From contig JABVCK010000029.1 in the NCBI GenBank assembly GCA_013540605.1, positions 257,022 to 321,021 on the forward strand: a stretch of 64,000 nt of DNA. The letters run 5' to 3'. A program made the position numbers and the translations under genes. The DNA comes from Bacillota bacterium (GTDB lineage: Bacteria > Bacillota > Clostridia > Ch29). Below the pieces are notes generated by a model. That model saw nothing but the letters and a program-made list of their open reading frames with translations. It did no database searches and had not been told where the DNA came from. Positions 1 through 64,000 of this stretch are shown here, piece after piece (within the stretch, counting starts at the first letter, position 1; each line of letters begins with the position of its first letter).

Positions 1-732
1 GCAGGGATTGTATTTGTCGATGGTTTGAGAATAGACAAGGCGGGGACAAAGGTCGAAATCGGCAGCGAGATCACCGTTAAGGAAGACCCAATTCCCTATG
101 TGGGCAGGGGCGGCGTTAAGCTTGAAAAAGCCCTTAAGCATTTCGGGATGAATGTTAGAGGGAAAAAAGCCCTCGACATCGGAGCGTCTACCGGAGGGTT
201 TACCGATTGCCTGCTGCAGAATGGAGCAGAAAGGGTCTATGCAATCGATGTAGGCTACGGGCAGCTTGACTGGAAGCTCCGCCAGGACCCTAGGGTTGTG
301 GTCATGGAACGTACAAACATCAGATATGTCAAACCGGAAGACATAGGGGAAACGTGTGACATTGCGGTGATTGACGTAGCATTTATCTCTCTGAAGCTGG
401 TTCTTCCGGTGGTGAAAAGCCTGCTTCACGAAGACTGCGAAGTAATCGCTCTCATAAAACCACAGTTTGAAGCAGGGCGGGATAAGGTAGGTAAGAAAGG
501 CATAGTGAAGGACCCGCACGTGCATCTGGAAGTTGTGGAGAGTATTGCCGGCTTTATGCAGGATTTAGGGCTGCGGGTTATGGGGCTGACGTATTCGCCG
601 ATAACGGGCTCGGATGGGAACATCGAATACCTGATATACGGCGCGGGCAAGGGCTACGAAAACCGACCGGGACAGGAGCCGGAAATAGATATAAACCGTG
701 TGGTAGAAGAATCCCACAGCGTCCATGGCTGA
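1..732 (+). CDS. tlyA: TlyA-family 16S/23S rRNA (cytidine-2'-O)-methyltransferase (hemolysin A). The 5' end is cut by the window edge, with the S4 domain starting before position 1.
   Basis: The frame is open from nt 1 (AGIVFVDGLRIDKAG is an S4-like N-terminus). There is an FtsJ-like SAM-binding motif LDIGASTGGFTDCLL. The conserved tlyA-nadK-argR-recN order follows. Confidence 0.8.
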   Translation, partial: AGIVFVDGLRIDKAGTKVEIGSEITVKEDPIPYVGRGGVKLEKALKHFGMNVRGKKALDIGASTGGFTDCLLQNGAERVYAIDVGYGQLDWKLRQDPRVVVMERTNIRYVKPEDIGETCDIAVIDVAFISLKLVLPVVKSLLHEDCEVIALIKPQFEAGRDKVGKKGIVKDPHVHLEVVESIAGFMQDLGLRVMGLTYSPITGSDGNIEYLIYGAGKGYENRPGQEPEIDINRVVEESHSVHG

Positions 733-794
733 AAATGAAGGGAAAACCGTTTTTTTGTAGAATAGTAATGCTGTACGGGAGGGATTCGTGAATT

Positions 795-1685
795 ATGAAT
801 GAAAACAAGATAAAATTCGACAAAATCGGAATAATCCCAAACCTGCACAAGCCTAAAAGCCTGGAAATCGCTTTTCAGCTTATCAGTTGGCTGGAAACAA
901 AGGGGGTTACGGTACTCCTAAATGAGATCACCGCCAACGAGGTACAAAGGCCCGATCTGGCAACAAGGCCTTCCGATATATATAAAAGTTCAGATTTTAT
1001 TATAGTATTGGGCGGGGATGGCACGCTGCTGTCGGTTGCCCGACAGGTCACCTGGTACGAGACGCCGATACTGGGGGTAAACGTGGGGCATCTGGGGTTT
1101 CTTACCGAACTGGAGCTGGAAAATATATACGAAGGCATCGAAAAAATCTACAGGGGCGAGTACAGGGTCGACAAAAGGATGATGCTTGAAGCCGTTGCAG
1201 TTAAGAATAATATGATAACCGAGAGCTTTTCCGCCCTGAACGATGTTGTTATAACCAAGGGCTCCTTTTCGAGGATAGTTCAGCTCAAGACCTTTGTTAA
1301 TAATAGGTATATTGAAACATATCCCGCTGATGGCCTTATAATATCAAGCCCTACGGGTTCAACAGCCTATTCGCTGTCTGCCGGCGGACCCATCCTGAGC
1401 CCCGATGTAAGCGGAATGGTGATTACCCCCATCAGCCCGCACACACTGAACTCAAGGTCCATAGTAATTTCGGATAAGGAAGAGGTCAAGGTAGAGATAG
1501 TAGGGGACCAGAACGACGTTATGTTAACAATAGACGGCCAGCAGGGATACAAGCTTAAGACCGGGGATATTATTATAGTCAGAAAGGCAGAGTTCTCTGC
1601 CAATATGATAAGGCTGACAGACAGAAATTTCTATGATGTTCTCAGGACCAAACTGAACGAGAGAGGATGCAGGAAAGAAGAATAA
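795..1685 (+). CDS. nadK: NAD+ kinase
   Basis: The GGDGTLL motif is present, together with NADK-typical motifs. RBS GGGAGGG lies upstream. The position after tlyA fits the conserved order. Confidence 0.9.
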   Translation: MNENKIKFDKIGIIPNLHKPKSLEIAFQLISWLETKGVTVLLNEITANEVQRPDLATRPSDIYKSSDFIIVLGGDGTLLSVARQVTWYETPILGVNVGHLGFLTELELENIYEGIEKIYRGEYRVDKRMMLEAVAVKNNMITESFSALNDVVITKGSFSRIVQLKTFVNNRYIETYPADGLIISSPTGSTAYSLSAGGPILSPDVSGMVITPISPHTLNSRSIVISDKEEVKVEIVGDQNDVMLTIDGQQGYKLKTGDIIIVRKAEFSANMIRLTDRNFYDVLRTKLNERGCRKEE

Positions 1686-1703
1686 AAATTGGGAGGTAGG
1701 TAA

Positions 1704-2153
1704 ATGAAAGTTGCCCGGCACGCCAAAATCCTTGAATTGATCGAAAACAAAGAAATTGAAACCCAGGAGGAGCTAGCGGAAGAGCTTAAAAAAAGCGGTT
1801 TCAACATTACCCAGGCCACAGTTTCCAGGGATATCAAGGAGTTGCGATTAATCAAGACGCTGAGCGAAACAGGCAAGTATAAGTACACTACTATAAAACC
1901 CCAGGACAGTGAACTTGTCGACCGGCATGTGAAGGTTTTCGCCGATTCAGTATTGTCAATCGATTACGCATCAAATATAGTTGTGATGAAAACCATCCCC
2001 GGTGCTGCACAGGGAGCGGCTGCTGCGATTGATACACTGGATTTGAGCGAGGTGGTCGGCAGCATTGCCGGTGACGATACGATTTTTGTTGTGGTAAGGG
2101 ATCATCAAAGAGCTGTGGAAATTGTGAACAAATTCAAGAAGCTGATAGAATAG
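1704..2153 (+). CDS. argR: Arginine repressor ArgR
   Basis: There is an N-terminal winged-helix region (ELIENKEIETQEELAEELKKSGFNITQATVSRDIKEL) and a C-terminal oligomerisation/arginine-binding domain. It sits in the conserved position before recN. Confidence 0.9.
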   Translation: MKVARHAKILELIENKEIETQEELAEELKKSGFNITQATVSRDIKELRLIKTLSETGKYKYTTIKPQDSELVDRHVKVFADSVLSIDYASNIVVMKTIPGAAQGAAAAIDTLDLSEVVGSIAGDDTIFVVVRDHQRAVEIVNKFKKLIE

Positions 2154-2170
2154 ATTGGGGGTCAACCTTT

Positions 2171-3868
2171 ATGTTGTTGGAACTCAACATTTCCAACTTC
2201 GCGCTGATAGATAATATAAAGGTATCCTTGGAAGAGGGGCTGAACGTCCTGACCGGCGAAACAGGGGCGGGAAAATCCATTATTATTGATGCTGTGAATA
2301 TCGTACTCGGAGAAAGGGCTGACACCGAAATAATACGGACGGGGGCAGAAAGGGCCATGGTAGAAGCCCTATTTGATTATTCGGGTGTAGATGTCATAGA
2401 GGAAATGTTAAGGGAAACCGGAATAGAGCCCGAGCCCGACAGAACACTGGTTTTGAGCAGGGAAATAAAGAGCGGCCGGAGCATAAGCAGGGTTAACGGG
2501 AGGGCTGTTCCTTTGTCCGCCGTCCGGGAGATAAGCAAGCACCTGATCGACCTTCATGGCCAGCACCAGCACCAGTCGCTGCTGGATACCTACAACCATC
2601 TGGATATACTTGACCGGTTCGGCGGGGAAGACCTGCTGAACCTCCGGGCAAAGGTGGAGAGCCTTTACAGCGAGTGGGAGAAGGCTAAGCGTATGCTTGA
2701 GGAGATTTTGAGGAGCGAAAGGGAGAGGCAGAGGGATATAGATATGTATTCGTTTCAAGTCGAGGAGATAGACGCGGCAGCGCTAAGGCCTGGCGAGGAC
2801 GGGGAACTGTCCAGGAAAAGAGAGGTCATGATAAACGCTGAGAAGATATACCAGTCTCTGGCGCAGTGTTACCAACTGCTGTGCCGGAACGATGATATGG
2901 GTATTGCGGTGGTGGACGGACTGAACCAGGCGGGTTCACTGTTAAGCCCTTTCGTACAGATGGATGCTTCCATTGAGGAGTTTTACAGGAGCGTAAGCTC
3001 AGCCTACTATTCGTTAAAGGAAACCTCCCGCGACATCAGGAACTACCTGGAAACGGTGGAGTTTGATCAGCAGGAACTGAACAGGCTGGAAGAAAGGCTT
3101 GACCTGATCAACAAGCTGAAGAGGAAGTACGGAAGTACCATTGAGGAGGTCCTTGAGTACAGGAAACAGAAGGGCAAGGAACTGGACAGGCTGCTGAACA
3201 GCGAGCAGGAAGCGGAAATGACCAGGGAGAGAATCGAAGCGCTGGAGAAAGAGCTTAGCATAATATGTGAAGGTTTGACAAAGCTGCGGGAAGAAACATC
3301 ACAGAGGCTGTCGGAAAGGGTTTCAAAATATATAAGGAAGCTGGGAATGGAAAACGGTGTGTTCAGCGTCAGGATGGATAGCACCAAAGAATTCACATCC
3401 AAGGGTAAAGATGATGTGGAGTTCTTATTCAGCGCAAACCTCGGGGAACCCCTCAAACCCCTGAGCAAAATAGTGTCGGGCGGAGAAATGTCGAGGATAA
3501 TGCTTGCCATAAAGACAGGCCTTGCGGATACCGACAGCATACCCACGCTGATTTTTGATGAGATAGACGTTGGAATAAGCGGGAGGGCGGCCCAGGTGGT
3601 TGCCCAGCAGCTGGCGGAAGTATCGCGAAAGCACCAGGTGGTTTGCGTTACACATCTGCCCCAGATAGCGTCCATGGCCGACAACCATTTTTTGATAAAA
3701 AAAGAGGAAAAAGATGGACATACATACACCAGGCTGAAGGTTCTGGACAGAGATGCCAGGATACAGGAACTGGCAAGATTGCTGGGAGGTGCGCAGGTTA
3801 CCGATATTACCAAACAGCATGCCGGAGAAATGCTTAATATGGCCGAGAATTTAAAAAAAAAGCACTAG
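2171..3868 (+). CDS. recN: DNA repair protein RecN
   Basis: A Walker A motif GETGAGKS is near the N-terminus. There is a long coiled-coil middle section and a C-terminal SMC-like signature. The product is 565 aa. Confidence 0.92.
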   Translation: MLLELNISNFALIDNIKVSLEEGLNVLTGETGAGKSIIIDAVNIVLGERADTEIIRTGAERAMVEALFDYSGVDVIEEMLRETGIEPEPDRTLVLSREIKSGRSISRVNGRAVPLSAVREISKHLIDLHGQHQHQSLLDTYNHLDILDRFGGEDLLNLRAKVESLYSEWEKAKRMLEEILRSERERQRDIDMYSFQVEEIDAAALRPGEDGELSRKREVMINAEKIYQSLAQCYQLLCRNDDMGIAVVDGLNQAGSLLSPFVQMDASIEEFYRSVSSAYYSLKETSRDIRNYLETVEFDQQELNRLEERLDLINKLKRKYGSTIEEVLEYRKQKGKELDRLLNSEQEAEMTRERIEALEKELSIICEGLTKLREETSQRLSERVSKYIRKLGMENGVFSVRMDSTKEFTSKGKDDVEFLFSANLGEPLKPLSKIVSGGEMSRIMLAIKTGLADTDSIPTLIFDEIDVGISGRAAQVVAQQLAEVSRKHQVVCVTHLPQIASMADNHFLIKKEEKDGHTYTRLKVLDRDARIQELARLLGGAQVTDITKQHAGEMLNMAENLKKKH

Positions 3869-3882
3869 ATAGTGCTTTTTTA
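3853..3882 (+). terminator. Rho-independent terminator after recN
   Basis: Hairpin AGCACT-agat-AGTGCT is followed by TTTTTTATTT. The recN stop codon lies inside the stem. Confidence 0.6.
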
Positions 3883-4020
3883 TTTGAAAAAATGGCTAAA
3901 TACACAGTATTTTTATAGCATAAATAGGTTTTTAAAAGGTTAACTTAAAAATAAGAAATCATCATTTCAATTTGGAGGTGGAATTGAAAAAGGCTCTTGG
4001 GCTTGGGAGCGTGATACAGA

Positions 4021-5346
4021 TTGCGGAAATGGCGTAGAGCAGTGCTGATAGCCCTTTTTCTTGCAGTGGCTGTAGCTTCTGCAACTGTTCTGTATGATAT
4101 ATATAGTTTTATTTCCATGCCCCAGGAATATCTGATAGTAGAAGGCGAAGAACAGACATTGGACTTTAAACTCCCACTGAAGATCCATGCTGTCAGCCAA
4201 GAAGGGACAATAAAACTAAACGGGCTTGACATTACGGGCGGCGGCATAGGCTTCATAAGCAGCAAACCCCTGACGATCCAGACCTCAGCTAAAGGCAGTG
4301 CCGTCATAGAGTTTAAACTGTTCGGCTTGATACCCATCAAGAGGATGACGGTGTCCGTCGTTCCGCCGGTTAAAGTAATTCCCGGAGGACAGTCTATAGG
4401 TGTAAAGCTTTATACCCAGGGCGTGCTCGTAGTTGCAGTTGCAGAAGTCACGGGTATCGATGGCAGAGCCTATAACCCCGCTGTTCAGGCCGGAATCGCT
4501 GTAGGAGATTCAATAATTGAGATAAATGGAATAAAGGTAAGGGACGCGGAACACGTTATAAGAATTCTGGAAAACAGCAAGGGAGAAGAAATACCTTTGG
4601 TGATTAAACGGGGCAAACAGACTCTCAACAAGACCATAAAGCCCGTGAAAAGCCATGAGGATGGCAAATACCGTATAGGAGCCTGGGTAAGAGATAAGAC
4701 GGCAGGAGTTGGAACCCTCAGCTTTTTTTGCCCTGAGACCGGGAACTTTGGCGCCCTTGGGCATGCAATAACGGATGTGGACACAGGGCTGATGCTTTCG
4801 GTCGAAGAAGGGGAAATCCTCGAGTCCCGGGTAGCATCTATTCAAAAGGGAGAAAAAAGCAGGCCTGGAGAGATTAGAGGGATTTTTTTTGAAGAGCAGA
4901 ATAAGCTGGGAGTTATCGAAAAGAATACGGAATTCGGCATATACGGGGTGATGAGCAAAATCATTGAAAACCCGTACTATCCTGAACCGATACCGGTTGC
5001 AATGCACCAGCAGGTCAAGGAAGGTTCCGCCCATATCCTGACAACCGTAGATGAAAATGTAGAGATGTATGAGGTCGAGATACAGAGAATAGCACGACAG
5101 TCCTATCCGGAACCGAAGAGCCTAATCATTAAGGTAACGGATAAACGGCTGCTTGAAAAGACAGGCGGTATAGTGCAGGGCATGAGTGGAAGTCCGATCA
5201 TACAAGATGGCAAGCTTGTTGGAATGGTGACTCATGTCTTTGTAAATGACCCCACCCGTGGATACGGGATTTTTGCTGAATGGATGATTTACAATTCCAA
5301 CCTAAATCAAAACGGTGACGCTACCGAGGTTGATAAAGCTGAATAG
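4021..5346 (+). CDS. spoIVB: Stage IV sporulation protein B (SpoIVB), an S55 serine peptidase with a PDZ domain
   Basis: There is an N-terminal membrane anchor, a PDZ-like region (GDSIIEINGIKVRDAEHV) and a C-terminal peptidase with a GMSGSPI serine motif. The start is TTG. The recN-spoIVB-spo0A order is classical. Confidence 0.85.
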   Translation: MRKWRRAVLIALFLAVAVASATVLYDIYSFISMPQEYLIVEGEEQTLDFKLPLKIHAVSQEGTIKLNGLDITGGGIGFISSKPLTIQTSAKGSAVIEFKLFGLIPIKRMTVSVVPPVKVIPGGQSIGVKLYTQGVLVVAVAEVTGIDGRAYNPAVQAGIAVGDSIIEINGIKVRDAEHVIRILENSKGEEIPLVIKRGKQTLNKTIKPVKSHEDGKYRIGAWVRDKTAGVGTLSFFCPETGNFGALGHAITDVDTGLMLSVEEGEILESRVASIQKGEKSRPGEIRGIFFEEQNKLGVIEKNTEFGIYGVMSKIIENPYYPEPIPVAMHQQVKEGSAHILTTVDENVEMYEVEIQRIARQSYPEPKSLIIKVTDKRLLEKTGGIVQGMSGSPIIQDGKLVGMVTHVFVNDPTRGYGIFAEWMIYNSNLNQNGDATEVDKAE

Positions 5347-5442
5347 GAGCCTTAAAGGCCCCTATTCAGCCTATTAATTTGCAGAAAAATATTATTGCAT
5401 AATGAGGAAATCACAGTCAAATTAGATAAATTTGGTATTATA

Positions 5443-5469
5443 GAAGGAATCGATTTTCCTTTGTCGAAT
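5443..5469 (+). promoter_or_regulatory. Candidate sigma-H-type promoter for spo0A with an overlapping Spo0A (0A) box
   Basis: gaAGGAATc-N11-GtcGAAT matches the sigma-H consensus RnAGGAwWW-N11-12-RnnGAAT. TGTCGAA at 5462-5468 matches the 0A-box consensus TGNCGAA. Confidence 0.45.
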
Positions 5470-5512
5470 TACTAAGTTGTCAACCAAAAATATAAGAAAA
5501 GGAGGGCTCCTT

Positions 5513-6307
5513 TTGGCTGAAAAAAAGATAAAAATATTAATAGCCGATGATAACAAAGAATTCTGTGAGATTGTTGGGGACTACCTATCCAGGGAAAACG
5601 ATATTGACCTGGTAGGAACTGCAAATGACGGGTTTGAAGCGTTGGAACTGATTAAAGAAACAAACCCCGATGTAGTGGTGCTTGACATTATCATGCCGCA
5701 CCTGGATGGTTTGGGTGTTTTGGAGAAGCTTAATACACTGGAGATTGAAAAAATGCCTAACATTGTTGTTTTATCGGCGGTAGGACAGGACAAGATTACT
5801 CAGAGGGCGCTGGCGCTGGGTGCGGATTATTACATAGTAAAACCCTTTGACATGCAGATCTTCATCAAGAGAATCCGTCAGATGATGGACAACAATATAA
5901 TACAGGTGGAAAAGAGAAGAAAGAATCAGCCTGAAAACTTCTTCACCGAAGGGCAAAGCCTGGACGTAGAGATAACAAACATAATTCACGAGATAGGCGT
6001 GCCCGCCCATATTAAAGGATACCTGTACCTGCGTGAGGCGATAAAAACCGTGGTGAACGATATAGAACTGCTGAGCGCGGTAACCAAGGAACTGTATCCC
6101 AGCATAGCAAAGAAGTACAATACCACGGCGAGTAGGGTTGAAAGGGCAATAAGGCATGCAATAGAGGTTGCGTGGAGCAGAGGCAAGGTAGATACAATCA
6201 ACAGCCTGTTCGGGTACACCATTCACAACGACAAAGGGAAGCCCACCAACTCTGAATTTATAGCGATGGTTGCCGACAAGATAAGGCTTAAGCAGAGGAT
6301 TGGCTAA
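5513..6307 (+). CDS. spo0A: Sporulation master regulator Spo0A (response regulator)
   Basis: There is a receiver domain ([10 protein letters not shown]...[12 protein letters not shown]) and the Spo0A-specific C-terminal DNA-binding domain ([18 protein letters not shown]). The likely start is TTG at 5513, 5 nt after the RBS AAAAGGAGGG. The upstream ATG at 5477 is also in frame. Confidence 0.9.
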
Positions 6308-6321
6308 AAAAAAAGAGAAAT

Positions 6322-6364
6322 GCACCCCGTTATACACGTGAAAACCTGTAGCGGGGTTTTTTGT
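6322..6364 (+). terminator. Rho-independent terminator after spo0A
   Basis: CACCCCG...CGGGG stem followed by TTTTTTGTTTG. Confidence 0.55.
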
Positions 6365-6444
6365 TTGATTGGGCGCGATTAATACTCAAACGGTGAATAT
6401 TAGCAGGCTAGTAGATGATATATTGGCATTAAACTGGTTTAATT

Positions 6445-7239
6445 TCAATGGAGTGAGGGATTGCCTGTGGTTGGTAAAATACCAACAGTTCCGAAGAATA
6501 CCGTTCGGAAGCTGTTGGTATTTTTATACTGTCTAACGGTTGCTTTCGGGATTTTTGTCTTGTAACAATTTTTCATATTTTCGTAATACCGGATGATAAG
6601 CTTTCCTTGTCTAAGTTGGTCAGGATATTTTGATAAAACAGATTCTAATAAATCCTCTAGGCGGTTCTGACAGTGTGTATTGCCTGGGTCCAAGTAAAGA
6701 GCAATGGCTTCGGAATATTGCCCGGCAAAGGCAGCAGATATTTGATAACCGGTTTTGCCTCTTTTTCTGGGGAAGTATCCTTTATCGGCAAACTCATAGG
6801 TCTTACCACCTGCTATTAGGCCAGACATATCAACATCAACGATGACATCATTATGAGAAGCAGTAGAAAGACTATGTTTGCCAAATAGCTCATTATGAAT
6901 ACTCTGAAGCTGCTTTATGTTTTCCTCACCGGTACGGGTGAGCAGGGTATTAATCTGGGACTGGTCTGGGAAGCGTTCCATACCGAGTAGGTTTGCAGCC
7001 AACTTCTCAGGACCTAATACCTCATTAATGTCTTTGGTAGACTCACAGCCCATGGCTATAGAAGCTATGATAGTAAGTAACTTTTGGTAAACGTAGTATC
7101 TGACTTCCTTCATCTTGAGGCTGAAAGCCTTAAATGGTGCGAAAAAATTAATATCAAGACCAAACTGCAGCACAGATGCCAGCCATGCAGAAGTAGTTTC
7201 CTGGTTGCAATCACTATTTGAAACTGTTATCCTATCCAT
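6445..7239 (-). mobile_element. Truncated DDE transposase. Only the N-terminal roughly 264 aa of an IS4-superfamily (IS1380/IS1634-like) transposase survive, making this an IS remnant.
   Basis: The first-D region reads DVDMSGLIAGGKTYEFADKGYFPRKRGKTGYQISAAFAG...YLDPGNTHCQNRLEDLL. This is the same D...G/K...PGNT architecture as the intact IS1634-like transposase at 12205-13842. The ORF stops after 264 aa. The roughly 130 bp left before the spo0A terminator cannot encode the missing half. Confidence 0.6.
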
Positions 7240-7383
7240 AGGGTAATACCACCTTTCGATTAGTGTTTTGATGAATTATTACTTCGATAGGCTCGGGTAT
7301 TGCCCTCTTTGTATTTGTTGGGGTATTTACCATGGATTATATATCCAATTAATCTTTATTTGTTTGTACTAAATCTAGGTAAC

Positions 7384-8040
7384 TATAATGATTATTTTAC
7401 TCAAGAGGCAAAGAAAAGAAACAGCCGGATATTTATTGCAGATGAAAAAGAAATCCCGGATGGTTATCTGGAAAAGTTTAGATATATTGTTTTCCCGGAA
7501 AATATTGCTATTGCACTGGCTGCAGCTAAAGCGCTAAACATTGACAAGGATACTGCGTTGAGGGGAATGTTAAACGCTGACCCTGATCCGGGCGCCTTAA
7601 TGATATATCCATTAGATAACGAAAGCCCAACATATTTTGTCAATGGTTTTGCCGCCAATGTTCCAAACTCAACACGAATGATCTGGGAGCATATAGCAGC
7701 CATCGGATATCCAACGGAAAACCCCATGGTAATTGTAAATTGCAGACCTGATAGGGTTGATAGGACATTACAGTTTGCAGAAGATGTCTTGCCAAATATG
7801 AATATTGATATTCTCGTTGCAATGGGTCAGACAGTGAAACCAATTACTGAAGGGGTAAATACTAAAAAATATCTCCACAGAAATACATAAATGCTGAAGG
7901 TTTGTCTCCACATGAGGTTTATAAAATAATTAAGGATTATTTTTTAAACAGAATAATTTTTGGCGTTGGAAACATTCACGGCGGCGGGGAAGAATTGGTC
8001 GAACTAATAATTACGGATAAAGTGCCGCAATTACTTTAGA
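7384..8040 (+). pseudogene. pgsB: C-terminal remnant of poly-gamma-glutamate synthase PgsB/CapB. It is truncated at the 5' side by the IS remnant and frameshifted near the 3' end.
   Basis: Collinear with B. anthracis CapB residues about 190-end. The segment KKRNSRIFIADEKEIPDGYLEKFRYIVFPENIAIALAAAKALNIDKDTALRGMLNADPDPGALMIYPL...FVNGFAANVPNSTRMIWEHIAAIGYPTENPMVIVNCRPDRVDRTLQFAEDVLP aligns to KERNTKVIIADNSKITDEYLRKFEYMVFPDNASLALGVAQALGIDEETAFKGMLNAPPDPGAMRILPL...FVNGFAANDAS...IMNCRADRVDRTQQFANDVLP. The last part (NRIIFGVGNIHGGGEELVELI vs NRVIYGVGNIHGAAEPLIEKI) is in a different frame. The switch is at an A6 run around 7862-7880. The N-terminal roughly 190 codons are absent. Confidence 0.75.
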
Positions 8041-8097
8041 AATCTTAAATATGAAATAAAAGGGTTTCAGTAAATCTTATTGCGAGGGAGGTGTGAA

Positions 8098-8331
8098 ATG
8101 AATACTTTATACGGGCTAATACAGAACAGACAAGACATGAACACATCGGGAACTATCAGAAAAAACAGTCAGAATGAAGCTCTTGCGGTTTTTAATGCTT
8201 TAACGTTGAAAGAAAAATGCCTGTATCTTATTAAGATCAGCAAGAGGAATACCAGCGATCAAGCGCTTGTGCTGATGGGATTAGCTCTATCGATTATTGC
8301 TGTGAATTATCTGTTTTCTGTCATTATTTAA
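8098..8331 (+). CDS. Hypothetical small protein with a C-terminal transmembrane helix
   Basis: RBS GAGGGAGG lies 5 nt before ATG 8098. It encodes 77 aa with a hydrophobic C-terminus (ALVLMGLALSIIAVNYLFSVII). No recognisable family. Confidence 0.4.
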   Translation: MNTLYGLIQNRQDMNTSGTIRKNSQNEALAVFNALTLKEKCLYLIKISKRNTSDQALVLMGLALSIIAVNYLFSVII

Positions 8332-8349
8332 GAAAGGAGTGAGATAAGC

Positions 8350-9219
8350 ATGAAAAAAGAATTTATCAAAATTCTAGCTTTAGTTGTAGTGTTTACATTT
8401 GGTATTGGTATAAGCACATATGCCTTCACAACAGGTTATAGTAGTTTTGATGAACTATTTGCATCTGAAGATGGTGCAGATTATACAATTAAAACTGATA
8501 TCGGAAGCGATACAACAATTTTAGCTCTCCACGGAGGCGGTATTGAAAGAGGTACTTCGGAATTAGTTGAAGCATTGAGCGGGTACGGTGAATATAACAC
8601 TTACTTATTTGAAGGACTTAAAGAGACTAATAATTGGAGTCTTTTTTTAAGGGCCATCGATTTTGACGAACCAACAGCCGTCAGTTTAGTCCAAGATTCG
8701 GATTACACTCTTTCAGTTATCGGAGCTGCAGGCGATGACGAGGTTACTTATATCGGTGGTCAGAATAAGTTGCTGGCAGAACTGATCAGATTGCATCTTA
8801 TTACCAAAGGATATAAGGTAAAAACTTTAAGCCTTCCTGATCGCATTGCCGGGATTATGGACAGCAATATAGTGAATAAGAATAAATTGCTTAATGGCAG
8901 TTATCAGATCGGCGGCGTTCAGATAGCTATTTCCAAAGGTTTAAGAGATAAACTCGTAGCTGACTCCAGTATATTAAACGATTATTCAGACTCCATCCAT
9001 GAAGCGCTAAGCGAAAGCTGGCCAATAATAGTTTCCCACTTGCAGAAAATTACTAAATCCGGCGGGTCTAAATCTAATGGGGTTAACGGGTTTTTGAATA
9101 AGCTTAACCCTTCAAAGCCTAACTTCGATAAGAAGATAAATAAGATATTAGAAAAAGATGCAAAGACTCCCCAGGATTTACTTGAAAATGTTGAAGACGA
9201 TCTATTGACAGAAGAGTGA
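8350..9219 (+). CDS. PghP-family poly-gamma-glutamate hydrolase paralogue (secreted). It is likely catalytically impaired.
   Basis: Signal peptide present. There is a conserved HGGGIERGTSEL block and a DFDEP block. The paralogue's SIHG His is Ile here (SVIGAAG). The LEIS Glu is Ala here (GGVQIAIS). Confidence 0.7.
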   Translation: MKKEFIKILALVVVFTFGIGISTYAFTTGYSSFDELFASEDGADYTIKTDIGSDTTILALHGGGIERGTSELVEALSGYGEYNTYLFEGLKETNNWSLFLRAIDFDEPTAVSLVQDSDYTLSVIGAAGDDEVTYIGGQNKLLAELIRLHLITKGYKVKTLSLPDRIAGIMDSNIVNKNKLLNGSYQIGGVQIAISKGLRDKLVADSSILNDYSDSIHEALSESWPIIVSHLQKITKSGGSKSNGVNGFLNKLNPSKPNFDKKINKILEKDAKTPQDLLENVEDDLLTEE

Positions 9220-9248
9220 CCTAAAAAAGTATTTGCTATAAATCCTAT

Positions 9249-9284
9249 AAGGCTGGAGCTGCCAAAGGTAGCTTGCCAGCCTTT
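9249..9284. terminator. Bidirectional terminator between convergent hydrolase genes
   Basis: AAGGCTGG...CCAGCCTT stem in the 72-bp gap between convergent ORFs. Confidence 0.5.
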
Positions 9285-9291
9285 CGCTATA

Positions 9292-9984
9292 CTACTGAAT
9301 GCTGCTGATTGCCTCACTTATTGCGGAAACATAGCTTTTCAATCTATCGTTATTACCCGATAAAAACTGTGTCCTTAAACCCTTTGATATTTCTAACTGT
9401 ACTCCTCTTCCGTTCATATTCTTATTCACTATATTATTTGGCGATATACCGGCCAGATTCTTCGGAGTATCTAACACAGTAAAACCGTACTTAGTCAGAG
9501 ATGCTTTTATTCTGTTTCCTAATTCAGTGTCGAGGCCTCCGATATAGGTGAATTCTTCTGAACCGGAACACCCATGGATTGATAATGTCGTTTTAGATTT
9601 TGAAACCATTTCCAATGCAGTTGGTTCATCGAATTTGTCTGAAGTAATATGCAATTCTAAATTACCTTTGCTTTTTATGCCCATATATGAATAATAGTTG
9701 TAATTATTATGGGAAGATAAGGCATAAGCTAATTCAGTAGTACCTTTTTCAATTTTTCCTCCATGAATTGCAATAACTATAACATCAGAATCTGTCACAT
9801 TGGTTTCAATTTTATAGTCAACATTTTTTACTTTATTTGAACTTAATTCTTTGAAATTGTTATAGATGTCACCAGAAACTGCAGCAGTTGGCTGACTAAA
9901 CATCAAAATTGTAAGACAACAAGAAACAATAAGTCGTGTAGAACTTAAAAAACTGTATTCTCTCTTTATAATCATACCTATCAA
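9292..9984 (-). CDS. PghP-family zinc-dependent poly-gamma-glutamate hydrolase (secreted)
   Basis: Strong collinearity with phage PghP / Bacillus YndL-type hydrolases: IHGGKIEKGTTEL, LHITSDKFDEP, SIHGCSGSEEFTYIGG, NNIVNKNMNGRGVQLEISKGLR. An N-terminal signal peptide is present. Confidence 0.75.
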   Translation of the reverse strand: MIGMIIKREYSFLSSTRLIVSCCLTILMFSQPTAAVSGDIYNNFKELSSNKVKNVDYKIETNVTDSDVIVIAIHGGKIEKGTTELAYALSSHNNYNYYSYMGIKSKGNLELHITSDKFDEPTALEMVSKSKTTLSIHGCSGSEEFTYIGGLDTELGNRIKASLTKYGFTVLDTPKNLAGISPNNIVNKNMNGRGVQLEISKGLRTQFLSGNNDRLKSYVSAISEAISSIQ

Positions 9985-10170
9985 CTCACTTTTCTTATGA
10001 ATGCTATATTCTATTATAAAGGATTTTTTTTTGCATTTCAGCAGTTATTGACAATTATCGTGTATTATTTTCAACTATCTCATGTATATTATTTCTGTTT
10101 GCAAAGAAGGAAGATAATAGAAAATAGCGAATGGTAGTATATAGAAGAAAGGCATTATTATTTATGAGGT

Positions 10171-11325
10171 ATGAAGATGGAATTATGGGACTTATACGAT
10201 GAAAATAGATGTTATTTAAACAGAACTCATTCTCGAGAAGCGTTGATGGTCACTGGCGAATATCATATAGTTGTGGAAGTATGGACAGCCAACAGCAGGG
10301 GTGAAATTCTGCTAACCCTTCGGCATCCGAACAAGAAGGATTATCCGAACACATGGGAGAATACCGGAGGTTCCGCTTTGACAGGAGAGAGCAGCAGAGA
10401 AGCCGCAGTTCGAGAGTTAAAGGAGGAGACGGGTATTGCGGCATTGGAATCAGAACTTACATTATTGGGTACTAAAAAGGAAGAAACAGCATTTGTAGAT
10501 ATCTATATAGTTCATAAAGATATTCCTGTTGAAAGTTTGACCATGCAAGAGGGTGAAACTGTTGAGGCACAATGGGTATCATTGAAAAGGCTTGATGAAA
10601 TAATCTCCGAAGGCTTGTTGGCACTGCCAGTGGTTGAACGTCTCAAGCCCATACGTGAAGAATTCGAAAAACATGTTTTAATGAATAAGAGATTTAAAGC
10701 AATATGCTTTGATATGGATGGTACATTAATCAGAAACACGAACTCAGTCGAGTTTTTATGCAGATTAAACAATAGACATCAAGAGGCAAAAGAAATTGAA
10801 GAAAAGGAAGACCTTGGTGAGCTTTCCTGGATAGAAGCAGATCATAGAAAGGCTAAGCTTCTTGAGGGATTGGAAGTAAGCAGGATCAAGGATAATTTTG
10901 ATAAATATATAAAAGTAATACATAACCTGGATATGGTTTTAAGAAAGCTCAGAGATACCGGATTTAAAGTTATACTGGTTACAGCCGGACTTGTTCAGGT
11001 TGCAGAAGAATTCAGCGCTGTACATCCGTTTGATAAAGTCTATGGGAGTAATTACGAAGTAATTGAAGGTAAGTTCACCGGCAGGATCATAAAACACCTG
11101 GGAGATAAGGGAAAGCTAAGCTCTGTAATTGATTTTTGCGAATTTTGCAAGATATCCATTGATGAAGTAATTTCGATAGGGGATAGCGCATCAGATCTAG
11201 AAGTTTTTAAACACAGCGGAAAGTCTATAGCAATTAACTATTCAAAAAAACTGGTCGGAAAAGCTGATGCATATATTGAAACAGAGAACTTAGAAGAAAT
11301 CTTGAAGTTTATAATAACTGACTAA
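10171..11325 (+). CDS. Bifunctional Nudix hydrolase / HAD-superfamily phosphatase fusion (PSP-like)
   Basis: The N-terminal half has a perfect Nudix box GX5EX7REUXEEXGU (GSALTGESSREAAVRELKEETGI). The C-terminal half has HAD motifs I (FDMDGTLI) and IV (GDSASDLEVF) and a phosphoserine-phosphatase-like cap. Confidence 0.8.
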   Translation: MKMELWDLYDENRCYLNRTHSREALMVTGEYHIVVEVWTANSRGEILLTLRHPNKKDYPNTWENTGGSALTGESSREAAVRELKEETGIAALESELTLLGTKKEETAFVDIYIVHKDIPVESLTMQEGETVEAQWVSLKRLDEIISEGLLALPVVERLKPIREEFEKHVLMNKRFKAICFDMDGTLIRNTNSVEFLCRLNNRHQEAKEIEEKEDLGELSWIEADHRKAKLLEGLEVSRIKDNFDKYIKVIHNLDMVLRKLRDTGFKVILVTAGLVQVAEEFSAVHPFDKVYGSNYEVIEGKFTGRIIKHLGDKGKLSSVIDFCEFCKISIDEVISIGDSASDLEVFKHSGKSIAINYSKKLVGKADAYIETENLEEILKFIITD

Positions 11326-11468
11326 AATAATGAAACAGATTGTAAAAGAGCACAGGAATTTGCCATGGGAATAAAAAAACATTGATCCAGTAGGTTTTTC
11401 AGAATGAAAACCCGGCAACAAAAACTGGCGGATTAACGTCTAATTTTATATAATAATGAACGACAACT

Positions 11469-12251
11469 TTGAAGAAAGCGAGCATATCCATGGAGAATAT
11501 CAGGCAGGAAATATATATGGCAATTGGAACGTTATGGTCATTTCAGTGTATTTATTTGGGTATCAAGAAACGAAAAGGCAAAAACTTCTACCACGAGCCA
11601 AAACTCATGAACCTTTTACCAACAGGCGGCAGTACACTTCTATTGGTGTACGACTTCATGGAAGCCTGGAAACTGGGTACCGACAGCGTTTCAAATTTTA
11701 ACATTATACTACTTGGAATATTGGTTTTATCGACCGTTTTCGTTGTTTTTAGAAGCTTTTTGGGTGGTAAAAAGTATACGGTCTATAATATTGCCAAAAC
11801 CGACATTGAGGCAATATTGCTGCAGACATTGAAAAAGTATGAACTGGAATGCAAAAAAGAAGAAAAAAATCCCCATTCCATAGTAACCAAGATATTACTA
11901 GAACAATACGATGCTTCTGTAGAAATGACGCAAAGGGGAGGAAGCGGGACCACATTCGATTTGGTATTTGAAAAATTCGACCGGGTATACAATTTTGAAG
12001 ATATAGTTGCGGATATTAAGGAGAGCATTAATGAAAGCACAAAAGTTAGCAGGTTCCGGGGTGTACACGAATTTGCAGCCGCTATTGGAATTGTATTGTT
12101 TTTTGTTTGGATGAGTATTCCTGAGTTTAGGAGAAAAGAGTGCAAAAAACGCTGTGACGCCTTTAGTGGAGGCGTTTCAGCGTTTTTAAAAATGTCCTAT
12201 TTTTTTAAGTTGACGGATAAATCCAGTTTTGTGCTTGCCCGGAATGCGTGA
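11469..12251 (+). pseudogene. Small membrane-protein gene disrupted by IS insertion. Its original C-terminus resumes at 14253-14278.
   Basis: The ORF runs from the gene into the IS end. The last 94 bp before the IS (12015-12108) are repeated after the IS (14159-14252). In the second copy the frame continues into ...IGIVLFFVLFTPTTFS*, which is the native C-terminus. Confidence 0.55.
12015..12108. repeat. 94-bp direct repeat, left copy, flanking the IS1634-like element. It is a long target-site duplication.
   Basis: 94/94 identical to 14159-14252 (attaaggagagcattaatgaaagc...ttgtattgttttttgttt). Confidence 0.85.
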
Positions 12252-14158
12252 GGGTCATATTGCTTTTGAGCAATGGTTGCTTGAGGGTCTCTGCCAAATC
12301 CAGATAAGTTTGTGTGATCCTTGTTGGTGTCACAATGTTGTTTGGAAAATCGCCCTGCACCAGAACCAGGGGTTCCCTTATCGCTTCCATAATCCGGGCC
12401 GCCGAGACACTGATATTCTTCTGCGTTTCCAGGATGTATTGAGCATATCGCAACATACACAGACTGATGAAGCATATTGCAAAATGACCGTGAATGTGGT
12501 CGTCGGTCCATACAAAGACCGGGCGAGCTCGTAAATCGGTCTTTAGAACCCGGAAACTTTCCTCAATCTTCCATAGCCCTCTGTAGATAGTGCTGACCTG
12601 CTCTGTACCCAGAGCAAGATGATTCGTGATGACTGCGTAGTAGCCGTCATACCGGGCAGCAGCCTGGATTTTCTCTTCATCAATAGTCCAGTTTTCGGAG
12701 TCCAGATCCATCTGCAAATACTGATTGCAGCCCCGCCTGATTGCGGCTTTCAGCTGATATGGTTTATCCAACCGCTTCTTCAGCCGCTCAATCATGCGTT
12801 CCCGGTCAGACCGGTCCTTGGCTGCCCGCTTTGCAGACCAGGTCAGATGGATGTTCACCGGAATCTCTTCGGTCCTGTACTTTCTGGGTCGCCCTCTCTT
12901 TTTGTTTTCCTTGTTTTCTTCCGGCGCAACCGGGACTTTGATCTCAATATTCTGCCGAACAATCTTCGACCGAAACGTCACTTCCCCGGTCTCCGGATCC
13001 ACCACATCCTGCCAGTCTTCTTCCTGCCAGACCAGTTCCTTAAAGGCTTCTGGAGACCGTTTAAGCGTGTAACTGATTACAAAGTCATAACCTTCTCCAA
13101 TGAGGTATTCCAGATTGCTTCCGCTGTTGAGACCCCTGTCGGCCACCACGGTAATCCTGTCCAAGCGATACAGGTTCCTGAGATTTTCAACAGACTTTCT
13201 TAGCGTGCTCTGGTCCACCGTGTTTCCAGGAAACAGTTCATAGGTAATGGGAATGCCATTATTATCTAGCAACAGGCCCATGACCACCTGCACCTCGTTA
13301 TTTTTGTGATCCTTTGAAAAGCCGAACATTCTCAGTTCCCCCCAACGGGTACTCTCAAATGCATACGTTGTGACGTCATAGTAGGCTTCCGTGCTGTGGC
13401 GGTCGGTCTTCTTTTCGAAGAAGGTGCACAGATGTCCAATCAGAGCCTCTTTTTGATCCGCCAGGACATCCAGTACATCATAAAAAAGATCCAGACCCAA
13501 AGGTTGAATGCCGGCATAGCGGTGCTGTTCGGATGCACCGGCATGGATGCTTGTGGGACTGGCACAGCGGTGGGCGGCCAGGTAATAAAGGGCCTGGGCC
13601 ACGGCTTGGGCATTACGTTTGCCGCAGTTTTGAATGAAAAACTCATCCAGTGCCATGTGGTTCCACAGTTGTTTCACCAGGGCATGGCCGAAAGCATAAG
13701 AGGGGACAACGTCCTCAGGTAGGGTGATGTCCGCCACCGGAACCTGAAGTGACAGGGGTGCCCTGGATAGTTTTTGTTCCTTCGTGATCCGGGCGGCCTC
13801 TTTTTTTAGTTTCGCTATGATATCCGGGTCTTCGGTCAGCATCCGCTCGTAATTGCCCAGGGTTTTGACGACCCGGGTTTTCTTTTTCTTGGTGCCCGGG
13901 ATGCGGGATCTTCCCGGAACTGGATGACCCGGGCTTTTCCTGAGCCTGTGATGGCAACGTACATAAAACCCTCCTGCGTATTTGTCTATTTGAACTCATT
14001 GTATCATTTCGAGCACCAAAAATCAACAATATAACAGGAAATAACAGGACAAAATATTGAGATAAATTTTGCATCAAAAAAACCCGGGAAACCTGATAGA
14101 TTCAGCATTCTCGGGTGGTACTATTCGTTGTTATTGGCGATTATCTCCTAAAGTCAGG
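12109..14158 (-). mobile_element. IS1634-family insertion sequence, about 2.05 kb
   Basis: It is bounded by the 94-bp direct repeats. Imperfect terminal inverted repeats are CCTGAGTTTAGGAGA (12120-12134) and the reverse complement of TCTCCTAAAGTCAGG (14144-14158). It encodes a 545+ aa DDE transposase. Confidence 0.8.
12205..13842 (-). CDS. IS1634-family DDE transposase. The body is the 545-aa ORF. The first roughly 30 codons are encoded in the 0 frame starting at 13964 (-1 relative to the main ORF).
   Basis: Typical IS1634-family blocks are present: YYDVTTYAFEST...FGFSKDHKNNEVQVVMGLLLDNNGIPITYELFPGNTVDQSTL, ADRGLNSGSNLEYL, and YDGYYAVITNH...WKIEESFRVLKTDL. The upstream ATG at 13964 encodes MYVAITGSGKARVIQFREDP. 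This is the family's MxVxxTxSGK N-terminus. It lies in another frame with no stop between it and the main ORF. Confidence 0.8.
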   Translation of the reverse strand: MLTEDPDIIAKLKKEAARITKEQKLSRAPLSLQVPVADITLPEDVVPSYAFGHALVKQLWNHMALDEFFIQNCGKRNAQAVAQALYYLAAHRCASPTSIHAGASEQHRYAGIQPLGLDLFYDVLDVLADQKEALIGHLCTFFEKKTDRHSTEAYYDVTTYAFESTRWGELRMFGFSKDHKNNEVQVVMGLLLDNNGIPITYELFPGNTVDQSTLRKSVENLRNLYRLDRITVVADRGLNSGSNLEYLIGEGYDFVISYTLKRSPEAFKELVWQEEDWQDVVDPETGEVTFRSKIVRQNIEIKVPVAPEENKENKKRGRPRKYRTEEIPVNIHLTWSAKRAAKDRSDRERMIERLKKRLDKPYQLKAAIRRGCNQYLQMDLDSENWTIDEEKIQAAARYDGYYAVITNHLALGTEQVSTIYRGLWKIEESFRVLKTDLRARPVFVWTDDHIHGHFAICFISLCMLRYAQYILETQKNISVSAARIMEAIREPLVLVQGDFPNNIVTPTRITQTYLDLAETLKQPLLKSNMTLTHSGQAQNWIYPST

Positions 14159-14252
14159 ATTAAGGAGAGCATTAATGAAAGCACAAAAGTTAGCAGGTTC
14201 CGGGGTGTACACGAATTTGCAGCCGCTATTGGAATTGTATTGTTTTTTGTTT
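14159..14252. repeat. 94-bp direct repeat, right copy
   Basis: Identical to 12015-12108. Confidence 0.85.
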
Positions 14253-14449
14253 TATTTACTCCAACGACGTTTAGTTAAGAAAGAAGCTCAAAATTAGGCC
14301 ATGTTTATTCTTATACTTCTTTATTAAGCGAAAGACGCCTGAGAAATTATCTTGGGCGTTTTTAAGTTATAAGTATTTTTCAGGAGTTGTTTGTTTTAGT
14401 AACAAATTATCTAAATTGCGCCCATGCTAACGATGGCGCGTTTGGATAT

Positions 14450-14477
14450 TTGCACGGGGAATTATATGTGGTAGAAT
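14450..14477 (+). promoter_or_regulatory. Strong sigma-A-type promoter
   Basis: -35 TTGCAC, 16-nt spacer, and an extended -10 TGgTAGAAT. Confidence 0.5.
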
Positions 14478-14594
14478 AAGGTAGAAGTTTACTTCTAAGG
14501 TTCAGGGACGCCGTTAGCCCGCCGCCCGCTATACGAATGGGGCTCAATCTAAGCGAAATCTTGGGGGATTTATTTGAAGGGGAGGATATAAGTA

Positions 14595-14693
14595 ATGAAC
14601 CTTCTAATTGCCGGCTGGGTTTTTATACTAGGGCTTATGGTATATGTTACAGTGCTGGATATAGGTAAGCTAATTAAGATAAGGGCTATCTGA
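14595..14693 (+). CDS. Candidate 32-aa hydrophobic small protein or leader peptide
   Basis: RBS AAGGGGAGGA lies 8 nt before ATG. The product MNLLIAGWVFILGLMVYVTVLDIGKLIKIRAI is a single TM helix. It follows a roughly 115-nt leader downstream of the 14450 promoter. It is below the ORF-track size cutoff. Confidence 0.35.
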   Translation: MNLLIAGWVFILGLMVYVTVLDIGKLIKIRAI

Positions 14694-14736
14694 TGTATAA
14701 TAAAAAATGAATCTGCTATATGCAGCGGCAGAGAGG

Positions 14737-15429
14737 ATGAGAAAAATGCTGCCTGATACAATTAAACTGATTTTATTCGACATGGCAGGTACGACAGTAG
14801 ATGACCGATGCGCCGGTTCATCTTTTGTTGTCAGCGCATTCATCAAGTCATTCAACAAACATGGATTTGAAGTGAGCCTGGAGACTGTTAATAAATATAG
14901 AGGAATGCAAAAGCGTCAGGCAATACATGACATTATTAGCAGTATTGATCAGGATCGAAGTTCCGGGGAAATAATAGACGGCATTTATAAAGAGCTTTTA
15001 TCAGAACTAAAGGTTCATATTCCCAAAATGAAGGAAATTGAAGGCACCAGTGAGATATTTCACTTCCTGCAAAGTAGAATGATTAAAGTAGGTGTGGGAA
15101 GCGGTTTCCCAAGGGAAATTATTGACATGATAGTATCACAGTTGGGCTGGAAGGCTAAAGGCCTGGTTGACTATATCCAAAGCGCAGACTCTATTGGGGC
15201 AAGCCGGCCAGACCCCAAAATGATATACCACATGATGAATGAATTTGGCATATGCAATCCCCATGAAGTAGTAAAAGTGGGGGATACGGTGGTGGATATT
15301 CTTGAAGGCAAAAATGCCGGTGTCTGGACGGTGGCAGTATTAACCGGTTCACAGTCTAAAGAGCAATTAGAATCTGTGGGACCGGATTATATGCTTAATA
15401 GTGTCAAAGATCTGCCTACATTATTTTAA
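14737..15429 (+). CDS. HAD-superfamily hydrolase, PhnX-like (phosphonoacetaldehyde-hydrolase-like)
   Basis: Motif I FDMAGTTVD matches the phosphonatase-type DxAGT. Motif IV is VGDTVVDILEG. The start is uncertain among 14707, 14737 and 14746. Confidence 0.7.
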   Translation: MRKMLPDTIKLILFDMAGTTVDDRCAGSSFVVSAFIKSFNKHGFEVSLETVNKYRGMQKRQAIHDIISSIDQDRSSGEIIDGIYKELLSELKVHIPKMKEIEGTSEIFHFLQSRMIKVGVGSGFPREIIDMIVSQLGWKAKGLVDYIQSADSIGASRPDPKMIYHMMNEFGICNPHEVVKVGDTVVDILEGKNAGVWTVAVLTGSQSKEQLESVGPDYMLNSVKDLPTLF

Positions 15430-15466
15430 TCCTATTTTTCAACAAAATAAAGAAAGGAGAGAGAAT

Positions 15467-16114
15467 ATGGTTAAACAGCAAAACATAAAAAATAGGGGGA
15501 TACTTTTCACCTATGACAGTTTTCCAGAGTGCGGCTTAAACATCTATCTTATAAAAGGGAAAAGATTCAACTACATTATTGATACCGGATTAGGCCCATT
15601 AAGCCTTGAGCCGGTAAAAGAACACATAAAAAACGATGGCAAACAGGTTATAGTAATCAATACCCATTACCATTGGGATCATATCTGGGGCAATAATGAA
15701 TATAAAAATTCAGTGATTGTATCCCACGTACTGTGCAGGGAAATCATCGAGGAAAAGTGGAATGAGATGATGGGCAAGTATAATGATTATTGTTATGGAC
15801 CGGTAGCAAAATGCCTGCCGAATTTAGTTTTTGAATCAGAGATTTACTTTCCGGAAGACAAAATCAGGCTATTCCATACGCCCGGACATACGATAGATTC
15901 CATCAGCATTCTCGATGAAGAAGAAAAAGTAATTGTAGTTGGGGATAATGTTGGTGACACAATAGAAGAACTTATTCCAAGCATTTATTCTAAAAAGGAT
16001 GATTACATAAATACATTGAAAAGATATGAAGAATTGGACTTCGATACTTGTATATCAGGGCATAACGTAGTCTTAGGGAAAGAAGCGATAGGAGAAATTC
16101 TGAAGATGCTGTAA
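15467..16114 (+). CDS. MBL-fold metallo-hydrolase
   Basis: HYHWDH (HxHxDH) zinc-binding motif, a downstream HTPGHT motif, and RBS AAGGAGAGAG. Confidence 0.8.
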   Translation: MVKQQNIKNRGILFTYDSFPECGLNIYLIKGKRFNYIIDTGLGPLSLEPVKEHIKNDGKQVIVINTHYHWDHIWGNNEYKNSVIVSHVLCREIIEEKWNEMMGKYNDYCYGPVAKCLPNLVFESEIYFPEDKIRLFHTPGHTIDSISILDEEEKVIVVGDNVGDTIEELIPSIYSKKDDYINTLKRYEELDFDTCISGHNVVLGKEAIGEILKML

Positions 16115-16174
16115 TCGGGTCTGTGTCAGACCTAAGGACAAAATGTAAAATACCAGGAATTTTTAACATGAGCC

Positions 16175-16203
16175 TTGACAGAAGCATCTGGAGATAATAA
16201 TAT
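16175..16203 (+). promoter_or_regulatory. Candidate promoter for the valS leader
   Basis: TTGACA, 17-nt spacer, TAATAT. Confidence 0.4.
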
Positions 16204-16204
16204 T

Positions 16205-16496
16205 GAATAAAGATTATAAGTAATAATGAAAAGGCTTTGACGAGGAGGAGTATATATCTCCCTGAAGCGCAGAGAGGGGATGAGGGTGGAAATTCCCCGT
16301 GAAGGGTATATAGAAGGTAGCCTCCGAGCCGTGAACCGAAATCTTGTGAGAGTAGACTTCAACGGATTTCCACCGTTACAGGGGAGGTAGTATCGGCATG
16401 TATGCCCGTACTATGTCTGAGTGTGTACATTTGTACGAACCTAGGTGGTACCGCGGAGATTCAAACCTTCGTCCTATACAGGGCGAGGGTTTTTTA
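16205..16496 (+). promoter_or_regulatory. T-box riboswitch leader of valS
   Basis: The conserved T-box sequence AGGTGGTACCGCGG is at 16443-16456. It is followed by terminator stem CCTTCGTCC...GGGCGAGGG plus a T6 run. An AGAGA-containing stem I region lies upstream. The specifier codon is not confidently assigned. Confidence 0.75.
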
Positions 16497-16537
16497 TTGC
16501 GAAGGCCAATATACATAACACAGGGGAGGTATTTTAT

Positions 16538-18955
16538 ATGCTGGAAAAGAAGTATGAATTCAAGGAAATAGAGCCTAAGCTGCAAAAATTCTGGGAAGGG
16601 GAAGGGATATACCATTATGAGCCGGATAGTTCAAAGGGCGTATATTCTATAGATACACCGCCGCCTACGGTAAGCGGGAACCTGCATATAGGCCACATTT
16701 TCTCCTATACCCAGGCTGAAATGATTGCAAGGTTTCACAGAATGCAGGGACAAAACGTGTTTTATCCCTTTGGATTTGACGATAACGGTCTGCCCACAGA
16801 GAGGCTTGTAGAAAAGGAAGAGGGCATAATAGCTCAAGACATGCCAAGGAGTGAGTTTATTAAGAAATGTATGAGTACCACACAAAAATACGAAGCGGAA
16901 TTTAAAGAATTATGGCAATCCCTTGGTTTTAGTATTGATTGGAGTCTTCAATATGAGACTATCAGTCCCCTGGCTCAGAGAATATCTCAAAGGTCATTTT
17001 TGGACCTCGCCAGGAAAGGGAAAGCATATCTGAAGGAAACGCCCGTGTTATGGTGTACCAGCTGCCAGACCTCGATTGCCCAGGCAGAATTGGACTCTTT
17101 AGAGAAAGAAGCTGCTTTTAACTGGATACCGTTTCAGGTTGAAGATGAAGAACTCATAGTTGCAACCACAAGGCCCGAGCTGCTTTGCGGATGCGTTGCT
17201 CTACTCATCCATCCTGAAGATGAACGCTATGTTAAGTATATTGGAAAGGAAGCAATAGTACCGCTGTATGATTTCCCGATACCGATTTTGGGAGATAAAA
17301 AGGTCAGTAAGGAAAAGGGTACCGGTATAGTAATGTGCGCAACCTTTGGCGATACTACGGATTTGGAATGGTATAATGTTTACAGGCTTCCGTACAAGAA
17401 AATCATAAATCCCGATGGAACTATAAGTGATGATGTACCTTTTATTCACGGCCTGAATGTTGGAGAGGCAAGGGAGAAAATAATCAACAAGCTAAGGGAA
17501 GAAGGCCTTTTGAAAAGGAGTGAAAAGATACTCCATACCGTTGCTGTCCATGAAAGATGCGGCAAAGATATTGAAATAATCACTTCAAAGCAGTGGTTTA
17601 TTGATATCCTGAACGATAAGGACAAATTCCTTGATGCTGCTGATAAAATCAACTGGTATCCATCTTCTATGAAGACAAGATATGAAATATGGGTACAGAA
17701 TCTCAAGTGGGACTGGTGCATATCACGGCAAAGATATTTTGGAGTTCCGTTCCCTCTGTGGTACTGCAAGGATTGTGGCTCCATTATATTTGCCAGGGAG
17801 GAGGACCTGCCCGTAAACCCGTTGGAATCTTCGCCAAAAGAGCCGTGCTCCTGCGGGAGCAATAGTTTTATCCCTGAAGATGCGGTCATGGATACATGGG
17901 CAACATCATCATTAACGCCTATGATCAACTCAAAATGGGGAGAAAAGGGAGACGCGAGCCAGAAGCTTTTACCTATGAACATGCGTACACAAGCGCATGA
18001 GATCATTCGTACCTGGGCATTTTACACAATTGTAAAGAGTATATATCATACAGGGCAAATCCCCTGGAAGGATATTATGATTTGCGGCTTTGTAATGGCA
18101 AAGCAGGGAGAAAAAATAAGCAAGTCCAAAAATAATGCCTCATTATCTCCCAAAGCTTTAATCGACAAGTATTCCGCCGACGGTATCAGGTATTGGGCAG
18201 CTAATTCAAAACTTGGAACTGATACAATGTTTTCAGAGGACGAACTACAGACATCAAACAGGTTTTTGACAAAGCTATGGAACGCCGCCAGGTTCAGCGT
18301 GATGCATCTGGGAGATTATCAGAAGCAAAAGGATGTAAAGCTGATGCCGATTGACAGGTGGATTGTGGAAAAATATAAAGATGCGGAAGCAAAAGCAGCG
18401 GCATACCTGGAACAGTATGAGGTCGGTGCTGCACGGTATGAGATTGATGAATTCTTCTGGAAGGATTACTGCGACAACTATCTTGAGATCGTCAAAGAAC
18501 GGCTTTATAAACCTGAAATCCATGGGTATGAGAACAGGCTGTCCGCCCAGTTTGCTCTTTACACCAGTTTCCTTGGCATACTTAAGACGTACGCCATATA
18601 TGTTCCTCATATAGTTGAAGAAATCTATCAGGCATATTTCAGGGAATATGAGGAAACCGCATCCATCCACAAAACCATCTGGAGCAGGGCTGACGAAGCT
18701 GATGAAGATATCCTCCGGTTTGGGGAAACGGTCAAACAGATTTTATTGGAAATAAGAAGATACAAATCAGAGAGAAATCTATCTCTAAAGACCGAGGTGG
18801 ATACTATTCGGATATTCTGCCCGCAGAGCTTTATACCTTTGCTGGAGGAAACAAGGAAGGACCTGCATGCCTGTACCGGGGCCAAAACAATCGAGTTCAG
18901 GGAAGGAGAAGGGCTGGCGGTTATTATTGGCAAGGGAGGATTTTGCTGTTATTGA
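16538..18955 (+). CDS. valS: Valyl-tRNA synthetase, a class I enzyme of 805 aa
   Basis: HIGH region PPPTVSGNLHIGH and KMSKS variant KISKSK. The DTWATSS motif is present. It is shorter than the canonical bacterial ValRS because the C-terminal coiled-coil appears to be missing. Confidence 0.8.
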   Translation: MLEKKYEFKEIEPKLQKFWEGEGIYHYEPDSSKGVYSIDTPPPTVSGNLHIGHIFSYTQAEMIARFHRMQGQNVFYPFGFDDNGLPTERLVEKEEGIIAQDMPRSEFIKKCMSTTQKYEAEFKELWQSLGFSIDWSLQYETISPLAQRISQRSFLDLARKGKAYLKETPVLWCTSCQTSIAQAELDSLEKEAAFNWIPFQVEDEELIVATTRPELLCGCVALLIHPEDERYVKYIGKEAIVPLYDFPIPILGDKKVSKEKGTGIVMCATFGDTTDLEWYNVYRLPYKKIINPDGTISDDVPFIHGLNVGEAREKIINKLREEGLLKRSEKILHTVAVHERCGKDIEIITSKQWFIDILNDKDKFLDAADKINWYPSSMKTRYEIWVQNLKWDWCISRQRYFGVPFPLWYCKDCGSIIFAREEDLPVNPLESSPKEPCSCGSNSFIPEDAVMDTWATSSLTPMINSKWGEKGDASQKLLPMNMRTQAHEIIRTWAFYTIVKSIYHTGQIPWKDIMICGFVMAKQGEKISKSKNNASLSPKALIDKYSADGIRYWAANSKLGTDTMFSEDELQTSNRFLTKLWNAARFSVMHLGDYQKQKDVKLMPIDRWIVEKYKDAEAKAAAYLEQYEVGAARYEIDEFFWKDYCDNYLEIVKERLYKPEIHGYENRLSAQFALYTSFLGILKTYAIYVPHIVEEIYQAYFREYEETASIHKTIWSRADEADEDILRFGETVKQILLEIRRYKSERNLSLKTEVDTIRIFCPQSFIPLLEETRKDLHACTGAKTIEFREGEGLAVIIGKGGFCCY

Positions 18956-19025
18956 ATAATTCTGTAGTATTTCGCAGCCTGTGATAATACAATATAATGA
19001 AAAATTATATTGGAGTGTGTTATTG

Positions 19026-19301
19026 ATGAGCGGTAGAATTTCAGATTTGTTGGAAACTATATATGCTGAACTGCAAGAGATAAAAGAAATTATAAAAGAA
19101 AATAGTGATGATATAAGTAAATTACGAGCCAAAATTGATAACGGTATTCCCAAAAATGTTGATACGTTATTTGAAACCAGGGAAATAACAAATAACAGAC
19201 TGGAACAGATAGAGAATAAAATTGATAAACTTTCAATGAAGGTAGAAAGACACGCGGTAAAAATACAGGTTAGCGGAAAAGGGAAAAAGAAAACTTTCTA
19301 G
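19026..19301 (+). CDS. Hypothetical coiled-coil protein
   Basis: RBS GGAG is present. The protein is heptad-rich and charged. No recognisable family. Confidence 0.4.
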   Translation: MSGRISDLLETIYAELQEIKEIIKENSDDISKLRAKIDNGIPKNVDTLFETREITNNRLEQIENKIDKLSMKVERHAVKIQVSGKGKKKTF

Positions 19302-19361
19302 CAAATTTCTATTTGGTACATAGGACTAATTTGGGGTATGTTTGAACTTTTCGTAAAAACC

Positions 19362-19392
19362 AAAAAGACCTCGGCTTGAGGTCTTTTTGTCA
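19362..19392 (+). terminator. Rho-independent terminator
   Basis: AGACCTC-ggctt-GAGGTCT followed by TTTTTG. Confidence 0.7.
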
Positions 19393-19533
19393 TTTTAAGA
19401 ATATTTGCGATAATATGCAGGTTTTTTCCATTTTTAGTCATATTATTATATAAAATAGGATTTATAGCCTATTGCTGATTGATCCAATTTGTCGGAAGAA
19501 AGGGAATGGGAGAAAAAAGGAGGTTAAGCAAAA

Positions 19534-20262
19534 ATGAATAAGAAAACGCTGAAGATGATGCTTATAAGCTTGTTATCTGTTGCTTTGCTTGCGGGGTGCT
19601 CGGCTAAAAAGCCGCAGGAAGTTGAACCGACAGAACCGCCGGTACCGTCAGTATCATATGAAGAGCCTGCAGCCAGCAGTGATTTGGACAATACCAAAGA
19701 AGTAGAAAGCCAAATGGAACAGCAGGAAGCAGAAAGAGAAGAAAATCTGCGGTCAGAGGAGCAGGACGAGCAATTGTTCCAATCCTATATTGATCATATT
19801 GTAAGGAGTGCATCAAGGCTTGGACCGGTTCATCTTGGAGATACACTTGAAGATGTCATAAAAAACTTAGGGGATAATTTTACCGAAGAAACGATCAAGG
19901 ATGATGCAGGCTTTTTCCCGGAGCCTCTGGCGCTGTTGGATTATGAAGGACAAATAGAATTATGGATTGGGAAAAAGACGAATAGAGTGGTCGGGATAAA
20001 GGTTTCAACTGAAGAATTCCAAACGGATTTAGGCTTTAAAACAGGGGATAATGCCAATACAGTAATAGACAGATATAAAGACCTATATGGAGAATTTGAA
20101 AGTCCTCACGGTGGGATAAATCTTGGCTGGTTTGAGGTGGAAAAGGATGTAGTGATAATATTTGATTTTATTAGAGATGATAATTCCAGATTTAATCCTG
20201 AAATAACTCCGGACTCAAAGGTGGAGTATATTGAGCTGATATATGCCTGGATACTCGACTGA
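19534..20262 (+). CDS. Hypothetical lipoprotein
   Basis: Signal peptide with a lipobox LLAGC. There is an acidic low-complexity linker followed by a globular domain. Confidence 0.55.
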   Translation: MNKKTLKMMLISLLSVALLAGCSAKKPQEVEPTEPPVPSVSYEEPAASSDLDNTKEVESQMEQQEAEREENLRSEEQDEQLFQSYIDHIVRSASRLGPVHLGDTLEDVIKNLGDNFTEETIKDDAGFFPEPLALLDYEGQIELWIGKKTNRVVGIKVSTEEFQTDLGFKTGDNANTVIDRYKDLYGEFESPHGGINLGWFEVEKDVVIIFDFIRDDNSRFNPEITPDSKVEYIELIYAWILD

Positions 20263-20289
20263 TTTCCGGAGACAGGGAGCGATGAAATT

Positions 20290-20931
20290 ATGCATGTGCA
20301 TAAAGTGTTCTGGGAGCAGCCATATCTATCGGAAATAACGGCAAGGATAACAAGTATCAATGAGAGCGTTGTTACCCTTGATAGGACCATAGCCTATGCT
20401 TTCTCAGGCGGACAGGAATCAGACGCCGGAACTATTGATTCGTATAAAATCCTGAAGGCGGAAAAGGTTGGGAAAAATATTTATTATACGATTCACGGCA
20501 GCCATAACCTAAAAACCGGAGACTCGGTGCTGGTCAAGATTGACTGGGAGAGGCGATATAGGATAATGAGGTTGCATTTTGCCGCTGAGATCATTCTTGA
20601 GTTGATCAACCAGAACTATAATCATCCTGAAAAGCTGGGCGCGCATATATCGGAGGAAAAAGCCCGGCTGGATTTCAGGTGGGAAGGCAGTATAGCAGAC
20701 ACTTTTGACCTTCTGTCAAAGGAAATGGAAAGCATTGTTGAAAGGGACCTGGAGATCAAAAGCAAGTTCATTGATGAGGAGAATGAGATCAGATGCTGGG
20801 AGATTGAAGGCTTTGCGGAGGTGTTGTGCGGAGGAACTCATATAAAGTCGACGGGCGAAATCGGGAGAGTTGCACTGAGGAGAAACAACATCGGCAGGGG
20901 AAAAGAAAGAATAGAAATATATTTAACTTGA
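20290..20931 (+). CDS. alaX: AlaX-like Ala-tRNA editing protein, with the AlaRS second additional domain
   Basis: HxxxH (HFAAEII) and CxxxH (CGGTHIKSTGEIG) zinc-binding editing motifs. Confidence 0.7.
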   Translation: MHVHKVFWEQPYLSEITARITSINESVVTLDRTIAYAFSGGQESDAGTIDSYKILKAEKVGKNIYYTIHGSHNLKTGDSVLVKIDWERRYRIMRLHFAAEIILELINQNYNHPEKLGAHISEEKARLDFRWEGSIADTFDLLSKEMESIVERDLEIKSKFIDEENEIRCWEIEGFAEVLCGGTHIKSTGEIGRVALRRNNIGRGKERIEIYLT

Positions 20932-20999
20932 AACTGGCTTTTAATTTGACTAAAATAGATTCTAGTGAGGATAACAAATTACACTATGGAAGGAAAAAA

Positions 21000-22085
21000 A
21001 TGAAGGGGGATACAAAATTGTTTAAAAAAGGCATAGGCATTCTTGTGGTTGTTCTGGTAATTGCGCTGGCCCTGGCGGGCTGCAGCAAAGAGACCACCGG
21101 CTTCAAAGTGGGAATGGTTACTGACGCAGGTACAATTGATGACAAATCATTTAATCAGGGAACTTGGGAAGGCGTGCTGCGCGCTGCTGAAGAACTGAAG
21201 CTTGAAACTAAGTATCTTAAACCCAGTGGAACAACAGAGGCCGACTACATTAAGGAGATAAGCAACCTGTATGATGCAGGCTTCAAATTCATAGTTACTC
21301 CAGGTTTTAAGTTCGAAACCGCAATATTCCAGGCACAGGATAAGTATCCGGATGCGAAATTTGTTCTAATTGACGGTTACCCGCATTCAGGAGACTACGC
21401 ACCTGTTGTGAAGGAAAACACGGTTTCCATATTCTTTGCCGAGCATGAATCAGGCTTCCTTGCCGCTGTTGCGACAGCGCTGCAGCTTAAAGAAGGCGAA
21501 GTGGGATTCATAGGCGGTATGGAAATTCCGGCTGTCCAGAAGTTTAACTGGGGCTTCCAGCAAGGTATTAAGTATGCTAACGAGAACCTGGGCACAAATA
21601 TCACTATTAAAGCAGAAAACGTAATATACCAGGGCTCCTTTGACAACGTCGCGGCCGGACAGCAGCTCGCTGCCCAGATGTTCGACAAAGGTGTGAAAGC
21701 AATTTTCTGTGCAGCCGGCGGTGTTGGCGTCGGAGCTATTAACGAAGCAAAATCGAGGGCAAAAACGGGCGAAGAAGTATGGATTGTCGGTGTTGACGTG
21801 GACCAGTACGCAGAGGGTATATACGAAGGCGATAAGTCAATCATTATTACATCTGCCATGAAGTATATAGACCAGGTTTCCTATGATATGATTAAGGCCG
21901 AATACGAAGGAAAATTCCCTGGAGGCGAGACGCTTGTTTTTGATGCAAAGAACAATGGCGTAGGCATTCCTGCCAAGAACCCGAACCTGAGTGATGAGGT
22001 ACAGGCAAAGGTAGCTGACGTATTTAAGAAGCTGCAAACTGGAGAAATTAAGGTATCGGATCAGCAGGGCAGCTTGATTAAATAG
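21000..22085 (+). CDS. BMP-family (PnrA/Med-like) nucleoside-binding lipoprotein, the ABC transporter substrate-binding protein
   Basis: Lipobox LALAGCS. The BMP-family fold signature is present (GMVTDAGTIDDKSFNQGTWEG ... GVDVDQ). Confidence 0.85.
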   Translation: MKGDTKLFKKGIGILVVVLVIALALAGCSKETTGFKVGMVTDAGTIDDKSFNQGTWEGVLRAAEELKLETKYLKPSGTTEADYIKEISNLYDAGFKFIVTPGFKFETAIFQAQDKYPDAKFVLIDGYPHSGDYAPVVKENTVSIFFAEHESGFLAAVATALQLKEGEVGFIGGMEIPAVQKFNWGFQQGIKYANENLGTNITIKAENVIYQGSFDNVAAGQQLAAQMFDKGVKAIFCAAGGVGVGAINEAKSRAKTGEEVWIVGVDVDQYAEGIYEGDKSIIITSAMKYIDQVSYDMIKAEYEGKFPGGETLVFDAKNNGVGIPAKNPNLSDEVQAKVADVFKKLQTGEIKVSDQQGSLIK

Positions 22086-22108
22086 CTGCAAATAAAAAGC
22101 TTTACGGG

Positions 22109-22142
22109 AAGAGGACAGGTGCTTGTCCTCTTCTTATTAATG
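22109..22142 (+). terminator. Intra-operon hairpin or partial terminator between the SBP and transporter genes
   Basis: GAAGAGGACAGG-tg-CTTGTCCTCTTC followed by TTATT. Confidence 0.5.
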
Positions 22143-22163
22143 TAAGGGGACAAAGGAGAAGAT

Positions 22164-23690
22164 ATGATGGATTATATTGTGGAGATGTTGAACATCCGTA
22201 AAGAGTTTCCCGGCATTGTCGCTAACGATGACATTACACTTCAGTTAAAGCATGGAGAAATCCATGCCCTGCTTGGAGAGAATGGTGCCGGAAAATCTAC
22301 TCTGATGAGCATTCTATTTGGCCTTTACCAACCGGACCGGGGTACCATAAAGGTCCGCGGGAAGCAGGTGAACATTGCCAACCCCAACGTTGCCAATGAT
22401 CTGGGGATTGGAATGGTACACCAGCATTTCAAACTTGTGCACAACTTTACTGTTACCGAGAATATCATACTTGGAATGGAAACGAAGAAAGGTATTGTAG
22501 TGGATATTAAATCAGCAGCTTCCCGCGTGGAGGAGCTATCGAAAAAATACGGCCTTAACGTGGACCCCTATGCGAAAATCGAAGATGTCTCGGTTGGAAT
22601 GCAGCAGCGCGTGGAAATAATGAAGATGCTTTACCGGAATGCGGAGGTGCTGATTTTCGACGAGCCTACTTCAGTGCTGACACCGCAGGAGATTCAGGAT
22701 TTGATGAAAATCATGCGAAACCTGATAGCAGAGGGGAAATCCATCATACTGATTACCCATAAACTTAATGAGATAAAGGCTATAGCGGACCGGTGCACCG
22801 TAATACGCAGGGGTAAGCTCATCGGGACCGTTGACGTAGCATCCACGACAAAGGGCAAACTGGCGGAGATGATGGTAGGACGGGAAGTGAGTTTTAAAGT
22901 AGAAAAGAAGGAATGTGAACCTGGAGAAGTGGTTCTTAGGGTTGAAAATCTCTCAGTATTGAATAACCGTAAGGTCATGGGACTGAAGGATTTTTCCATT
23001 GAAGTCCGTTCCGGTGAGATAGTAGGTGTTGCCGGAGTTGAGGGGAACGGACAGACCGAATTGGTTGAAGCTATTACAGGGTTACGGAAGGCCGCATCAG
23101 GAAGGGTACTGCTAAACGGGAAGGATATTACCGACCTGTCCATCCGTGAGCGGATCAAGTCCAAAATGGCACATATACCGGAGGATAGACATAAATACGG
23201 CCTTATTCTTGATTATTCCGTTGAGGACAACATGATCATGAAGGTATATTACCAGGAGCCGTATTCTAAAAGCGGTCTATTAAACCGGGAGGCCATTCAC
23301 CGGCATGCGGAGAAGGTGATGGATGAATTTGATGTAAGGGCCGGGAAAGGCGCAGCTTCTGATGCAAGGTCACTCTCAGGGGGAAACCAGCAAAAAGCGA
23401 TAGTTGGCAGAGAAATCGACCACGACCCTGACCTGTTAATTGCGGTTCAACCTACACGGGGTTTGGACGTGGGTGCCATAGAGTATATCCATAAACGGAT
23501 AGTAGAGCAGCGGGATAGGGGAAAAGCGGTGCTGCTGGTGTCTCTGGAGCTTGATGAAGTGCTTAATCTGGCTGACCGTATTGCTATAATAAACAACGGT
23601 GAACTCATAGGCATCGTAGACGCGAAGGATACCAACGAGAACGAAGTAGGCCTCATGATGGCTGGGGTAAAGAGGGGTGATATTGCATGA
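22164..23690 (+). CDS. ABC transporter ATP-binding protein (duplicated ATPase, nucleoside/sugar type)
   Basis: There are two NBDs. The Walker A motifs are GENGAGKST and GVEGNGQTEL. The signature is LSGGNQQK. Confidence 0.9.
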   Translation: MMDYIVEMLNIRKEFPGIVANDDITLQLKHGEIHALLGENGAGKSTLMSILFGLYQPDRGTIKVRGKQVNIANPNVANDLGIGMVHQHFKLVHNFTVTENIILGMETKKGIVVDIKSAASRVEELSKKYGLNVDPYAKIEDVSVGMQQRVEIMKMLYRNAEVLIFDEPTSVLTPQEIQDLMKIMRNLIAEGKSIILITHKLNEIKAIADRCTVIRRGKLIGTVDVASTTKGKLAEMMVGREVSFKVEKKECEPGEVVLRVENLSVLNNRKVMGLKDFSIEVRSGEIVGVAGVEGNGQTELVEAITGLRKAASGRVLLNGKDITDLSIRERIKSKMAHIPEDRHKYGLILDYSVEDNMIMKVYYQEPYSKSGLLNREAIHRHAEKVMDEFDVRAGKGAASDARSLSGGNQQKAIVGREIDHDPDLLIAVQPTRGLDVGAIEYIHKRIVEQRDRGKAVLLVSLELDEVLNLADRIAIINNGELIGIVDAKDTNENEVGLMMAGVKRGDIA

Positions 23691-24745
23691 GGATACGGAT
23701 TAAGAGGGAAAATTTAATGCCCCTGGTGGCCGGCGTGCTGGGGCTGCTTGCCGGAGCGGTACTTATGGCAGCCACCGGCAACAATCCGTTTCAAGGATAT
23801 GCCTACCTGTTCAGGGGTGGATTGATGAACATCGAGCGTATCGGGAACAGCCTTGCCACCGCTACTCCGCTTATATTCACCGGGCTTTCTGTCGCGTTTG
23901 CGTTTAAAACCGGCCTTTTCAATATAGGTGCAGCCGGTCAGATGCTTATAGGGGGGATGTGCGCTACAGCTGTGGGACTTACTTTTATGTGGCCCAAACC
24001 GCTTCTTTTAACGGTTATGATAATAGCGGCCATAATTGGCGGAGCCGCCTGGGGCATTGTGCCAGGGCTTCTTAAAGCGAAATTTAATGTTCATGAAGTT
24101 GTTGCGACCATCATGATGAACTGGATTGCCTACTGGACCGTATATTACGTAGTACCGGCCTACTTTAAAGGTACGTACCTGGAGACAGAATCCCGAAGGA
24201 TACCATATGCTGCATCCTTGAAGGTGAGCTGGCTAACCGATATGTTCAACGGTTCCTATATAAACCTCGGTTTCTTTCTTGCTATTATTGCGGTAGTTGT
24301 TATAGCTTTCATACTGGAAAGGACAACCCTGGGTTATGAACTGAAGGCCGTTGGCTATAACAGGCATGCGGCCGAATACGCAGGGATACGTGCAAACAGG
24401 AATATAGTGCTGTCCATGATGATCGCCGGTGCCCTTGCCGGCCTTGGCGGGGCAGCTTTCTATGTTGGATACGCTTCCAACATTCAAATTGGTGTACTTC
24501 CTTCCCAGGGCTATGATGGTATAGCAGTTTCCCTGCTTGGCACCAACTCACCGTGGGGTGTTTTCGGCGCAGCAATCTTTTTCGGCCTGCTGCATTCGGG
24601 GAAGGGTTTTATGAACGCCATGACGAAAATCCCTCCGGAAATTGCCGATACGATTATTGCCACTATTATTTATTTTTCAGCTACCAGCATACTGATTGAG
24701 AGAAACTGGGACAAACTGAGGAAAAGAATGGGGGGTGCAAAGTAA
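23687..24745 (+). CDS. ABC transporter permease
   Basis: Polytopic membrane protein of the BPD/sugar-nucleoside permease family. The start overlaps the ATPase stop. Confidence 0.85.
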   Translation: MRIRIKRENLMPLVAGVLGLLAGAVLMAATGNNPFQGYAYLFRGGLMNIERIGNSLATATPLIFTGLSVAFAFKTGLFNIGAAGQMLIGGMCATAVGLTFMWPKPLLLTVMIIAAIIGGAAWGIVPGLLKAKFNVHEVVATIMMNWIAYWTVYYVVPAYFKGTYLETESRRIPYAASLKVSWLTDMFNGSYINLGFFLAIIAVVVIAFILERTTLGYELKAVGYNRHAAEYAGIRANRNIVLSMMIAGALAGLGGAAFYVGYASNIQIGVLPSQGYDGIAVSLLGTNSPWGVFGAAIFFGLLHSGKGFMNAMTKIPPEIADTIIATIIYFSATSILIERNWDKLRKRMGGAK

Positions 24746-25694
24746 TATGTGGGGTATAGTTGTTCAGGTTTTTCCATATGCCATCGCCTTTACCATTCCA
24801 CTCCTGATTACAGCCCTTGGAGGGCTTTTCAGTGAACGAAGCGGTATTGTGAATATAGGACTTGAAGGTTTAATGGTTGTAGGTTTTTTTACGGGAGCGC
24901 TGGTTATTTATAGATTGGAAGCGTTTATGCCGGGTTCTGCAGTCTGGATAGGGCTGTTAGCGGCCTTTGTTGCCGGAGCCCTTTTTTCCCTGCTTCACGC
25001 CTTTGCCAGTATTAATCTTAACGCGAACCAGGTTATCAGCGGGACGGCGATAAATATGATTGCCGGGGCCTTAACGGTATATCTTGCCCGAAACATAACG
25101 GGCAGCGGCAACATCCATATCGTACACGGGTTGGTACGGAAAAGTGTTCCTGTATTATCCAGGATTCCGATTATCGGGAAGCTGTTCTTCACCCATACCT
25201 ACGCAACAACATGGCTGATACTTGCAATACTTTTAATATCATGGTTTGTGCTTTATAAAACTGCCTTCGGACTGCGTCTGCGGGCCTGCGGTGAGCACCC
25301 CCAGGCTGCCGATTCTGCAGGTATTAACGTTTATCTGATGCGTTATATTGCCGTTATGATATCCGGTGCCTTTGCCGGTCTCGGGGGCGCTATAATTCTT
25401 GTAACATATTCCGGAGAATTCAACGGTACCGTTGGAGGTCAGGGATTTCTGGCGCTTGCGGCGTTGATATTCGGGCAGTGGAAGCCTCTGGGGATACTGG
25501 GCGCTACTCTTTTTTTCGGATTTGCAAGCACCATTGCCAACGTATCTCAGGTAATACCGGCATTGACCAGGATTCCGGGCATACTGCTGAAGACCTTTCC
25601 CTATGTGATAACATTGATCGTGCTGGTGATATTCTCAAAAACTTCCCAGGCACCACGGGCTTCAGGGGAGCCCTATGACAAAGGAAAACGCTGA
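24735..25694 (+). CDS. ABC transporter permease, second copy
   Basis: Paralogous polytopic permease, overlapping the previous gene. Confidence 0.85.
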   Translation: MQSNMWGIVVQVFPYAIAFTIPLLITALGGLFSERSGIVNIGLEGLMVVGFFTGALVIYRLEAFMPGSAVWIGLLAAFVAGALFSLLHAFASINLNANQVISGTAINMIAGALTVYLARNITGSGNIHIVHGLVRKSVPVLSRIPIIGKLFFTHTYATTWLILAILLISWFVLYKTAFGLRLRACGEHPQAADSAGINVYLMRYIAVMISGAFAGLGGAIILVTYSGEFNGTVGGQGFLALAALIFGQWKPLGILGATLFFGFASTIANVSQVIPALTRIPGILLKTFPYVITLIVLVIFSKTSQAPRASGEPYDKGKR

Positions 25695-25793
25695 CAAAAG
25701 GTGCCCAAAGGCACCTTTTACTGCTGCTGAAGGAATAATACTAAAAGCATCGCATGATAAGTGTTTCATTAAAGCTTTTGGGAGAGATGTAAC

Positions 25794-26430
25794 ATGAGCA
25801 TAGCAAAATCAGGTATAATAATAGGTGCTGCTACATTGGTTGTCCTGTTCATATTCTTTTGGGCTCTATCACCGGGGTCGACACCGGCTATTAAAGATGA
25901 ACAGGGGAATGTGCCGGCAGATAGTATTGCATCTTTGGACAAGGTTGATATTGGGGGCATGGATCAGTGGATACTGGTCAGGGGAAAGGATGTTTCAAAT
26001 CCTGTTTTGCTGTGGCTTCATGGAGGTCCGGGGGCAGCCCAGATGCCGATAGCCCGTCATTTTAACGGTGCACTGGAAGAGCATTTCATAGTTGTTCACT
26101 GGGACCAGCGGGGTGCGGGAAAATCAAACCCGTTTGGCTTTGAGGAGCAGACCATGACCTTTGAGCAGTTTGTGGACGATGCCCATCAGATGACCCAGTA
26201 TCTAAAAAAAGGTTCAATAAAGATAAGATATACCTTGTAGGGCATTCCTGGGGCTCGCAGATGGGCATCATGCTGGCACATTTATATCCTGTGACGACTA
26301 CTACGCCTATGTGGCAGTCAGCCAGGTTGTGGACGATAATGCCGGTGCTGAGATTGCGTACAAGTGGTTGATGGAAGAAATTAAGAAGAAGGGGAATAAT
26401 AAAGATAGGTGAACCGGAAGAGTTTAACAA
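25794..26430 (+). pseudogene. Degraded alpha/beta-hydrolase gene (proline-iminopeptidase-like), disrupted by multiple frameshifts
   Basis: Frame 1 holds LWLHGGPGAAQMP...HWDQRGAGKS and ends at 26240. Frame 2 holds the nucleophile elbow LVGHSWGSQMG. Frame 3 holds ...DDYYAYVAVSQVVDD... up to about 26410. No single frame is open. Confidence 0.6.
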
Positions 26431-26523
26431 ACTGCTGGTTCGAGTGAAAAAGGAAACAATGGAAAAGTTTAAGTAACGGGGCCACGAAGGAGTTAAATAT
26501 TTGTGATAATAGGGGGATGACAG

Positions 26524-26958
26524 TTGATAATCAAAGCTTTTATATGTGAGGGATCGGACGGTGTAGATTTGCTAAGAGACATGGGCAGGAATGGTATTTC
26601 CGAGTATTTAAGAGGCGTAGGTACTGACTGCCGGGTTTTTGACGATTACATAATTGCCAAGGCTCCAATTTTTGATACAATGGGTTATATCAGGATTGAT
26701 TTTGGCGGCGTGGAAGAGAAAATCACGAAAATCGAGTACCAGGTATTATCCGATGAGAAGAACCAGAGGAAAATTTTTGAGGAGTTATACATAGATATGG
26801 AAGGAATGCTTGGTTCTCCTGCCGTAGAGGATAGCCATGATAACAATAACGGTGACATTCCGGTAGTTGTCTGGGAGAATAATAATATACGGGCAGAGCT
26901 GTCATCGATTGAAATATATGGGCTGTACTTGCTTATTGAAATCACAAGGACGGCATAG
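26524..26958 (+). CDS. Hypothetical protein
   Basis: TTG start after RBS AGGGGGA. No recognisable family. Confidence 0.35.
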   Translation: MIIKAFICEGSDGVDLLRDMGRNGISEYLRGVGTDCRVFDDYIIAKAPIFDTMGYIRIDFGGVEEKITKIEYQVLSDEKNQRKIFEELYIDMEGMLGSPAVEDSHDNNNGDIPVVVWENNNIRAELSSIEIYGLYLLIEITRTA

Positions 26959-26990
26959 AGCTGTAAAATAGACGATACAGGGAGGAAAGA

Positions 26991-27626
26991 ATGATAACGA
27001 ATATTATCTGGGATTTCGACGGCACCCTCTATAATACTTATCCGGCAATAGCCATGGGTTTTATTAAAGCCCTGCAGAGGGATTACAATACAACTTATGA
27101 CTATTTGCAGGTGTATAATTGGTCAAGGACAGGGATCAACTATTGTTCGGAACGGTTGGGAGAGAAACTGGGAATGGACCCGGAAGCTGTCAAGGAGAGC
27201 TTTGAAGCATACTATTTAGCAGGAACAGGTATCGATGAACTGCCTTTTCCCGGCGCCGAGGCTGTGTGTGAAGCTATAGTGAAAAGAGGCGGCAGGAATT
27301 TTATAGTAACCCATAGGGGGAGGGCGTCGCTGGAAAGGCTCCTCTGCAAGCACGGTATGGATGCCTATTTTGACGAGCTCGTGTCTTCTGATTGCGGCTT
27401 TGCAAGAAAACCTAGCCCGGAAGCGTTTGATTACATTATTCAAAAATACAGGATTTCCATAGATAGAGTTATAGCGGTGGGAGACAGGCAAATAGATGTC
27501 CAGGCGGCGAATGCCGCAGGGGTGTTCTCCTGTTATTTCGACTCCGGAGGTGAGACATACTGTGAAGCGGATTTCCAGATATCAGATCTGTTTCAGCTGC
27601 TATCTATCATCAATGGAGAAAATTAA
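26991..27626 (+). CDS. HAD-superfamily hydrolase (phosphoglycolate-phosphatase-like)
   Basis: Motif I IIWDFDGTL, motif II VTHRG, motif IV GDRQIDVQAANAAG. Confidence 0.75.
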   Translation: MITNIIWDFDGTLYNTYPAIAMGFIKALQRDYNTTYDYLQVYNWSRTGINYCSERLGEKLGMDPEAVKESFEAYYLAGTGIDELPFPGAEAVCEAIVKRGGRNFIVTHRGRASLERLLCKHGMDAYFDELVSSDCGFARKPSPEAFDYIIQKYRISIDRVIAVGDRQIDVQAANAAGVFSCYFDSGGETYCEADFQISDLFQLLSIINGEN

Positions 27627-27731
27627 GATAAATAAAATAAAGGGTACAAGGAGGATATTACAGCGATGATACCCAACTCTGAGAATGACAGAGGCGTTAA
27701 TAATAACAAAGAGGGGGCAGAGGTGACAAAA

Positions 27732-29420
27732 ATGAGCAATCCCGGTCTGGCATCAAACTTTATTCAGAACATCATCAATGAGGACAATGAAAAGGGCACC
27801 TATGGCGGGAGGGTACATACAAGATTTCCACCGGAGCCAAATGGTTACCTGCATATCGGCCATGCAAAGGCAATATGCGTGGATTTTGGTATTGCTGCCC
27901 AGTATAACGGTCTTTGTAACTTGAGGTTTGACGATACAAATCCGAGTAAAGAAGATGTCGAATACGTAGAGTCAATAAAAAGGGATGTGAATTGGCTTGG
28001 TTTCGACTGGGAAGATCGTGAATACTATGCATCTGATTATTTTGAACAGCTGTACCGGTATGCTTTGCAGCTGATAAAAGCCGGCAAGGCTTATGTATGC
28101 GATCTTAGTCCGGAAGAGATCAGGGAATACAGAGGCACGCTGACCGAGCCGGGAAAGGAAAGCCCGTACAGGAACCGGTCGGTTGAAGAGAACCTTGACC
28201 TTTTTGAGAGAATGAAGGCAGGGGAGTACGAGGACGGCACAAGGGTTTTGAGGGCAAAAATAGATATGGCATCACCGAACCTGAACATGCGCGACCCGGT
28301 CCTATACAGGATACTGCGGTCAACCCACCACCGAACCGGCGATAAGTGGTGTATCTATCCCATGTACGATTATGCCCACCCCCTTTCGGATGCAATCGAA
28401 GGGGTGACCCACTCCATATGTACCCTTGAGTTTGAAGACCACAGACCGCTGTATGACTGGATATTGGCTGCACTGGAGCTGCCGAACCCGCCAAAACAGA
28501 TAGAGTTTGCAAGGCTGAACCTTACAAACACGATAATGAGCAAGAGAAAGCTGCGACAGCTGGTCGAAAAAGGCATTGTGGAGGGATGGGACGACCCGAG
28601 GATGCCCACGTTGTCCGGGCTGCGCAGACGTGGCTATACACCTGAAGCAATCAGGGACTTCTGTGAACGAATCGGTGTGGCAAAGAGCAACAGCGTGGTT
28701 GATATAGCACTGCTGGAGCACTGTATCAGGGAGGACCTGAATAAAAAAGTCCCCAGGGTTATGGCTGTTCTCAGACCCCTCAAAGTGGTGATTACCAACT
28801 ACCCTGAGGGTGAGGTTGAGTATGTTGAGGCTGAAAACAACCCGGAGGACCCGGGCGCCGGGACAAGGAAACTGCCCTTTGGACGGGAAATATATATCGA
28901 GCAGGATGATTTCCTTGAAGATCCCCCGAAAAAATTTTTCCGGCTTGCACCAGGAAAGGAAGTCAGATTAAAACACGCCTATATTATAAAATGCGAAGAT
29001 GTAATCAAGAATCAAAAAACCGGAGAAATCGTTGAGCTTCGCTGCACATACGATCCCGATACTATAAGCGGCGGCCCGTCAAGCGGTAGAAAGGTCAAGG
29101 GGACCCTTCACTGGGTATCGGCAAAGCATGCGCTGGACGCAAGAATAAGACTGTACGAGCACCTTCTGATTGACGAAGACGCTTGGGGGGAAGGAGAGGA
29201 AAACGATTTTCTTTCCCAGATAAATCCGAATTCCTTGGAAGTTTTAACCTCTAGCAAGGTAGAGGAGAGCCTTAAGGATGCGGCACCGGGCAGCCGGTTC
29301 CAGTTTTTGAGGCAGGGGTATTTCTGCGTTGATACCACTTCGGGTAAGGATAATTCCCTGGTATTTAACCGCATTGTCTCGCTTAAGGACACATGGGCGA
29401 AAATTAATAAGAATGAGTAG
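27732..29420 (+). CDS. glnS: Glutaminyl-tRNA synthetase
   Basis: [25 protein letters not shown] (HIGH) and MSKRK (KMSKS-like) motifs. Collinear with E. coli GlnRS from M at 27732. The in-frame ATG at 27666 has a stronger RBS (AAGGAGGA), so the start is ambiguous. Confidence 0.88.
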
Positions 29421-29518
29421 ATTGCAAATGCCCGTTGCCGGCTTCTATGCCTATACGGGCATAAATATTAACCATAAACATATTATGTCAACTAACAGTA
29501 CCAGAGAGGTGCCTTGAT

Positions 29519-29923
29519 ATGGAGTATTGTGAATTCAAACAACAGCTTATGGAATTGCTGCAGGATGATTATTCCGGCGGTGAGATTGCCGAGGAGATGT
29601 ACTTTTTTATTATGGGCCAGTTTTTGGTATTTGCATTGGTAAAGGCAGGGGGATTGGACAGACGTATGAGAGAGTTGAATTATATAACCAACCCGTATCT
29701 CCCTATCGGTATCAAGGAAGTGGAGAGGAGAACGATGAGGTTTTTGAAAAGGTTTAAAGAAGCCGGTGGATGCGCAGGGCATAGGGAGAACTTTATATAT
29801 CGGATACTGGAGAAATACAGGTATATTAATGGTGAAGGAATAAAAAATCAAAGGACCTGTGAAGAGGCTTTCTATCTTGGCCTTCACAGCGAAAATATCA
29901 TAGCTGATACTGGAAAATTATAA
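29519..29923 (+). CDS. Hypothetical protein
   Basis: ORF only. No recognisable family. Confidence 0.3.
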   Translation: MEYCEFKQQLMELLQDDYSGGEIAEEMYFFIMGQFLVFALVKAGGLDRRMRELNYITNPYLPIGIKEVERRTMRFLKRFKEAGGCAGHRENFIYRILEKYRYINGEGIKNQRTCEEAFYLGLHSENIIADTGKL

Positions 29924-29971
29924 CCAAAAAAGAATAATCGCACGGGCTGAATAGGAATAATAAGCAAAGAA

Positions 29972-29998
29972 ATTATTCACGGTGTCTCCGTGAATAAT
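29972..29998. promoter_or_regulatory. Perfect 11-bp inverted repeat (candidate operator) upstream of the small ACT/NikR-C-like gene
   Basis: ATTATTCACGG-tgtct-CCGTGAATAAT. Confidence 0.35.
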
Positions 29999-30029
29999 CC
30001 GTATCAAATCAAGAAATGGAGGTTAACAT

Positions 30030-30287
30030 ATGGGGAAGACCGTGCTTGGAATCCAAATAAGAGACCGGTTCGAATGTGTTCCGGAAACACAGGAACTGTT
30101 TACCGAATTCGGCTGCATCATAAAAACCCGGCTGGGCCTCCACCAGCAGGCGGAGACCGGAGACGCCTGCACTGAAAAGGGCCTGATAATACTGGAGCTG
30201 GTAGAGAATTGCGACGATCGATGCAGGGAATTCGAGGAACGACTGAACGAAGTTGAAGGAATCAAGGTCAGAAAGATGGAGTTTTAG
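30030..30287 (+). CDS. Small ACT-like / NikR-C-terminal-like putative regulatory protein
   Basis: 85 aa. Weak resemblance to NikR C-domain-like small regulators (hydrogenase-system regulator type). RBS GGAGG is present. Confidence 0.35.
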   Translation: MGKTVLGIQIRDRFECVPETQELFTEFGCIIKTRLGLHQQAETGDACTEKGLIILELVENCDDRCREFEERLNEVEGIKVRKMEF

Positions 30288-30298
30288 ATAGCAGCCAT

Positions 30299-31114
30299 CT
30301 ATACCGAACAGGCGAGGGCGGTTATAGTTCTAAAGGCCCTGTAGGCGGTAATAACATCCGGAGCAGTATAGGCGACTGTATTGGCTCCGGTTCTTTCTAT
30401 TCCGGGCATTATTTCGGCTTCGTCCGCCATACCGCTGTTCATCAGTGTGACTTCCATATGAACCGGCTCTACGGCCTTTACGGGCAGCATCCGGTCTTTA
30501 TTCTGAATCGCCGATTGTGCCGCTTCTTCTATCAACGCACAGGCTCTTTCAGGATGCATGCACAGGGCTGAGTACCTTCCCCTGGCCTTCTTTACTGTAA
30601 CAGCCTGGATACCCGTAACCATCGCTTCAGCCTCACAGGTAAGCTGGTCGTCGCCCGTTGCCATTAGAACGGGTACATTGTAATGGCCGGCAATATAGCA
30701 ATTGAGGCCGAATTCCCCTATATCCGTCCCGTTAATCTTCAGGTTATACACCGACCTGCTGCTGTACGTGTGATTCAGCACCCCACGGGTATTAATCCTC
30801 GAGTGGTAGCCTATCAGCAATACCCCGTCAAAGGTGTCGTCCAGTCCCTCCATCATGCTGTTAAGCTTCGGGTAGCCCGATATTAAAACAGCCTCGGGGT
30901 GAAGGTCTTCAATAACTATGTTTGTCATTTTGTTGTGGGAGTCATTAACAATCACTTCAGAAGCCCCGGCCTTTAGAGCGCCTCTTATTGCCGCGTTAAC
31001 CTCTCCCGTCATTAAGCTTCTTGCCCGGTGGTAGTCGTACCCGGATTCCGATGTGCAGTCCCAGTTGACGATACCGCATATTCCTTCCATATCCACTGAA
31101 ATATAAATTTTCAA
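30299..31114 (-). CDS. dppA: D-aminopeptidase DppA (peptidase family M55)
   Basis: Strong collinearity with B. subtilis DppA: MKIYISVDMEGICG ... VIVNDSHNKMTN...LHPEA..LISG. Confidence 0.85.
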   Translation of the reverse strand: MKIYISVDMEGICGIVNWDCTSESGYDYHRARSLMTGEVNAAIRGALKAGASEVIVNDSHNKMTNIVIEDLHPEAVLISGYPKLNSMMEGLDDTFDGVLLIGYHSRINTRGVLNHTYSSRSVYNLKINGTDIGEFGLNCYIAGHYNVPVLMATGDDQLTCEAEAMVTGIQAVTVKKARGRYSALCMHPERACALIEEAAQSAIQNKDRMLPVKAVEPVHMEVTLMNSGMADEAEIMPGIERTGANTVAYTAPDVITAYRAFRTITALACSV

Positions 31115-31244
31115 CAGGCAGACCTCCTTTTTACCCTTTATAAAACTATTATAACAGGTTTGTTGGATTAATTTGCTTCATCTATTAAAAATAAGTAAAA
31201 TGTAATATAATAAATGCTATGAGAAATATCGGAGGAAATGTTTT

Positions 31245-31946
31245 ATGGAGAGCTTACAAGAGAAAAACCACAACCCTGTCCTTCCGGCAAAACCGCCGGA
31301 TGAGCTGATACCCGAGGGATACAGGAAAAAGGTGCTGGTGATGTGGTTCAGTTTTTTTGGCGTGCTTTTCGGGATTGCAAATATGGGAGGAGCGCTGGGC
31401 TTTGTTCTGCCGGTATCCCTGATAATCCTTGCGGCGGATTTGATTCTGATAGTGTTTGGGCGGGTCAAGGACAGGCCCGTATGGTTATATAAGGAGGCCT
31501 ATGAAGGCTTCAGCAGGAGGAGATATGATAAGGCTTTAAAGAAACTGGAAGAGATAGTGCGGCTGAGACCTGATATGGAAGGCAGGCTCCTACCTGCTTT
31601 GATGGTATGCAGGAGCAGGACGCGGGATATCGAAAAAGCTCAAGCTGACATGCAAAAGCTATTCTCAGGCGGCATGATAGGCAGTGATACAAGTCCACTT
31701 TTGCTTATTGAAGCGCTTTGTTTGTTAAGGATAGCAAAGGATTGGAGCAGGGTTATTGAAGTAGCAGGCTATATTCCCCAGGACAGACTGTACGGGGATT
31801 ATTACAAATATTATATGGGTATAGCATTAGCCGAAACCGCAGACACGGAGAAGGCGGCTGAATACCTGGAATCCATTGAGGAGAAGTATAGATTCCCCGA
31901 CCTGAAGGCATATTTGGACAGGGACAGTACTGATCAGAGGATGTAG
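31245..31946 (+). CDS. Hypothetical membrane protein with a TPR-like C-terminal region
   Basis: Two predicted TM helices followed by a helical-repeat domain. Confidence 0.45.
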   Translation: MESLQEKNHNPVLPAKPPDELIPEGYRKKVLVMWFSFFGVLFGIANMGGALGFVLPVSLIILAADLILIVFGRVKDRPVWLYKEAYEGFSRRRYDKALKKLEEIVRLRPDMEGRLLPALMVCRSRTRDIEKAQADMQKLFSGGMIGSDTSPLLLIEALCLLRIAKDWSRVIEVAGYIPQDRLYGDYYKYYMGIALAETADTEKAAEYLESIEEKYRFPDLKAYLDRDSTDQRM

Positions 31947-31986
31947 GGGGAGAAGCACGGGTCAATATAGGGTGGAGGTGTTTGAA

Positions 31987-33231
31987 ATGAGAAAAAAGAT
32001 ACTACCGGTGCTTTTACTGGCTGTAGCGCTAATGCTTTTAGGGTGCAGCAGGGACACTATGAAGGTAAGCACAGGAGAACTGGATTTTGAATTTATCGAT
32101 AACGCAAGCAAAAAATCTGCAGCCGGTATGGATCCAATGGTTCTGGATGTAAAACTGCTTGACGAGGATAAAAGCAGCATATATATAGGAGTTAACGTGC
32201 CTTTCAATTCATATATAAAAAATATTTTCATGGATGAGGGCGGAGAAATAACCATCGACCTGGATATGAAGCCCCAGATGGAGAATAAGGATCCTTTCCA
32301 ATCCCTGGCTCCCTCGGAAGTGTACATAATAAAATTAGACAAAGCATATAGGGGTGCCTTTCAGAGAGAGGGGTTAACCTTTACGGTTCAGTCAAACAAG
32401 ATGGATAGGGTGATCGATTACCAGTCAGCTCAGCTTCAAGCCTGGAACCATCTTGATACAGACTTTACCAGCACACTCAACTGCCTGGCTTTATATAATA
32501 AGGATAGTGAGCTGAGGCTCTCATATATCTTCTTTTTCGGGGATACGGAGAATATTAACAGGGCAGGGAACGAGCTTATAAGCGGTGTAATAGCCGTAGA
32601 CGCCTTGAACGGCCAGATGCTTGAATACAGGCTGTTTTCAAGGAAGAACCTGCCCGGCACCTTCCGATTTGCCAAAGGTTACACCGTAGAAGGATGGAAG
32701 GACCCGCTCACAATCATCGGCCGGGGAGCAGATGGGAATAGTTACTTCCTCATAGATATGCTGGGGAACCCTGAGCCCCTTAAGGAAGACAGGGCATTGG
32801 AGCTGATTGACAGTTATACGAACAGTACGGCTTCAATGGATGGATATAATCTGTTACAGGAAACCTCGGAAAATGATCTTGGGTTTATGTACACTGAAGA
32901 GGCGTTTGTGATGGAAAAAAGAACATCAAGGAAAATTCCCATTGTACTGCCCGAGAATTCATATATTGTCGGTGCGAAATGGGACAGGCAGGGGAAGAAT
33001 CTGTACTTTACAACGGAAATTGCTGAGCCCAGCTACGGCAATTTTTGGTCATATTATACATTGTGGAGTTTAAGCCTGATGGACGGCAGTTTAAAGGAGA
33101 TAACCAAACTGCCGGCGGGGGACTTCTACATCAATACCGACGGCTCTAAGCTGGCATATAACGGGCTTGAAGGAGATTTGTTCATACTGGATTTAAAGAA
33201 CATGGATAAGGCAGACAGAATACTTAAGTGA
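31987..33231 (+). CDS. Hypothetical lipoprotein
   Basis: RBS GGAGGTG lies 7 nt before ATG. Signal peptide with a lipobox LLGCS. Confidence 0.5.
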   Translation: MRKKILPVLLLAVALMLLGCSRDTMKVSTGELDFEFIDNASKKSAAGMDPMVLDVKLLDEDKSSIYIGVNVPFNSYIKNIFMDEGGEITIDLDMKPQMENKDPFQSLAPSEVYIIKLDKAYRGAFQREGLTFTVQSNKMDRVIDYQSAQLQAWNHLDTDFTSTLNCLALYNKDSELRLSYIFFFGDTENINRAGNELISGVIAVDALNGQMLEYRLFSRKNLPGTFRFAKGYTVEGWKDPLTIIGRGADGNSYFLIDMLGNPEPLKEDRALELIDSYTNSTASMDGYNLLQETSENDLGFMYTEEAFVMEKRTSRKIPIVLPENSYIVGAKWDRQGKNLYFTTEIAEPSYGNFWSYYTLWSLSLMDGSLKEITKLPAGDFYINTDGSKLAYNGLEGDLFILDLKNMDKADRILK

Positions 33232-33324
33232 GCATAGCAGAATATAAATGCAAAAATTGCCCTGCAGGGCAATTTTTACTGTGAAAAAATCAAATAATAA
33301 GTATAATGTAGGATAAGGACTGGT

Positions 33325-34452
33325 GTGCAAATGAGTATTAAAGGAAACGTAAGAGTCGATAAAAAAACGAAAAACCTGGTAAAGCGGTTGTGCCCTGGGG
33401 AAATTGCGCTTATCTGTCACAGGGACCTCGACGAGTTAGGCGCCCTTTCTTTGATTAATGCGAGGGTGAAGGCTGTTGTAAATGCAGATATATCCATAAG
33501 CGGTAAATACCCGAACCTTGGGCCGGAACTCCTGTGCAAGGAGGGTATACCCTTAATCGACGGTGTTGGCCTTCATATAATGAATCAGGTAAAGGAAGGC
33601 GACATCTTGGAGATTTGCGGGGGAGACATACTGAAGCACGGAGAAATTATCGGAAGCGGAACTGTCCTGGATGCGGAGAGCGTAAGGGAAATGATGAACA
33701 GAGCAAGGGACAACATAGAAAAGGAACTGGATAGTTTTATTGACAATACCCTTGAATACGCAAAAAGGGAAAAGAGATTCATACTTGGACAGATCGAAAT
33801 GCCTCATATAAATACAAGGGTTAAGGGAAGACACGCCCTTGTTGTCGTTAGGGGAAGGGACTATAAGGTCGACTTAGGCGCTATAAGGTCATACATTGAG
33901 GAGGTCAAACCTGTACTGATAGGGGTGGACGGGGGAGCGGACGCCCTGATGGAGTTTGGATTGGTCCCGGATATTATAATAGGCGACATGGACAGCGTAA
34001 GCGACAGAGCCCTCAAGAGCTGTTCGGATATTATCGTTCATGCGTATGCCGATGGGAGGGCACCGGGATTAGACAGGGTGGAGGCCCTCGGCCTGAATGC
34101 GAGCATCCTTTCTATTCCCGGGACAAGCGAGGACATCGCCATGCTGCTTTCGTTTGAGAAGGGGGCTGAACTGATTGTAGCCGTGGGCACCCATTCAAAT
34201 ATGATAGATTTTCTTGAAAAGGGCCGCAGGGGTATGGCCAGTACTTTCCTGACGCGTTTAAAGGTTGGGAGCATTCTGGTCGACGCAAAGGGCGTCAACA
34301 AGCTTTACAGGGAGACAATTAAAGCGAAACATCTGGCCGGTCTTGTTGTGGCGGCAATGATTCCCGTATTGATTGTAGGATTTATGTCGCCTCCGCTTCA
34401 GCAGCTTGTAAAGCTGCTGGCGATTAGGATGAAATTGATCATGGGATTTTAA
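33325..34452 (+). CDS. steA: SteA-like putative cytokinetic-ring protein (thiamine-pyrophosphokinase-like domain)
   Basis: Collinear with actinobacterial SteA: LVKRLCPGEIALICHRDLD...AVVNADISISGKYPNLGPELLCKEGIPLID. Confidence 0.65.
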   Translation: MQMSIKGNVRVDKKTKNLVKRLCPGEIALICHRDLDELGALSLINARVKAVVNADISISGKYPNLGPELLCKEGIPLIDGVGLHIMNQVKEGDILEICGGDILKHGEIIGSGTVLDAESVREMMNRARDNIEKELDSFIDNTLEYAKREKRFILGQIEMPHINTRVKGRHALVVVRGRDYKVDLGAIRSYIEEVKPVLIGVDGGADALMEFGLVPDIIIGDMDSVSDRALKSCSDIIVHAYADGRAPGLDRVEALGLNASILSIPGTSEDIAMLLSFEKGAELIVAVGTHSNMIDFLEKGRRGMASTFLTRLKVGSILVDAKGVNKLYRETIKAKHLAGLVVAAMIPVLIVGFMSPPLQQLVKLLAIRMKLIMGF

Positions 34453-34466
34453 GGGAGTGTGTAAAA

Positions 34467-35348
34467 TTGATTATGAGTATGCGGTATTACCTTATTACTA
34501 TAGCCTCAATCTTTCTTGCCCTGGGGATTGGCATCTTCATCGGATTTACGCTGGATGGGCAGGAGATATTTGTAGAACAGCAGCAGAGCTTGATTAGTGA
34601 GCTTGAATACAGGTTCAGTGAGCTAAAGAACGAAAATGCCAGCATGAAAAAGATTGTTGATGCAAAGGAAGAAGAATTGATGCTCCACAGGGAATTTATT
34701 AATCAGGTGTTTCCCCGGCTGGTGGAAGGCCGGCTTGTCGGACAGAATGTTGCAATAGTTGAAAGCAGCGATGAATTCATATATACAGGTCTGATAACAT
34801 CGCTGAAAAGGGCTGGCGCGAATGTAGTGTCCGTCACATTTATAAAAGATGGCTTCATCAAGGGAGATGCGGAAAAAATCGGTATGGTGCTTCAAAAAAT
34901 CAACGAGGAATTGGAGCCGGAAAAATCACAGGAGTATCTGGTTAAAAGGCTTGTGAACGCAATTCTCACTCAGAAGGATAGGGAGTTTGTAGCGGCAATG
35001 AAAGAATTTCAACTGATAGAGGTATCAGGGGAGTACGATGCACCGGTGGATTACTTCATTATAGCAGGCGGAAGTACGACAGGCGGCGCAGGTAATATTG
35101 ACAAAATTGACATACCCATGATTTCTGCCGTAAAAAGCAGCAGCATACCGGTAGTGGGAGTCGAGAAGACCGATTGTTCGGATTCTTATATACCCCACTA
35201 TAAAAAAATGAAGATTTCCACAGTAGACAACATTGACAGTATCATCGGGCAATACTCTCTGATTATGATACTGCAGGGCAATGAAGGGCATTTTGGCGTG
35301 AAGGAAACTGCGGATTCCTTAACACCCGATGATTATAAGGTTAAATAG
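34467..35348 (+). CDS. MctB/SteB-family membrane-anchored protein (annotated elsewhere as copper transporter MctB)
   Basis: N-terminal TM segment (YYLITIASIFLALGIGIFIGFTLDG) followed by a coiled-coil, immediately after steA as in Actinobacteria. Confidence 0.6.
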   Translation: MIMSMRYYLITIASIFLALGIGIFIGFTLDGQEIFVEQQQSLISELEYRFSELKNENASMKKIVDAKEEELMLHREFINQVFPRLVEGRLVGQNVAIVESSDEFIYTGLITSLKRAGANVVSVTFIKDGFIKGDAEKIGMVLQKINEELEPEKSQEYLVKRLVNAILTQKDREFVAAMKEFQLIEVSGEYDAPVDYFIIAGGSTTGGAGNIDKIDIPMISAVKSSSIPVVGVEKTDCSDSYIPHYKKMKISTVDNIDSIIGQYSLIMILQGNEGHFGVKETADSLTPDDYKVK

Positions 35349-35358
35349 GGTGGTTGAG

Positions 35359-36042
35359 ATGAAGGACAGTGTAACAGTAATTATTCCGGCGTACAATGAG
35401 GAGCTGGCCATAGGGGATACGATAGATGGCCTCAAAAGCACCGGCCTTGTGGAAACTATACTTGTAATAGACGACGGGTCGAAGGATAGAACGGGGAATA
35501 TTGCAAAAGAGCATGGAGCGAAAGTAATAAAACTCGAAACAAACATGGGTAAGGGTCATGCCTTGAACCTCGGGGTTAAAATAGCCAATACCGAAATAAT
35601 AGCCTTTGTTGATGCTGATTTGGGGATGTCATCCTCTGAAATAAAAAAACTGATAGTTCCGGTTGCTGAAGGAAGAGCGGATGTTGCAATAGCACAGTTT
35701 CCGCCGGCAAAGAGAAAGGGTGGTTTCGGGTTGGTTAAGCGGCTGGCCCGGCATACTGTCAAAAGGTTTGCCGGTGCGGAGATAAATGCATGCCTATCGG
35801 GTCAAAGAGTATTTCGCAAGGAGGTACTCGATAGCATCGGCCCGATACCCGGGGGATATGCCGCAGAGGTCGGCATCAATATCCGTGTGCTGAAAAAAGG
35901 TTTCCGGATCGAAGAAGTACCGGTTTTTATGACGCATCATGAAACCGGGAGAGACATCAGGGGTTTTATTCACAGAGGGAAGCAGTTTGTTGATATTATA
36001 AAGCTGTACATAGAGGCGGGTGTTGGCAAATGGCTATTCTAA
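35359..36042 (+). CDS. Family-2 glycosyltransferase (polyprenyl-phosphate sugar transferase-like)
   Basis: VIIPAYNEE start, DDGSKD and VDAD (DxD) motifs. Confidence 0.8.
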   Translation: MKDSVTVIIPAYNEELAIGDTIDGLKSTGLVETILVIDDGSKDRTGNIAKEHGAKVIKLETNMGKGHALNLGVKIANTEIIAFVDADLGMSSSEIKKLIVPVAEGRADVAIAQFPPAKRKGGFGLVKRLARHTVKRFAGAEINACLSGQRVFRKEVLDSIGPIPGGYAAEVGINIRVLKKGFRIEEVPVFMTHHETGRDIRGFIHRGKQFVDIIKLYIEAGVGKWLF

Positions 36043-36866
36043 CCGTAGCCGTGACGGCGGCGTTAACAGCAGTAATGGTTCCCTTTGTGGTCACCATGCT
36101 GAAGGCTGCGGGAGCAGTACGGGGCAACTACCGGGGAGACCAGGTGCCGGTGAGTGTGGGAATAGTGTTTATACCTGCAATAATTACCGGCAGTTTCTTG
36201 ATTATGATAGTACATCCGGAGCATAAAGAGATCATGCTTCTGGGCATACTGGGCGCAGCGGTAATGGGGTTTGTGGGCATCATCGACGACCTGCTGGGCT
36301 CACGGAGTGTCCTGGGCTTTAAGGGGCACCTGAAAAGCCTGCTGGAGGGAAGACTGACAACCGGCGGGTTCAAGGCGATAATTGGCGGGATTGTGGCAGC
36401 GTCAATATCCATATACATTTCCACAGGCGCGGGCGAGTGGATACTGAACGTTTTGGTTATTGCCCTGTTTACAAATCTGTTGAATTTGTCGGATTTGAGA
36501 CCGGGAAGGGCTATAAAGCTTTTTTTTATGCTGTGGTTTATTTCATTCATTCCGGCGTTTAACCAGGAATACAGGTTCCTGCTTTACCCCCTTATAGGCG
36601 GAATACTCGCATACATGCCCACAGACATAAAGGCAAAGGGAATGATGGGTGATGTGGGATCAAATGTGCTGGGAATAGCTATGGGCTTGTACTACTGTCT
36701 TATCAGCTCTGTCTATCTGAGAATGGTGATACTTGTGATACTGGTATTTTTGCAGCTGGTGGGGGAAAGGTATTCCTTTACAGCAATTATTGACCGTAAC
36801 AGAATACTGAGCTTTATTGACGGGTTAGGCAGGGGGAAGGTGGGAGGTTATAATGATAAGGACTAG
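36030..36866 (+). CDS. MraY/WecA-family (GT4) polyprenyl-phosphate N-acetylhexosamine-1-phosphate transferase-like membrane protein
   Basis: Polytopic membrane protein with an IIDDLLG motif. It overlaps the GT2 stop. Confidence 0.6.
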   Translation: MAILTVAVTAALTAVMVPFVVTMLKAAGAVRGNYRGDQVPVSVGIVFIPAIITGSFLIMIVHPEHKEIMLLGILGAAVMGFVGIIDDLLGSRSVLGFKGHLKSLLEGRLTTGGFKAIIGGIVAASISIYISTGAGEWILNVLVIALFTNLLNLSDLRPGRAIKLFFMLWFISFIPAFNQEYRFLLYPLIGGILAYMPTDIKAKGMMGDVGSNVLGIAMGLYYCLISSVYLRMVILVILVFLQLVGERYSFTAIIDRNRILSFIDGLGRGKVGGYNDKD

Positions 36867-37926
36867 AGTAGGCACGGTAAAGAGGATAATCGCCGAAGCC
36901 CATGGGACACAACTGCTTGAAGTTGAAGTGGATGGGAAGGACGATAAGGCAATATCCTATTTGGGTTTGACGGGAAAGGTGCAGATAGGAAACAGGCTAT
37001 TGCTTAACACAACAGCCTCTTATCTGGGTTTGGGCACGGGAGGATATCACTTTGTAATGGCAAATTACGACAGCCCTGCTGCGGATCTGCATGGTAAGGG
37101 GCATATAATGAAGCTGAGATATACGCCCCTGCAGGGAAAATGCTTGGCTGTTGAGGAGCAGCAGAGCGAATGGCATGAAAGGATTAAGGCATTCGGAGGG
37201 CTCAGGGGGACCCCGGTTTTGACCGTGGGCCTGCATAGTATGCTGCCGCCTTTATGCGCTGCTATAAAAATCTTGAAACCGGATAAGAGAATCGGATATG
37301 TTATGACGGACGGGGCGGCCCTGCCTATGGCATTCAGCGATGCGGTAGCGGAACTGAAAGAAAAATCCCTCATTGAGACGGCGGTATCCGCCGGAAATGC
37401 TTTCGGAGGGGACCTGGAAGCGGTTAATTTTTTTACCGGAATAATTGCTGCAAGGGAGGCTGCCGGGTGTGATATTATCATTGTCGGTATGGGTCCCGGG
37501 ATAGTAGGAACAGGAACCAAGTACGGTTTTTCCGGAATTGAACAGGGTTACATAATAGATGGAATAAATACCCTCGGGGGCTTGCCCATTACCGTTCCAC
37601 GGGTCAGTTTTGCAGACATGAGAAACAGGCACCGGGGCATCAGTCACCATACGATCACAGTGCTTACGGAGATTGCAAAGACGCGTTCGGTGCTGCCGCT
37701 GCCAGTAATTGAGGATGAAAAACTGAGATGCCTGAAGGAGCAGGTAACCCTCCACGGAATTGATAAAAAGCACAGGGTTTTGTTCAGGGAGGGCGACCTG
37801 GTGTTTGATGCGGTGGAAGAATACGGTTTGCAGGTGACAACAATGGGTAGAGGGATAAAAGATGACCCGGACTATTTCAAAGCTGTAGGCTCAGCTGCTG
37901 TGTACTGCTGTGAATATGCTCAATAA
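36853..37926 (+). CDS. DUF3866-like hypothetical protein, last gene of the steA operon
   Basis: The start overlaps the previous stop. Recalled as commonly found after steA/mctB/GT genes in Clostridia. The family assignment is from memory only. Confidence 0.45.
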   Translation: MIRTRVGTVKRIIAEAHGTQLLEVEVDGKDDKAISYLGLTGKVQIGNRLLLNTTASYLGLGTGGYHFVMANYDSPAADLHGKGHIMKLRYTPLQGKCLAVEEQQSEWHERIKAFGGLRGTPVLTVGLHSMLPPLCAAIKILKPDKRIGYVMTDGAALPMAFSDAVAELKEKSLIETAVSAGNAFGGDLEAVNFFTGIIAAREAAGCDIIIVGMGPGIVGTGTKYGFSGIEQGYIIDGINTLGGLPITVPRVSFADMRNRHRGISHHTITVLTEIAKTRSVLPLPVIEDEKLRCLKEQVTLHGIDKKHRVLFREGDLVFDAVEEYGLQVTTMGRGIKDDPDYFKAVGSAAVYCCEYAQ

Positions 37927-38136
37927 CTTTTTTGTTTCTCCAGGTATTCCTGCAGGGAAGAGTTATCCCTGCATATTATATACAGGTAGTCCAGAATCTC
38001 ATGAATTTTTCCTACAAGGTACAGGCTATTGGGGGTTGTAACTTTGTACATGACATCCTCTCCTGACTCCAAATAGTATCATGTAATAATGTATTCAGGT
38101 TTGAAAAGATTATTCGTATTTGAAAGGGGAAATAAG

Positions 38137-38712
38137 ATGGAAAGGACGATTGAAAGCAAAGAGATTTATAGAGGCAGGATAATCAACCTGAGGGTTGATA
38201 AAGTATCCCTGGAGAACGGAAATACTGCAACCAGGGAAATCGTTGAACATCCGGGAGCGGTATGTATTGCCGCCGTAAAAGATGACAATACTCTTATTTT
38301 TGTAAAGCAGTATAGAAAAGCGGTGGAAGATATGCTTTTGGAACTGCCGGCCGGAAAACTTGAGGATGGTGAAGAACCTGAGGAGTGCGCAAGAAGGGAA
38401 CTCATGGAAGAAACCGGTTACAGGGCAGACAGGGTTAATTATATGTTCAGCTTTTATACTTCTCCCGGATTTGCAAACGAGGCCATGCATCTTTTCTATG
38501 CATCCGGCCTCCAACCCGGCTGTGACAATCAGGATGATGATGAGATGGTTGAGGTTGTGGAGATAGGTATGGACAAAGCACTGGAAATGGCTGTGTCCGG
38601 AGAGATAATGGATGCAAAAACCCTGGTTGGGGTTCTGGCGGTAGCAAGCCTGGGAATGGGTGCAGAAAAAATTCGTCTGACTGGGACCGGCAGGCTGGAG
38701 ACTAAGGAGTAA
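38137..38712 (+). CDS. nudF: ADP-ribose pyrophosphatase (Nudix)
   Basis: Nudix box GKLEDGEEPEECARRELMEETGY. The product is about 190 aa. It sits in the conserved position near spoIIM/xerD. Confidence 0.8.
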   Translation: MERTIESKEIYRGRIINLRVDKVSLENGNTATREIVEHPGAVCIAAVKDDNTLIFVKQYRKAVEDMLLELPAGKLEDGEEPEECARRELMEETGYRADRVNYMFSFYTSPGFANEAMHLFYASGLQPGCDNQDDDEMVEVVEIGMDKALEMAVSGEIMDAKTLVGVLAVASLGMGAEKIRLTGTGRLETKE

Positions 38713-38743
38713 AGGGGAGGGGTTTACGGCAGGATGGCAAAAG

Positions 38744-38778
38744 ATATGGAATAATGGAAGGTAGACGGGCATAACATT
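38744..38778 (+). promoter_or_regulatory. Candidate sigma-E-type promoter for spoIIM
   Basis: GAATAAT, 14-nt spacer, CATAACAT, against the sigma-E consensus kmATATT-N14-CATACAnT. Confidence 0.3.
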
Positions 38779-38828
38779 TACTAGTATAAGACTGGCTAAA
38801 GGTTATGCCCGGAGGTGTTTTTGGGGTG

Positions 38829-39470
38829 ATGTTAAAAAAGGCGATTTTAAAACATATGAAGAGCAACCTGCTGCTTTATTTTATCGTCTTTGTATTTTTT
38901 GTGGGTGGTGTAGCTGCCGGGGCATTTACCGTAGATGCATTGTCAATAACTCAGAGGGAAGAACTCGTCATTTACTTTCAGGGATTTTTCAATGTGTTGG
39001 ATGAAGGGCCTGTACCTTCGGCAGCCGTATTCAAACAATCGCTGAAAAACAACTTTCAGATAGTTGCCTTGAATTGGGTGCTGGGAGTGACGGTAATAGG
39101 CATCCCCGTCATATTGCTTATGGTGGGGCTTAAAGGCTTTGTTATCGGTTTCTCCGTTGGCTTTCTGGCAGAGGAGATGGGCTTCAAAGGCCTGTTTTTT
39201 GCCCTTGCGGCAATTCTCCCGCAAAACATACTACTGGTTCCTTCAATAATCATAAGCGGGGTGTTGGGCATTTCTTTTTCCACTGCAATAATCAAGAGAA
39301 GAAAAGCAAGGCATAAGAAAAGCCTGGCAAGTGAGTTTACGGTTTATTCGCTCAACATGGCTGCAGTTGTGGTCATAGTGGCTGTGGGAGCTTTGATTGA
39401 GGGGTATGTGTCTCCGGTCTTTATGAAACTGTTTGCAAATTCTAGCTATGGACGTCAAATAATTTTGTAA
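38829..39470 (+). CDS. spoIIM: Stage II sporulation protein M
   Basis: Polytopic membrane protein of the SpoIIM family. RBS GGAGGTG lies before ATG 38829. An alternative start is at 38805. Confidence 0.8.
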   Translation: MLKKAILKHMKSNLLLYFIVFVFFVGGVAAGAFTVDALSITQREELVIYFQGFFNVLDEGPVPSAAVFKQSLKNNFQIVALNWVLGVTVIGIPVILLMVGLKGFVIGFSVGFLAEEMGFKGLFFALAAILPQNILLVPSIIISGVLGISFSTAIIKRRKARHKKSLASEFTVYSLNMAAVVVIVAVGALIEGYVSPVFMKLFANSSYGRQIIL

Positions 39471-39597
39471 CACTTGTTTGAAATTTTGTGTTGGTTATTG
39501 AAGGACAAGCTGGGGAGGTGTATAATAATATTTGGGCTGGAAATATTATCAATCAAGTAGTATTTCGGCTCAAATAAAACATAGGGGAGTGTGTTTT

Positions 39598-40713
39598 ATG
39601 ATTATTGGTGTACCAAAGGAGATCAAGGCCAATGAGAACAGGGTCGCTATTACCCCGGCCGGGGTAGAAGCCTTCGTCAGGGCCGGCCATGAGGTTGTGA
39701 TTGAGAAGTCGGCCGGAGTTGGAAGCGGTATAACTGACGAAGAGTATGCGGCAGCCGGTGCAAAAATGCTTGACAGCAACAAAGAAGTATTCGCCAAGGC
39801 TGACATGATTATGAAAGTAAAGGAACCACTACCGCCCGAATACAACCTCTTCAAAGAAAACCAGGTATTATTTACTTATCTGCATCTCGCTCCGGAACCC
39901 GAATTGACAGAAGCATTGCTGGATAAAAAAATAATAGGTATCGCGTATGAAACCGTGCAGCCAAACGACGGCTCGCTGCCTCTTCTCGCGCCTATGAGCG
40001 AGGTTGCAGGCAGAATGGCGGTGCAAATAGGCGCCAGGCTTCTTGAAAAGGTGTTCGGTGGAAGAGGCATGCTGTTGGGCGGCGTACCCGGTGTAGCACC
40101 GGCTAAGGTAGTTATCGTAGGGGGCGGAAATGTCGGCACCAACGCTGCTAAGATGGCAGTTGGCCTTGGCGCGGATGTAACTATCCTTGACATCAGCACA
40201 AAACGCCTTGCCTATCTGGATGACATTTTCGGCAATAAAGTAAAAACCCTTATGTCAAACAGCTATAATATAGCGCAGGCAGTGAAAGGTGCAGACCTGT
40301 TGGTTGGAGCGGTTCTCATACCAGGGGCAAAGACACCAAGGCTTGTGACTGAAGAAATGGTAAAAACTATGAATAAAGGCGGAGTAATTGTAGACGTCGC
40401 AATAGACCAGGGTGGCTCAATAGAGACTATTGACAGGGTAACAACCCATGAAAACCCCACTTACATAAAATACGATGTCGTTCACTATTCGGTGGCAAAT
40501 ATACCCGGTGGTGTACCAAGGACTTCCACATTCGCCCTTACAAATGCAACCCTGCCCTATGCGCTGAAGCTGGCCAACATGGGCGCAGAAGAAGCCATGA
40601 GGGCAGATGTGGCCCTTAAGAGAGGACTTAATGTGTACAAGGGTAAACTTACATTTAAGGCAGTGGCCGATGCCCATGGCCTCGAATATACCGATGCCGA
40701 CGAAGTTCTATAA
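39598..40713 (+). CDS. ald: Alanine dehydrogenase
   Basis: [23 protein letters not shown] start. NAD-binding motif [17 protein letters not shown]. Confidence 0.92.
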
Positions 40714-40717
40714 GGGT

Positions 40718-40752
40718 GAAAAGGCTTTCCTTCGGGAAGGCCTTTTTTTATT
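40718..40752 (+). terminator. Rho-independent terminator after ald
   Basis: AAGGCTTTCC-ttcg-GGAAGGCCTT followed by a T7 run. Confidence 0.8.
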
Positions 40753-40783
40753 GCATAAGAAAGTATGCTTTCTTATGCAATAA
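40748..40783. repeat. Perfect 16-bp inverted repeat (palindrome)
   Basis: TTATTGCATAAGAAAG-tatg-CTTTCTTATGCAATAA, overlapping the ald terminator T-tract. Confidence 0.6.
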
Positions 40784-40828
40784 TGGAGTTAATTAAATTC
40801 ATGATCTATCCGATATAATATATAAGTT

Positions 40829-40967
40829 CTTAGTTGGTAGTTGGTAGTTGGTAGTTCGTAGTTCACAGGCGCCCGGGTTAGGCCTTTGGGGTTTTACCGA
40901 AAAACCTTGCCCTGACGTCTGTCATCTATTAATTGGTAACTATACTCTGGTAACTGGTCACTGAGTG
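40829..40967. repeat. Composite heptamer-repeat intergenic element, copy A
   Basis: The + block reads TAGTTGG x3, TAGTTCG, TAGTTCA, with consensus YAGNNNN. A roughly 48-bp spacer follows. The inverse block reads ...GGTAACTGGTCACTGAG, with consensus NNNNCTR. It fills the whole ald-xerD gap. Confidence 0.7.
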
Positions 40968-41104
40968 AATTATTTTTCAATATAGGGTAATAATAGAATC
41001 AAATGATTTATGTCAATTTGTGAAGGGGTCAATGGAGGATTTTTCACCTTCGCGTTGAAGTATACATAAATGTCTATAAACAAACAAAAGGGGAAACGTA
41101 AAAA

Positions 41105-41992
41105 ATGAATGATCTTCTTGAAAAATTTCTTGTCTACATCAAGGAAGTCAGAAAACTATCGGATAATACGGTGGAGTCTTATGGCCGAGACCTGAGGCAG
41201 TACCTGGAGTACATAGGAAACAAGAGAATTCTCAGCCTCAAGAATACAAACAAAACAACCATTATTACATACCTGCTTTATCTTCAGAAGTTAGGGCGCG
41301 CTACCTCTACAATATCAAGAAATCTTGCTTCCATTCGAGCATTTTACCAGTATCTTGTATCTGAAAGGATTATTGATAGGGATCCCACCATTAACCTGGA
41401 GTCGCCAAAGGTAGAAAAAAAGCTTCCTACAATACTGACAAGCAAGGAGATCGAACTTTTGTTGGAGCAGCCTGATTGCAGCGACAGCAAGGGTATCAGG
41501 GATAAATCGATGCTGGAGTTGTTATACGCTACGGGGATAAGAGTATCCGAACTGGTTGCCCTCAACTACTCGGATGTGAATATAGAACTGGGATATATAA
41601 AGTGCTCTAAGAGCAATGAGAAGGAAAGGGTAATACCCGTAGGAACCATAGCCGTTGAAATGCTCGACAAATATATTAATGACATAAGGCCCTCCATGGT
41701 CAGAGACAAGGCAATAAAGGCACTGTACGTAAACTACCAGGGGAAAAGGCTGACGCGGCAGGGCTTCTGGAAAATTATAAAACACTATACAAACAAGGCA
41801 AAGATAAATAAAGACATAACACCCCATACTTTGCGGCATTCCTTTGCGGCGCATCTGCTGGAAAACGGAGCAGATCTGAAATCTGTACAGGAAATGCTGG
41901 GGCATTCCGATATATCAACAACGCAGATATATACGCAGATTACCAAAAACCGCATCAAAGAAGTATACAAAAAGGCACATCCGAGGGCGTAA
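41105..41992 (+). CDS. xerD: Site-specific tyrosine recombinase XerD
   Basis: Conserved catalytic region HTLRHSFAAHLLENGADLKSVQEMLGHSDISTTQIYTQ. The product is 295 aa. It sits in the conserved position before deoB. Confidence 0.9.
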   Translation: MNDLLEKFLVYIKEVRKLSDNTVESYGRDLRQYLEYIGNKRILSLKNTNKTTIITYLLYLQKLGRATSTISRNLASIRAFYQYLVSERIIDRDPTINLESPKVEKKLPTILTSKEIELLLEQPDCSDSKGIRDKSMLELLYATGIRVSELVALNYSDVNIELGYIKCSKSNEKERVIPVGTIAVEMLDKYINDIRPSMVRDKAIKALYVNYQGKRLTRQGFWKIIKHYTNKAKINKDITPHTLRHSFAAHLLENGADLKSVQEMLGHSDISTTQIYTQITKNRIKEVYKKAHPRA

Positions 41993-42071
41993 AGCCCTTT
42001 TTATTTTTTAACCACATTAAAAGTGGTATAATTTAATAGGGGTATGCCATATATTGGAGACATTCTTTTTA

Positions 42072-42161
42072 TCAGTGACCGGTGACCGGTGACTAGCACC
42101 TAGTACCTGTGATCTGCTAGCTACGGACTACCAACTACCAACTACGAACTACGAACTTAGG
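42072..42161. repeat. Composite heptamer-repeat element, copy B, in inverse orientation relative to copy A
   Basis: CAGTGACCGGTGACCGGTGAC...CTACCAACTACCAACTACGAACTACGAACTTAGG is approximately the reverse complement of copy A. It ends inside the deoB RBS. Confidence 0.7.
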
Positions 42162-42179
42162 AGATGGGAGGGTGAATAT

Positions 42180-43349
42180 ATGATAGGCAGGGTTATATTG
42201 ATTGTAATGGACAGCGTGGGAATTGGAGAACTCCCGGATGCTTGGGAATACGGCGATGAGGGAAGCAATACCCTGGGACATATATACAGCAGTGTGAAGG
42301 GATTTAGGCTGCCGAATATGGAGAGAATGGGATTGGGGAATATTGACGGGATTACTGAAATACCTGGGTGCGAGGAACCGGTCGGATGTTACGGAAAAGC
42401 GGCGGAAATGTCTAAGGGCAAGGATACCACGACCGGCCACTGGGAGATGATGGGAGTAATACTGGATAATCCCTTTCCAACGTATCCAAAGGGTTTCCCC
42501 GGGGATTTGATTATGGAATTTGAAAAACAAATAGGCAGAAGAGTTCTTGGCAATAAAGTTGCGTCGGGAACTGCAATAATTGAAGAACTGGGAGAGGAAC
42601 ATATGGCAACCGGGTTCCCGATAGTTTATACATCCGCCGACAGTGTGTTCCAGATAGCCGCCCATGAGGATGTAATACCCCTGGAGGAGTTGTACAGGAT
42701 ATGCGAGACAGCGCGGGGGTTGCTTGTAGGACAGCACAGGGTTGCAAGGGTCATAGCAAGACCCTTTTCAGGAACCCCCGGCGCCTTTGGCAGAACTTCC
42801 AACCGAAAGGATTATTCGGTTGAACCGCCAAAGAAAACCCTTCTTGACTATGCGGTAGATCAGGGAATAGAAGTGTCAGCCGTAGGCAAGATTGTCGATA
42901 TTTTTAGCGGAAGAGGTATAACCCGTTCTGTGCATACATCGGATAACAGGGATGGTATAGATAAAACAGTTCGCTATCTTGAAACTATCGAGAAGGGAAT
43001 TGTATTTACCAATCTTGTGGATTTTGATATGAGATTCGGACATAGAAACAACGTTGAAGGGTACGCAAAGGCCCTTGTTGAGCTGGACGACGGGTTAACC
43101 TTGATTATGGACAGGATGGGCGACGGGGATATACTCATAATTACGGCTGACCATGGCTGCGACCCGACAACCGAAAGCACAGATCATTCCAGGGAATTCG
43201 TGCCGATACTTGTGTATGGGAAAAAGGCAAAGAGAGGCAATAACCTGGGTATAAGAAAATCCTTCTCGGACATAGGTGCAACAGTGGCAGATGTTTTGGG
43301 TATCAAGAACTACAGCCAGGGTGTGAGCTTTAAAGAAATAATCCTATAA
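42180..43349 (+). CDS. deoB: Phosphopentomutase
   Basis: [21 protein letters not shown] start. Alkaline-phosphatase-like core. The product is 389 aa. Confidence 0.92.
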
Positions 43350-43364
43350 GCGAGGTAAGAAAAT

Positions 43365-44672
43365 ATGAGAATGTATGACATAATAAAGAAAAAAAGAGAT
43401 GGGGGTCCCTTAACCGGTGAGGAAATAAGATTCTTCGTGGACGGTTATGTTAAGGGGGATATTCCTGATTACCAGGCTTCCGCATTATTGATGGCCATTT
43501 TTTTCAACAGGCTTAACAGGGATGAGACGGCTGTATTGACGCAAGCGATGGCAGATTCCGGTGAGAGTATAGACTTATCATCGGTTAAAGGGATAAAAGT
43601 GGATAAGCATAGTACAGGGGGTGTGGGGGATAAAACCTCCCTGGTGCTCGCACCATTGGTTGCAGCAGCGGGAATACCCGTGGCAAAAATGTCCGGTAGG
43701 GGGTTAGGTCATACCGGAGGTACGATTGACAAACTGGAATCCATACCCGGGTTTAAGGCAGAGATGACAAAGGCCGGTTTTATTAAATCGGTAAACAGCA
43801 TTGGTGTGGCTATAATCGGCCAGACAGGTGATATTGCTCCTGCGGACAAAAAACTTTACGGGCTTAGGGATGTAACGGCAACGGTTGATGATATTTCCCT
43901 CATTGCCAGCAGCATAATGAGCAAGAAACTTGCAGCGGGAGCGGATTGCATCCTGCTGGATGTAAAGGTAGGCAAGGGAGCCTTTATGAAGTCCATGGAC
44001 CAGGCCAGAAAGCTGGCGGAGGTGATGGTGGAGATTGGCAGGGCGGCTCACAGGGAAACCATTGCTGTTATTAGTGATATGGAACAACCTTTGGGTTTCG
44101 CCGTAGGAAATGCGCTGGAGGTTAAGGAAGCCATAGAAACGTTGAAAGGAGAAGGGCCGGAGGATTTTGATAAATTGTGCCGGGAGCTGGGGACACTAAT
44201 GCTGGTGCTTGGAGGAATAACCAGGGATACCTCCGAAGCAAGGGCTATTGTGGATGATTTGATTGCGAGCGGCAGAGCCCTTAACAAGTTCAGGGAATTC
44301 GTCCGAAATCAAGGCGGGGACCCGGAGGTAGCTGACAGGCCGGAAGAAATCCTGCCTATTGCCAAGGATACAGTTAGGATAGCTGCGGATAGGGAGGGGT
44401 ATATCAGTGAACTGCGGGCGGAAGAAATCGGGATATGCGCGATGCACCTAGGCGCGGGAAGGGCTAACAAGGAAGATACGATTGACCCGTCGGTGGGGAT
44501 TGTGATGAACAGAAAGGTTGGAGATTTTGTGAGAGAAGGGGACAGTATCGCAACCCTGTATGTTAACAGAAAGGATAATCTGGATACGGTGATCGACATG
44601 TTCCGGTCATCAATTGGGATTTCAGCGACGCCCGTTTCCAGGATCGAGATAATAAAGGAGATAATCAGATAG
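43365..44672 (+). CDS. pdp: Pyrimidine-nucleoside phosphorylase
   Basis: The glycosyl-transferase family 3 motif STGGVGDK is present. The product is 435 aa and follows deoB. Confidence 0.92.
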
Positions 44673-44805
44673 TGTATATCTTCGTGGAAAAGTGAATATT
44701 CAATGGATATGATTTAACCAGGACCGCATAGGCGGTCTTTTTTTTGAATAACAATATTTTGTAATGGTTAACCTAATAACGAATTACTGTTTTGGAGGGA
44801 CGAAT

Positions 44806-45966
44806 ATGAAAACTAAACCACTCAGATATGCCGTTTTATTAATAATCATTGCCATATCACTATCATGCACGGCGTTTGCGCAGGAGATAAGTATCGATGC
44901 AGGCGGGGCTGTACTTATAGACGCTTCAGGCGGTAGAGTTCTTTTTGAACAGGATGCGCACAAAAAATTGTATCCTGCCAGTGTAACAAAGATAATGACC
45001 CTGTTGATTGCAATGGAAAAGCTGGACGAAGGGCAGATCGGTCTTGAGGACCGGGTTGTAATAAGCAATAATGCGGCTAATATGGGAGGAAGCCAGCTTT
45101 GGATGGAGCCGGGGGAGGTTAAAACGGTTGAGCAATTGCTCAAGGCTATAGCTGTGGCCTCTGGAAACGATGCAAGCGTTGCCCTTGCCGAACATATCGC
45201 GGGAACCCACGAGGCTTTCGTTCAGATGATGAACCAGAGAGCGAAAGAACTCGGCATGGAGAATACCAACTTTGTGAACTGCCACGGACTGCACGATGAA
45301 AACCATTATACGACTGCATACGATGTTGCATTGATGTCAAGGGAACTGGTGAAGCACAAGAAGATATTCGAATTGACAACCATATGGATGGAAGACATTG
45401 ATGTTGGTAAAGAAGGAAGGTTCAAAACCTTCACTATGGTAAATTCAAACAAGCTTCTCAGAAGATACGAAGGTGTTGACGGTTTGAAAACAGGCTCCCA
45501 TTCGCAGGCCAAGTACTGTCTCTCAGCTACAGCCGTAAAGGGCAGCCTGAGGCTGATCGCGGTGGTTATGGGCGCGCCGACATCAGAAATCCGTTTTGCG
45601 GAATCAGCAAAACTGTTAAACTACGGATTTGCACGGTTCAATTCTGTTCCCATTGCCAGCAAGGACGACGTGATTAACCAGTTGAAGGTGTCTAAGGGGA
45701 AAGAGAAGGAGATAAACGTAAAACCAGGCACCGACGTTAACATACTTGTAATTAAAGGGCAGGAAAGCAGCCTTGAAAGGGAAGTTGTGCTCCCCAAAAC
45801 CATAAAAGCGCCCGTGAAGGAAGGCGAGAGGGTAGGGGAAATGCTGATAAAACAGGATGGACAGGTTATAGACAGGATTGAACTGATTTCAGATAGGACT
45901 GTAGAGAAGGCAGGTTTCTTTGAAATGCTCAAGAGATTGATAGTGGACTGGGTCGTACCCGAATGA
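44806..45966 (+). CDS. dacF: D-alanyl-D-alanine carboxypeptidase (S11; DacF-like)
   Basis: Signal peptide present. SxxK is ASVTK and SxN is SGND. The full protein is collinear with PBP5/DacF. Confidence 0.85.
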   Translation: MKTKPLRYAVLLIIIAISLSCTAFAQEISIDAGGAVLIDASGGRVLFEQDAHKKLYPASVTKIMTLLIAMEKLDEGQIGLEDRVVISNNAANMGGSQLWMEPGEVKTVEQLLKAIAVASGNDASVALAEHIAGTHEAFVQMMNQRAKELGMENTNFVNCHGLHDENHYTTAYDVALMSRELVKHKKIFELTTIWMEDIDVGKEGRFKTFTMVNSNKLLRRYEGVDGLKTGSHSQAKYCLSATAVKGSLRLIAVVMGAPTSEIRFAESAKLLNYGFARFNSVPIASKDDVINQLKVSKGKEKEINVKPGTDVNILVIKGQESSLEREVVLPKTIKAPVKEGERVGEMLIKQDGQVIDRIELISDRTVEKAGFFEMLKRLIVDWVVPE

Positions 45967-45977
45967 TAAGAGCAGGC

Positions 45978-46026
45978 AAATGATAAACCACCCGTTTTAC
46001 GTTTTACGGGTGGTTTATCATTTGCG
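45978..46026 (+). terminator. Rho-independent terminator with a 17-bp stem
   Basis: AAATGATAAACCACCCG-ttttacgtttta-CGGGTGGTTTATCATTT. Confidence 0.8.
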
Positions 46027-46085
46027 TATCATTAAATATATGGTAGAATAAAAATATTGGATAAAACCGCGATGGGGCGTCGATT

Positions 46086-47336
46086 ATGGAGAAGATGAAA
46101 AGGATTATAAAAGACCGGCTCCCGGCTGAACTGCAGAAGGTTTTGCAGGATGTCAATGCCGATGTAAAGGATATGGGATACAGGGCATATCTTGTCGGCG
46201 GAGTTGTCAGGGATGTTTTGCTCGGCAACAGAATTGAAGACCTTGACATCGTTGTAGAGGGAGATGCCGTAGAGGCAGCGCGCATTATCGGGGGCAAGTA
46301 TGGCAGTGCCGTTAAGGTTCACAACCGATTTAAAACAGCGACGGCTACTATAGGGCAGAGATGGAAGGCTGATTTTATTACCGCGCGGGAAGAGATATAC
46401 GCAGCTCCCGGCGCCCTCCCGGATATACGCCCGTCCTCCCTCTACAACGATTTGTTTAGACGGGACTTCACGATAAATACCCTCGCAGTATCCCTTGACG
46501 ATTATACCCTGATAGATTATTTCAGGGGATTGGAGGATATTAAGGATAGAAAACTGCGGGTGCTTCACGATAAAAGCTTTATTGACGACCCCACCAGAAT
46601 ATTCAGGTGTTTAAGATTTGAGACACAGCTCCGTTTTGAAATCGAAACAAAAACCAAATCACTGCTGGTGGAAGCGATAGACGCCGGTTTCCCTTTACTA
46701 TTAAGTATTGACCGCCTCAGTAACGAATTTGAACGCTTGTTTGCTGCGAACGAATTTGGCAGAATATTTTTGCGTATGCATGAACTCGGCATCCTTGAAC
46801 AGCTGTTCGATACTGAGTACTCCATTGATAATGTGTGCGAGTTATTGAAAAATGCCCCTGTTCGAGGATGTGAAAGAAAGACGTATATTGCTTTAACGTT
46901 GTTCGATAGTATTGACAGCAAACTGCTGGGATTGATACTTCACAAATATAAGAAGTATTACGAACAGCTTAGCTGCTTAAGAAGAAAGAGGCAGGATATA
47001 TGGAGAAACCATGGGAGCGAGAAACTTGATTTTTCCGAACTTTACGAGCTTTTCAAAAGCGTGGACATGGCAGTGATCAAGTTCCTGATGACGGTGGAAG
47101 ATGAGGCGTTTCAGAAATGCGCGAAGGAATACTGCGAAAAGGTTGTTCGATTCCCTATGCACATAAGCGGAGAAGATTTAAAGGCTCTGGGCTTCGAGCC
47201 GGGCCCTGATCTAGGTGAGATGCTTGAAAGGGCTAAGAAGCTGATTCTTAAAAACAGGATAGAAGGAAAGGATGACCAGATAGAGTATTTAAGAAGTATG
47301 GTAAAAGGGAGTGGTGAACAATGGGATAGGGCTTAG
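46086..47336 (+). CDS. cca: CCA-adding tRNA nucleotidyltransferase (class II, poly(A)-polymerase-like head)
   Basis: GGVVRD and RDFTIN motifs. The product is 416 aa. The upstream promoter is TTGCGT, 16-nt spacer, TGgTAGAAT. Confidence 0.8.
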   Translation: MEKMKRIIKDRLPAELQKVLQDVNADVKDMGYRAYLVGGVVRDVLLGNRIEDLDIVVEGDAVEAARIIGGKYGSAVKVHNRFKTATATIGQRWKADFITAREEIYAAPGALPDIRPSSLYNDLFRRDFTINTLAVSLDDYTLIDYFRGLEDIKDRKLRVLHDKSFIDDPTRIFRCLRFETQLRFEIETKTKSLLVEAIDAGFPLLLSIDRLSNEFERLFAANEFGRIFLRMHELGILEQLFDTEYSIDNVCELLKNAPVRGCERKTYIALTLFDSIDSKLLGLILHKYKKYYEQLSCLRRKRQDIWRNHGSEKLDFSELYELFKSVDMAVIKFLMTVEDEAFQKCAKEYCEKVVRFPMHISGEDLKALGFEPGPDLGEMLERAKKLILKNRIEGKDDQIEYLRSMVKGSGEQWDRA

Positions 47337-47949
47337 AAACATTTTCTTTACCTTACCTGCAATCATTATTGTATTAAGTGTTCATGAGTACAGCCATGCC
47401 AAGGTTGCCGACCTTTTAGGCGACCCAACGCCAAGGAACAGGGGAAGATTGACCCTTAACCCCTTAGCCCATATCGACCCCTTGGGGCTGCTTATGCTTG
47501 TGCTTGTCAGGCTGGGTTGGGCAAAACCCGTACCGACGAATCCAATGTATTATAAGGACCGGAGAAAAGGTACGCTCTATGTATCGTTAGCAGGCCCGCT
47601 GTCAGGCGTTGTACTGGCATTGATTGCGGCGATCCTGCTTGCAGTAAGGTTTCGGTTGGCGTTGGATGTCCCTCTCTGGGTCATTGATTTTCTCAAATCG
47701 ATATACCTGTACGGGCTGATTATTGCGGTGTTCAACCTGATTCCGGTTTATCCGCTGGACGGCTCGAGAATACTGGGCAGCTTGCTGCCTCCCAAAACGG
47801 CATATTCTTTGCAGCAAAACCAGGACAAAATTCAGATTGTCTTTTTGCTGGTGGTTTTTCTGGGGAACAGGCTGCTGTGGGCTGTTCTAAACCCGGTAAT
47901 CGGGATTCTTGATTTTATTATCCAGAGTATTACCAGCTTGATTTATTGA
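47311..47949 (+). CDS. Site-2 protease family (M50) membrane metalloprotease
   Basis: HExxH is HEYSH. A downstream LNLIPVYPLDG motif is present. Polytopic membrane protein with a GTG start. Confidence 0.7.
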   Translation: MVNNGIGLRNIFFTLPAIIIVLSVHEYSHAKVADLLGDPTPRNRGRLTLNPLAHIDPLGLLMLVLVRLGWAKPVPTNPMYYKDRRKGTLYVSLAGPLSGVVLALIAAILLAVRFRLALDVPLWVIDFLKSIYLYGLIIAVFNLIPVYPLDGSRILGSLLPPKTAYSLQQNQDKIQIVFLLVVFLGNRLLWAVLNPVIGILDFIIQSITSLIY

Positions 47950-47994
47950 TATTTTTTTGCTTTAAATATATAATAACTAAAAATAGATTTTACA

Positions 47995-48126
47995 AAAGGG
48001 GACATTCCGCGGCAAGGAATACATCGGGGACATTCCTCCCCCCCAGAGCTATGCTTCAAAGAGGAGGTGTGTCCCCATAACTTAAAGCAGCGGTGTGTCC
48101 CCTTACATTAATAAGGAGGAATAAGA
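47995..48126 (+). promoter_or_regulatory. Structured trpS leader that is not a T-box. It has nested inverted repeats and an anti-SD.
   Basis: c1 is AAAAGGGGACATTCCGCGG at 47995-48013. c2 is GGGGACATTCCTCC at 48026-48039. c3 is GGAGGTGTGTCCCC at 48063-48076. c4 is GCGGTGTGTCCCCTTACATTAA at 48090-48111. c2 pairs with c3 and c1 pairs with c4. TTCCTCC at 48033-48039 is complementary to the trpS SD AGGAGGA at 48114-48120. No AGGGTGGNACCGCG T-box motif is present. Confidence 0.45.
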
Positions 48127-49113
48127 ATGTCTAAAGGCACAATAATGAGCGGTATGAGACCGACCGGGAAACTGCATCTCGGCAATTATTTCGGAGCCCT
48201 TGAAAACTGGGTAAGGCTGCAGAATGAGTATAGGAGCTATCATGCCATAGTGGATTGGCATGCCCTAACTACCGCTTATGAAGACACAAGCGAGCTTCAG
48301 GATAACATCATGGAAGTGGCTTTAGACTGGCTGAGTGCCGGGCTGGACCCGAACAAATGCACAATATACATCCAGTCCGATGTAAAAGAAATAGCGGAGC
48401 TGTTCCTGCTCCTTTCAATGGTAACCCCGGTATCCTGGCTGGAGAGATGCCCGACTTATAAGGACCAATTGAAGCAGTTGGAAGGGAAAAATATAGCAAA
48501 TTTTGGATTCCTCGGATACCCATGCCTTCAGGCAGCAGATATATTGATTTTTAAAGCCCAGTACGTGCCTGTGGGTGAAGACCAGATACCTCACCTTGAA
48601 CTTAGCAGGGAAATTGCCAGAAGGTTTAATTATCTGTACGGTGAAACGCTTCCGGAACCCGAGGCGCTGCTAACCGAGGCAAAGGTATTGCCCGGCCTTG
48701 ATGGGAGAAAGATGAGCAAGAGCTATAACAATGCAATATACCTGTCGGACAGCGAGGATGAAATAAGAAGCAAGGTTAGTCAAATGATAACCGACCCGCA
48801 GAGGATAACAAAGACCGACCCGGGGAATCCGGACATTTGCTCGGTGTACGCGTTCCATAAGGTCTTTACTGAACTGGCAGACCTGAAAGAAACCGAAGAG
48901 GCCTGCAGGGGAGGAAAAGTAGGGTGTGTTGCCTGCAAAAAAAGGATGGCGGAAAACCTGGTAAAATTCCTGGAACCGATAAGGACTAAAAGGACTGAAC
49001 TGGAAGCCAATCTTGATGATGTAAGGGATATTCTGGACACGGGTGCAAAAAAGGCCAGGGAAGAGGCAAAGATTACGGTTCAAGAGGTTAGGGAAAAAAT
49101 GAACCTTAAATAA
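48127..49113 (+). CDS. trpS: Tryptophanyl-tRNA synthetase
   Basis: HIGH is GKLHLGN. KMSKS is present. The product is 328 aa. Confidence 0.92.
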   Translation: MSKGTIMSGMRPTGKLHLGNYFGALENWVRLQNEYRSYHAIVDWHALTTAYEDTSELQDNIMEVALDWLSAGLDPNKCTIYIQSDVKEIAELFLLLSMVTPVSWLERCPTYKDQLKQLEGKNIANFGFLGYPCLQAADILIFKAQYVPVGEDQIPHLELSREIARRFNYLYGETLPEPEALLTEAKVLPGLDGRKMSKSYNNAIYLSDSEDEIRSKVSQMITDPQRITKTDPGNPDICSVYAFHKVFTELADLKETEEACRGGKVGCVACKKRMAENLVKFLEPIRTKRTELEANLDDVRDILDTGAKKAREEAKITVQEVREKMNLK

Positions 49114-49128
49114 TTGGAGTGGGAACAA

Positions 49129-49875
49129 ATGACCTATAGGGTAAAACTGGAAGTGTTTGAAGGTCCCTTTGACCTGCTATTCCACCTCATAGAGAAGAAT
49201 GAGGTGGATATTTATGATATTCCCATTGCGGAAATCACTGCCCAGTACCTGCAATATTTAGAGGATATGAGGTATTTTGACATTGAGGTGGCTAGCGAAT
49301 TTCTTGTAATGGCAGCTACCCTTATCCAGATTAAATCAAGGATGCTGCTCCCGCAGCAGGAGGAAGACGGTACGGAGGAGGATATCGACCCAAGGCAGCA
49401 GTTGGTTGAAAGGCTGATTGAATACAGAAAATACAAGGGCATTACAGAAGAACTGAAAAAGAGAGAGGACAAGTATCAACTTCTTCTCTTCAGGGAACCG
49501 TCGCCTGTAGAGAGCTACGTGGACTACGAGCCAATATTGATAAATATTGATATTTCAGACCTGTGCAAGGCCTTTGATAGCGTAATGAAGAGATACAGCA
49601 GCCTGTACAATGAGGATACCGGCCTGGAAAGAAGTATACGCAGGGAAAGCATCACGGTCGTCGACAAAATCAAATATATCACGAACAGGCTTAGATACGA
49701 AAAAGAGGTTCTGTTTCAAAGCCTGTTCGGTGATGGAGAAACCCGGGAAAGCATAGTCGTAACTTTTTTGGCAATGCTTGAATTAATCAGGCTCAAAAGG
49801 ATAATGGTTGAGCAGAGGAATACTTTTGGCGATATTATTATTAGAAATAGGAAAACAAAGGCTGGAGATAAGTAA
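49129..49875 (+). CDS. scpA: Segregation and condensation protein A
   Basis: FEGPFDLLFHLIEKNEVDIYDIPIAEIT is the canonical ScpA N-terminus. Confidence 0.9.
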   Translation: MTYRVKLEVFEGPFDLLFHLIEKNEVDIYDIPIAEITAQYLQYLEDMRYFDIEVASEFLVMAATLIQIKSRMLLPQQEEDGTEEDIDPRQQLVERLIEYRKYKGITEELKKREDKYQLLLFREPSPVESYVDYEPILINIDISDLCKAFDSVMKRYSSLYNEDTGLERSIRRESITVVDKIKYITNRLRYEKEVLFQSLFGDGETRESIVVTFLAMLELIRLKRIMVEQRNTFGDIIIRNRKTKAGDK

Positions 49876-50417
49876 TGGACAAAAAGGAATTCAAAGGCAT
49901 TATCGAAGCGCTGCTCTTTGTTTCGGGAGACCCCGTCAGCATCCGGGACCTGGCCGGAGCGCTGGAGATTGAGCAAAAAGAAGTTATGGAAATAATTAGA
50001 GAGATGAAAGACCAGTACAATTTTGAGAGAAGGGGAATACAGATTATTGAAGTGGACGGCCATTTTCAACTGGCTACCCGCCCTGAACATTTTGAATTCA
50101 TACAGAGGCTGTACTCGCCTCAGAGAAAACAGGGATTGTCGCAGGCCGCTCTGGAAACTCTCGCTATAATTGCTTACAAACAGCCGATAACAAGGGCGGA
50201 GATCGATACAATCAGGGGTGTGCAGTCAGATAAAGCCCTTTATACCCTGTCTGAGCGAAAATTGATACAGGAAGTGGACAGGCTTGATACCGTGGGACGG
50301 CCTATTCTATACGGTACTACCATTGAGTTTCTAAGATACTTTGGTTTCAAATCGATCGATGACCTGCCCCAGCTGCTTGAAGAGCAGATAACCTACCTGG
50401 ACGAAAATACACGCTGA
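49875..50417 (+). CDS. scpB: Segregation and condensation protein B
   Basis: Tandem winged-helix protein. The start overlaps the scpA stop. Confidence 0.9.
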   Translation: MDKKEFKGIIEALLFVSGDPVSIRDLAGALEIEQKEVMEIIREMKDQYNFERRGIQIIEVDGHFQLATRPEHFEFIQRLYSPQRKQGLSQAALETLAIIAYKQPITRAEIDTIRGVQSDKALYTLSERKLIQEVDRLDTVGRPILYGTTIEFLRYFGFKSIDDLPQLLEEQITYLDENTR

Positions 50418-50485
50418 AGCGTGTATTTTTTTACTTTGGAGGCAAAAATATACTTGAGCAGCCAGGAAGCGGGAGGTTATCTGAT

Positions 50486-51130
50486 TTGGGCTATCTTAGA
50501 TATGTTTTTTTATTGTGGGTGGTTTCTTTAATACTTATACCGTTTACGAGCATCACCATAAGAGTAACCTATCTTAGAGATGGCAGCGATGATGAGTTGA
50601 TAGCGATAGTAGCCGGCCTGTTCGGCCTGGTAAATATAAAAAGAGAAACCAACCTGATTAAGCTGATGATGTCCCTAACGTCAGGTGTGGAAATGGAACA
50701 TGAAATCGAGGCAACGAAAAAAGGCAGACCGATAAAAGAAAGCAGCAGCTTTTTAAACTATAAAGAGGCTGTATGGGAATTCCGAAGGGCTTTGCGGCTG
50801 TATAGAAGATACAGAAAAGCTATTGACTTTCTCAGGGAAAGAATAACGGTTAAGGAACTGAGCTGGGAAACATCTCTGGGAACAGGAGATGCGGCTGTCA
50901 CAGGAATGGCCGTTGGATTGATGTGGACGCTTAAGACGGCTGTCATAAGTATACTGGACACCAGACTCAGGAACCTAACGTTGGGAGCCGTAGAGATCAC
51001 TCCCAGTTTCGACTGTGCAAAATTCAGAACTAAATTTGACTGTATATTAAGATTTAAAATCGGTCATGCTATAATTGCGTCGATCATTATTATCACAGCA
51101 ATTTTAAAGGATGGTGATACCTATGAGTGA
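50486..51130 (+). CDS. YtfI-like (DUF2953) sporulation-associated membrane protein
   Basis: N-terminal TM helix. It precedes ytfJ as in Bacillus. The family assignment is from memory. Confidence 0.45.
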   Translation: MGYLRYVFLLWVVSLILIPFTSITIRVTYLRDGSDDELIAIVAGLFGLVNIKRETNLIKLMMSLTSGVEMEHEIEATKKGRPIKESSSFLNYKEAVWEFRRALRLYRRYRKAIDFLRERITVKELSWETSLGTGDAAVTGMAVGLMWTLKTAVISILDTRLRNLTLGAVEITPSFDCAKFRTKFDCILRFKIGHAIIASIIIITAILKDGDTYE

Positions 51131-51539
51131 GCATCCGATTGAAGCTTTGATGAAAACAACGATGGAGAGTCTCAAAGAGATGGTGGATGTCAATACAATT
51201 GTCGGTGATCCTGTGGAAACCATGGATGGAACTGTAATTGTACCTATATCAAGGGTTGCTTTGGGGTTTGCATCCGGGGGAGGAGAATACCAAAAAAAAG
51301 CGGAGGAAAAAGAGCAAGGAGGCGGAAAGCTGCCCTTTGCCGGGGGAACCGGTGCCGGAGTTTCAGTTCAGCCGGTGGCGTTTATGGTGGTGGGGAAGGA
51401 ACACATAAAGTTGTTACCCGCAAACAGCAGCGGAATGGTCGAAAGGCTCATAGAAATGGCTCCGCAGTTAATAGAGGATTTGCAGAGTTCCTTTAAAAAG
51501 GTAAAAAACAACATGTCAAAATCTGAAACTGAACATTGA
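51123..51539 (+). CDS. ytfJ: YtfJ/GerW-family sporulation protein
   Basis: Glycine-rich GerW-family segments: VIVPISRVALGFASGGG ... GGTGAGVSVQPVAFMVV. Confidence 0.75.
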   Translation: MSEHPIEALMKTTMESLKEMVDVNTIVGDPVETMDGTVIVPISRVALGFASGGGEYQKKAEEKEQGGGKLPFAGGTGAGVSVQPVAFMVVGKEHIKLLPANSSGMVERLIEMAPQLIEDLQSSFKKVKNNMSKSETEH

Positions 51540-51540
51540 T

Positions 51541-51801
51541 ACTAGGTACTAGGTGCTAGGTCCTAGTATTAGTTCGCAGTTCGTAGTTGGTAGTTCGTAG
51601 AACATAGATCGCAGTTCGCAGTACCGTGGTGGAGTTTTCATGTCTTTTCTTTTCCTAGGGCTTCGCTGATGTCTGCCATCTGCCGACTGCCGACTACCAT
51701 CTGACAACTGGTAACTGATATCTGACAACTGATGTCTGACAACTGATGTCTGGCAACTGGTATCTGGCAACTGGCATCTGATAGCTGATCACAGTCACTG
51801 G
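51541..51801. repeat. Composite heptamer-repeat element, copy C, in the same orientation as copy A
   Basis: The first block has 12 tandem heptamers (ACTAGGT, ACTAGGT, GCTAGGT, ... GTAGTTG, GTAGTTC ...). A 40-bp spacer follows. The second block has about 18 tandem inverse heptamers (CAACTGA, TGTCTGA, CAACTGG ...). It fills the whole ytfJ-dacB gap up to the dacB RBS. Confidence 0.75.
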
Positions 51802-51817
51802 CAAGGGAGGTGAAGCG

Positions 51818-52936
51818 TTGAAGAAGTTGATGATGCCCTTTATTGTCCTACTGTCGATGATATACCTGTTTGTACCCTGTCCGGCTGCAGCTTCACAAAC
51901 CCCTAATGCAAAATCAGCCATTTTGATCGATGTTGTATCGGGGAGAGTCCTGTATTCAAAAAACGAAAAGGAAAGGTTGCCGATGGCAAGCACCACCAAG
52001 ATTATGACGGCTATAACAGCCATAGAAAACGGCAGGCTGGACGATGTGGTAACCGCTAGCTTCAGAGCTCAAAATACAGGAGGCTCATCGATCTATTTGC
52101 AGGCCGGAGAAAGGCTTTCCCTTGAAGACCTGCTTTACGGCCTTATGCTTGAGTCCGGAAATGATGCAGCGGTGGCTATTGCGGAGCATATTGGAGGGAG
52201 TATTGAAGGATTTTCCAGGATGATGAACGAGAAAGCCGCTGAAATAGGAGCGTTCAACTCAAGTTTCGCAAACCCTCACGGATTAGATAATCGGGAACAC
52301 TATACAACGGCGGAGGATCTCGGAAAGATAGCTTCCTACGCATTGAGGAACGAGACCTTTTCTACAATTGTTTCAACCAAACAGAAAAAAATACCCTGGT
52401 GGGGAAGGAGCTATAACAGAATTCTCACTAACAAGAACAAGCTTCTTTGGAACTTAGAGGGAGGAGACGGGGTAAAAACCGGTTATACCGGTAATGCCGG
52501 GAGATGCCTGGTTTCTTCGGCAACCCGGGACGGATGGCAGTTGGCCGGTGTTGTCCTTAATTGCGGCCCAATGTGGGAAGAATCTATAAATATGCTTGAA
52601 TACGGATTCAGCACTTACAAACCGGTAACCTATTACGAACAGGGCCAGTTCGTAAAAACTGTAGCGGTAGCAAATGGTAAGAAAGACAGGGTCAGGCTTG
52701 TGACCGACAGGTTGGTCCGGATACCGCTGACTGAGGAAGAAGAAGAAAAAGTCATTGTTGTCGAGGAATGGGAGGATATTCTAAGGGCGCCTGTAAAGGA
52801 AGGGCAGACAGCAGGATCTGTTAGGGTAGAATTGGAAGGCAAGGTGCTGTTCAGGGCAAACCTGATATGTCAGGAAAGCATTAAGGAGAAGAGCTTAAGG
52901 AAATTATTCTTTGAAATCCTTTCAAATGCGATATAA
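51818..52936 (+). CDS. dacB: D-alanyl-D-alanine carboxypeptidase DacB (S11)
   Basis: TTG start after GGGAGGTG. Signal peptide present. SxxK is ASTTK and SxN is SGND. Confidence 0.85.
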   Translation: MKKLMMPFIVLLSMIYLFVPCPAAASQTPNAKSAILIDVVSGRVLYSKNEKERLPMASTTKIMTAITAIENGRLDDVVTASFRAQNTGGSSIYLQAGERLSLEDLLYGLMLESGNDAAVAIAEHIGGSIEGFSRMMNEKAAEIGAFNSSFANPHGLDNREHYTTAEDLGKIASYALRNETFSTIVSTKQKKIPWWGRSYNRILTNKNKLLWNLEGGDGVKTGYTGNAGRCLVSSATRDGWQLAGVVLNCGPMWEESINMLEYGFSTYKPVTYYEQGQFVKTVAVANGKKDRVRLVTDRLVRIPLTEEEEEKVIVVEEWEDILRAPVKEGQTAGSVRVELEGKVLFRANLICQESIKEKSLRKLFFEILSNAI

Positions 52937-52947
52937 GCTAAAAAATA

Positions 52948-53000
52948 AACAGGGGCGGTTCCTAATTTGTGTAAATTGAGAACTGCCCCTGTTTGCCTAT
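52948..53000 (+). terminator. Terminator after dacB
   Basis: AAACAGGGGC...GCCCCTGTTT stem, then a T-rich tail. Confidence 0.55.
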
Positions 53001-53071
53001 TCGCCTCTTTTTGCATTTTTTATTGTAACAAATACCTGAGCAAAAAAATAACCTGATAGTATAGGGCTGAA

Positions 53072-53103
53072 GTGACTCCTATTTCTGCTTAAATAGGAGT
53101 CAC
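53072..53103. repeat. Perfect 13-bp inverted repeat upstream of the flavoprotein pair
   Basis: GTGACTCCTATTT-ctgctt-AAATAGGAGTCAC. Confidence 0.6.
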
Positions 53104-53143
53104 CATTGTTGTTGGAATGGTTATAGTTTCTTAAGGTTAAAAA

Positions 53144-54136
53144 ATGCTGGGGGGAGATGCGGCTTTGGTCAAAAGGAAACTGGAGTGTATAGATGCCGGC
53201 AGCGAATACTGTCCGTGTTATCTGGCTGAAACAAATGAATGCATAACATGCTCTCATTTACAGGGGAAAGAGTTTTGCGACTGCAACTGGAGGGGGGTAT
53301 GCATATATCAGGAATATGTATGGTCGGGATACAAGAGTAAAGGAATACGGTGCACCTGCCGGGCGGCGCTGTTGGAAAAGAAATATTTGTCACCCAATAC
53401 AATCCTGTTCAGGCTTGGTGTCACAAGGACACTTGCCAGAGAATTGGATAATCCCGGAGCCTATATTTTCATCAGAAACGAAGACAAGCCGAGTTATTTT
53501 GACGTGCCGATGTCCGTTATGGCTGTGAATACGGAAGAGAACGAGATATCTGTTGCAATGCAGGTTGTCGGAGCAAAAACAAAGGCTCTGGAGAGCGTTA
53601 GGGAAGGGTTGGTTATCAGAGGTCCTTACTGGAATGGTATACTTGGACAGAGGTACCTGAAAGGAATGAAGGATGGAAACTGTCTCGTTATAGCAAGGGG
53701 GATCGGCCAGGCTCCTGCAGCTAAGGTTGTTAGGTATTTGTGCAGGGGCGACAACCAGGTTAAGATTATAGCCGACCCGGGTAAAGTAGGGACTATATTT
53801 ATCAAAGAGTTCATCGGAAACGCACCCTGTGAGATAGAGGAGTTGGATCTGACTTCAAAGCAGGGACTGAGAATTATAAACAAGTATCTAAAGAACGAAA
53901 AATATGACATTGTGTTCAGCGGCGGATCGGATAAGCAGCACCTTTATATTATTCAGGAAATTGATAAGGTACAAGACAAACCCTACCTTGTGGTAACAAA
54001 CAACAATGAAATCTGCTGCGGCGAAGGAGTATGCGGAAGCTGCTCAACGCGTATCGAAAGCGGGGTACGGGTGAAAGCATGCAAGGTACAGCTTGACGTT
54101 CGAAAAGCAATCGAAAGGAGGATACTAAATGGTTAG
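53144..54136 (+). CDS. PyrK-like FAD/NAD(P)H oxidoreductase with a C-terminal [2Fe-2S] motif and a Cys-rich N-terminal extension
   Basis: FNR-like core (RGPYWNG, CLVIARGIGQAP). The C-terminus has CCGEGVCGSCS. The N-terminal roughly 90 aa contain 10 Cys (CIDAGSEYCPCYLAETNECITCSH...CDCNWRGVC...CTC). Confidence 0.65.
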   Translation: MLGGDAALVKRKLECIDAGSEYCPCYLAETNECITCSHLQGKEFCDCNWRGVCIYQEYVWSGYKSKGIRCTCRAALLEKKYLSPNTILFRLGVTRTLARELDNPGAYIFIRNEDKPSYFDVPMSVMAVNTEENEISVAMQVVGAKTKALESVREGLVIRGPYWNGILGQRYLKGMKDGNCLVIARGIGQAPAAKVVRYLCRGDNQVKIIADPGKVGTIFIKEFIGNAPCEIEELDLTSKQGLRIINKYLKNEKYDIVFSGGSDKQHLYIIQEIDKVQDKPYLVVTNNNEICCGEGVCGSCSTRIESGVRVKACKVQLDVRKAIERRILNG

Positions 54137-55409
54137 AGTAGTGGTAATAGGAGGAGGCTGGGCCGGGTGCGCGGCTGCGGTAACGGCAAGACAGGCCGGA
54201 GCCGAAGTGTTGATACTGGAGAAAACCGACATGCTTCTAGGCCTTGGCAACGTAGGCGGCATTATGCGGAATAACGGACGTTACACAGCCTCCGAGGAAT
54301 TAATTAGCCTTGGAGCAGGCAAGCTTATAGAAATAACGGATAAAGCGGCAAGACACTCAATGGTCGATTTCCCTGGTCACAGGCATGCCACTCTATATGA
54401 CGTCACCAAGGTAGAGCCCATGGTAAGAAGGCTGCTTCAAGAAATGGGCGTAGAGATAAGGACTATGGCTAGGGCTGTTGATGTAGAAAAGAAAGGCGCT
54501 GCAATTAAGGGTATACTAATGGCCGATGACAGCATAGTTGAAGGGGATGTTTTCATTGAAACAACCGGGTCAACGGGACCCATGGGCAACTGTCTCAAAT
54601 ATGGAAACGGATGTGCCATGTGCATACTTCGCTGTCCGTCCTTTGGACCAAGAACGAGCATAAGCCAGAGAGCGGGGGTTGAAGATATTCTCGGACAAAG
54701 GGGAGACGAGTGCTATGGAGCTTTTAGCGGTTCGTGCAAGCTCAACAAGGACTCCTTGAGCGATGATGTAAGAGAGACCCTTGACAGAGAAGGCGTTGTT
54801 GTGCTTAGGGTTCCGGAGGAAGATATCAAGATGGATAAACTATCCATTAAAGTATGTCAGCAGTATGCCTTGAAGGAATTTGCAGAGAACGTAATTCTCC
54901 TTGATACCGGCCATGCGAAGCTTATGACTTCCTATTATCCCCTTGAAAAACTGAGAAAGATAAAGGGGTTGGAAAATGCAAGATATGAGGATCCGTACTC
55001 CGGAGGAAAAGGAAACTCAATAAGGTATTTATCAATAGCTCCTAGAAGCAATGCAATGAAGGTCGATAATCTTGATAACCTTTTGTGCGGCGGAGAGAAG
55101 GCGGGATTATTCGTAGGGCATACTGAGGCAATTTCAACGGGCAGCCTGGCAGGGCACAACAGTGTTCGCCTTGTATTGGGAATGCCTTTGCTTGAACTTC
55201 CAAGGAATATCGTTATCGGAGATATTATCGCGTATGCCAATGAGAGAATAAAAACAAAGGAAGGGCTGAAGAAAAGGTATACCTTTGCCGGCTCCGAGTA
55301 TTTCGAACGTATGAAGGAAAGAAGGCTCTATACCATAAATCCGGAAGAAGTAAGGAGAAGGGTGGAGAGAATGGATTTGATAGATATATTCAGCGAGAAA
55401 CTGGTATAA
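54129..55409 (+). CDS. FAD-dependent oxidoreductase (GidA/TrmFO/HI0933-like fold) with an internal Cys cluster
   Basis: Dinucleotide-binding start VVVIGGGWAGCAAA. Cluster CLKYGNGCAMCILRCPSFG. The C-terminal FAD motif is GGEKAGLFVGHTEAISTGSLAGHN. RBS AAGGAGGA is present and the gene overlaps the upstream gene. Confidence 0.65.
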   Translation: MVRVVVIGGGWAGCAAAVTARQAGAEVLILEKTDMLLGLGNVGGIMRNNGRYTASEELISLGAGKLIEITDKAARHSMVDFPGHRHATLYDVTKVEPMVRRLLQEMGVEIRTMARAVDVEKKGAAIKGILMADDSIVEGDVFIETTGSTGPMGNCLKYGNGCAMCILRCPSFGPRTSISQRAGVEDILGQRGDECYGAFSGSCKLNKDSLSDDVRETLDREGVVVLRVPEEDIKMDKLSIKVCQQYALKEFAENVILLDTGHAKLMTSYYPLEKLRKIKGLENARYEDPYSGGKGNSIRYLSIAPRSNAMKVDNLDNLLCGGEKAGLFVGHTEAISTGSLAGHNSVRLVLGMPLLELPRNIVIGDIIAYANERIKTKEGLKKRYTFAGSEYFERMKERRLYTINPEEVRRRVERMDLIDIFSEKLV

Positions 55410-55456
55410 TATAGTATAATATAACTGGAAAGCAGGACGCAAAAGGAGGGCTGCCG

Positions 55457-56164
55457 GTGGAGAGACTGCAGAAATTCATGGCAAGGTGCGGGGTGGCTTC
55501 GCGCCGAAGATGCGAGGAGATTATAGAAGAGGGAAAGGTAAAGGTGAACGGCAAAACAGTAACCGGGATGGGATATAAAATTGAGCCCTGCGAAGATGAG
55601 GTTGAAGTCGAGGGCACTGTAATTAAACCGAAGGAAAGAAAGGTCTATTTAATGCTTAATAAGCCTGTCGGGTATGTTTCCACTGTCAATGACCAGTTTG
55701 GCAGGAAAACGGTGCTGGACCTGGTGAAAGACGTGGCAGAAAGGATATATCCCGTTGGCCGGCTCGACTATGATTCGGAAGGTCTTCTGCTATTGACAAA
55801 TGACGGGGACTTCACTTACAGAATGACCCACCCCAGCCATGAGGCAGATAAGGAATACCTGGCTTTGGTTAATGGAGTTCCCACCGAGAAGGAATTAAAC
55901 CTTCTGAGGAACGGCATAGAGATTGAACAGTATGTAACATCCCCGGCAAAGGTTGACATAGTCGAAATAAAAAGGGGTAAGGCCCTGCTGAGGATAACGA
56001 TACACGAAGGGAAAAACCGCCAGGTTAGAAGGATGTGCGATGCCGTTGGCTACCCGGTGGAGAGACTCAAAAGAACTGCGGTCGGCCAGGTAAGGCTAGG
56101 CAGCCTTAAGGTAGGACAGTGGAGGTATCTCACTAAGAAAGAAATAGATAGACTAATGGAATGA
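55457..56164 (+). CDS. rluB: 23S rRNA pseudouridine synthase RluB
   Basis: S4 domain (FMARCGVASRRRCEEIIEEGKVKVNG) plus an RsuA-family catalytic domain. Confidence 0.88.
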   Translation: MERLQKFMARCGVASRRRCEEIIEEGKVKVNGKTVTGMGYKIEPCEDEVEVEGTVIKPKERKVYLMLNKPVGYVSTVNDQFGRKTVLDLVKDVAERIYPVGRLDYDSEGLLLLTNDGDFTYRMTHPSHEADKEYLALVNGVPTEKELNLLRNGIEIEQYVTSPAKVDIVEIKRGKALLRITIHEGKNRQVRRMCDAVGYPVERLKRTAVGQVRLGSLKVGQWRYLTKKEIDRLME

Positions 56165-56168
56165 GATA

Positions 56169-56210
56169 GGCAAGACCGGACAGGGTGAAAAGCAACCTGA
56201 CCGGTCTTGC
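56169..56210 (+). terminator. Hairpin after rluB
   Basis: GGCAAGACCGG...CCGGTCTTGC stem with no clear U-tract. Confidence 0.4.
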
Positions 56211-56235
56211 TGTGCAGGACTATTATTGATAAAAT

Positions 56236-57213
56236 ATGTTTGTCATTACAAGAAGGAAGGGGACCTATGTGAAAAAAGCACCGGATCGGAATGTAACGGT
56301 AATTGTTCAGCTTTTTCTATGCAGCCTATTCTGGGGGACCTCCTTTGCAGCTGCAAAGATAGGCCTCAGACAGCTTGAACCGATTAATATGGTGGCGCTG
56401 AGGTTTTTGATAGCGTCTACGGCGTTTTTACTCTTGTTCAGGCGTTTTGAAAAAAGCAAGCTAAGAATTCCTTTAAAGGATATTCCAGTGTTTTTGTTCC
56501 TCGGTTTCCTGGGGATATCCTCATATTTTATACTGCAGTATTCTGCATTAAAAACCACCACTACGATTAATACATCTATTATTATTGCAACATCCCCGAT
56601 AATCACCACCCTTCTTGCCGCTAAATTTGCCGGAGAGCCCCTGTCCGCCAGGAAGATTGGCGGGATAGCCCTGGCTTTTGCAGGAGTTTATACGATAATA
56701 ACGGGAGGCACACTGATACCGGGTTTTAACTCTGATACCTATAAGGGTGATTTGATGATATTGTTGAACTCTTTCATGTGGGCTGCTTTTACTTTGATAG
56801 GAAAGCGGATCATGGAGAAGTATGAATCTATCGTTGCAATAGGATATATTACCATTTTTGGGACACTGCAGCTTCTGCCTTTCGTTTTTTTTCCGTCATT
56901 TCTTTCGGAGCATTCACTGCTGCAAGTACTGCCCCACTTGGGAATTCAGACCCTGATGGCCGCCTCGTACCTGGCGCTTATATGCACTCTATACGCTTAC
57001 AGCGCATGGTACAAGGCAATTAGTATAATCGGCGCTTCAAGGACTTCAGTATTTTTGTACCTTAATCCTATATTCGCGATACTGACGGGGATCCTGCTGC
57101 TTCATGAGCCCTTTACGTTATCACTATTCATCGGTGCATCAGCAGCTTTTTCCGGCGTATACCTTGCCGCTGTACAAAAAGACAGGCGGCAAAAAACAGT
57201 AAGCGCCGGATAG
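56236..57213 (+). CDS. DMT-superfamily (EamA-like) transporter
   Basis: 10-TM protein with duplicated EamA domains. The start may be an internal GTG near 56269. Confidence 0.75.
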   Translation: MFVITRRKGTYVKKAPDRNVTVIVQLFLCSLFWGTSFAAAKIGLRQLEPINMVALRFLIASTAFLLLFRRFEKSKLRIPLKDIPVFLFLGFLGISSYFILQYSALKTTTTINTSIIIATSPIITTLLAAKFAGEPLSARKIGGIALAFAGVYTIITGGTLIPGFNSDTYKGDLMILLNSFMWAAFTLIGKRIMEKYESIVAIGYITIFGTLQLLPFVFFPSFLSEHSLLQVLPHLGIQTLMAASYLALICTLYAYSAWYKAISIIGASRTSVFLYLNPIFAILTGILLLHEPFTLSLFIGASAAFSGVYLAAVQKDRRQKTVSAG

Positions 57214-57247
57214 ATAATATTTATCAACAGAATAGGGAGGGATTACC

Positions 57248-57643
57248 ATGCTGCACTTTCGGAGATTAAGACCGGGGGAGGAAATCGGTGAAATAGCAGA
57301 AAAAGCAAGACTGGGTCTGGGAGAAGATGAAATGGTTATGCTGGCCTTTGACGACGGTGAGTTGGTAGGGATTTGCAGCTTGACGATTAAGGCTGACACA
57401 GCCTGGTTGAACTCTTTGTATATATGTGAAGAAAAGAGGAAACAGGGCATAGGCACCGGACTGCTGAAGAGCATTTTATTTGCAGCAAAGAACAAGGGTG
57501 CAGCGATTGCAAAGATTACAGAGCATAGAGAGCTTACAGGTTTTCTGCTCAAAATGGGCTTTTGCCGGGATACGGGTATGGAAGGCATACTGCAGGCCGA
57601 CCTGGACGGATATTTCAAATGCTGCAATAATGCTTTGAAATAG
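57248..57643 (+). CDS. GNAT-family N-acetyltransferase
   Basis: Acetyl-CoA binding segment RKQGIGTGLLKS. The product is 131 aa. Confidence 0.7.
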   Translation: MLHFRRLRPGEEIGEIAEKARLGLGEDEMVMLAFDDGELVGICSLTIKADTAWLNSLYICEEKRKQGIGTGLLKSILFAAKNKGAAIAKITEHRELTGFLLKMGFCRDTGMEGILQADLDGYFKCCNNALK

Positions 57644-57692
57644 GGGAGAATAACTAATATAATAAAACATGAACTTTACACATTAGAAGGAG

Positions 57693-58529
57693 ATGAAGAA
57701 TTTGGAATTATGGTACACTGAAAAACAGACAAAGGATGTTGGCATCACATGTAAGGTAAAGCAAACGCTTCATGTGGAAAAAAGCAAGTTTCAGGATATC
57801 GCCCTGATCGATACGGAGCAATATGGAAGGATGCTGGTTCTTGACGGCACTGTTCAGACAACAATAGAGGACGAATTCGTATACCATGAGATGATAACTC
57901 ACGTACCGCTGTTTTCTCATCCTGACCCCAGGAAGGTAGTTGTCGTTGGGGGCGGCGACGGTGGAGCAATACGCGAAATCCTTAAGCATCCCGGCGTTGA
58001 GAAGGCATACCTTGTGGAGATTGATGATAGAGTGGTTGAAGTTTCAAAGAGATTTCTTCCGGAGATAAGCGTTGCCCTGAACGACAAGAGGGCTGAGGTG
58101 AGGATCGAGGATGGAATAAAGTTTATTAAAGAAAACAGGAACCAATTCGATGTGATTATAGTAGATTCAACGGACCCTGTCGGCCCTGCCGTCGGGCTCT
58201 TTGTTAAGGACTTTTACCAGTCCATTTTCGACTCGCTGAAGGAAGACGGCATATTTGTCGCCCAGACCGAATCGCCCTTTTACAACAAGGATCTGATTTC
58301 ACGGGTTTATAGGGATATAAGTTCAATATTCCCTGTTACAAAGCTGTATGTATGTTCCATACCGACCTACCCGAGCGGGTACTGGGCCTTTACAATGGGG
58401 TCCAAAAAATTCAACCCGCTGGAAATCCCCGAAGGAAGAATTAAGGACCTTGGAACCAAGTATTACAACGCCGACGTTCATAAAGCCGCCTTTGTCCTGC
58501 CTAACTTTGTAAAACAACTCTTGGAATAG
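57693..58529 (+). CDS. speE: Spermidine synthase
   Basis: [13 protein letters not shown] and DSTDPVGPA motifs. The product is 278 aa. Confidence 0.9.
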
Positions 58530-58536
58530 GAGAGCA

Positions 58537-59415
58537 ATGGCTATGGATACTATCAAGGGTAAACCCGGCTTAATAAATGTGTTTTTGGAAAGCGGCAGGG
58601 ACTATAGTGGATCCAGTGCGGTAATAATAGGGGCACCGATGGATTTCACGGTGAGTTTCAGGGCAGGGTCCCGGTTCGGGCCAAATGCAATCCGAGAGAT
58701 GTCATGGGTACTGGAGAATTACAGCCCGTATATGGACAGGGACTTGAGCAACATGAATATTTTTGATTACGGGGATCTGGAACTGGCCTTCGGCAACCCG
58801 GAGAGGTCCCTATCAATAATTAAGAACGCTGCAGCAGAAGTTTTCAATGATGGTAAATTTCCTGTATTTTTGGGGGGAGAACACCTGATAAGCCTTCCGG
58901 TAATCGAGGCGGCCTTTGAAAAATACGGAGGCGATCTGGTACTGCTTCATTTTGATGCCCATGCAGACCTGCGGGAGGATTACGCAGGGGAAAGCCTTTC
59001 CCATGCCACTGTTATCCGACAGTGCAGCAGGTTTATCAAGCCAGAGAATATTTATCAGTTCGGCATAAGGTCGGGTACCGGCGACGAGTTCACCTGGGGC
59101 CGTGAAAACACCAATTTTTACCCCTTTGAAATAGTTGAACCGTTAAAGAAGGTGCTTCCTGAGATAAAGAATAAACCCGTGTACATAACCCTGGATATAG
59201 ATGTTGTAGACCCGGCCTTCGCCCCCGGTACCGGCACTCCTGAGCCGGGAGGATGTTCGGCGGCGGATATGCTCAAGGCCGTTCACCTGTTAGCGGATTG
59301 CGACGTTAAAGGATTTGACCTGGTAGAGGTTATGCCGGACAGCGATCCGGCAGGGATAACCGGCGCGCTGGCTGCAAAAATAGTCAGGGAAGGCCTGCTT
59401 TCGTTCGTCAAGTAA
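58537..59415 (+). CDS. speB: Agmatinase (ureohydrolase family)
   Basis: HFDAHADLR, SxDxDxxDP (TLDIDVVDPA) and GGxS motifs. speE-speB operon. Confidence 0.88.
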   Translation: MAMDTIKGKPGLINVFLESGRDYSGSSAVIIGAPMDFTVSFRAGSRFGPNAIREMSWVLENYSPYMDRDLSNMNIFDYGDLELAFGNPERSLSIIKNAAAEVFNDGKFPVFLGGEHLISLPVIEAAFEKYGGDLVLLHFDAHADLREDYAGESLSHATVIRQCSRFIKPENIYQFGIRSGTGDEFTWGRENTNFYPFEIVEPLKKVLPEIKNKPVYITLDIDVVDPAFAPGTGTPEPGGCSAADMLKAVHLLADCDVKGFDLVEVMPDSDPAGITGALAAKIVREGLLSFVK

Positions 59416-59416
59416 T

Positions 59417-59604
59417 CAGAGCAGTGGCCAGTGATCAGTGACTAGTGGTCAGTCATCGGTTGACAGATGACAGATGTCAGGGCAAGGCTATAGGGGGTAA
59501 AAATCCAAAGGCCTACCCGGACACCTGTGAACTGTGATCTGTGATCTACGAACTACGAACTATAATCTAACACCTAGTACCTAGCACCTGTAATCTGTTA
59601 TCCT
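59417..59604. repeat. Composite heptamer-repeat element, copy D, in the same orientation as copy B
   Basis: The first block reads CAGTGGC CAGTGAT CAGTGAC TAGTGGT CAGTCAT ... CAGATGA CAGATGT. A spacer follows. The second block reads ...CTGTGAACTGTGATCTGTGATCTACGAACTACGAAC...CACCTAGTACCTAGCACCTG. It fills the speB-ytqB gap. Confidence 0.7.
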
Positions 59605-59615
59605 AAAACAGGAGA

Positions 59616-60191
59616 ATGATAGATATGCTGGATGTTAAAGAACTGGCAAAGTGCATAATCGAAAAGGCCGTAAGACCCGGGGATAAAGCAATAGACGCCA
59701 CGGTGGGAAAGGGGTATGATACTGCCTTTCTCGCAGGTCTCGTCGGAGAAAGGGGCTGTGTATACGGCTTTGACATACAGGAGGAAGCCCTCTGCAAGGC
59801 AAAGGAATACCTTGCGTCCGTCGGGCTGGATAGAGAAGTAATACTAATACAGGACGGACACCAGCATATGAATAAGCATGTACATGAAAAAGTACGGGCA
59901 GTTATGTTTAATCTGGGGTATCTTCCTGGGGGCAATCATGAAATAAAGACAAAAGCGGACACTACGATCACCGCCTTGGAAAAATCTTTGGATCTGTTGT
60001 TGCCGGGCGGTTTGATAACGATTGCATCCTATACCGGCCATCCGGGAGGTGAAGAGGAAAAGAACGTCCTTAAACAATATGTAACTAACCTAAGCTCTTC
60101 TATGTACAAATGCGTTGCTATAGAAGCCCTGAACCAGGGCAACAGCCCTCCGGTACTGTTTGTAGTTGAGAAGAAAGGGACAGGGAAATAA
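59616..60191 (+). CDS. ytqB: YtqB-like SAM-dependent putative rRNA/tRNA methyltransferase
   Basis: Collinear with B. subtilis YtqB: DKAIDATVGKGYDTAFLAGLVGERGCVYGFDIQEEA ... VMFNLGYLPGG. Confidence 0.8.
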   Translation: MIDMLDVKELAKCIIEKAVRPGDKAIDATVGKGYDTAFLAGLVGERGCVYGFDIQEEALCKAKEYLASVGLDREVILIQDGHQHMNKHVHEKVRAVMFNLGYLPGGNHEIKTKADTTITALEKSLDLLLPGGLITIASYTGHPGGEEEKNVLKQYVTNLSSSMYKCVAIEALNQGNSPPVLFVVEKKGTGK

Positions 60192-60362
60192 ATCCTACAA
60201 ACCCCTACACAATCCTATTTTGACACCGTTGCCCCCTAAATATTATAATTAAACTATAGATATTTCCATATATGCGGATTTTGGCAAGCGGGATTCGGTA
60301 ATACCGCATCTGTGATTGCCCATCTGCATATAAATATAAGGAAATATAAAAAAGGGGGAATT

Positions 60363-61601
60363 ATATTGAAAAGTATGAAGCTTACAACCAAAATCCTTAT
60401 CGGATTGATTGCAGGTATCGTTGTAGGTCTTTTGCTTGGAGGTAATCCTGGAGTAGCCGACAGCTACATCAAACCCTTTGGAACCTTGTTCCTGAGAATG
60501 ATTAAATTGATAATCGTTCCTCTAGTGCTGTCCTCATTGGTGGTAGGCGCTGCCAGCATGGGTGATGTGAAAAAGCTGGGGAGAATCGGGGGCAAGACAA
60601 TCGCTTACTATTTAATAACCACTGCAATAGCGGTAATAATCGGACTTATACTTGGTAATCTGATAGTTCCCGGTGCAGGCTTGAGCATACCGGTTGATGC
60701 TACGGTTCAGGCACAGGCTGCGCCAAAGGTTGTGGACACCCTGTTGAATATTATACCGGATAATCCATTATCTTCTTTGGTACAGGGTAATATGCTACAG
60801 ATAATTGCCTTTGCGTTGTTCCTGGGCATAGGCATCACGCTTGTAGGGGAGAAAGGAAAGCCATTTCTCAGCTTTTTTGACAGCATGGCAGAGGTCATGT
60901 ACAAGATAACAGCTGTGGTCATGTCCTACGCACCCATCGGGGTATTCGCCCTGATTACACCGGTAGTAGCAGCTAACGGACCTACTGTTCTGCTGCCCTT
61001 GGCTAAGGTTATTGCGGCGGTGTACATTGGATGTATCCTGCATGCAGCCATTATGTACTCCTCTATGGTAAAGGCCTTTGCGAAGATGAATCCTATCACA
61101 TTCTTTAAGGGAGCCTTACCGGCCAGCACGGTTGCATTTAGTACCTGCAGCAGTTCGGGAACCCTGCCGGTGACATTAAAGTGCGCCCAGGAAAACCTCG
61201 GGGTATCCGAAAGCGTTTCCAGCTTTGTGCTGCCGCTGGGCGCCACGATAAACATGGACGGTACAGCACTGTACCAGGGTGTATGTGCGCTGTTTGTAGC
61301 TCAGGTATACGGCCTTGAGCTATCATTAGCTCAGCAGTTGACAATCGTGCTGACTGCTACCCTGGCTTCGATAGGAACAGCCGGGGTACCCGGCGCCGGC
61401 TTCATAATGCTGACAATGGTACTCCAGGCGGTTGGACTGCCCCTGGAAGGGTCGGTTCTGATAGCGGGAATTGACCGGGTGCTTGATATGGCGCGAACTT
61501 CGATTAACGTTACGGGAGACATTTCAGCTGCGGTCGTAATAGCCGCCACCGAAAATGAATTAAGTACGCCCCAGGATGCGAAGCAGACGATCAGTGCCTG
61601 A
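60363..61601 (+). CDS. Dicarboxylate/amino-acid:cation symporter (DAACS; GltP/SstT-like)
   Basis: Typical DAACS helices and re-entrant loops (GTLPVTLKCAQE...; ...TAGVPGAG). TTG start 7 nt after GGGGG. An ATG at 60375 is the alternative. Confidence 0.85.
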   Translation: MLKSMKLTTKILIGLIAGIVVGLLLGGNPGVADSYIKPFGTLFLRMIKLIIVPLVLSSLVVGAASMGDVKKLGRIGGKTIAYYLITTAIAVIIGLILGNLIVPGAGLSIPVDATVQAQAAPKVVDTLLNIIPDNPLSSLVQGNMLQIIAFALFLGIGITLVGEKGKPFLSFFDSMAEVMYKITAVVMSYAPIGVFALITPVVAANGPTVLLPLAKVIAAVYIGCILHAAIMYSSMVKAFAKMNPITFFKGALPASTVAFSTCSSSGTLPVTLKCAQENLGVSESVSSFVLPLGATINMDGTALYQGVCALFVAQVYGLELSLAQQLTIVLTATLASIGTAGVPGAGFIMLTMVLQAVGLPLEGSVLIAGIDRVLDMARTSINVTGDISAAVVIAATENELSTPQDAKQTISA

Positions 61602-61675
61602 TTTTGGACGGCAAATTATAGTATCTGAAGAAGCCCGAGCATTCGGGCTTCTTATTTATAAAGGAGAGTGTTCGT

Positions 61676-62362
61676 ATGGCAAAGACCGTTGGGGTGATAG
61701 GCGGTATGGGACCCATGGCCACCCTGGATTTTTACCGCAAGATTATAAAAAATACCAAGGCGGACAGTGATCAGGGACATATACATGTGCTTATCGACAG
61801 CAATCCAAAGATACCGGATAGAACGGCATTTATTCTTGGCAAGGGAGAAAGCCCTTTGGATGAAATCGTGGCATCCGCTGTAAGACTTCAAGCAGCGGGA
61901 TGTGACTTGCTGGCGATGCCGTGCAATACCGCCCACTATTTCTATGACGATATCGTTGAGCATATCGGTATTCCGCTGATTAACATGGTGGAAGAGGTTG
62001 CCGGACATGTGTCGGCATGTTATGGAAAGGCGGCGAAAATTGGGCTGCTTGCTACTATAGGAACATATGAAGCAGGAGTTTATGAAAAGTATTTTAAGAA
62101 ATATGATATTGATATTATTGTCCCGGATGATACCGGAAAACGTGAGGTTTTCAGTGCAATATACGGGGTGAAAAATGGCGCGGGAGACGTTCCGGTTGAC
62201 GGAGTCTGTGATGTGGTAAACAGTTTAGTTCAAAATGGGGTTGATGGCATTGTACTGGGATGTACAGAGCTTCCTCTTCTTGTTGAAAAATTTCCTTCGG
62301 GAATCCGATATATCGATGCAACTGAAATTCTTGCATTGAAAGTAATACAAATGTCTTGTTGA
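61676..62362 (+). CDS. Aspartate/glutamate racemase family protein
   Basis: GVIGGMGPMAT and PCNTAHYF motifs with two conserved Cys/Thr catalytic sites. Confidence 0.8.
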   Translation: MAKTVGVIGGMGPMATLDFYRKIIKNTKADSDQGHIHVLIDSNPKIPDRTAFILGKGESPLDEIVASAVRLQAAGCDLLAMPCNTAHYFYDDIVEHIGIPLINMVEEVAGHVSACYGKAAKIGLLATIGTYEAGVYEKYFKKYDIDIIVPDDTGKREVFSAIYGVKNGAGDVPVDGVCDVVNSLVQNGVDGIVLGCTELPLLVEKFPSGIRYIDATEILALKVIQMSC

Positions 62363-62370
62363 AAAGAAAA

Positions 62371-62410
62371 GGTGTGTCCCCTTACATTAAAAACTAATTT
62401 GTGGTAGAAT
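62371..62410 (+). promoter_or_regulatory. 20-nt motif GGTGTGTCCCCTTACATTAA (identical to 48092-48111) overlapping the -35 region of an extended -10 promoter TGgTAGAAT
   Basis: The motif is at 62371-62390 and the -10 TAGAAT is at 62405-62410. Confidence 0.4.
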
Positions 62411-62466
62411 TATGTCGTTATATTAAATAGCCAAGGTAAATAAACAAGAGGAGGTAATTCAGGTAA

Positions 62467-63864
62467 ATGACCAGAGTAAAGATTACAGAAACCATATTCA
62501 GAGATGCGCACCAATCACTCATTGCCACCAGGATGACAACAGACGAAATGCTGCCGATAGCAGAAAAGATTGATAAGATAGGATACCATTCGATAGAGAT
62601 GTGGGGAGGAGCGACGTTTGACGCCAGCCTTAGATTTTTAAACGAGGACCCCTGGGAACGGCTTAGAAAAATCAAGAACAAAATGAAGAATACTCCCCTT
62701 CAGATGCTGTTAAGGGGTCAGAATATACTTGGATATAAGCATTATGCCGATGATGTTGTTGAAGAATTTGTAAAGCGGGCAATCTATAATGGTATAGACA
62801 TAGTCAGGATATTTGACGCCTTGAACGATGTGAGGAACCTGCAGAAGGCCATGGAGGTTACCGTAAAGGAAGGCGCCCATGCCCAGGGAGCAATAAGCTA
62901 CACAATCAGCCCGGTTCACACCACAGAGGTTTATGTGAAGCTAGCAAAAGAGATGGTGGAGATGGGGGCCGGATCAATATGCATCAAGGATATGTCAGGA
63001 CTATTAACCCCGTATTACGCCTTTGAACTGGTAAAAGCTTTGAAGGAAGCGGTTACAGTGCCGATACAACTGCATTCCCACTGTACAAGCGGGCTGGCGC
63101 CAATGACATATATTAAAGCTATAGAAGCCGGAGTGGATGTTGTGGACACTTCACTTTCACCCTTTGGTTCCGGGACGGCGCAGCCTCCTACAGAACCCCT
63201 TGTAGCTGCTTTGCAGGGTACTCCCAACGACACCGGATTGGATATGAACCTCCTCAACGAGATTGCAGAGTATTTCAAGCCGATAAAAGAAAAATACATA
63301 GATAACGGCATGCTGAATCCGAAGGTGCTGTCAGTAGACATAAACACACTGGTATACCAGGTACCCGGAGGAATGCTGTCCAATCTGGTCTCACAGCTGA
63401 AAATGCAGAACGCTCTTGATAAATACGATGAGGTGTTGAATGAAATTCCCAAGGTAAGGGAAGACCTGGGTTATCCACCGCTGGTTACACCCACCAGTCA
63501 GATAGTGGGAACCCAGGCGGTTATGAACGTATTGAGCGGAGAAAGATATAAAATGATACCCGTCGAAGTTAAGAACTATGTCAAGGGGCTTTACGGGAGG
63601 CCGACCGTGCCGATAGCAGAGGACATCAAAAAGAAGATTATCGGGGATGAAGAGGTAATAGACCACAGGCCCGCGGATGATATCCCACCGCAGCTTGAGG
63701 AACTGAGAAACGAGATTAAAGAATATATTGAACAGGAAGAAGATGTTTTATCCTACGCATTGTTCCCGCAGGTAGCAATAAAGTATTTTGAGTACAGGCG
63801 GGCGCAGAAATACAAGATAGACAGCGAACTGGTAAATCTTCAGGACAGGACACATCCCGTATAA
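62467..63864 (+). CDS. Oxaloacetate decarboxylase alpha / pyruvate carboxylase subunit-B-type carboxyltransferase (5S-like) without a biotinyl domain
   Basis: TIM-barrel carboxyltransferase motifs (FRDAHQSL, metal-binding HxH region) are present. At 465 aa it ends before any biotin-carrier AMKM motif. Confidence 0.85.
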   Translation: MTRVKITETIFRDAHQSLIATRMTTDEMLPIAEKIDKIGYHSIEMWGGATFDASLRFLNEDPWERLRKIKNKMKNTPLQMLLRGQNILGYKHYADDVVEEFVKRAIYNGIDIVRIFDALNDVRNLQKAMEVTVKEGAHAQGAISYTISPVHTTEVYVKLAKEMVEMGAGSICIKDMSGLLTPYYAFELVKALKEAVTVPIQLHSHCTSGLAPMTYIKAIEAGVDVVDTSLSPFGSGTAQPPTEPLVAALQGTPNDTGLDMNLLNEIAEYFKPIKEKYIDNGMLNPKVLSVDINTLVYQVPGGMLSNLVSQLKMQNALDKYDEVLNEIPKVREDLGYPPLVTPTSQIVGTQAVMNVLSGERYKMIPVEVKNYVKGLYGRPTVPIAEDIKKKIIGDEEVIDHRPADDIPPQLEELRNEIKEYIEQEEDVLSYALFPQVAIKYFEYRRAQKYKIDSELVNLQDRTHPV

Positions 63865-63873
63865 GGCAAACTA

Positions 63874-63900
63874 ACCCCGGTGCCATGGCACCGGGGTTAT
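63874..63900. terminator. Bidirectional terminator
   Basis: CCCCGGTGCC-atg-GCACCGGGG. Confidence 0.7.
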
Positions 63901-63908
63901 GACTGCAC

Positions 63909-64000
63909 TCTAGCAGCTCTCGTGCAGATAAACCTTGTTCACCCTGTTGGTGATGTATTTGATTATCTTGGCTCCGCTGCCCGGCTGTATTCTGCTGCCG
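63909..64000 (-). CDS. 3' end of an unidentified minus-strand gene, continuing beyond the window
   Basis: Open frame on the minus strand ending ...GAKIIKYITNRVNKVYLHESC*. Confidence 0.25.

Follow-up and report, generated by a model that had tools for sequence, protein, structure and literature searches.

The closest described relatives of the locus studied here are the pgsBCAE-pgdS locus of Bacillus subtilis and the capBCADE locus of Bacillus anthracis. In Bacillus, a pgsB, pgsC or pgsA deletion blocks the synthesis of poly-gamma-glutamate (PGA) (PMC5751247). The first characterised member of the PF05908 hydrolase family came from a phage, and alanine at positions 78, 103 and 165 abolishes the activity of PghP (PMC6506827). 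Here we compare these systems with a region downstream of spo0A in a 64-kb stretch of DNA (the window). With a probability of about 0.8, positions 6376-10020 represent a copy of a PGA cassette conserved among anaerobic Firmicutes, one that was acquired horizontally and has since been inactivated.

A conserved PGA cassette in anaerobic Firmicutes

The intact cassette is present in six genomes, namely a metagenome-assembled genome (MAG, L082), Desulfoscipio gibsoniae (L088), Andreesenella (Clostridium formicaceticum, L089), Dehalobacterium formicoaceticum (L090), Desulfitobacterium (L157) and Alkaliphilus pronyensis (L158). The L082 locus is seen again in a Logan contig (L083). The order is an OmpR-type response regulator and a histidine kinase (HK), followed by pgsB, pgsC, a gene for a protein of 74-77 aa and a gene for a long PghP-type protein (PghP-long). 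A gene for a second such protein, PghP-short, lies beside the intact cassettes, usually in convergent orientation, while a large NlpC/P60 protein accompanies only some of them. Inspection of the local neighbourhoods revealed no pgsA within 6-10 kb of any intact cassette. The named hosts examined belong to three families and two orders and the genomic context of the cassette is different in every host; in D. gibsoniae it is abutted by a tRNA gene. No report of PGA production was found in the literature searched for any of the hosts. The layout in anaerobic Firmicutes, with a degenerate hydrolase-like protein as fourth gene, is apparently undescribed.

In the intact cassette PgsB and PgsC would make the polymer from glutamate in the same way as in Bacillus, and the growing chain would be handled outside the membrane by the tail-anchored small protein and an extracytoplasmic, non-catalytic PghP-long in place of PgsA and PgsE. 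PghP-short, together with the NlpC/P60 protein where present, would then trim or release the polymer.

An inactivated copy next to spo0A

All genes named in the original prediction are present, with some refinement of coordinates and identities; a summary of the features is given in Table 1. Five of these features go beyond that prediction: the 94-bp direct repeat around the IS1634 element, the membrane-protein gene split by it, the clean deletion of pgsC, the kinase remnant and the degenerate active site of PghP1. The window is collinear with the intact cassettes at 74-90% nucleotide identity, pgsC being missing. The kinase remnant shows 79-82% identity to the HK genes adjoining the cassette in L082, L089 and L090 (blastn) and matches aa 274-298 of the L082 kinase (tblastn, E 5.8e-4). 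The conserved region behind it is 87% identical to positions 1278-1387 of L085, which are located upstream of pgsB, with shorter matches in D. gibsoniae and A. pronyensis. Its hairpin folds with -36.7 kcal/mol (z -3.35), and no Rfam family was matched by the region.

Table 1. Features of the cassette remnant and of its right-hand neighbourhood (window positions)
Feature	Positions	Strand	Remarks
Histidine-kinase gene remnant, 57 bp	6376..6432	+	left edge of acquired DNA, ~10 bp after spo0A terminator
pgsB-upstream conserved region	6473..6588	+	terminator-like hairpin and U-run 6473-6527, then promoter-proximal sequence cut at 6588
IS1380-family remnant, 789 bp	6590..7378	-	one IS end, 5' leader, transposase codons 1-217 only
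pgsB pseudogene, codons ~156-375	7363..8024	+	lacks N-terminal third with P-loop
pgsC deletion junction, ~470 bp missing	8081..8087	+	break between two RBS-like AAGGAG motifs
Cassette protein, 77 aa, intact	8098..8331	+	true start 8098; C-terminal hydrophobic segment, tail-anchored type
PghP-long (PghP1), intact	8350..9219	+	PF05908 E 2.9e-43
PghP-short (PghP2), intact	9292..9984	-	PF05908 E 1.3e-60; convergent with PghP1
Nudix + HAD-IB (SerB-like) fusion gene	10171..11325	+	Pfam NUDIX and HAD
Membrane-protein gene, 5' part, split by IS1634 element	11469..12108	+	reconstruction and translation
Target-site duplication, left copy, 94 bp	12015..12108	.	repeat search and blastn, 100% identity over 94 nt
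IS1634-family element, intact, 2050 bp	12109..14158	-	transposase 12205-13842(-)
Target-site duplication, right copy, 94 bp	14159..14252	.	perfect repeat of left copy

Homology to the cassette ends at 6588 and restarts at 7379, i.e. on both sides of an IS remnant. The original prediction had placed a truncated DDE transposase at 6445-7239 within a decayed or repurposed, IS-scarred PGA locus. This ORF (minus strand) is assigned to the IS1380 family by its match to NF033539 (positions 35-212/419, 62.6 bits, below the cutoff of 180) and also matches Pfam DDE_Tnp_1_4 (PF13701). Its last ~47 codons are antisense to the pgsB-upstream region, and the true IS remnant has the borders listed in Table 1. 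It is the only copy within the window and takes the place of cassette sequence, the RBS included, that would begin ~140-170 nt before the pgsB start and reach to codon ~155.

The presumed pgsB/capB remnant was recovered as well: the ORF at 7300-7890 matches TIGR04012 over positions 159-332/380 (E 8.5e-61). In tblastn the L082 PgsB matches two frames (7363-7869 and 7866-8024), the C-terminus continuing in another frame to 8024. According to nucleotide alignments this -1 frameshift corresponds to A6 at 7864-7869 versus A7 in the orthologues of L085, L088 and L089; as the site is a homopolymer, an error at the level of the reads may account for it, though both assemblies show A6. Further downstream, window 7379-8081 corresponds to L082 10482-11203 and window 8087-9047 to L082 11677-12646, with the L082 pgsC located at 11220-11672. 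No match to pgsC was found anywhere within the 64-kb window.

An IS1380-family element is located in pgsB. A subsequent deletion took the distal half of the element, the first ~155 codons of pgsB with the ATP-binding P-loop, and promoter-proximal sequence upstream of the gene. As further damage, the remaining pgsB carries the frameshift, pgsC has been excised between the RBS-like motifs and the kinase gene is reduced to 57 bp. With pgsB, pgsC and the kinase gene damaged, PGA synthesis from the window locus is impossible. A decayed, IS-scarred PGA locus, as proposed initially, is supported.

The small ORF, PghP-long and PghP-short are full-length ORFs in the window. The small membrane protein seen in the original prediction exists, its start refined to give 77 aa. 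It is 55-74% identical to the ORFs of 74-77 aa that occupy the corresponding position in L082, L088, L089 and L090, exhibits a single hydrophobic segment at residues 54-77 and has no Pfam, NCBIfam or PHROG match. The operon promoter is lost for the small ORF and PghP-long, which are probably relics.

Horizontal acquisition and neighbouring genes

Horizontal acquisition of the cassette core is supported by low synonymous divergence, low GC3 and the different context in every host; acquisition at the exact position is suggested by sequence signatures. When the window is compared with cassettes from four other hosts (three of them named species from other families), the synonymous difference (pS) is only 0.22-0.45, in contrast to saturated values of 0.79-0.95 for spo0A and its nearest relatives. 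GC3 amounts to 0.28-0.41 in the cassette versus 0.47-0.62 in core genes. PgsB is 76-88% identical to Desulfallas and Anaerovoracaceae proteins, whereas the host ValS is ≤66% identical to anything found. The nearest spo0A and valS relatives reach 81% and 66% identity, respectively, and none of those found shares the window neighbourhood.

The analysis supports acquisition of at least the core at 6376-10020, a stretch that ends before the Nudix-HAD, split membrane-protein, PhnX-like and MBL genes. The Nudix-HAD gene adjoins the cassette remnant and lies outside the cassette, no homologue being present beside the other cassettes. Its anticipated fusion architecture is confirmed by Pfam and is shared by 2 of ~120 homologues among the matches listed. 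For the HAD half, the nearest relatives are HAD-IB proteins that stand alone in Natronincolaceae.

The frame of the split membrane-protein gene resumes at 14253 behind the IS1634-family element and reaches a stop codon at 14276-14278. The reconstructed product of 221 aa has two hydrophobic segments and no family match (Pfam, NCBIfam, PHROG). The element itself is intact as predicted: its transposase scores 336.7 bits against NF033559 (cutoff 100), and imperfect terminal inverted repeats (CCTGAGTTTAGGAGAAAA and CCTGACTTTAGGAGATAA) are present. Its entry into the neighbouring gene is a separate, recent event that generated the 94-bp target duplication. Target duplications of 8-514 bp are described for IS1634 and IS1549 (PMC2266710).

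Only one of the two PghP proteins keeps the complete catalytic set

Two convergent PghP-family hydrolases had been predicted. Both genes are indeed convergent members of PF05908; the complete catalytic set is confined to PghP2.

PghP1 consists of an N-terminal signal/anchor segment, the PghP fold and a conserved helical C-terminal tail of ~80 aa. Its predicted structure (AF2, pLDDT 84.5) superimposes on 5onj, 21dc and 3a9l with TM 0.84-0.86. Compared to YndL/PghL (5onj), His78 is replaced by Phe, Thr80 by Arg, His103 by Ile and Glu165 by Ala. All of the close PghP-long cluster representatives (~80/~80) carry F/Y at 78, I/V at 103 and A/S/G/T at 165, and 9 of 149 representatives at 50% identity show the same replacement at PghP positions 103 and 165. 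Arg199, the equivalent of the PGA-anchoring Arg171 of PghL, is invariant, and dN/dS of PghP-long is 0.24-0.45. Judging from its residues PghP1 is not a second depolymerase, as the whole clade lacks His78, His103 and Glu165, and we predict a non-catalytic PGA-binding protein. Residual or altered activity of PghP-long may be possible given that His40 and mostly Glu45 are retained.

PghP2 matches the PDB entries 21dc, 5onj and 3a9l (E 1e-29 to 1e-34), has the complete catalytic set (H40, E45, H78, H103, E165) and exhibits a hydrophobic N-terminal segment at residues 11-36. A promoter-like site (10/12 positions) is located upstream at 10041-10013(-), in a region with no more such sites than shuffled sequence. 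Because all catalytic residues are kept and a promoter-like site is present, PghP2 may continue to depolymerise PGA as a secreted enzyme.

An alternative to simple decay is repurposing: after loss of the synthase, the three intact genes (at a minimum PghP2) would have been retained by selection as a module for secretion, degrading the PGA of neighbouring bacteria for glutamate scavenging or capsule stripping. In favour, the three ORFs are collinear with their intact orthologues, the active site, N-terminal segment and promoter-like site of PghP2 are in place, and, as reported by Mamberti et al. (PMC4497714), pgsB is missing from the majority of non-Bacillales species that have pghP. However, intact ORFs alone are no proof of selection if the locus decayed only recently, and recent IS activity is suggested by the perfect duplication of 94 bp close by. 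Moreover the small ORF and PghP1 are left without the operon promoter, pairwise dN/dS values (0.14-0.59) mostly reflect the history before decay, and the promoter scan did not exceed the shuffled background. We consider repurposing conceivable but rather doubtful.

Assembly and origin of the locus

As the source is a MAG, unrelated pieces might have been mis-joined at a repeated IS sequence beside spo0A. The IS1380 remnant is flanked by breaks in the independent Logan contigs, which stop at 6354 and start again at 7353, and the junction of spo0A terminator and kinase remnant (6355-6376) is covered by the MAG contig alone. This junction is however not at a repeat. One and the same cassette supplies both flanks of the IS remnant, with pgsB-upstream sequence to its left and an internal part of pgsB to its right, which a chimera would not give, and the kinase remnant is likewise cassette-associated. 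Furthermore window 7353-10130, frameshift and pgsC deletion included, is recovered at 100% identity in the independent Logan assembly of run SRR6186653. An artefact is quite improbable.

Least probable and largely refuted is a phage origin, which the original prediction considered possible; in this reading, depolymerase paralogues derived from a phage or prophage would have settled beside a dead synthase gene unrelated to them. In its favour, PF05908 and phrog_4175, both PGA hydrolase families, are matched by the two proteins, and PF05908 has its phage history. However, both genes occupy the same fixed positions of the chromosomal cassette in each of the six genomes above, for PghP2 the best match from a phage reaches 44% identity versus 77-82% for the closest cassette orthologues, IMG/VR holds no close relatives, genes for phage structure, replication or integrase are absent from 6300-16100 (Pfam, NCBIfam, PHROG), and PghP1 lacks three residues needed for hydrolysis. 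The idea that the hydrolases are add-ons to a dead synthase was likewise rejected, both being fixed members of the same conserved cassette.

Comparison with known systems

The IS1380 remnant resembles its family in the N-terminal half of the transposase, but only 789 bp are left, the distal half having been lost in the deletion that took the 5' part of pgsB. The second element shares with IS1634 (Mycoplasma mycoides) and IS1549 (Mycobacterium smegmatis) a large DDE transposase scoring above cutoff, poorly conserved ends and a long duplication. Most IS1634-family members duplicate 5-6 bp, whereas this element, at 94 bp, belongs to the rare class with long duplications, here in a Clostridia host.

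PghP2 has in common with the zinc PGA endo-hydrolases PghP/PghL (YndL; MEROPS M86, PF05908; 3a9l, 5onj, 21dc) the domain, the three zinc ligands and the catalytic His and Glu. The fold and the invariant Arg171 equivalent are also seen in PghP1, but its clade replaces His78, Thr80, His103 and Glu165 and adds the helical tail. In contrast to the PghP/PghL genes of Bacillales phages and prophages, both are members of a chromosomal cassette in Clostridia.

Compared to the Bacillus pgs/cap loci, the cassette operon likewise opens with orthologues of PgsB, an amide ligase of the Mur-ligase type, and of PgsC, has a depolymerase gene beside the synthase genes and probably shares two-component regulation. 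It differs by lacking PgsA/CapA (PF09587) and a recognisable PgsE/CapE within 6-10 kb, their places being taken by the unrelated tail-anchored protein of 74-77 aa and the catalytically degenerate PghP-family protein. Its depolymerase is of the PghP (M86) type, whereas the Bacillus loci use PgdS (NlpC/P60) or CapD (GGT). The window copy departs further by its pgsB pseudogene and deleted pgsC, while the intact cassette keeps the logic of the Bacillus loci, from synthase via extracytoplasmic handling proteins to hydrolase.

Gene order between spo0A and valS

The gene order in and around the patch was derived from an ORF listing together with profile searches of the window (see table). All items of the gene inventory in the original prediction were recovered in this way. 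Moreover its reading as a decayed poly-gamma-glutamate (PGA) locus holds, with pgsB truncated and frameshifted and pgsC deleted.

Table. Features in and around the patch downstream of spo0A (window coordinates)
Feature	Position	Strand	Remarks
spoIVB	4021-5346	+	
spo0A with terminator	5477-6307	+	
264-aa ORF, N-terminal half only of an IS1380-family transposase	6445-7239	-	NF033539
196-aa ORF, PgsB	7300-7890	+	TIGR04012 positions 159-332 of 380, E 8.5e-61
Small ORF	8080-8331	+	true start 8098, 77 aa
PghP1 (PghP-long), PF05908	8350-9219	+	E 2.9e-43
PghP2 (PghP-short), PF05908, convergent with PghP1	9292-9984	-	E 1.3e-60
Nudix + HAD-IB fusion	10171-11325	+	
ORF, no family	11469-12251	+	
IS1634-family transposase	12205-13842	-	NF033559, 336.7 bits, cutoff 100
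PhnX-like HAD	14707-15429	+	
MBL-fold gene	15401-16114	+	
T-box leader	16228-16479	+	108.8 bits, above gathering score
valS	16445-18955	+	

The T-box leader, directly 5' of valS, reaches past the annotated start of this gene, so that the long GTG-started valS ORF probably begins further downstream. Elsewhere in the window, a 148-aa ORF at 25794-26240 is matched by alpha/beta-hydrolase profiles over its first ~70 positions only and below their cutoffs; it may represent a truncated gene.

Damage to the synthase genes

The pgsB product is homologous to TIGR04012 but truncated (205.8 bits, under the curated cutoff of 222.7), and the main frame covers no more of the profile than positions 159-332 of 380. 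Codons 1 to ~155 are absent and the Mur-ligase P-loop (GxxGKS/T) is missing, which in the orthologue of locus L082, an intact cassette, is found as GTRGKST near residue 30. Upstream, a 57-bp stretch (6376-6432) resembles the kinase genes associated with the cassettes of three relatives (L082, L089, L090), and the pgsB-upstream region is recognisable at 6476-6588 (87% to the related locus L085), including a terminator-like hairpin. Rfam returned no known RNA element upstream of pgsB, either here or at seven cassette loci, and the conserved hairpin resembles a normal terminator.

The IS1380 remnant follows at 6590-7378. It consists of one IS end and transposase codons 1-217 and matches NF033539 at positions 35-212 of 419 (62.6 bits, cutoff 180). 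Cassette homology picks up again at 7379, corresponding to pgsB nucleotide ~482. As homology stops at 6588 and resumes at 7379 around half an IS, the IS lost its distal half in a single deletion, which also removed pgsB codons 1 to ~155 including the P-loop as well as promoter-proximal upstream sequence.

Two further lesions are located downstream. A -1 frameshift in pgsB at 7864-7869 leaves A6 in the window versus A7 in three intact orthologues, and pgsC (PF14102; ~470 bp) is deleted at 8081/8087 between two AAGGAG-type ribosome-binding sites. While pgsC is present in six of six intact orthologous cassettes, tblastn yielded no match to it across the 64-kb window. Cassette homology runs out at ~10019. 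Neither a second pgsB nor an NlpC/P60 homologue is present elsewhere in the window, and PF09587 (pgsA/capA, PGA_cap) is found neither in any ORF of 6445-16114 nor in ten unassigned ORFs elsewhere in the window. In Bacillus, the loss of pgsB, pgsC or pgsA stops PGA synthesis (PMC5751247). With pgsB wrecked and pgsC gone, the locus in the window hence cannot make PGA.

Exact-protein look-ups returned only short Logan contigs of the same sample, which served as an independent assembly check rather than for synteny: window positions 7353-10130 are reproduced exactly by the Logan assembly of SRR6186653. That contig (L159) breaks off within the IS end kept in the IS1380 remnant, and a second one (L081, window positions 1-6354) breaks inside the spo0A terminator. 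These breaks would fit either further copies of the IS in the genome or differences between strains at the edge of the island.

Intact cassettes in other genomes

Using the reconstructed PgsB fragment as query, PgsB proteins of 76-88% identity were found in other organisms. In L082 (GCA_016278515.1) a response regulator and a histidine kinase are followed by pgsB (380 aa), pgsC (150 aa, PF14102), a 77-aa ORF and two PF05908 genes, the first encoding 281 aa and the second, convergent with it, 226 aa. The same core is present in five named hosts, namely Desulfoscipio gibsoniae, Clostridium formicaceticum (now Andreesenella formicacetica), Dehalobacterium formicoaceticum, a Desulfitobacterium genome and Alkaliphilus pronyensis, the first three of which span three families and two orders. 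Some copies carry an additional double NlpC/P60 protein of ~700-790 aa. Over the 6-10 kb around each of the six intact cassettes, PF09587 (PgsA) is not found. The slot of the small ORF is filled twice in A. pronyensis (5344-5574 and 5750-5983 of locus L158; 76 and 77 aa), and in A. formicacetica the small ORF is partly repeated (6873-6962 of locus L089; 31 aa, 74% identity to the window ORF).

Decay is not restricted to the window copy. In the decayed copies L084-L087 pgsB is split and pgsC is followed by IS genes of the IS110 family or of other kinds, and Desulfallas thermosapovorans has fragments of pgsB (265 aa) and pgsC (46 aa). Of ten loci examined, three are disrupted, either by insertion sequences or by truncation. 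Such recurrent decay suggests a trait that is often gained and lost. Just 5' of the decayed cassette in L086, a gene with collagen repeats and BclA_C (exosporium-type; 7538-8440) adjoins three tyrosine-recombinase genes.

A PghP-family protein with replaced catalytic residues

Both hydrolase genes of the window exceed the PF05908 gathering score of 22 (PghP1 148 bits, PghP2 204.7 bits). Aligned to the phage PM1 hydrolase, YndL/PghL and PghP, PghP2 keeps all key residues, with H, E, H, H and E at positions 40, 45, 78, 103 and 165 (PghP numbering). PghP1 exhibits H, E, F, I and A at these sites, i.e. three of five are replaced, as throughout its clade; SLHG, LHITS and QIEMS of YndL correspond to SVIG, LFLRA and QIAIS. 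According to the account given in PMC6506827, which cites Fujimoto and Kimura 2012, the zinc of PghP is bound by His40, Glu45 and His103, and activity is abolished by alanine at His40, Glu45, Thr80, His78, His103 or Glu165. His78 and Glu165 are the catalytic residues (PMC6506827). The original prediction had assumed two depolymerases. This does not hold for PghP1, which lacks His78, His103 and Glu165; PghP2 alone has the full set.

The replacements are a consistent feature of the clade. All of ~80 cluster representatives (59-100% identical to PghP1, 215-347 aa) have F/Y at 78, I/V at 103 and A/S/G/T at 165, while the canonical, more distant PF05908 proteins of the same table show H, H and E in 37 of 37 cases. 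When 1.84 billion representatives were searched exhaustively, canonical residues were found in 133 of the best 149 clusters (50% identity), and nine carry the I and A/S replacements; in several of the nine Glu45 is missing as well. The arginine anchoring the PGA carboxylate (PghL Arg171, PghP1 Arg199) is kept in every sequence compared. The AF2 model of PghP1 (pLDDT 84.5) resembles 5onj, 21dc and 3a9l with target-normalised TM scores of 0.85, 0.84 and 0.86, respectively (Foldseek). Moreover the clade exhibits a conserved helical C-terminal tail of ~80 aa and an N-terminal hydrophobic segment, and pairwise dN/dS of PghP-long is 0.24-0.45. PghP-long is therefore most plausibly a non-catalytic member of the PghP family that is old, has been maintained and probably still binds PGA. 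In this genome only PghP2 has a plausible remaining function.

Origin of the cassette

The hydrolases had been proposed to derive from a phage. This was rejected, as the best phage match to PghP2 among 50,697 phage records (tblastn; Listeria, Bacillus and Staphylococcus phages) is only 44% identical versus 77-82% for its closest cassette orthologues, IMG/VR scans returned no close relatives of PghP1 or PghP2, and no phage genes are found nearby, the only PHROG families matched in the region being that of the hydrolases and generic ones for Nudix, HAD and metal-dependent hydrolases.

Compared with four other cassettes, three of them from named species of other families, the cassette genes of the window show a synonymous difference (pS) of 0.22-0.45 (dS 0.26-0.69), with the exception of PghP-short versus Dehalobacterium (pS 0.57). 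For spo0A and its closest available relatives (protein ≤81% identical) pS is saturated at 0.79-0.95; one control (L025) was left out owing to an anomalous pS, its frame being probably mis-set. GC3 is 0.28-0.41 in the cassette genes versus 0.47-0.62 in recN, spoIVB, spo0A, valS and the ABC-transporter genes. Furthermore the genes around the cassette are different in every host. Judged by divergence, composition and context, the cassette is horizontally acquired.

In D. gibsoniae the PghP-short side of the cassette has a tRNA gene (9180-9251 of locus L088) at a distance of ~480 bp; a tRNA-adjacent position is typical of integrated islands.

A comparison anchored at spo0A (80 genome-contig loci) revealed no relative sharing any downstream gene, the best being 81% identical. 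In the nearest spo0A relative (L001) a C-terminal fragment of a tyrosine recombinase (10896-11147) follows spo0A, and the contig ends ~950 bp downstream. Mobile DNA may have landed repeatedly at the site downstream of spo0A. Anchoring at valS (65 metagenome-contig loci) likewise revealed no shared neighbourhood, with a best full-length relative of 66% identity. On metagenome contig L118 (3194-6616) a valS homologue (47%) is directly followed by a Spo0A-like gene (45%), the reverse of the window order.

Neighbouring genes and the IS1634-family element

The IS1634-family element spans 12109-14158 and has imperfect terminal inverted repeats of 18 nt (16 of 18 positions match). Direct repeat copies of 94 bp, identical throughout, flank it at 12015-12108 and 14159-14252. 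When the element and one copy of the repeat are taken out, the parts of a membrane-protein gene join into a frame for 221 aa with two hydrophobic segments. As the repeat copies are perfect, the insertion is recent. With 94 bp instead of the 5-6 bp usual for the family, the target duplication is atypical. To our knowledge, long target duplications within this family have been reported only for IS1634 and IS1549. These two elements, which make long and variable duplications of 8-514 bp (PMC2266710), provide a precedent.

The Nudix-HAD fusion carries the source annotation phosphoserine phosphatase, its HAD-IB part being SerB-like. Among ~120 homologues listed the fusion architecture is common to only two (P0200, P0245); almost all others contain either HAD-IB or Nudix alone. 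The nearest relatives of its HAD half are stand-alone HAD-IB proteins of the Natronincolaceae, a lineage the host Spo0A also resembles, and this half looks native to the host lineage. The fusion gene and the split membrane-protein gene were rejected as cassette members since no homologues are found beside any other cassette. Together with the PhnX-like and MBL genes they show a somewhat low GC3 (0.35-0.42); beyond that, none of the four bears another mark of acquisition.

A putative PgsA-independent PGA synthase

Homology, architecture, lesions, signatures of composition and divergence, and residue replacements are read directly from the loci. Building on these, the intact cassette would make PGA via PgsB and PgsC, and the tail-anchored protein of 74-77 aa and PghP-long would stand in for PgsA and PgsE and handle the chain outside the membrane. 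PghP-short, plus the NlpC/P60 protein where present, would trim the polymer, and the two-component system would regulate the operon. We tentatively propose, with a probability of roughly 0.3, that the intact cassette encodes a PgsA-independent PGA synthase in which the dead, substrate-binding PghP-long and the 74-77 aa protein replace PgsA/PgsE. A pseudoenzyme would here have been recruited into a polymer-export machine while its active paralogue trims or releases the polymer, and the unit would spread horizontally among spore-forming anaerobes without known PGA production.

The conserved mobile cassette occurs in Desulfallaceae, Peptococcaceae, Desulfitobacterium, Natronincolaceae and related MAGs and always includes a member of the PghP family in which the catalytic residues are systematically substituted, with fold and substrate-anchoring arginine kept. 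Should PghP-long be a subunit that binds PGA without catalytic activity, it would provide a new case of a pseudoenzyme integrated into biosynthetic machinery, known PGA producers would extend to strict anaerobes, and a minimal alternative synthase would be available for engineering. We found no description of the cassette or its pseudoenzyme in the literature searched. Mamberti et al. report that pghP genes outside the Bacillales seldom co-occur with pgsB and do not describe the cassette arrangement (PMC4497714).

The window copy itself is ordinary, dead and of no great consequence to the host. PGA synthesis in Bacillus requires pgsA, whereas the cassette is without pgsA within 6-10 kb. The cassette revealed by the window copy appears to be a previously undescribed variant of the known PGA system.

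Follow-up and report, generated by a model that had tools for sequence, protein, structure and literature searches.

Does the joining of two hydrolase domains in one polypeptide mean that they act one after the other on a single compound? The question is raised by an open reading frame in a 64,000-nucleotide stretch of DNA from a Bacillota bacterium (the window, below), in which a Nudix domain is followed by a phosphatase domain of the HAD superfamily. A preliminary description, made from the sequence alone, took the fusion to imply a two-step pathway, in which a Nudix pyrophosphatase step is followed by dephosphorylation of its product. Answering requires asking whether the gene is real, what each half is, and in what company the two domains are otherwise found.

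The fusion gene and its start

The reading frame is unbroken, having 384 codons, a stop, and an ATG as its first start. The three strings that the preliminary description quoted from it, for the Nudix box and the HAD domain, are all found within it. The length of 384 amino acids given there holds for the frame, and probably not for the product.

10171..11325 (+), Nudix-HAD fusion open reading frame, with a probable start at 10177 that gives 382 amino acids
10166..10169 (+), Shine-Dalgarno-like GAGG, 7 nt before the ATG at 10177, read from the sequence
10681..10683 (+), codon for Met171 at the junction, the putative retained start codon of an ancestral stand-alone HAD gene

The GAGG lies 7 nt from the second ATG (10177), and just 1 nt from the first (10171). 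This spacing fits the second and not the first, so the likely product is a protein of 382 amino acids (MELWDLYD...), and the gene most likely starts at 10177. A database protein identical to it (P0001) is annotated with the same 382-residue start. In the AF2 model, the C-terminal helix of the Nudix domain terminates at ...EKHVL, and merely about 5 residues link the two folds. Stand-alone HADs begin MN/MK...K..CFDMDG, which is the basis for regarding Met171 as an old start.

Such a frame might, of course, result from faulty assembly or a spurious frameshift, or be a pseudogene, fused recently and on its way to decay. The neighbourhood is ridden with insertion sequences and rearranged, and the window allele has a leucine (Leu274) beside HAD motif II where proline is near-invariant in the family and is found in four of four relatives (L171-L174); both are what this account would expect. 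It must contend, however, with a separately assembled Logan contig (L001) that is 100% identical across window positions 10107-12044, domain junction included. The fusion is present in at least five independent samples or assemblies, the junction being the same in independent assemblies from several samples. An orthologue (L173) that has diverged by 8.7% differs by 100 nucleotide substitutions and zero indels across 1155 nt. Here, dS is 0.32 and dN/dS is 0.135 for the whole frame, 0.074 for the Nudix half, and 0.215 for the HAD half. The catalytic residues are all intact. Because of the identity of L001 and the indel-free, selected orthologue, error or decay is effectively refuted as an explanation. 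The domains are joined with neither a frameshift nor a stop between them, and the fusion is a genuine gene under purifying selection in both halves.

The Nudix half

10171..10680 (+), Nudix half, amino acids 1-170, assigned to an IDI/YfcD/DR0079-like "ELWDLYD" family by Pfam, profile, AF2 and Foldseek
10369..10437 (+), Nudix box, G67-x5-E73-x7-R81-E82-L-x-E85-E86-x-G88-I89, by regular-expression match

Pfam bears out both domains of the preliminary description. NUDIX (PF00293) matches amino acids 31-141 at 58.4 bits (cut-off 21.1, E 1e-15), and HAD (PF12710) matches amino acids 179-346 at 68 bits (cut-off 27, E 2e-18); with such scores and E-values, both matches are far above chance. The Nudix box, GSALTGESSREAAVRELKEETGI at amino acids 67-89, is an exact fit to GX5EX7REUXEEXGU, and the residues E73, R81, E82, E85 and E86, whose positions are invariant in a 60-sequence family alignment, are all kept.

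The two halves were modelled separately with AF2, because a single fusion lineage gives no inter-domain co-evolution signal. The model of the Nudix half has a pLDDT of 97.7. Foldseek with this model finds 594 Nudix-fold matches in the PDB at E<=1e-3, and places DR0079, YfcD and IDI on top, with TM scores of about 0.75 (0.72-0.78). The family profile agrees, matching IDI (E 8e-17), DR0079 (2e-15) and YfcD (7e-14). These comparisons place the Nudix half in the IDI/YfcD/DR0079-like branch, as a predicted hydrolase rather than an isomerase.

The isomerase deserves a word. Type-1 isopentenyl-diphosphate isomerase combines a degenerate Nudix box with a catalytic Cys67 and Glu116, whereas the Nudix half has the full hydrolase box (REUXEE) and a glycine at the Cys67 position (WENTGGS, against WTNSVxGHP in E. 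coli IDI). The IDI equivalogs give only 37 and 28 bits, where their cut-offs are 127 and 106. This identity was therefore rejected.

The HAD half

10681..11322 (+), HAD-IB half, amino acids 171-384, PSP-like with a C1 cap, by TIGR01488, profile, AF2 and Foldseek
10708..10725 (+), motif I, F-D181-M-D183-G-T, with the predicted nucleophile and acid/base aspartates (invariant family D11 and D13)
10825..10860 (+), cap segment SWIEADHRKAKL, with family-specific W220, D224 and K227, by agreeing alignments
10975..10992 (+), motif II, L-V-T271-A-G-L274, by family alignment
11113..11115 (+), motif III, Lys315 (invariant family K145, aligned to PSP Lys144)
11179..11196 (+), motif IV, G-D338-S-A-S-D342, by family alignment

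The strings FDMDGTLI and GDSASDLEVF lie at amino acids 180-187 and 337-346, and all four HAD motifs are intact (D181-x-D183-x-T185, T271, K315, and G337-D338-SAS-D342). Thus, neither half has lost its catalytic residues, those of the HAD half being D181, D183, T271, K315, D338 and D342. Leu274, beside motif II, may nevertheless impair the window allele. The profile for HAD subfamily IB (TIGR01488) gives 73.2 bits, its cut-off being 45. In the AF2 model of this half (pLDDT 94.9), helices H22-92, inserted after strand 1, form the C1 helical cap.

Does this make the HAD half a phosphoserine phosphatase? Foldseek matches the model to PSP structures with TM scores of 0.84-0.90, and the PSP of Methanocaldococcus jannaschii is matched by the family profile at E 1.5e-34 and by the single sequence at 1e-16. 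The SerB equivalogs, however, are not reached: TIGR00338 gives 89.7 bits against 144.15, and NF008350 gives 53.8 against 413. The position of PSP Glu20 is Asn191 here (Asn or Asp in the family), and that of Arg56 is a conserved Lys227, as three alignments concur. Glu20 and Arg56 of the M. jannaschii enzyme are serine-binding residues of the cap, with Arg56 binding the carboxylate. Judged by sequence and predicted fold, then, the HAD half is nearest to phosphoserine phosphatase, yet outside the criteria for SerB. "PSP-like," the term of the preliminary description, holds for fold and sequence, and not for membership in SerB.

These observations bear on a second account of the fusion. Here, the HAD half would be a true phosphoserine phosphatase of serine biosynthesis, with a Nudix domain added on to regulate it or to sense a ligand, comparable to the ACT domains that mycobacterial SerB2 carries. 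The best sequence and fold matches of the HAD half are all PSPs, databases use the name "phosphoserine phosphatase" both for the window protein and for its relatives that stand alone, and Lys227 could still bind a carboxylate. Set against this are the equivalog scores, the replacement of Glu20 and Arg56, and the finding of the HAD-IB family in accessory patches, away from serA and serC. Further, a Nudix box that is fully intact, in a domain with a dN/dS of 0.07, indicates catalysis over mere binding. The account is accordingly an unlikely one.

Rarity and recurrence of the fusion

The fusion was called uncommon in the preliminary description, and a survey of its distribution confirms this. The exact pairing occurs in one clostridial lineage only, in a search of 5.8e9 clusters and 1.84e9 representatives. 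The HAD-IB family itself is widely spread, with about 600 clusters in Clostridia, Zixibacteria, Ignavibacteria, Acidobacteriota and others. Its architectures were surveyed in 161 fetched members, with the best 120 of at least 595 family members listed. Stand-alone proteins of no more than 236 amino acids account for 154 of the 161. The true multi-domain proteins fall into three independent groups, and all of these are Nudix fusions, made with three different Nudix subfamilies and in both domain orders. Nudix-box reading frames are only about 2% of the family's neighbours (9 of about 400). This hints at a functional coupling.

The Nudix family was sampled at 80 metagenome loci, found using a 5-sequence alignment, and its proteins are about 170 amino acids long at about 65 of these. 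The Nudix module is promiscuous, with more than 12 kinds of partner (GNAT, nucleotidyltransferases, APH, DUF1015 and MatE, for example). Phosphatases are its largest heterologous partner class, with four HAD-domain proteins and two of His_Phos_1. Two of the four (P0055 and P0264) carry the window-type Nudix module.

All of the Nudix-HAD fusions occur as singletons or in very small clusters. P0100/P0388 and P0244 have the HAD-IB family in common with the window gene (family HMM scores of 266 bits for P0100 and 153 bits for P0244), the domain order of P0100 being reversed. P0055 and P0264 share its Nudix family instead (224 and 169 bits), joined to an HAD-IA partner resembling phosphoglycolate phosphatase. 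Because the partner subfamily differs in all of these, they represent separate fusion events, and not orthologues.

No member of the Nudix family adjoins the HAD-IB gene at any of 25 HAD genome loci, and no member of the HAD-IB family adjoins the Nudix gene at any of the 80 Nudix metagenome loci. At these loci, no operon partner is conserved for either family, and synteny is at the level of the clade only. A gene pair that might have preceded the fusion was likewise sought near the closest relatives; no Nudix gene lies beside the closest stand-alone HADs (P0002 and P0006), and no HAD gene beside the closest Nudix relative (P0076). In the terms of a Rosetta-stone argument, the parts exist as separate proteins and the fusion recurs independently, though with a different Nudix subfamily each time; on the other side stand the absence of co-location at the 25 and 80 loci and the promiscuity of the Nudix module.

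A third account must be taken seriously. The fusion may have arisen by chance, in frame, and have brought together in one polypeptide two activities that are independent of each other: a Nudix domain that cleans house, and a PSP-like phosphatase that acts on an unrelated small phospho-metabolite, with nothing handed from one to the other. Parent families that are never neighbours, closest relatives with no adjacent pre-fusion pair, an exact pairing confined to one lineage in so large a search, the singleton status of P0055, and a Nudix module that joins many partners are all as this account predicts. So is the unequal GC content of the two halves (42.1% vs 35.5%). A better explanation is needed, however, for why the only fusions among the 161 fetched HAD-IB members are the three Nudix ones, though Nudix frames are so scarce among the family's neighbours, and for why both halves have been under purifying selection while fused. 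The chance that this account is correct falls somewhat short of even.

The locus and its regulation

The surroundings of the gene are rich in insertion sequences, rearranged and variable, in keeping with the accessory patch in which the preliminary description placed it. The gene is transcribed divergently from an adjoining PghP gene, and poly-gamma-glutamate capsule genes are adjacent. A link to the capsule was considered; the synteny is limited to close relatives, and the link was judged uninformative.

Two regulatory or metabolic contexts were also considered. The NDP-sensing ykkC subtype 2c riboswitch controls genes for NUDIX and HAD-like hydrolases (PMC7266159), and its regulon is a precedent for the two acting together on nucleotides. 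A search with Rfam found no riboswitch upstream of the window gene (the window has only a T-box), and none upstream of the Nudix-family genes in 40 loci. With no ykkC RNA in the window or at these loci, control by an NDP riboswitch was rejected. HAD-IB and Nudix domains have each been tied to thiamin through fusions (PMC4921024). This link was set aside, as no thiamin genes lie in the neighbourhood of the window gene and TMP phosphatase is assigned to HAD-IA (PMC5627462).

What the fusion protein may do

Taken as a whole, the evidence is best explained by a bifunctional cytoplasmic hydrolase, made by the in-frame fusion of two accessory genes and kept by purifying selection, whose two sites may act in series. 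We place the probability of this reading at roughly 0.42. Within it, action of the Nudix site followed by the HAD site is plausible, and is the favoured reading.

In this reading, two small accessory genes that are normally separate would have been fused in frame in one clostridial lineage, and then held by purifying selection. If the chemistry of the Nudix family applies, the glutamates E82, E85 and E86 of the box would bind Mg2+, and the diphosphate bond of a nucleoside di- or triphosphate, or of an NDP-X, would be cut. The products would be a nucleoside monophosphate together with Pi, PPi or X-phosphate. In the HAD half, by family chemistry again, Asp181 would attack as nucleophile and pass through an aspartyl-phosphate intermediate, Asp183 would serve as acid/base, and phosphate would be removed from a phosphomonoester. 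This substrate might belong to the common class of Nudix products, being most simply an NMP or dNMP. The two sites in series would thus cleave and then dephosphorylate, disposing of a nucleotide-derived compound. The 5-residue linker from the Nudix domain is predicted to enter HAD strand beta-1 at its N-terminal end, which is the sheet edge opposite the active site of the HAD half. Coupling would come from co-expression and proximity, and not from a channel. Counting against a serial nucleotide route is the PSP-type cap, which suits small phospho-compounds rather than nucleotides.

A broader hypothesis reads the three fusions as a Rosetta stone for the whole HAD-IB family. Its members would not be SerB at all, but the dedicated second step of nucleotide disposal begun by a Nudix enzyme. 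One possibility is a (d)NMP nucleotidase, by which sanitised nucleotides would be kept from re-phosphorylation. This is a doubtful proposition. If true, the whole family would be re-annotated, and a two-enzyme sanitation route defined.

More modestly, if the halves do act serially, the fusion offers a handle on both the "ELWDLYD" IDI-like Nudix family and the PSP-like HAD-IB family, as one 43-kDa protein could reveal the substrates of both.

Comparison with known systems

The Nudix half shares with DR0079, YfcD and IDI an N-terminal extension and the overall fold, the profile alignment spanning the whole domain, at an identity of about 20%. The RRALSKK segment of IDI aligns with an Arg/Lys pair (R51 and K55 of LRHPNKK) in the Nudix half, which also has the canonical final glycine of the box, unlike DR0079. 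The latter, the closest solved structure, is a pyrimidine nucleotide diphosphatase (PMC5389931).

The HAD half aligns end to end with M. jannaschii PSP (1F5S/1L7M) and SerB, sharing the Rossmannoid core, the four-helix C1 cap and the four conserved motifs. Identity to M. jannaschii PSP is only about 25%, however, and the GDGAND of PSP is GDSASD here. The HAD-IB family also has an invariant Cys, Trp220 and Asp224 of its own, and the window HAD domain is joined to a Nudix domain.

For the protein as a whole, the system to compare is YZGD of Paenibacillus thiaminolyticus, another Firmicute protein that carries HAD and Nudix domains on a single chain. In YZGD the HAD domain comes first and the Nudix domain second, the opposite of the window gene, in which both sets of catalytic motifs are intact. 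According to published summaries (PMC5627462, PMC6002036), YZGD (Tirrell et al. 2006, Biochem J 394:665) has an active Nudix domain in the same polypeptide as its HAD domain. Its gene belongs to a thiamin/thiaminase operon; no thiamin genes lie near the window gene. The same sources describe its HAD domain as a phosphatase specific for pyridoxal phosphate, inactive on the products of its own Nudix domain and unrelated to the Nudix substrates (PMC5627462). Thus, a characterised enzyme of this kind is already known, compared here by description only, and its two activities, as described, are not sequential. This, together with parent domains that are mostly separate and never adjacent, and a promiscuous Nudix module, is why the fusion cannot be said to imply a two-step pathway. 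Should the window protein prove not to act serially, it would join YZGD as an example of how poorly promiscuous fusions within hydrolase superfamilies predict pathways, and the main practical outcome would be caution over the current "phosphoserine phosphatase" annotation.

The fusion gene and its reality

A single, uninterrupted ORF of 384 codons (window 10171-11325, plus strand) holds all of the motifs quoted in the preliminary description of a Nudix-HAD fusion. A Pfam domain search places both domains above their cut-offs in the same chain.

Features of the fusion ORF (residues of the 384-aa frame)
aa 31-141, Pfam NUDIX (58.4 bits, cut-off 21.1)
aa 67-89, Nudix box GSALTGESSREAAVRELKEETGI
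aa 179-346, Pfam HAD (68 bits, cut-off 27)
aa 180-187, FDMDGTLI, HAD half
aa 337-346, GDSASDLEVF, HAD half

The second ATG (10177) is preceded, at a distance of 7 nt, by a GAGG (10166-10169). Because this spacing fits that ATG, and because the same start is annotated in the identical database protein P0001 (NCBI MBA1337040.1, named "Phosphoserine phosphatase [Firmicutes bacterium]"), the product is probably a 382-aa protein, MELWDLYD.... On alignment, the catalytic residues of all four HAD motifs are retained (D181, D183, T271, K315, D338 and D342), including the catalytic Asp residues whose loss would have spoken against the fusion.

One alternative is an assembly error or a decaying pseudogene. 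A Logan contig (SRR6186653) is 100% identical to window 10107-12044, domain junction included, and the 90%-identity cluster of P0001 has three members, drawn from NCBI, JGI, ENA and Logan. One, P0387 (JGI 3300001095, ENA ERZ27315029), differs from the window protein by a single residue; another, P0386 (SRR30852966, SRR27840291), by 35. The P0386 gene differs from the window gene by 100 nucleotides with no indel (dS 0.318, dN 0.043, dN/dS 0.135), and the ratio is 0.074 for the Nudix half and 0.215 for the HAD half. Thus, no frameshift or stop separates the domains, purifying selection acts on each half of the fused gene, and an artefact or a decaying gene is very improbable. The product is real, selected and, as its sequence predicts, a bifunctional hydrolase in which both active sites are intact.

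The residue separating the window protein from P0387 is Leu274 (codon at window 10990-10992), in the LVTAGP segment of motif II. Pro occupies this position in 90% or more of HAD-IB family members and in all four close relatives (L171-L174). Leu274 could weaken the HAD activity in the window strain, or could be neutral, since phosphoserine phosphatase (PSP) itself has Phe there.

The Nudix half

Relatives of the Nudix half form a well-defined family of hundreds of representatives, typically 165-180 aa, with the N-terminus M-E-L-W-D-x-Y-D. A 60-member profile of this family matches E. coli type-1 isopentenyl-diphosphate isomerase (IDI) across the whole domain (E 8e-17), DR0079 (E 2e-15) and YfcD (E 7e-14). 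The AlphaFold model of the half (pLDDT 97.7) finds DR0079, YfcD and IDIs as its nearest structures (TM 0.72-0.78, identity about 20%). Unlike the isomerases, the family has a complete REUXEE box and Gly at the position of IDI Cys67; the Nudix half therefore falls on the IDI-like branch as a predicted hydrolase rather than an isomerase. DR0079 has been described as a diphosphatase of pyrimidine nucleotides (PMC5389931).

This module is a promiscuous fusion partner. Among 46 multi-domain proteins that contain it, 19 have a second Nudix domain, four HAD, three GNAT, and two each His_Phos_1, DUF1653, NTP_transf_2 and AAA_18; DUF1015, APH, MatE, glyoxalase and methyltransferase domains also occur. 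Tandem Nudix-Nudix proteins are frequent (P0034 and P0038, the latter with 215 member sequences); the module is also joined to DUF1015 (P0086) and, in P0109 (234 members), to a P-loop kinase-like domain. These populated architectures may tell more of the family's function than does the HAD fusion.

The HAD half

The HAD half belongs to a family of conserved stand-alone proteins of 211-215 aa (at least 595 clusters at E<=1e-20) from Alkaliphilus, Geosporobacter, Wukongibacter, Kosmotoga, Zixibacteria, Ignavibacteria, Acidobacteriota and others, with the hallmarks CFDMDGTLIRNTxSVxYLC, SWIEADYxKAxL, LVTAGPxQVA and GKSIAINYS. Its NCBIfam class is HAD-IB (TIGR01488, 73.2 against a cut-off of 45).

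The protein might be a true SerB, the PSP family, with an appended Nudix domain. The family profile aligns end to end with M. jannaschii PSP (E 1.5e-34), and the model (pLDDT 94.9) fits PSP structures at TM 0.84-0.90, with a sequence identity of about 25%. "PSP-like" is thus correct in sequence and fold. Membership in SerB is not established, as the scores fall under both equivalog cut-offs (89.7 against 144.15; 53.8 against 413). Moreover, at the positions that bind the serine moiety in PSP, Glu20 is replaced by Asn191 (Asn or Asp in other family members) and Arg56 by a conserved Lys227; the cap further carries invariant residues peculiar to the family, a Cys, Trp220 and Asp224. A true SerB is unlikely.

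Rarity and origin of the fusion

The preliminary description called the fusion uncommon, and its distribution bears this out: one lineage has this exact pairing. Among 5.8e9 clusters, both halves were matched by the P0001 cluster only; an exhaustive scan of 1.84e9 representatives gave 6561 matches, nearly all to one half alone. None of 25 HAD-half orthologues in species-representative genomes is fused, and at none of 80 metagenome loci is the Nudix family fused to, or near, the HAD-IB family.

The nearest stand-alone relatives are, on the HAD side, P0002 (67%), whose gene is preceded by a non-coding leader of its own, and, on the Nudix side, P0046 and P0076 (60%); a partner gene adjoining any of the three was looked for and not found. 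The junction reads ...EEFEKHVL and continues as MNKRFKAICFDMDG. In models and alignment, about 5 residues lie between the C-terminal Nudix helix and the HAD half, which has kept its start Met ahead of its first strand. An in-frame deletion joining two genes fits, because helix and start Met meet almost directly. The two halves also differ in GC (42.1% against 35.5%).

Genomic neighbourhood

Features around the fusion gene (window coordinates)
5477-6307, Spo0A, on one side of the fusion gene
6445-7239, DDE transposase fragment
7300-7890, CapB-like gene, 3' piece
8350-9219, plus, PghP-like poly-gamma-glutamate hydrolase
9292-9984, minus, PghP-like poly-gamma-glutamate hydrolase
12205-13842, minus, DDE_Tnp_1 transposase (545 aa) of an IS
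14707 onward, HAD-IA gene (240 aa), unrelated to the fusion HAD, 3.4 kb 3' of the fusion
15401-16114, MBL-fold hydrolase gene, 29-nt overlap with the HAD-IA gene
16228-16479, T-box (108.8 bits, gathering score 93), directly 5' of the synthetase ORF
16445-18955, T-box-controlled class-I aminoacyl-tRNA synthetase ORF, on the other side of the fusion gene

The T-box extends a little past the GTG from which the synthetase ORF was mechanically listed; the true start of the ORF is probably further downstream.

In a diverged orthologous locus (L173), the fusion gene borders a complete poly-gamma-glutamate capsule locus flanked by the two PghP-like genes (L173 1-7800: CapB, CapC, a 77-aa ORF, PghP, CapA, NlpC/P60, PghP). 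Downstream of the fusion gene, and in its orientation, lie genes for small membrane proteins, a Metallophos/5'-nucleotidase and a LUD-domain protein. At 7300-9984 the window keeps only the CapB-like piece, a small ORF and both PghP genes, most of the rest being gone or rearranged; the capsule locus looks decayed in the window strain. "Accessory patch" is a fair description of the surroundings, although the fusion gene stably adjoins the PghP gene in all relatives.

Downstream, a 94-nt perfect direct repeat (12015-12108 and 14159-14252) surrounds a 2050-bp insert that carries the 545-aa transposase gene. The repeat could reflect a target-site duplication of unusual length, such as IS1634-type elements make. 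The site (12015-14252) is nonetheless a rearrangement breakpoint rather than a simple insertion, because a near-identical strain (L171) is colinear with the window no further than 12119, and the window lacks the 5'-nucleotidase and LUD genes that follow in L171. The ORF directly 3' of the fusion gene (11469-12251, plus 14253 onward) had no Pfam match. Its 3' end is broken by the IS; excising 12109-14252 restores a 221-aa ORF, and the relatives' counterpart has 211-220 aa.

Do the two domains act in series?

The fusion had been held to imply a two-step pathway. Here, the Nudix domain would cleave first, and the HAD domain would then dephosphorylate the nucleotide-derived product. We favour this reading at a probability of roughly 0.4. 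Among 161 HAD-IB members fetched, the genuinely multi-domain ones fall into three independent groups, all Nudix fusions.

HAD-IB fusion groups
Group 1, window lineage: ELWDLYD-type Nudix, N-terminal
Group 2, P0100/P0388: different Nudix, C-terminal; HAD 266 bits (family HMM)
Group 3, P0244: MutT-like Nudix, N-terminal; HAD 153 bits (M. jannaschii PSP 122)

Similarity among their Nudix domains is limited to the surroundings of the Nudix box. Of about 400 genes within 8 kb of stand-alone HAD-IB genes, 9 (about 2%) are Nudix-box ORFs, so three Nudix fusions out of three are unlikely from chance adjacency alone. Since the Nudix partner varies and the HAD family is constant, the HAD substrate, if the domains are coupled, should be a common Nudix product, NMP or dNMP and possibly PPi, rather than a particular X-phosphate.

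At two loci (L006 8001-9628 and L028 8001-9675; Natronincolaceae/Clostridiaceae), a stand-alone HAD-IB gene is followed on the same strand, after about 0.5 kb, by a small MutT-type Nudix gene (153 aa); at a third (L010), one lies 2.8 kb away.

Two independent activities on one chain are nearly as probable as serial action. Neither parent family has a conserved gene partner, and the two are never adjacent (25 HAD and 80 Nudix loci). All Nudix+HAD fusions are either singletons or confined to very small clusters; the HAD-IA half of another, P0055, has thousands of stand-alone homologues, none fused. In YZGD from Paenibacillus thiaminolyticus, the sole characterised HAD+Nudix protein, a pyridoxal-phosphate-specific HAD domain is joined to a broad NDP-X Nudix domain, and the activities are not consecutive (PMC5627462; PMC6002036). 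That fusion by itself implies a pathway is thus not established. In favour of coupling, nucleoside diphosphates co-induce Nudix and HAD hydrolases through ykkC-2c riboswitches (PMC7266159), but no such RNA accompanies the fusion gene (window scan) or the Nudix family loci (n=40). Even under serial action, a substrate channel is unlikely, judging from HAD topology, because the tether enters the N-terminal end of strand beta-1, at the sheet edge opposite the catalytic Asp.

The window fusion is a cheap experimental route into two orphan families, mildly interesting and no surprise. With YZGD, the Nudix+HAD type of bifunctional enzyme became known in 2006, and databases contain further, uncharacterised combinations. 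YZGD has the reverse domain order. The window fusion differs from it in the subfamilies that it pairs, the Nudix half being IDI-like and the HAD-IB half PSP-like, and is confined to one lineage.

Follow-up and report, generated by a model that had tools for sequence, protein, structure and literature searches.

A dispersed family of palindromic intergenic elements with heptamer-repeat arms in an uncultured Clostridia lineage

Four intergenic gaps in the window (the whole 64-kb stretch of DNA analyzed here) contain elements, designated A–D, that are homologous, as shown by their common order of heptamer sub-arrays and by a core common to A and D. These elements are probably copies of a non-autonomous palindromic repeat specific to this lineage; its heptamer arms would be prone to slippage and its effects at the RNA level secondary. 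A copy would consist of a short unique core hairpin between two complementary arms of 7-nt microsatellite units, which makes it comparable to a REPIN or MITE. Copies would have been dispersed into intergenic DNA by transposition or recombination, because the same core occurs at unrelated loci and orthologous gaps are filled in some genomes and empty in others. In settled copies, the arms would change quickly via slipped-strand gain or loss of 7-nt or 14-nt units and via point mutation, as suggested by a one-unit difference between strains and by a rearranged ortholog. On this reading, the heptamer arms belong to a wider surplus of heptameric tandem repeats in the non-coding DNA of prokaryotes, a surplus that depends on the period and not on the sequence of the unit.

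A sliding self-match scan of the whole window (42-nt scan window, identity of at least 70%, lags 2–24) found matches at lags 7, 14, and 21 and at no other lag, all of them confined to 40804–40880, 42104–42177, 51569–51795, and 59513–59591. Shorter scan windows recovered the same four gaps, with lags 5, 6, and 8–11 empty, and Tandem Repeats Finder placed period-7, -14, or -21 arrays of more than about 2.5 copies solely in these gaps. CT is phased at period 7 over 18 consecutive units in element C (51666–51786), 11 units in D (59525–59596), and 10 units in B (42093–42157); AG is phased over 7–8 units in A (40825–40868) and C (51571–51621). All arrays in the window lie between long ORFs (21 gaps reach 120 nt or more, and four of these have arrays), and its coding DNA is free of them. 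The first-pass annotation had described a dispersed family of heptamer-repeat elements that fill intergenic gaps. The autocorrelation it proposed gives a signal at the four gaps that it named and nowhere else in the window, the restriction to intergenic DNA holds, and none of the outcomes that it had listed against itself (no period-7 signal, single-copy blocks, heptamers common in coding DNA) occurred. It was also right to set the arrays apart from CRISPR, in which repeats of ~24–48 nt alternate with unique spacers of similar size; here the period is 7 nt and spacers are absent. The arrays have the features of heptameric LSSRs as defined by Mrázek, i.e., head-to-tail 7-nt units beyond chance length, whole-unit differences in copy number between close strains (seen in element A, below), and avoidance of coding DNA, from which such repeats are excluded since a 7-nt unit is not divisible by 3. 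Heptanucleotides are the commonest long SSRs in most prokaryotic genomes, and polymerase slippage has been proposed as their origin, according to the summaries of that work in later papers (Mrázek 2007, via PMC4679880, PMC4692102).

Element A (40829–40964, + strand) begins with a left arm of (TAGTTGG)x3, TAGTTCG, and TAGTTCA (40829–40863), continues with the core hairpin (40864–40923), and ends in a right arm of CTR-phased heptamers (40924–40964) that terminates in GGTCACTGA. Element C (51541–51802, + strand) has a left arm at 51541–51622, a diverged centre at about 51623–51669, and a right arm at 51670–51802, in which a higher-order period of 14 nt is present. The forward orientation of the other two elements is on the − strand: element D (59417–59603) has its core at 59469–59529, and element B (42072–42157) has the same arm vocabulary, no core, and runs into the deoB RBS. 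When A(+), C(+), B(−), and D(−) are aligned, the sub-arrays follow one order, (CTAGGTR)n, (TAGTTSG)n, (CAGATCA/CAGTTCA)n, and the centre, followed by a 3′ arm of (CTGTCAT)n, (CTGGTAA/CAACTGR)n, and a GGTCACTGA-like end. This alignment bears out a dispersed family with a common bipartite heptamer architecture, as well as the orientations originally assigned (A and C one way, B and D the opposite). The units themselves are very diverse within and among elements (TAGTTSG, CTAGGTR, CAGATCA, CTGGTAA, CAACTGR, and others).

Between the arms, a spacer of 20–50 bp had been described. An intervening segment does exist in A and D, but it is a conserved, non-repetitive core of ~60 nt, CACAGGYGYCCGGGT(T)AGGCCTTTGG...CCTTGCCCTGACRTCTGTC, which is diverged in C and missing from B. 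A 19-nt pattern from this core has two matches in the window against 0.04 expected. The exact right border is known for element A only, where GTGAATTATTT directly follows in relatives; no target-site duplication is visible at this single exact border when it is compared with relatives. The arms are inverted repeats, and the right border of A is the one defined terminus established.

When metagenome contigs were scanned for 19 nt of the core, six stretches were found, one of which is a chance match and five of which are true copies (metagenome Ga0067045). In each of the five copies, (CAGATCA/CAGTTCA)n forms the left arm and (ATCTGTC/AACTGGY)n the right arm, and homology of the core among A, D, and these copies is recognized by nhmmer with E-values of 1e-19 to 1e-23. 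In these copies, the arms form genuine inverted repeats in which every unit has a single C·C mismatch, and the two strands differ little in folding. They are flanked by unrelated housekeeping genes (NAD synthase|YebC, Obg, EamA, BlaI/BlaR) without a transposase beside them, and tblastx of these loci against the window found no genes in common. The genes beside the window elements (Ald|XerD|DeoB, YtfJ|S11 peptidase, agmatinase|rRNA methylase) are likewise housekeeping genes, and the neighbors of all copies lack a functional theme. A search of 142 loci of other phyla or viruses with an HMM built on the seven cores gave no copy, and element A has no similarity to plasmid and phage records.

These comparisons bear on the view that the arrays are ordinary microsatellites that arose independently in each gap via replication slippage, with neither dispersal nor a common ancestor. 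Heptamer arrays are generic and sequence-independent, and a unit-length indel separates strains (see below), both of which agree with that view; it is contradicted, however, by the ~60-nt non-repetitive core common to A, D, and five copies in another organism, by the sub-array order common to A–D, and by the two complementary arms around every core, and we regard it as highly improbable. A dispersed palindromic repeat, by comparison with known repeats, has close parallels. REP, REPIN, and MITE sequences (REPINs: Bertels & Rainey 2011, PMC3116915) are, like the window family, short non-coding intergenic palindromes that occur in both orientations, form hairpins, and vary by presence and absence. 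Unlike them, the window elements have microsatellite arms in place of a fixed sequence and a variable length of 90–260 nt, and no RAYT or transposase partner, defined termini, or target-site duplication was found for the family. GTAG recurs within every TAGTTSG unit and not as one defined REPIN-type head beside the stem.

The first-pass annotation had held that the elements are not REP/BIME-like palindromes. This did not survive folding: its "inverse heptamers" are the complementary arm, and eight of the nine family copies fold into a single long imperfect hairpin (z −1.8 to −5.5 versus dinucleotide shuffles), with roughly one mismatch or bulge per 7 nt of predicted stem. As modeled, the elements are long imperfect palindromes of a REP/MITE-like kind, dispersed in intergenic DNA as imperfect hairpins in the way of REPs and REPINs. 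The predicted energy of element A is −52.7 kcal/mol (z −3.8) on the + strand versus −33.7 on the − strand, that of C is −88 kcal/mol (z −1.9) on the + strand versus −69.4 on the − strand, and that of D is −57.2 kcal/mol (z −2.0) on the − strand, its forward strand, versus −53.1 on the + strand. Element B has no significant hairpin on either strand (z +1.05 and −0.99); it has neither core nor fold, and therefore not every copy is a hairpin. The consensus structure of the core has 24 pairs, with double changes in two and several pairs broken in single copies. Mostly invariant core pairs, little covariation, and some broken pairs mark, as read from these seven sequences, a young palindromic repeat and not an old structured RNA. 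Rfam covariance models gave no match at gathering score on the elements and nothing overlapping them at E up to 1. The sole Rfam match at gathering score in the window is a T-box at 16228.

The position of the copies relative to transcripts differs among the four gaps. A terminator-like hairpin with a T-run follows alanine dehydrogenase (ald) at 40725–40750 (+ strand), and element A lies ~80 nt beyond it, its end 140 nt short of the xerD start codon; relatives keep the block that separates A from xerD but not A itself. Another terminator-like hairpin with a T-run follows xerD at 41983–42009 (+ strand), and element B comes after this terminator and a TGGTATAAT box and is followed by the deoB RBS. 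Element C begins ~1–2 nt past the ytfJ stop codon (51537–51539) and ends at the RBS of the S11 D-Ala-D-Ala carboxypeptidase gene (dac), and element D begins ~1–2 nt past the agmatinase stop codon (59413–59415) and ends at the rRNA methylase RBS. The statement that all copies abut the upstream stop codon is thus correct for C and D but not for A and B, which lie behind the terminator-like hairpins. Similarly, the copies had been called almost certainly co-transcribed; this stands for C and D only, whose co-transcription with their neighbors is likely, whereas A and B are located in leader or promoter regions behind predicted terminators, and co-transcription is plausible for B and doubtful for A.

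The close fit of C and D between a stop codon and the next RBS raises the alternative that the elements are dedicated cis-acting RNA elements, i.e., transcribed hairpins under selection, between cistrons or in leaders, for their part in stability, processing, or termination-coupled control. Such a hairpin might act as a 3′-exonuclease barrier that sets mRNA half-life, as an RNase III-type site that uncouples cistrons, or by slowing ribosomes that terminate a few nucleotides from the stem. REP elements near stop codons in E. coli have been reported to slow terminating ribosomes. The asymmetry between strands also speaks for this alternative. The forward strand has the lower folding energy in all nine copies, and the sense strands of A and C fold much better than their complements, a large difference that is due to the many G-U pairs in their stems. 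In 7/9 copies, the forward strand is also the sense strand of the gene alongside (A, C, and the metagenome copies L123–L127, not B and D; one-sided binomial p ~0.09). In addition, the sole polymorphism in the core of D, a single base that differs in a MAG copy (L158), switches one stem pair between A-U and G-U and thereby preserves it. The forward-strand stability of 9/9 copies and the sense bias hint at selection or mutation bias at the level of RNA or single strands, and a purely selfish DNA model predicts neither. GC skew is positive throughout the window (+0.10 to +0.22), and therefore the + strand is both the usual sense strand and the lagging-strand template; given this double role, RNA selection and strand-biased deamination are inseparable in these data, and the G-U richness of sense strands could stem from deamination bias on the non-template or lagging-template strand.

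Other observations weigh against a dedicated RNA element. B and D are antisense to their genes, in keeping with the occurrence of copies in both orientations relative to genes, and B has no fold. Element A, between a terminator and the conserved block upstream of xerD, may be transcribed with neither gene. The neighboring genes have no common function, the core has little covariation, and, as described next, elements are missing from the same gaps in relatives that keep the flanking genes, with one ortholog rearranged beyond alignment in its centre. We therefore consider dedicated cis-acting RNA elements unlikely. The first-pass annotation had offered a protein-binding array, an RNA processing or stability element, and a recombination hotspot as possible roles; the evidence points more to a repeat that is selfish or neutral than to a dedicated regulator.

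Judged from XerD, the host is a member of an uncultured Bacillota/Clostridia lineage, with Thermotalea (70%) and Anaerosolibacter (69%) as the nearest cultured genera. Relatives at 90, 82, 80, and 78% XerD identity keep the gene order NUDIX-SpoIIM-Ald-XerD-DeoB-Pdp-Dac yet lack A and B: element A is missing from the orthologous gap in L152–L155, and element B is missing from the xerD-deoB gap in the same loci, where the gaps are 36–166 nt long and contain no heptamers. In the relative with 90% XerD identity (L157), the ytfJ-dac gap is 46 nt and the agmatinase-methylase gap 0 nt, so that C and D are absent; this relative has a degenerate array in the pdp-dac gap, which is array-free in the window. 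A closer relative (L156, RluB 87%) has an element in the ytfJ-dac gap with a C-like start and with arrays and centre rearranged beyond alignment. Among strains that are 99.8% identical, element A differs by exactly one TAGTTGG unit, which L001 and L002 lack; no length change was seen in B and D among strains, and exact look-ups of the YtfJ and methylase proteins found no further strains on record. Filled and empty gaps, the one-unit indel, and the rearranged ortholog together indicate fast turnover, in which the elements are gained and lost faster than the surrounding genes and lengthen or shorten by whole units. MITEs, too, have sites that are filled in some related genomes and empty in others.

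For a dispersed, non-autonomous palindromic repeat, mRNA effects would be by-products. Where copies lie inside transcripts (C, D, and probably B), the RNA is expected to form one long, imperfect hairpin, either intercistronic or within a leader, and this hairpin could serve as an exonuclease barrier, as a substrate of a double-strand RNase, or as a brake on ribosomes finishing the upstream gene. No mobilizing gene (transposase, RAYT, or other) for the elements was found within ~64 kb plus flanks. A tblastn search for Y1 transposases, with an approximate IS200 TnpA query, gave no match in the window or in the compared loci. Two DDE transposase genes are present in the window; their ends are unrelated to the elements, and they were rejected as an autonomous partner.

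The first-pass annotation did not recognize the elements as a described repeat family. Their kind is known, since intergenic tandem heptamers, including convergent inverted pairs, have been described (PMC4679880, PMC4692102, PMC2408588); the particular family with its core, in a Clostridia lineage, appears undescribed. In Xanthomonas, 70–75 pairs of inverted GGGAATC arrays occur per genome in convergent orientation (Rehm et al. 2015, PMC4692102). The Xanthomonas GGGAATC and Nostoc GGGGAYT repeats resemble A–D in their tandem 7-nt units and mostly intergenic position near gene ends, in that many form convergent opposite-strand arrays, G-rich arm first, that are capable of forming stem-loops, and in that array length varies between related strains (PMC4692102). 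A, C, and D each have such a convergent pair, a YAG-phased arm followed by a CTR-phased arm. However, the Xanthomonas and Nostoc units are G-tracts able to form G-quadruplexes and the window units are not, as GGG tracts do not recur in the arms of A–D. No conserved unique core is described between the arms of the Xanthomonas-type pairs, the window family has one, and the phylum differs. Moreover, ~83% of the Xanthomonas repeats are conserved in position between two species, whereas most window copies are missing from relatives (PMC4692102).

Heptamer strings of other lineages are related less closely to the window family. Strict STRRs are arrays of the units CCCCAGT, TTGGTCA, and CAACAGT in heterocystous cyanobacteria. 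The window arrays differ from these in being degenerate unit mixtures in two complementary arms around a core, and in their Clostridia-type host; with units such as TAGTTSG, CTAGGTR, CAGATCA, CTGGTAA, and CAACTGR and a host that is Bacillota/Clostridia by XerD, assignment to the strict cyanobacterial STRR was rejected. Cyanobacterial STRR and heptamer strings in the wider sense share the 7-nt period, the intergenic position, and the many loci (PMC2408588), and the units CAGTTGT/ACAACTG in the right arm of element C overlap with them. One such sequence, ttgtcagttgtcagttgtca, has 44 copies in Nostoc PCC 7120 (PMC2408588). TAACTGA arrays adjoin start codons in Beggiatoaceae, cyanobacteria, and Bacteroidetes (MacGregor 2015, PMC4679880). 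Like the window family, they are heptamer arrays directly upstream of start codons (PMC4679880); TAACTGA, which on the opposite strand reads as a YAGTTNN-type unit, is found in element C (ggTAACTGAtat), and both kinds of array have stop codons in all frames of the sense strand and a multi-phylum distribution. They differ in that TAACTGA arrays are nearly all single direct repeats of one exact unit in 2–6 copies, with one indirect repeat reported, whereas the window arrays are paired, degenerate, and longer. A preprint reports that deletion of heptamer repeats alters recO promoter activity in reporter constructs, with no binding partner identified (10.1101/2022.06.06.494920).

The strict phasing of UAG or CAG in the left arms, (UAGNNNN)n, brings in a further alternative, namely that the elements are tandem arrays of sites bound by a protein that recognizes nucleic acid every 7 nt, such as a HutP-like antiterminator or cold-shock or S1-type OB-fold proteins. 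The site of a HutP-like antiterminator is a repeated UAG-N4. In such a site, the UAG-N4 units form two groups of three that overlap a terminator in a hut operon leader, and hutP is close by. The elements do have the UAG-N4 spacing, but their neighbors are ald, xerD, deoB, ytfJ, dac, speB, and a methylase gene; the window contains neither a hut operon nor hutP, no HutP-like gene is next to any copy, and a HutP-type site was rejected. As for the other candidates, B. subtilis CspB binds heptamer repeats with one protein per heptamer, and S1, Csp, and CsrA have been proposed as binders of the TAACTGA arrays beside start codons (PMC4679880), both of which lend support to a protein-binding array. 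Against it, the unit sequences are very diverse within and between elements, bystander arrays elsewhere use unrelated units, permuted units are as frequent as TAGTTSG so that no single sequence is favored (see below), and pairing between the arms would compete with single-strand binding. A protein-binding array is accordingly regarded as quite improbable.

The palindromic repeat favored here has arms of a widespread type. Genomes, one per species, were scanned with AGTTSGTAGTTSGTAGTTSG (TAGTTSG x3), and at least 118 stretches were found versus ~9 expected, the expectation assuming equiprobable bases. The matches listed are from Cyanobacteria, Bacteroidota, Planctomycetota, Acidobacteriota, Patescibacteria, Kiritimatiellae, Chlamydiota, Omnitrophota, and Firmicutes, and viral contigs contain 24 loci. 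At the listed genome loci, 48 other exact period-7 arrays (at least three copies, many different units) lie outside the matched arrays, compared with 1, 3, 3, 5, and 0 arrays of periods 5, 6, 8, 9, and 10, respectively. Three permutations of TAGTTSG used as controls in viral contigs gave 36, 17, and 14 loci, an octamer control gave 2, and a hexamer control gave at least 120, which is expected since hexamers fit coding sequence. Permuted units are about as frequent as TAGTTSG and the octamer is rare; therefore the period is special and the unit sequence is not, and TAGTTSG was rejected as a special pan-bacterial motif.

Paired arrays have a polarity as well. With each TAGTTSG array set forward, a CT-phased period-7 partner of at least three units within 250 nt lies downstream in 41/100 and upstream in 6/100 arrays among the matches listed (one-sided binomial p ~1e-7); for partners of at least four units, the listed matches give 25 downstream versus 3 upstream. 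Adjacent array pairs among the matches listed run from G-rich to C-rich in 30 cases versus 1 in reverse when a TAGTTSG unit is included, and in 17 versus 3 when it is not. All four window elements obey this G-arm-first polarity, which agrees with the "convergent orientation" in Xanthomonas (PMC4692102); the rule is valid on both strands because the element is palindromic. Candidate explanations are selection against C-rich, G-poor RNA that would be exposed to Rho ahead of the synthesis of its partner arm, stop codons in all frames of the arm that the ribosome meets first, and a bias in the origin of the second arm. In a rough ORF-based test of single arrays, a preference of the C/A-rich arm for sites beside start codons had no support (10 versus 11); the matching test for stop codons gave 42 versus 14, a result confounded since arrays end any frame that reads into them.

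Any mechanism must explain two rules, the precedence of period over unit sequence and the almost invariable order of paired arrays, G-rich arm first. We offer, as a speculation with rather low odds, that paired heptamer-array hairpins are a single overlooked class of element across bacterial phyla and viruses with one common mechanism of making or maintenance, defined by arms of 7-nt units, a lineage-specific core, and, almost always and on both strands, a G-rich arm 5′ and a C-rich arm 3′. One candidate for this mechanism is a dedicated single-strand nuclease or transposase that acts on the hairpin; another is universal selection against C-rich, unstructured, Rho-loading RNA that is not preceded by its partner arm. 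If this were true, the window family would be a tractable Firmicute example with a recognizable core. As handles, the family offers a unique core by which copies can be followed from locus to locus and across organisms, orthologous sites that are filled in some genomes and empty in others, and unit polymorphism at the strain level.

Elements of this type place long hairpins within operons and so divide them, cause breaks in assemblies, and give rise to spurious antisense ORFs, and their recognition improves annotation. Antisense frames across element C (51549–51770 and 51694–52023) are open because the antisense of the heptamer units has no stop codons, and a protein-coding reading of these frames was rejected. 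Whole-unit 7-nt indels, as in element A, would shift them, and one of the two overlaps the start of the carboxypeptidase gene.

Paired heptamer arrays have a characteristic arm order. Across L004–L151 (genome and viral loci from different phyla that were scanned for arrays of TAGTTSG, the left-arm heptamer unit of the elements), the G-rich arm nearly always comes first and the C-rich arm second, and this holds for many unrelated units in many phyla. Among the matches listed for these loci, the partner array lies downstream in 41 cases versus upstream in 6, and adjacent array pairs are G-rich-first rather than reversed in counts of 17 versus 3 and 30 versus 1. TAGTTSG arrays are also found in three contigs labelled as giant-virus MAGs (L141, L143, L149), in two of which (L141, L149) the array immediately adjoins an opposite-strand ATG; heptamer arrays are thus not limited to bacteria. 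Relatives that lack elements A–D, the four intergenic copies of the window, carry short arrays of their own at other gaps, consisting of CACTGRC units ahead of a terminator in L157 (18742–18855) and of GAACTAC/CAACTAC units in L152 (6476–6718), which indicates that the propensity to form arrays is clade-wide, even if the sites themselves lack conservation.

In addition to the heptamer elements, another small family of palindromic repeats is present at 47996–48105, in the leader of the tryptophanyl-tRNA synthetase gene (trpS) at 48127. Two direct GGGGACATTCC motifs are followed there by two copies of GGTGTGTCCCC, resulting in nested hairpins with a TATAAT-like box on one side and the trpS RBS on the other. 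The corresponding gap in the relatives L156 and L157 is free of this repeat. The same motif pair accompanies core-bearing heptamer elements of the A/D type in metagenome Ga0067045, flanking the element on both sides at L126 and standing beside it at L124 and L127, and a degenerate copy of the family (42054–42066) adjoins element B in the window.

The interval from the ald terminator, a terminator-like hairpin with a T-run, to element A contains a perfect palindrome, TTGCATAAGAAAG-TAT-GCTTTCTTATGCAA (40751–40781), whose arms are 13 bp each. In the close strain L001 (99.8% identical), the loop and one neighboring base are changed and the arms are still complementary. The palindrome is missing in relatives.

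The gap 3′ of the carboxypeptidase gene (52937–53143) contains a block with the hairpin GTGACTCCTAT...ATAGGAGTCAC, which is kept in L156 and L157 even though nearby proteins are only 66–87% identical. The block has no Rfam match, and may be a leader or operator of the gene at 53144. A T-box leader (16228–16479; 108.8 bits) is located upstream of an 836-aa ORF (16445–18955).

An insertion sequence occupies 12015–14252, including its flanking duplication, and encodes a 545-aa DDE_Tnp_1 transposase on the minus strand (12205–13842). Its ends are 22-nt inverted repeats (12116–12137 and 14141–14162), and a perfect 94-bp direct duplication is found on both sides (12015–12108 and 14159–14252), which is exceptionally long for a target duplication. 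A minus-strand 264-aa ORF (6445–7239) matches the DDE_Tnp_1_4 transposase profile only partially (positions 50–221 of 435) and is probably a transposase remnant.
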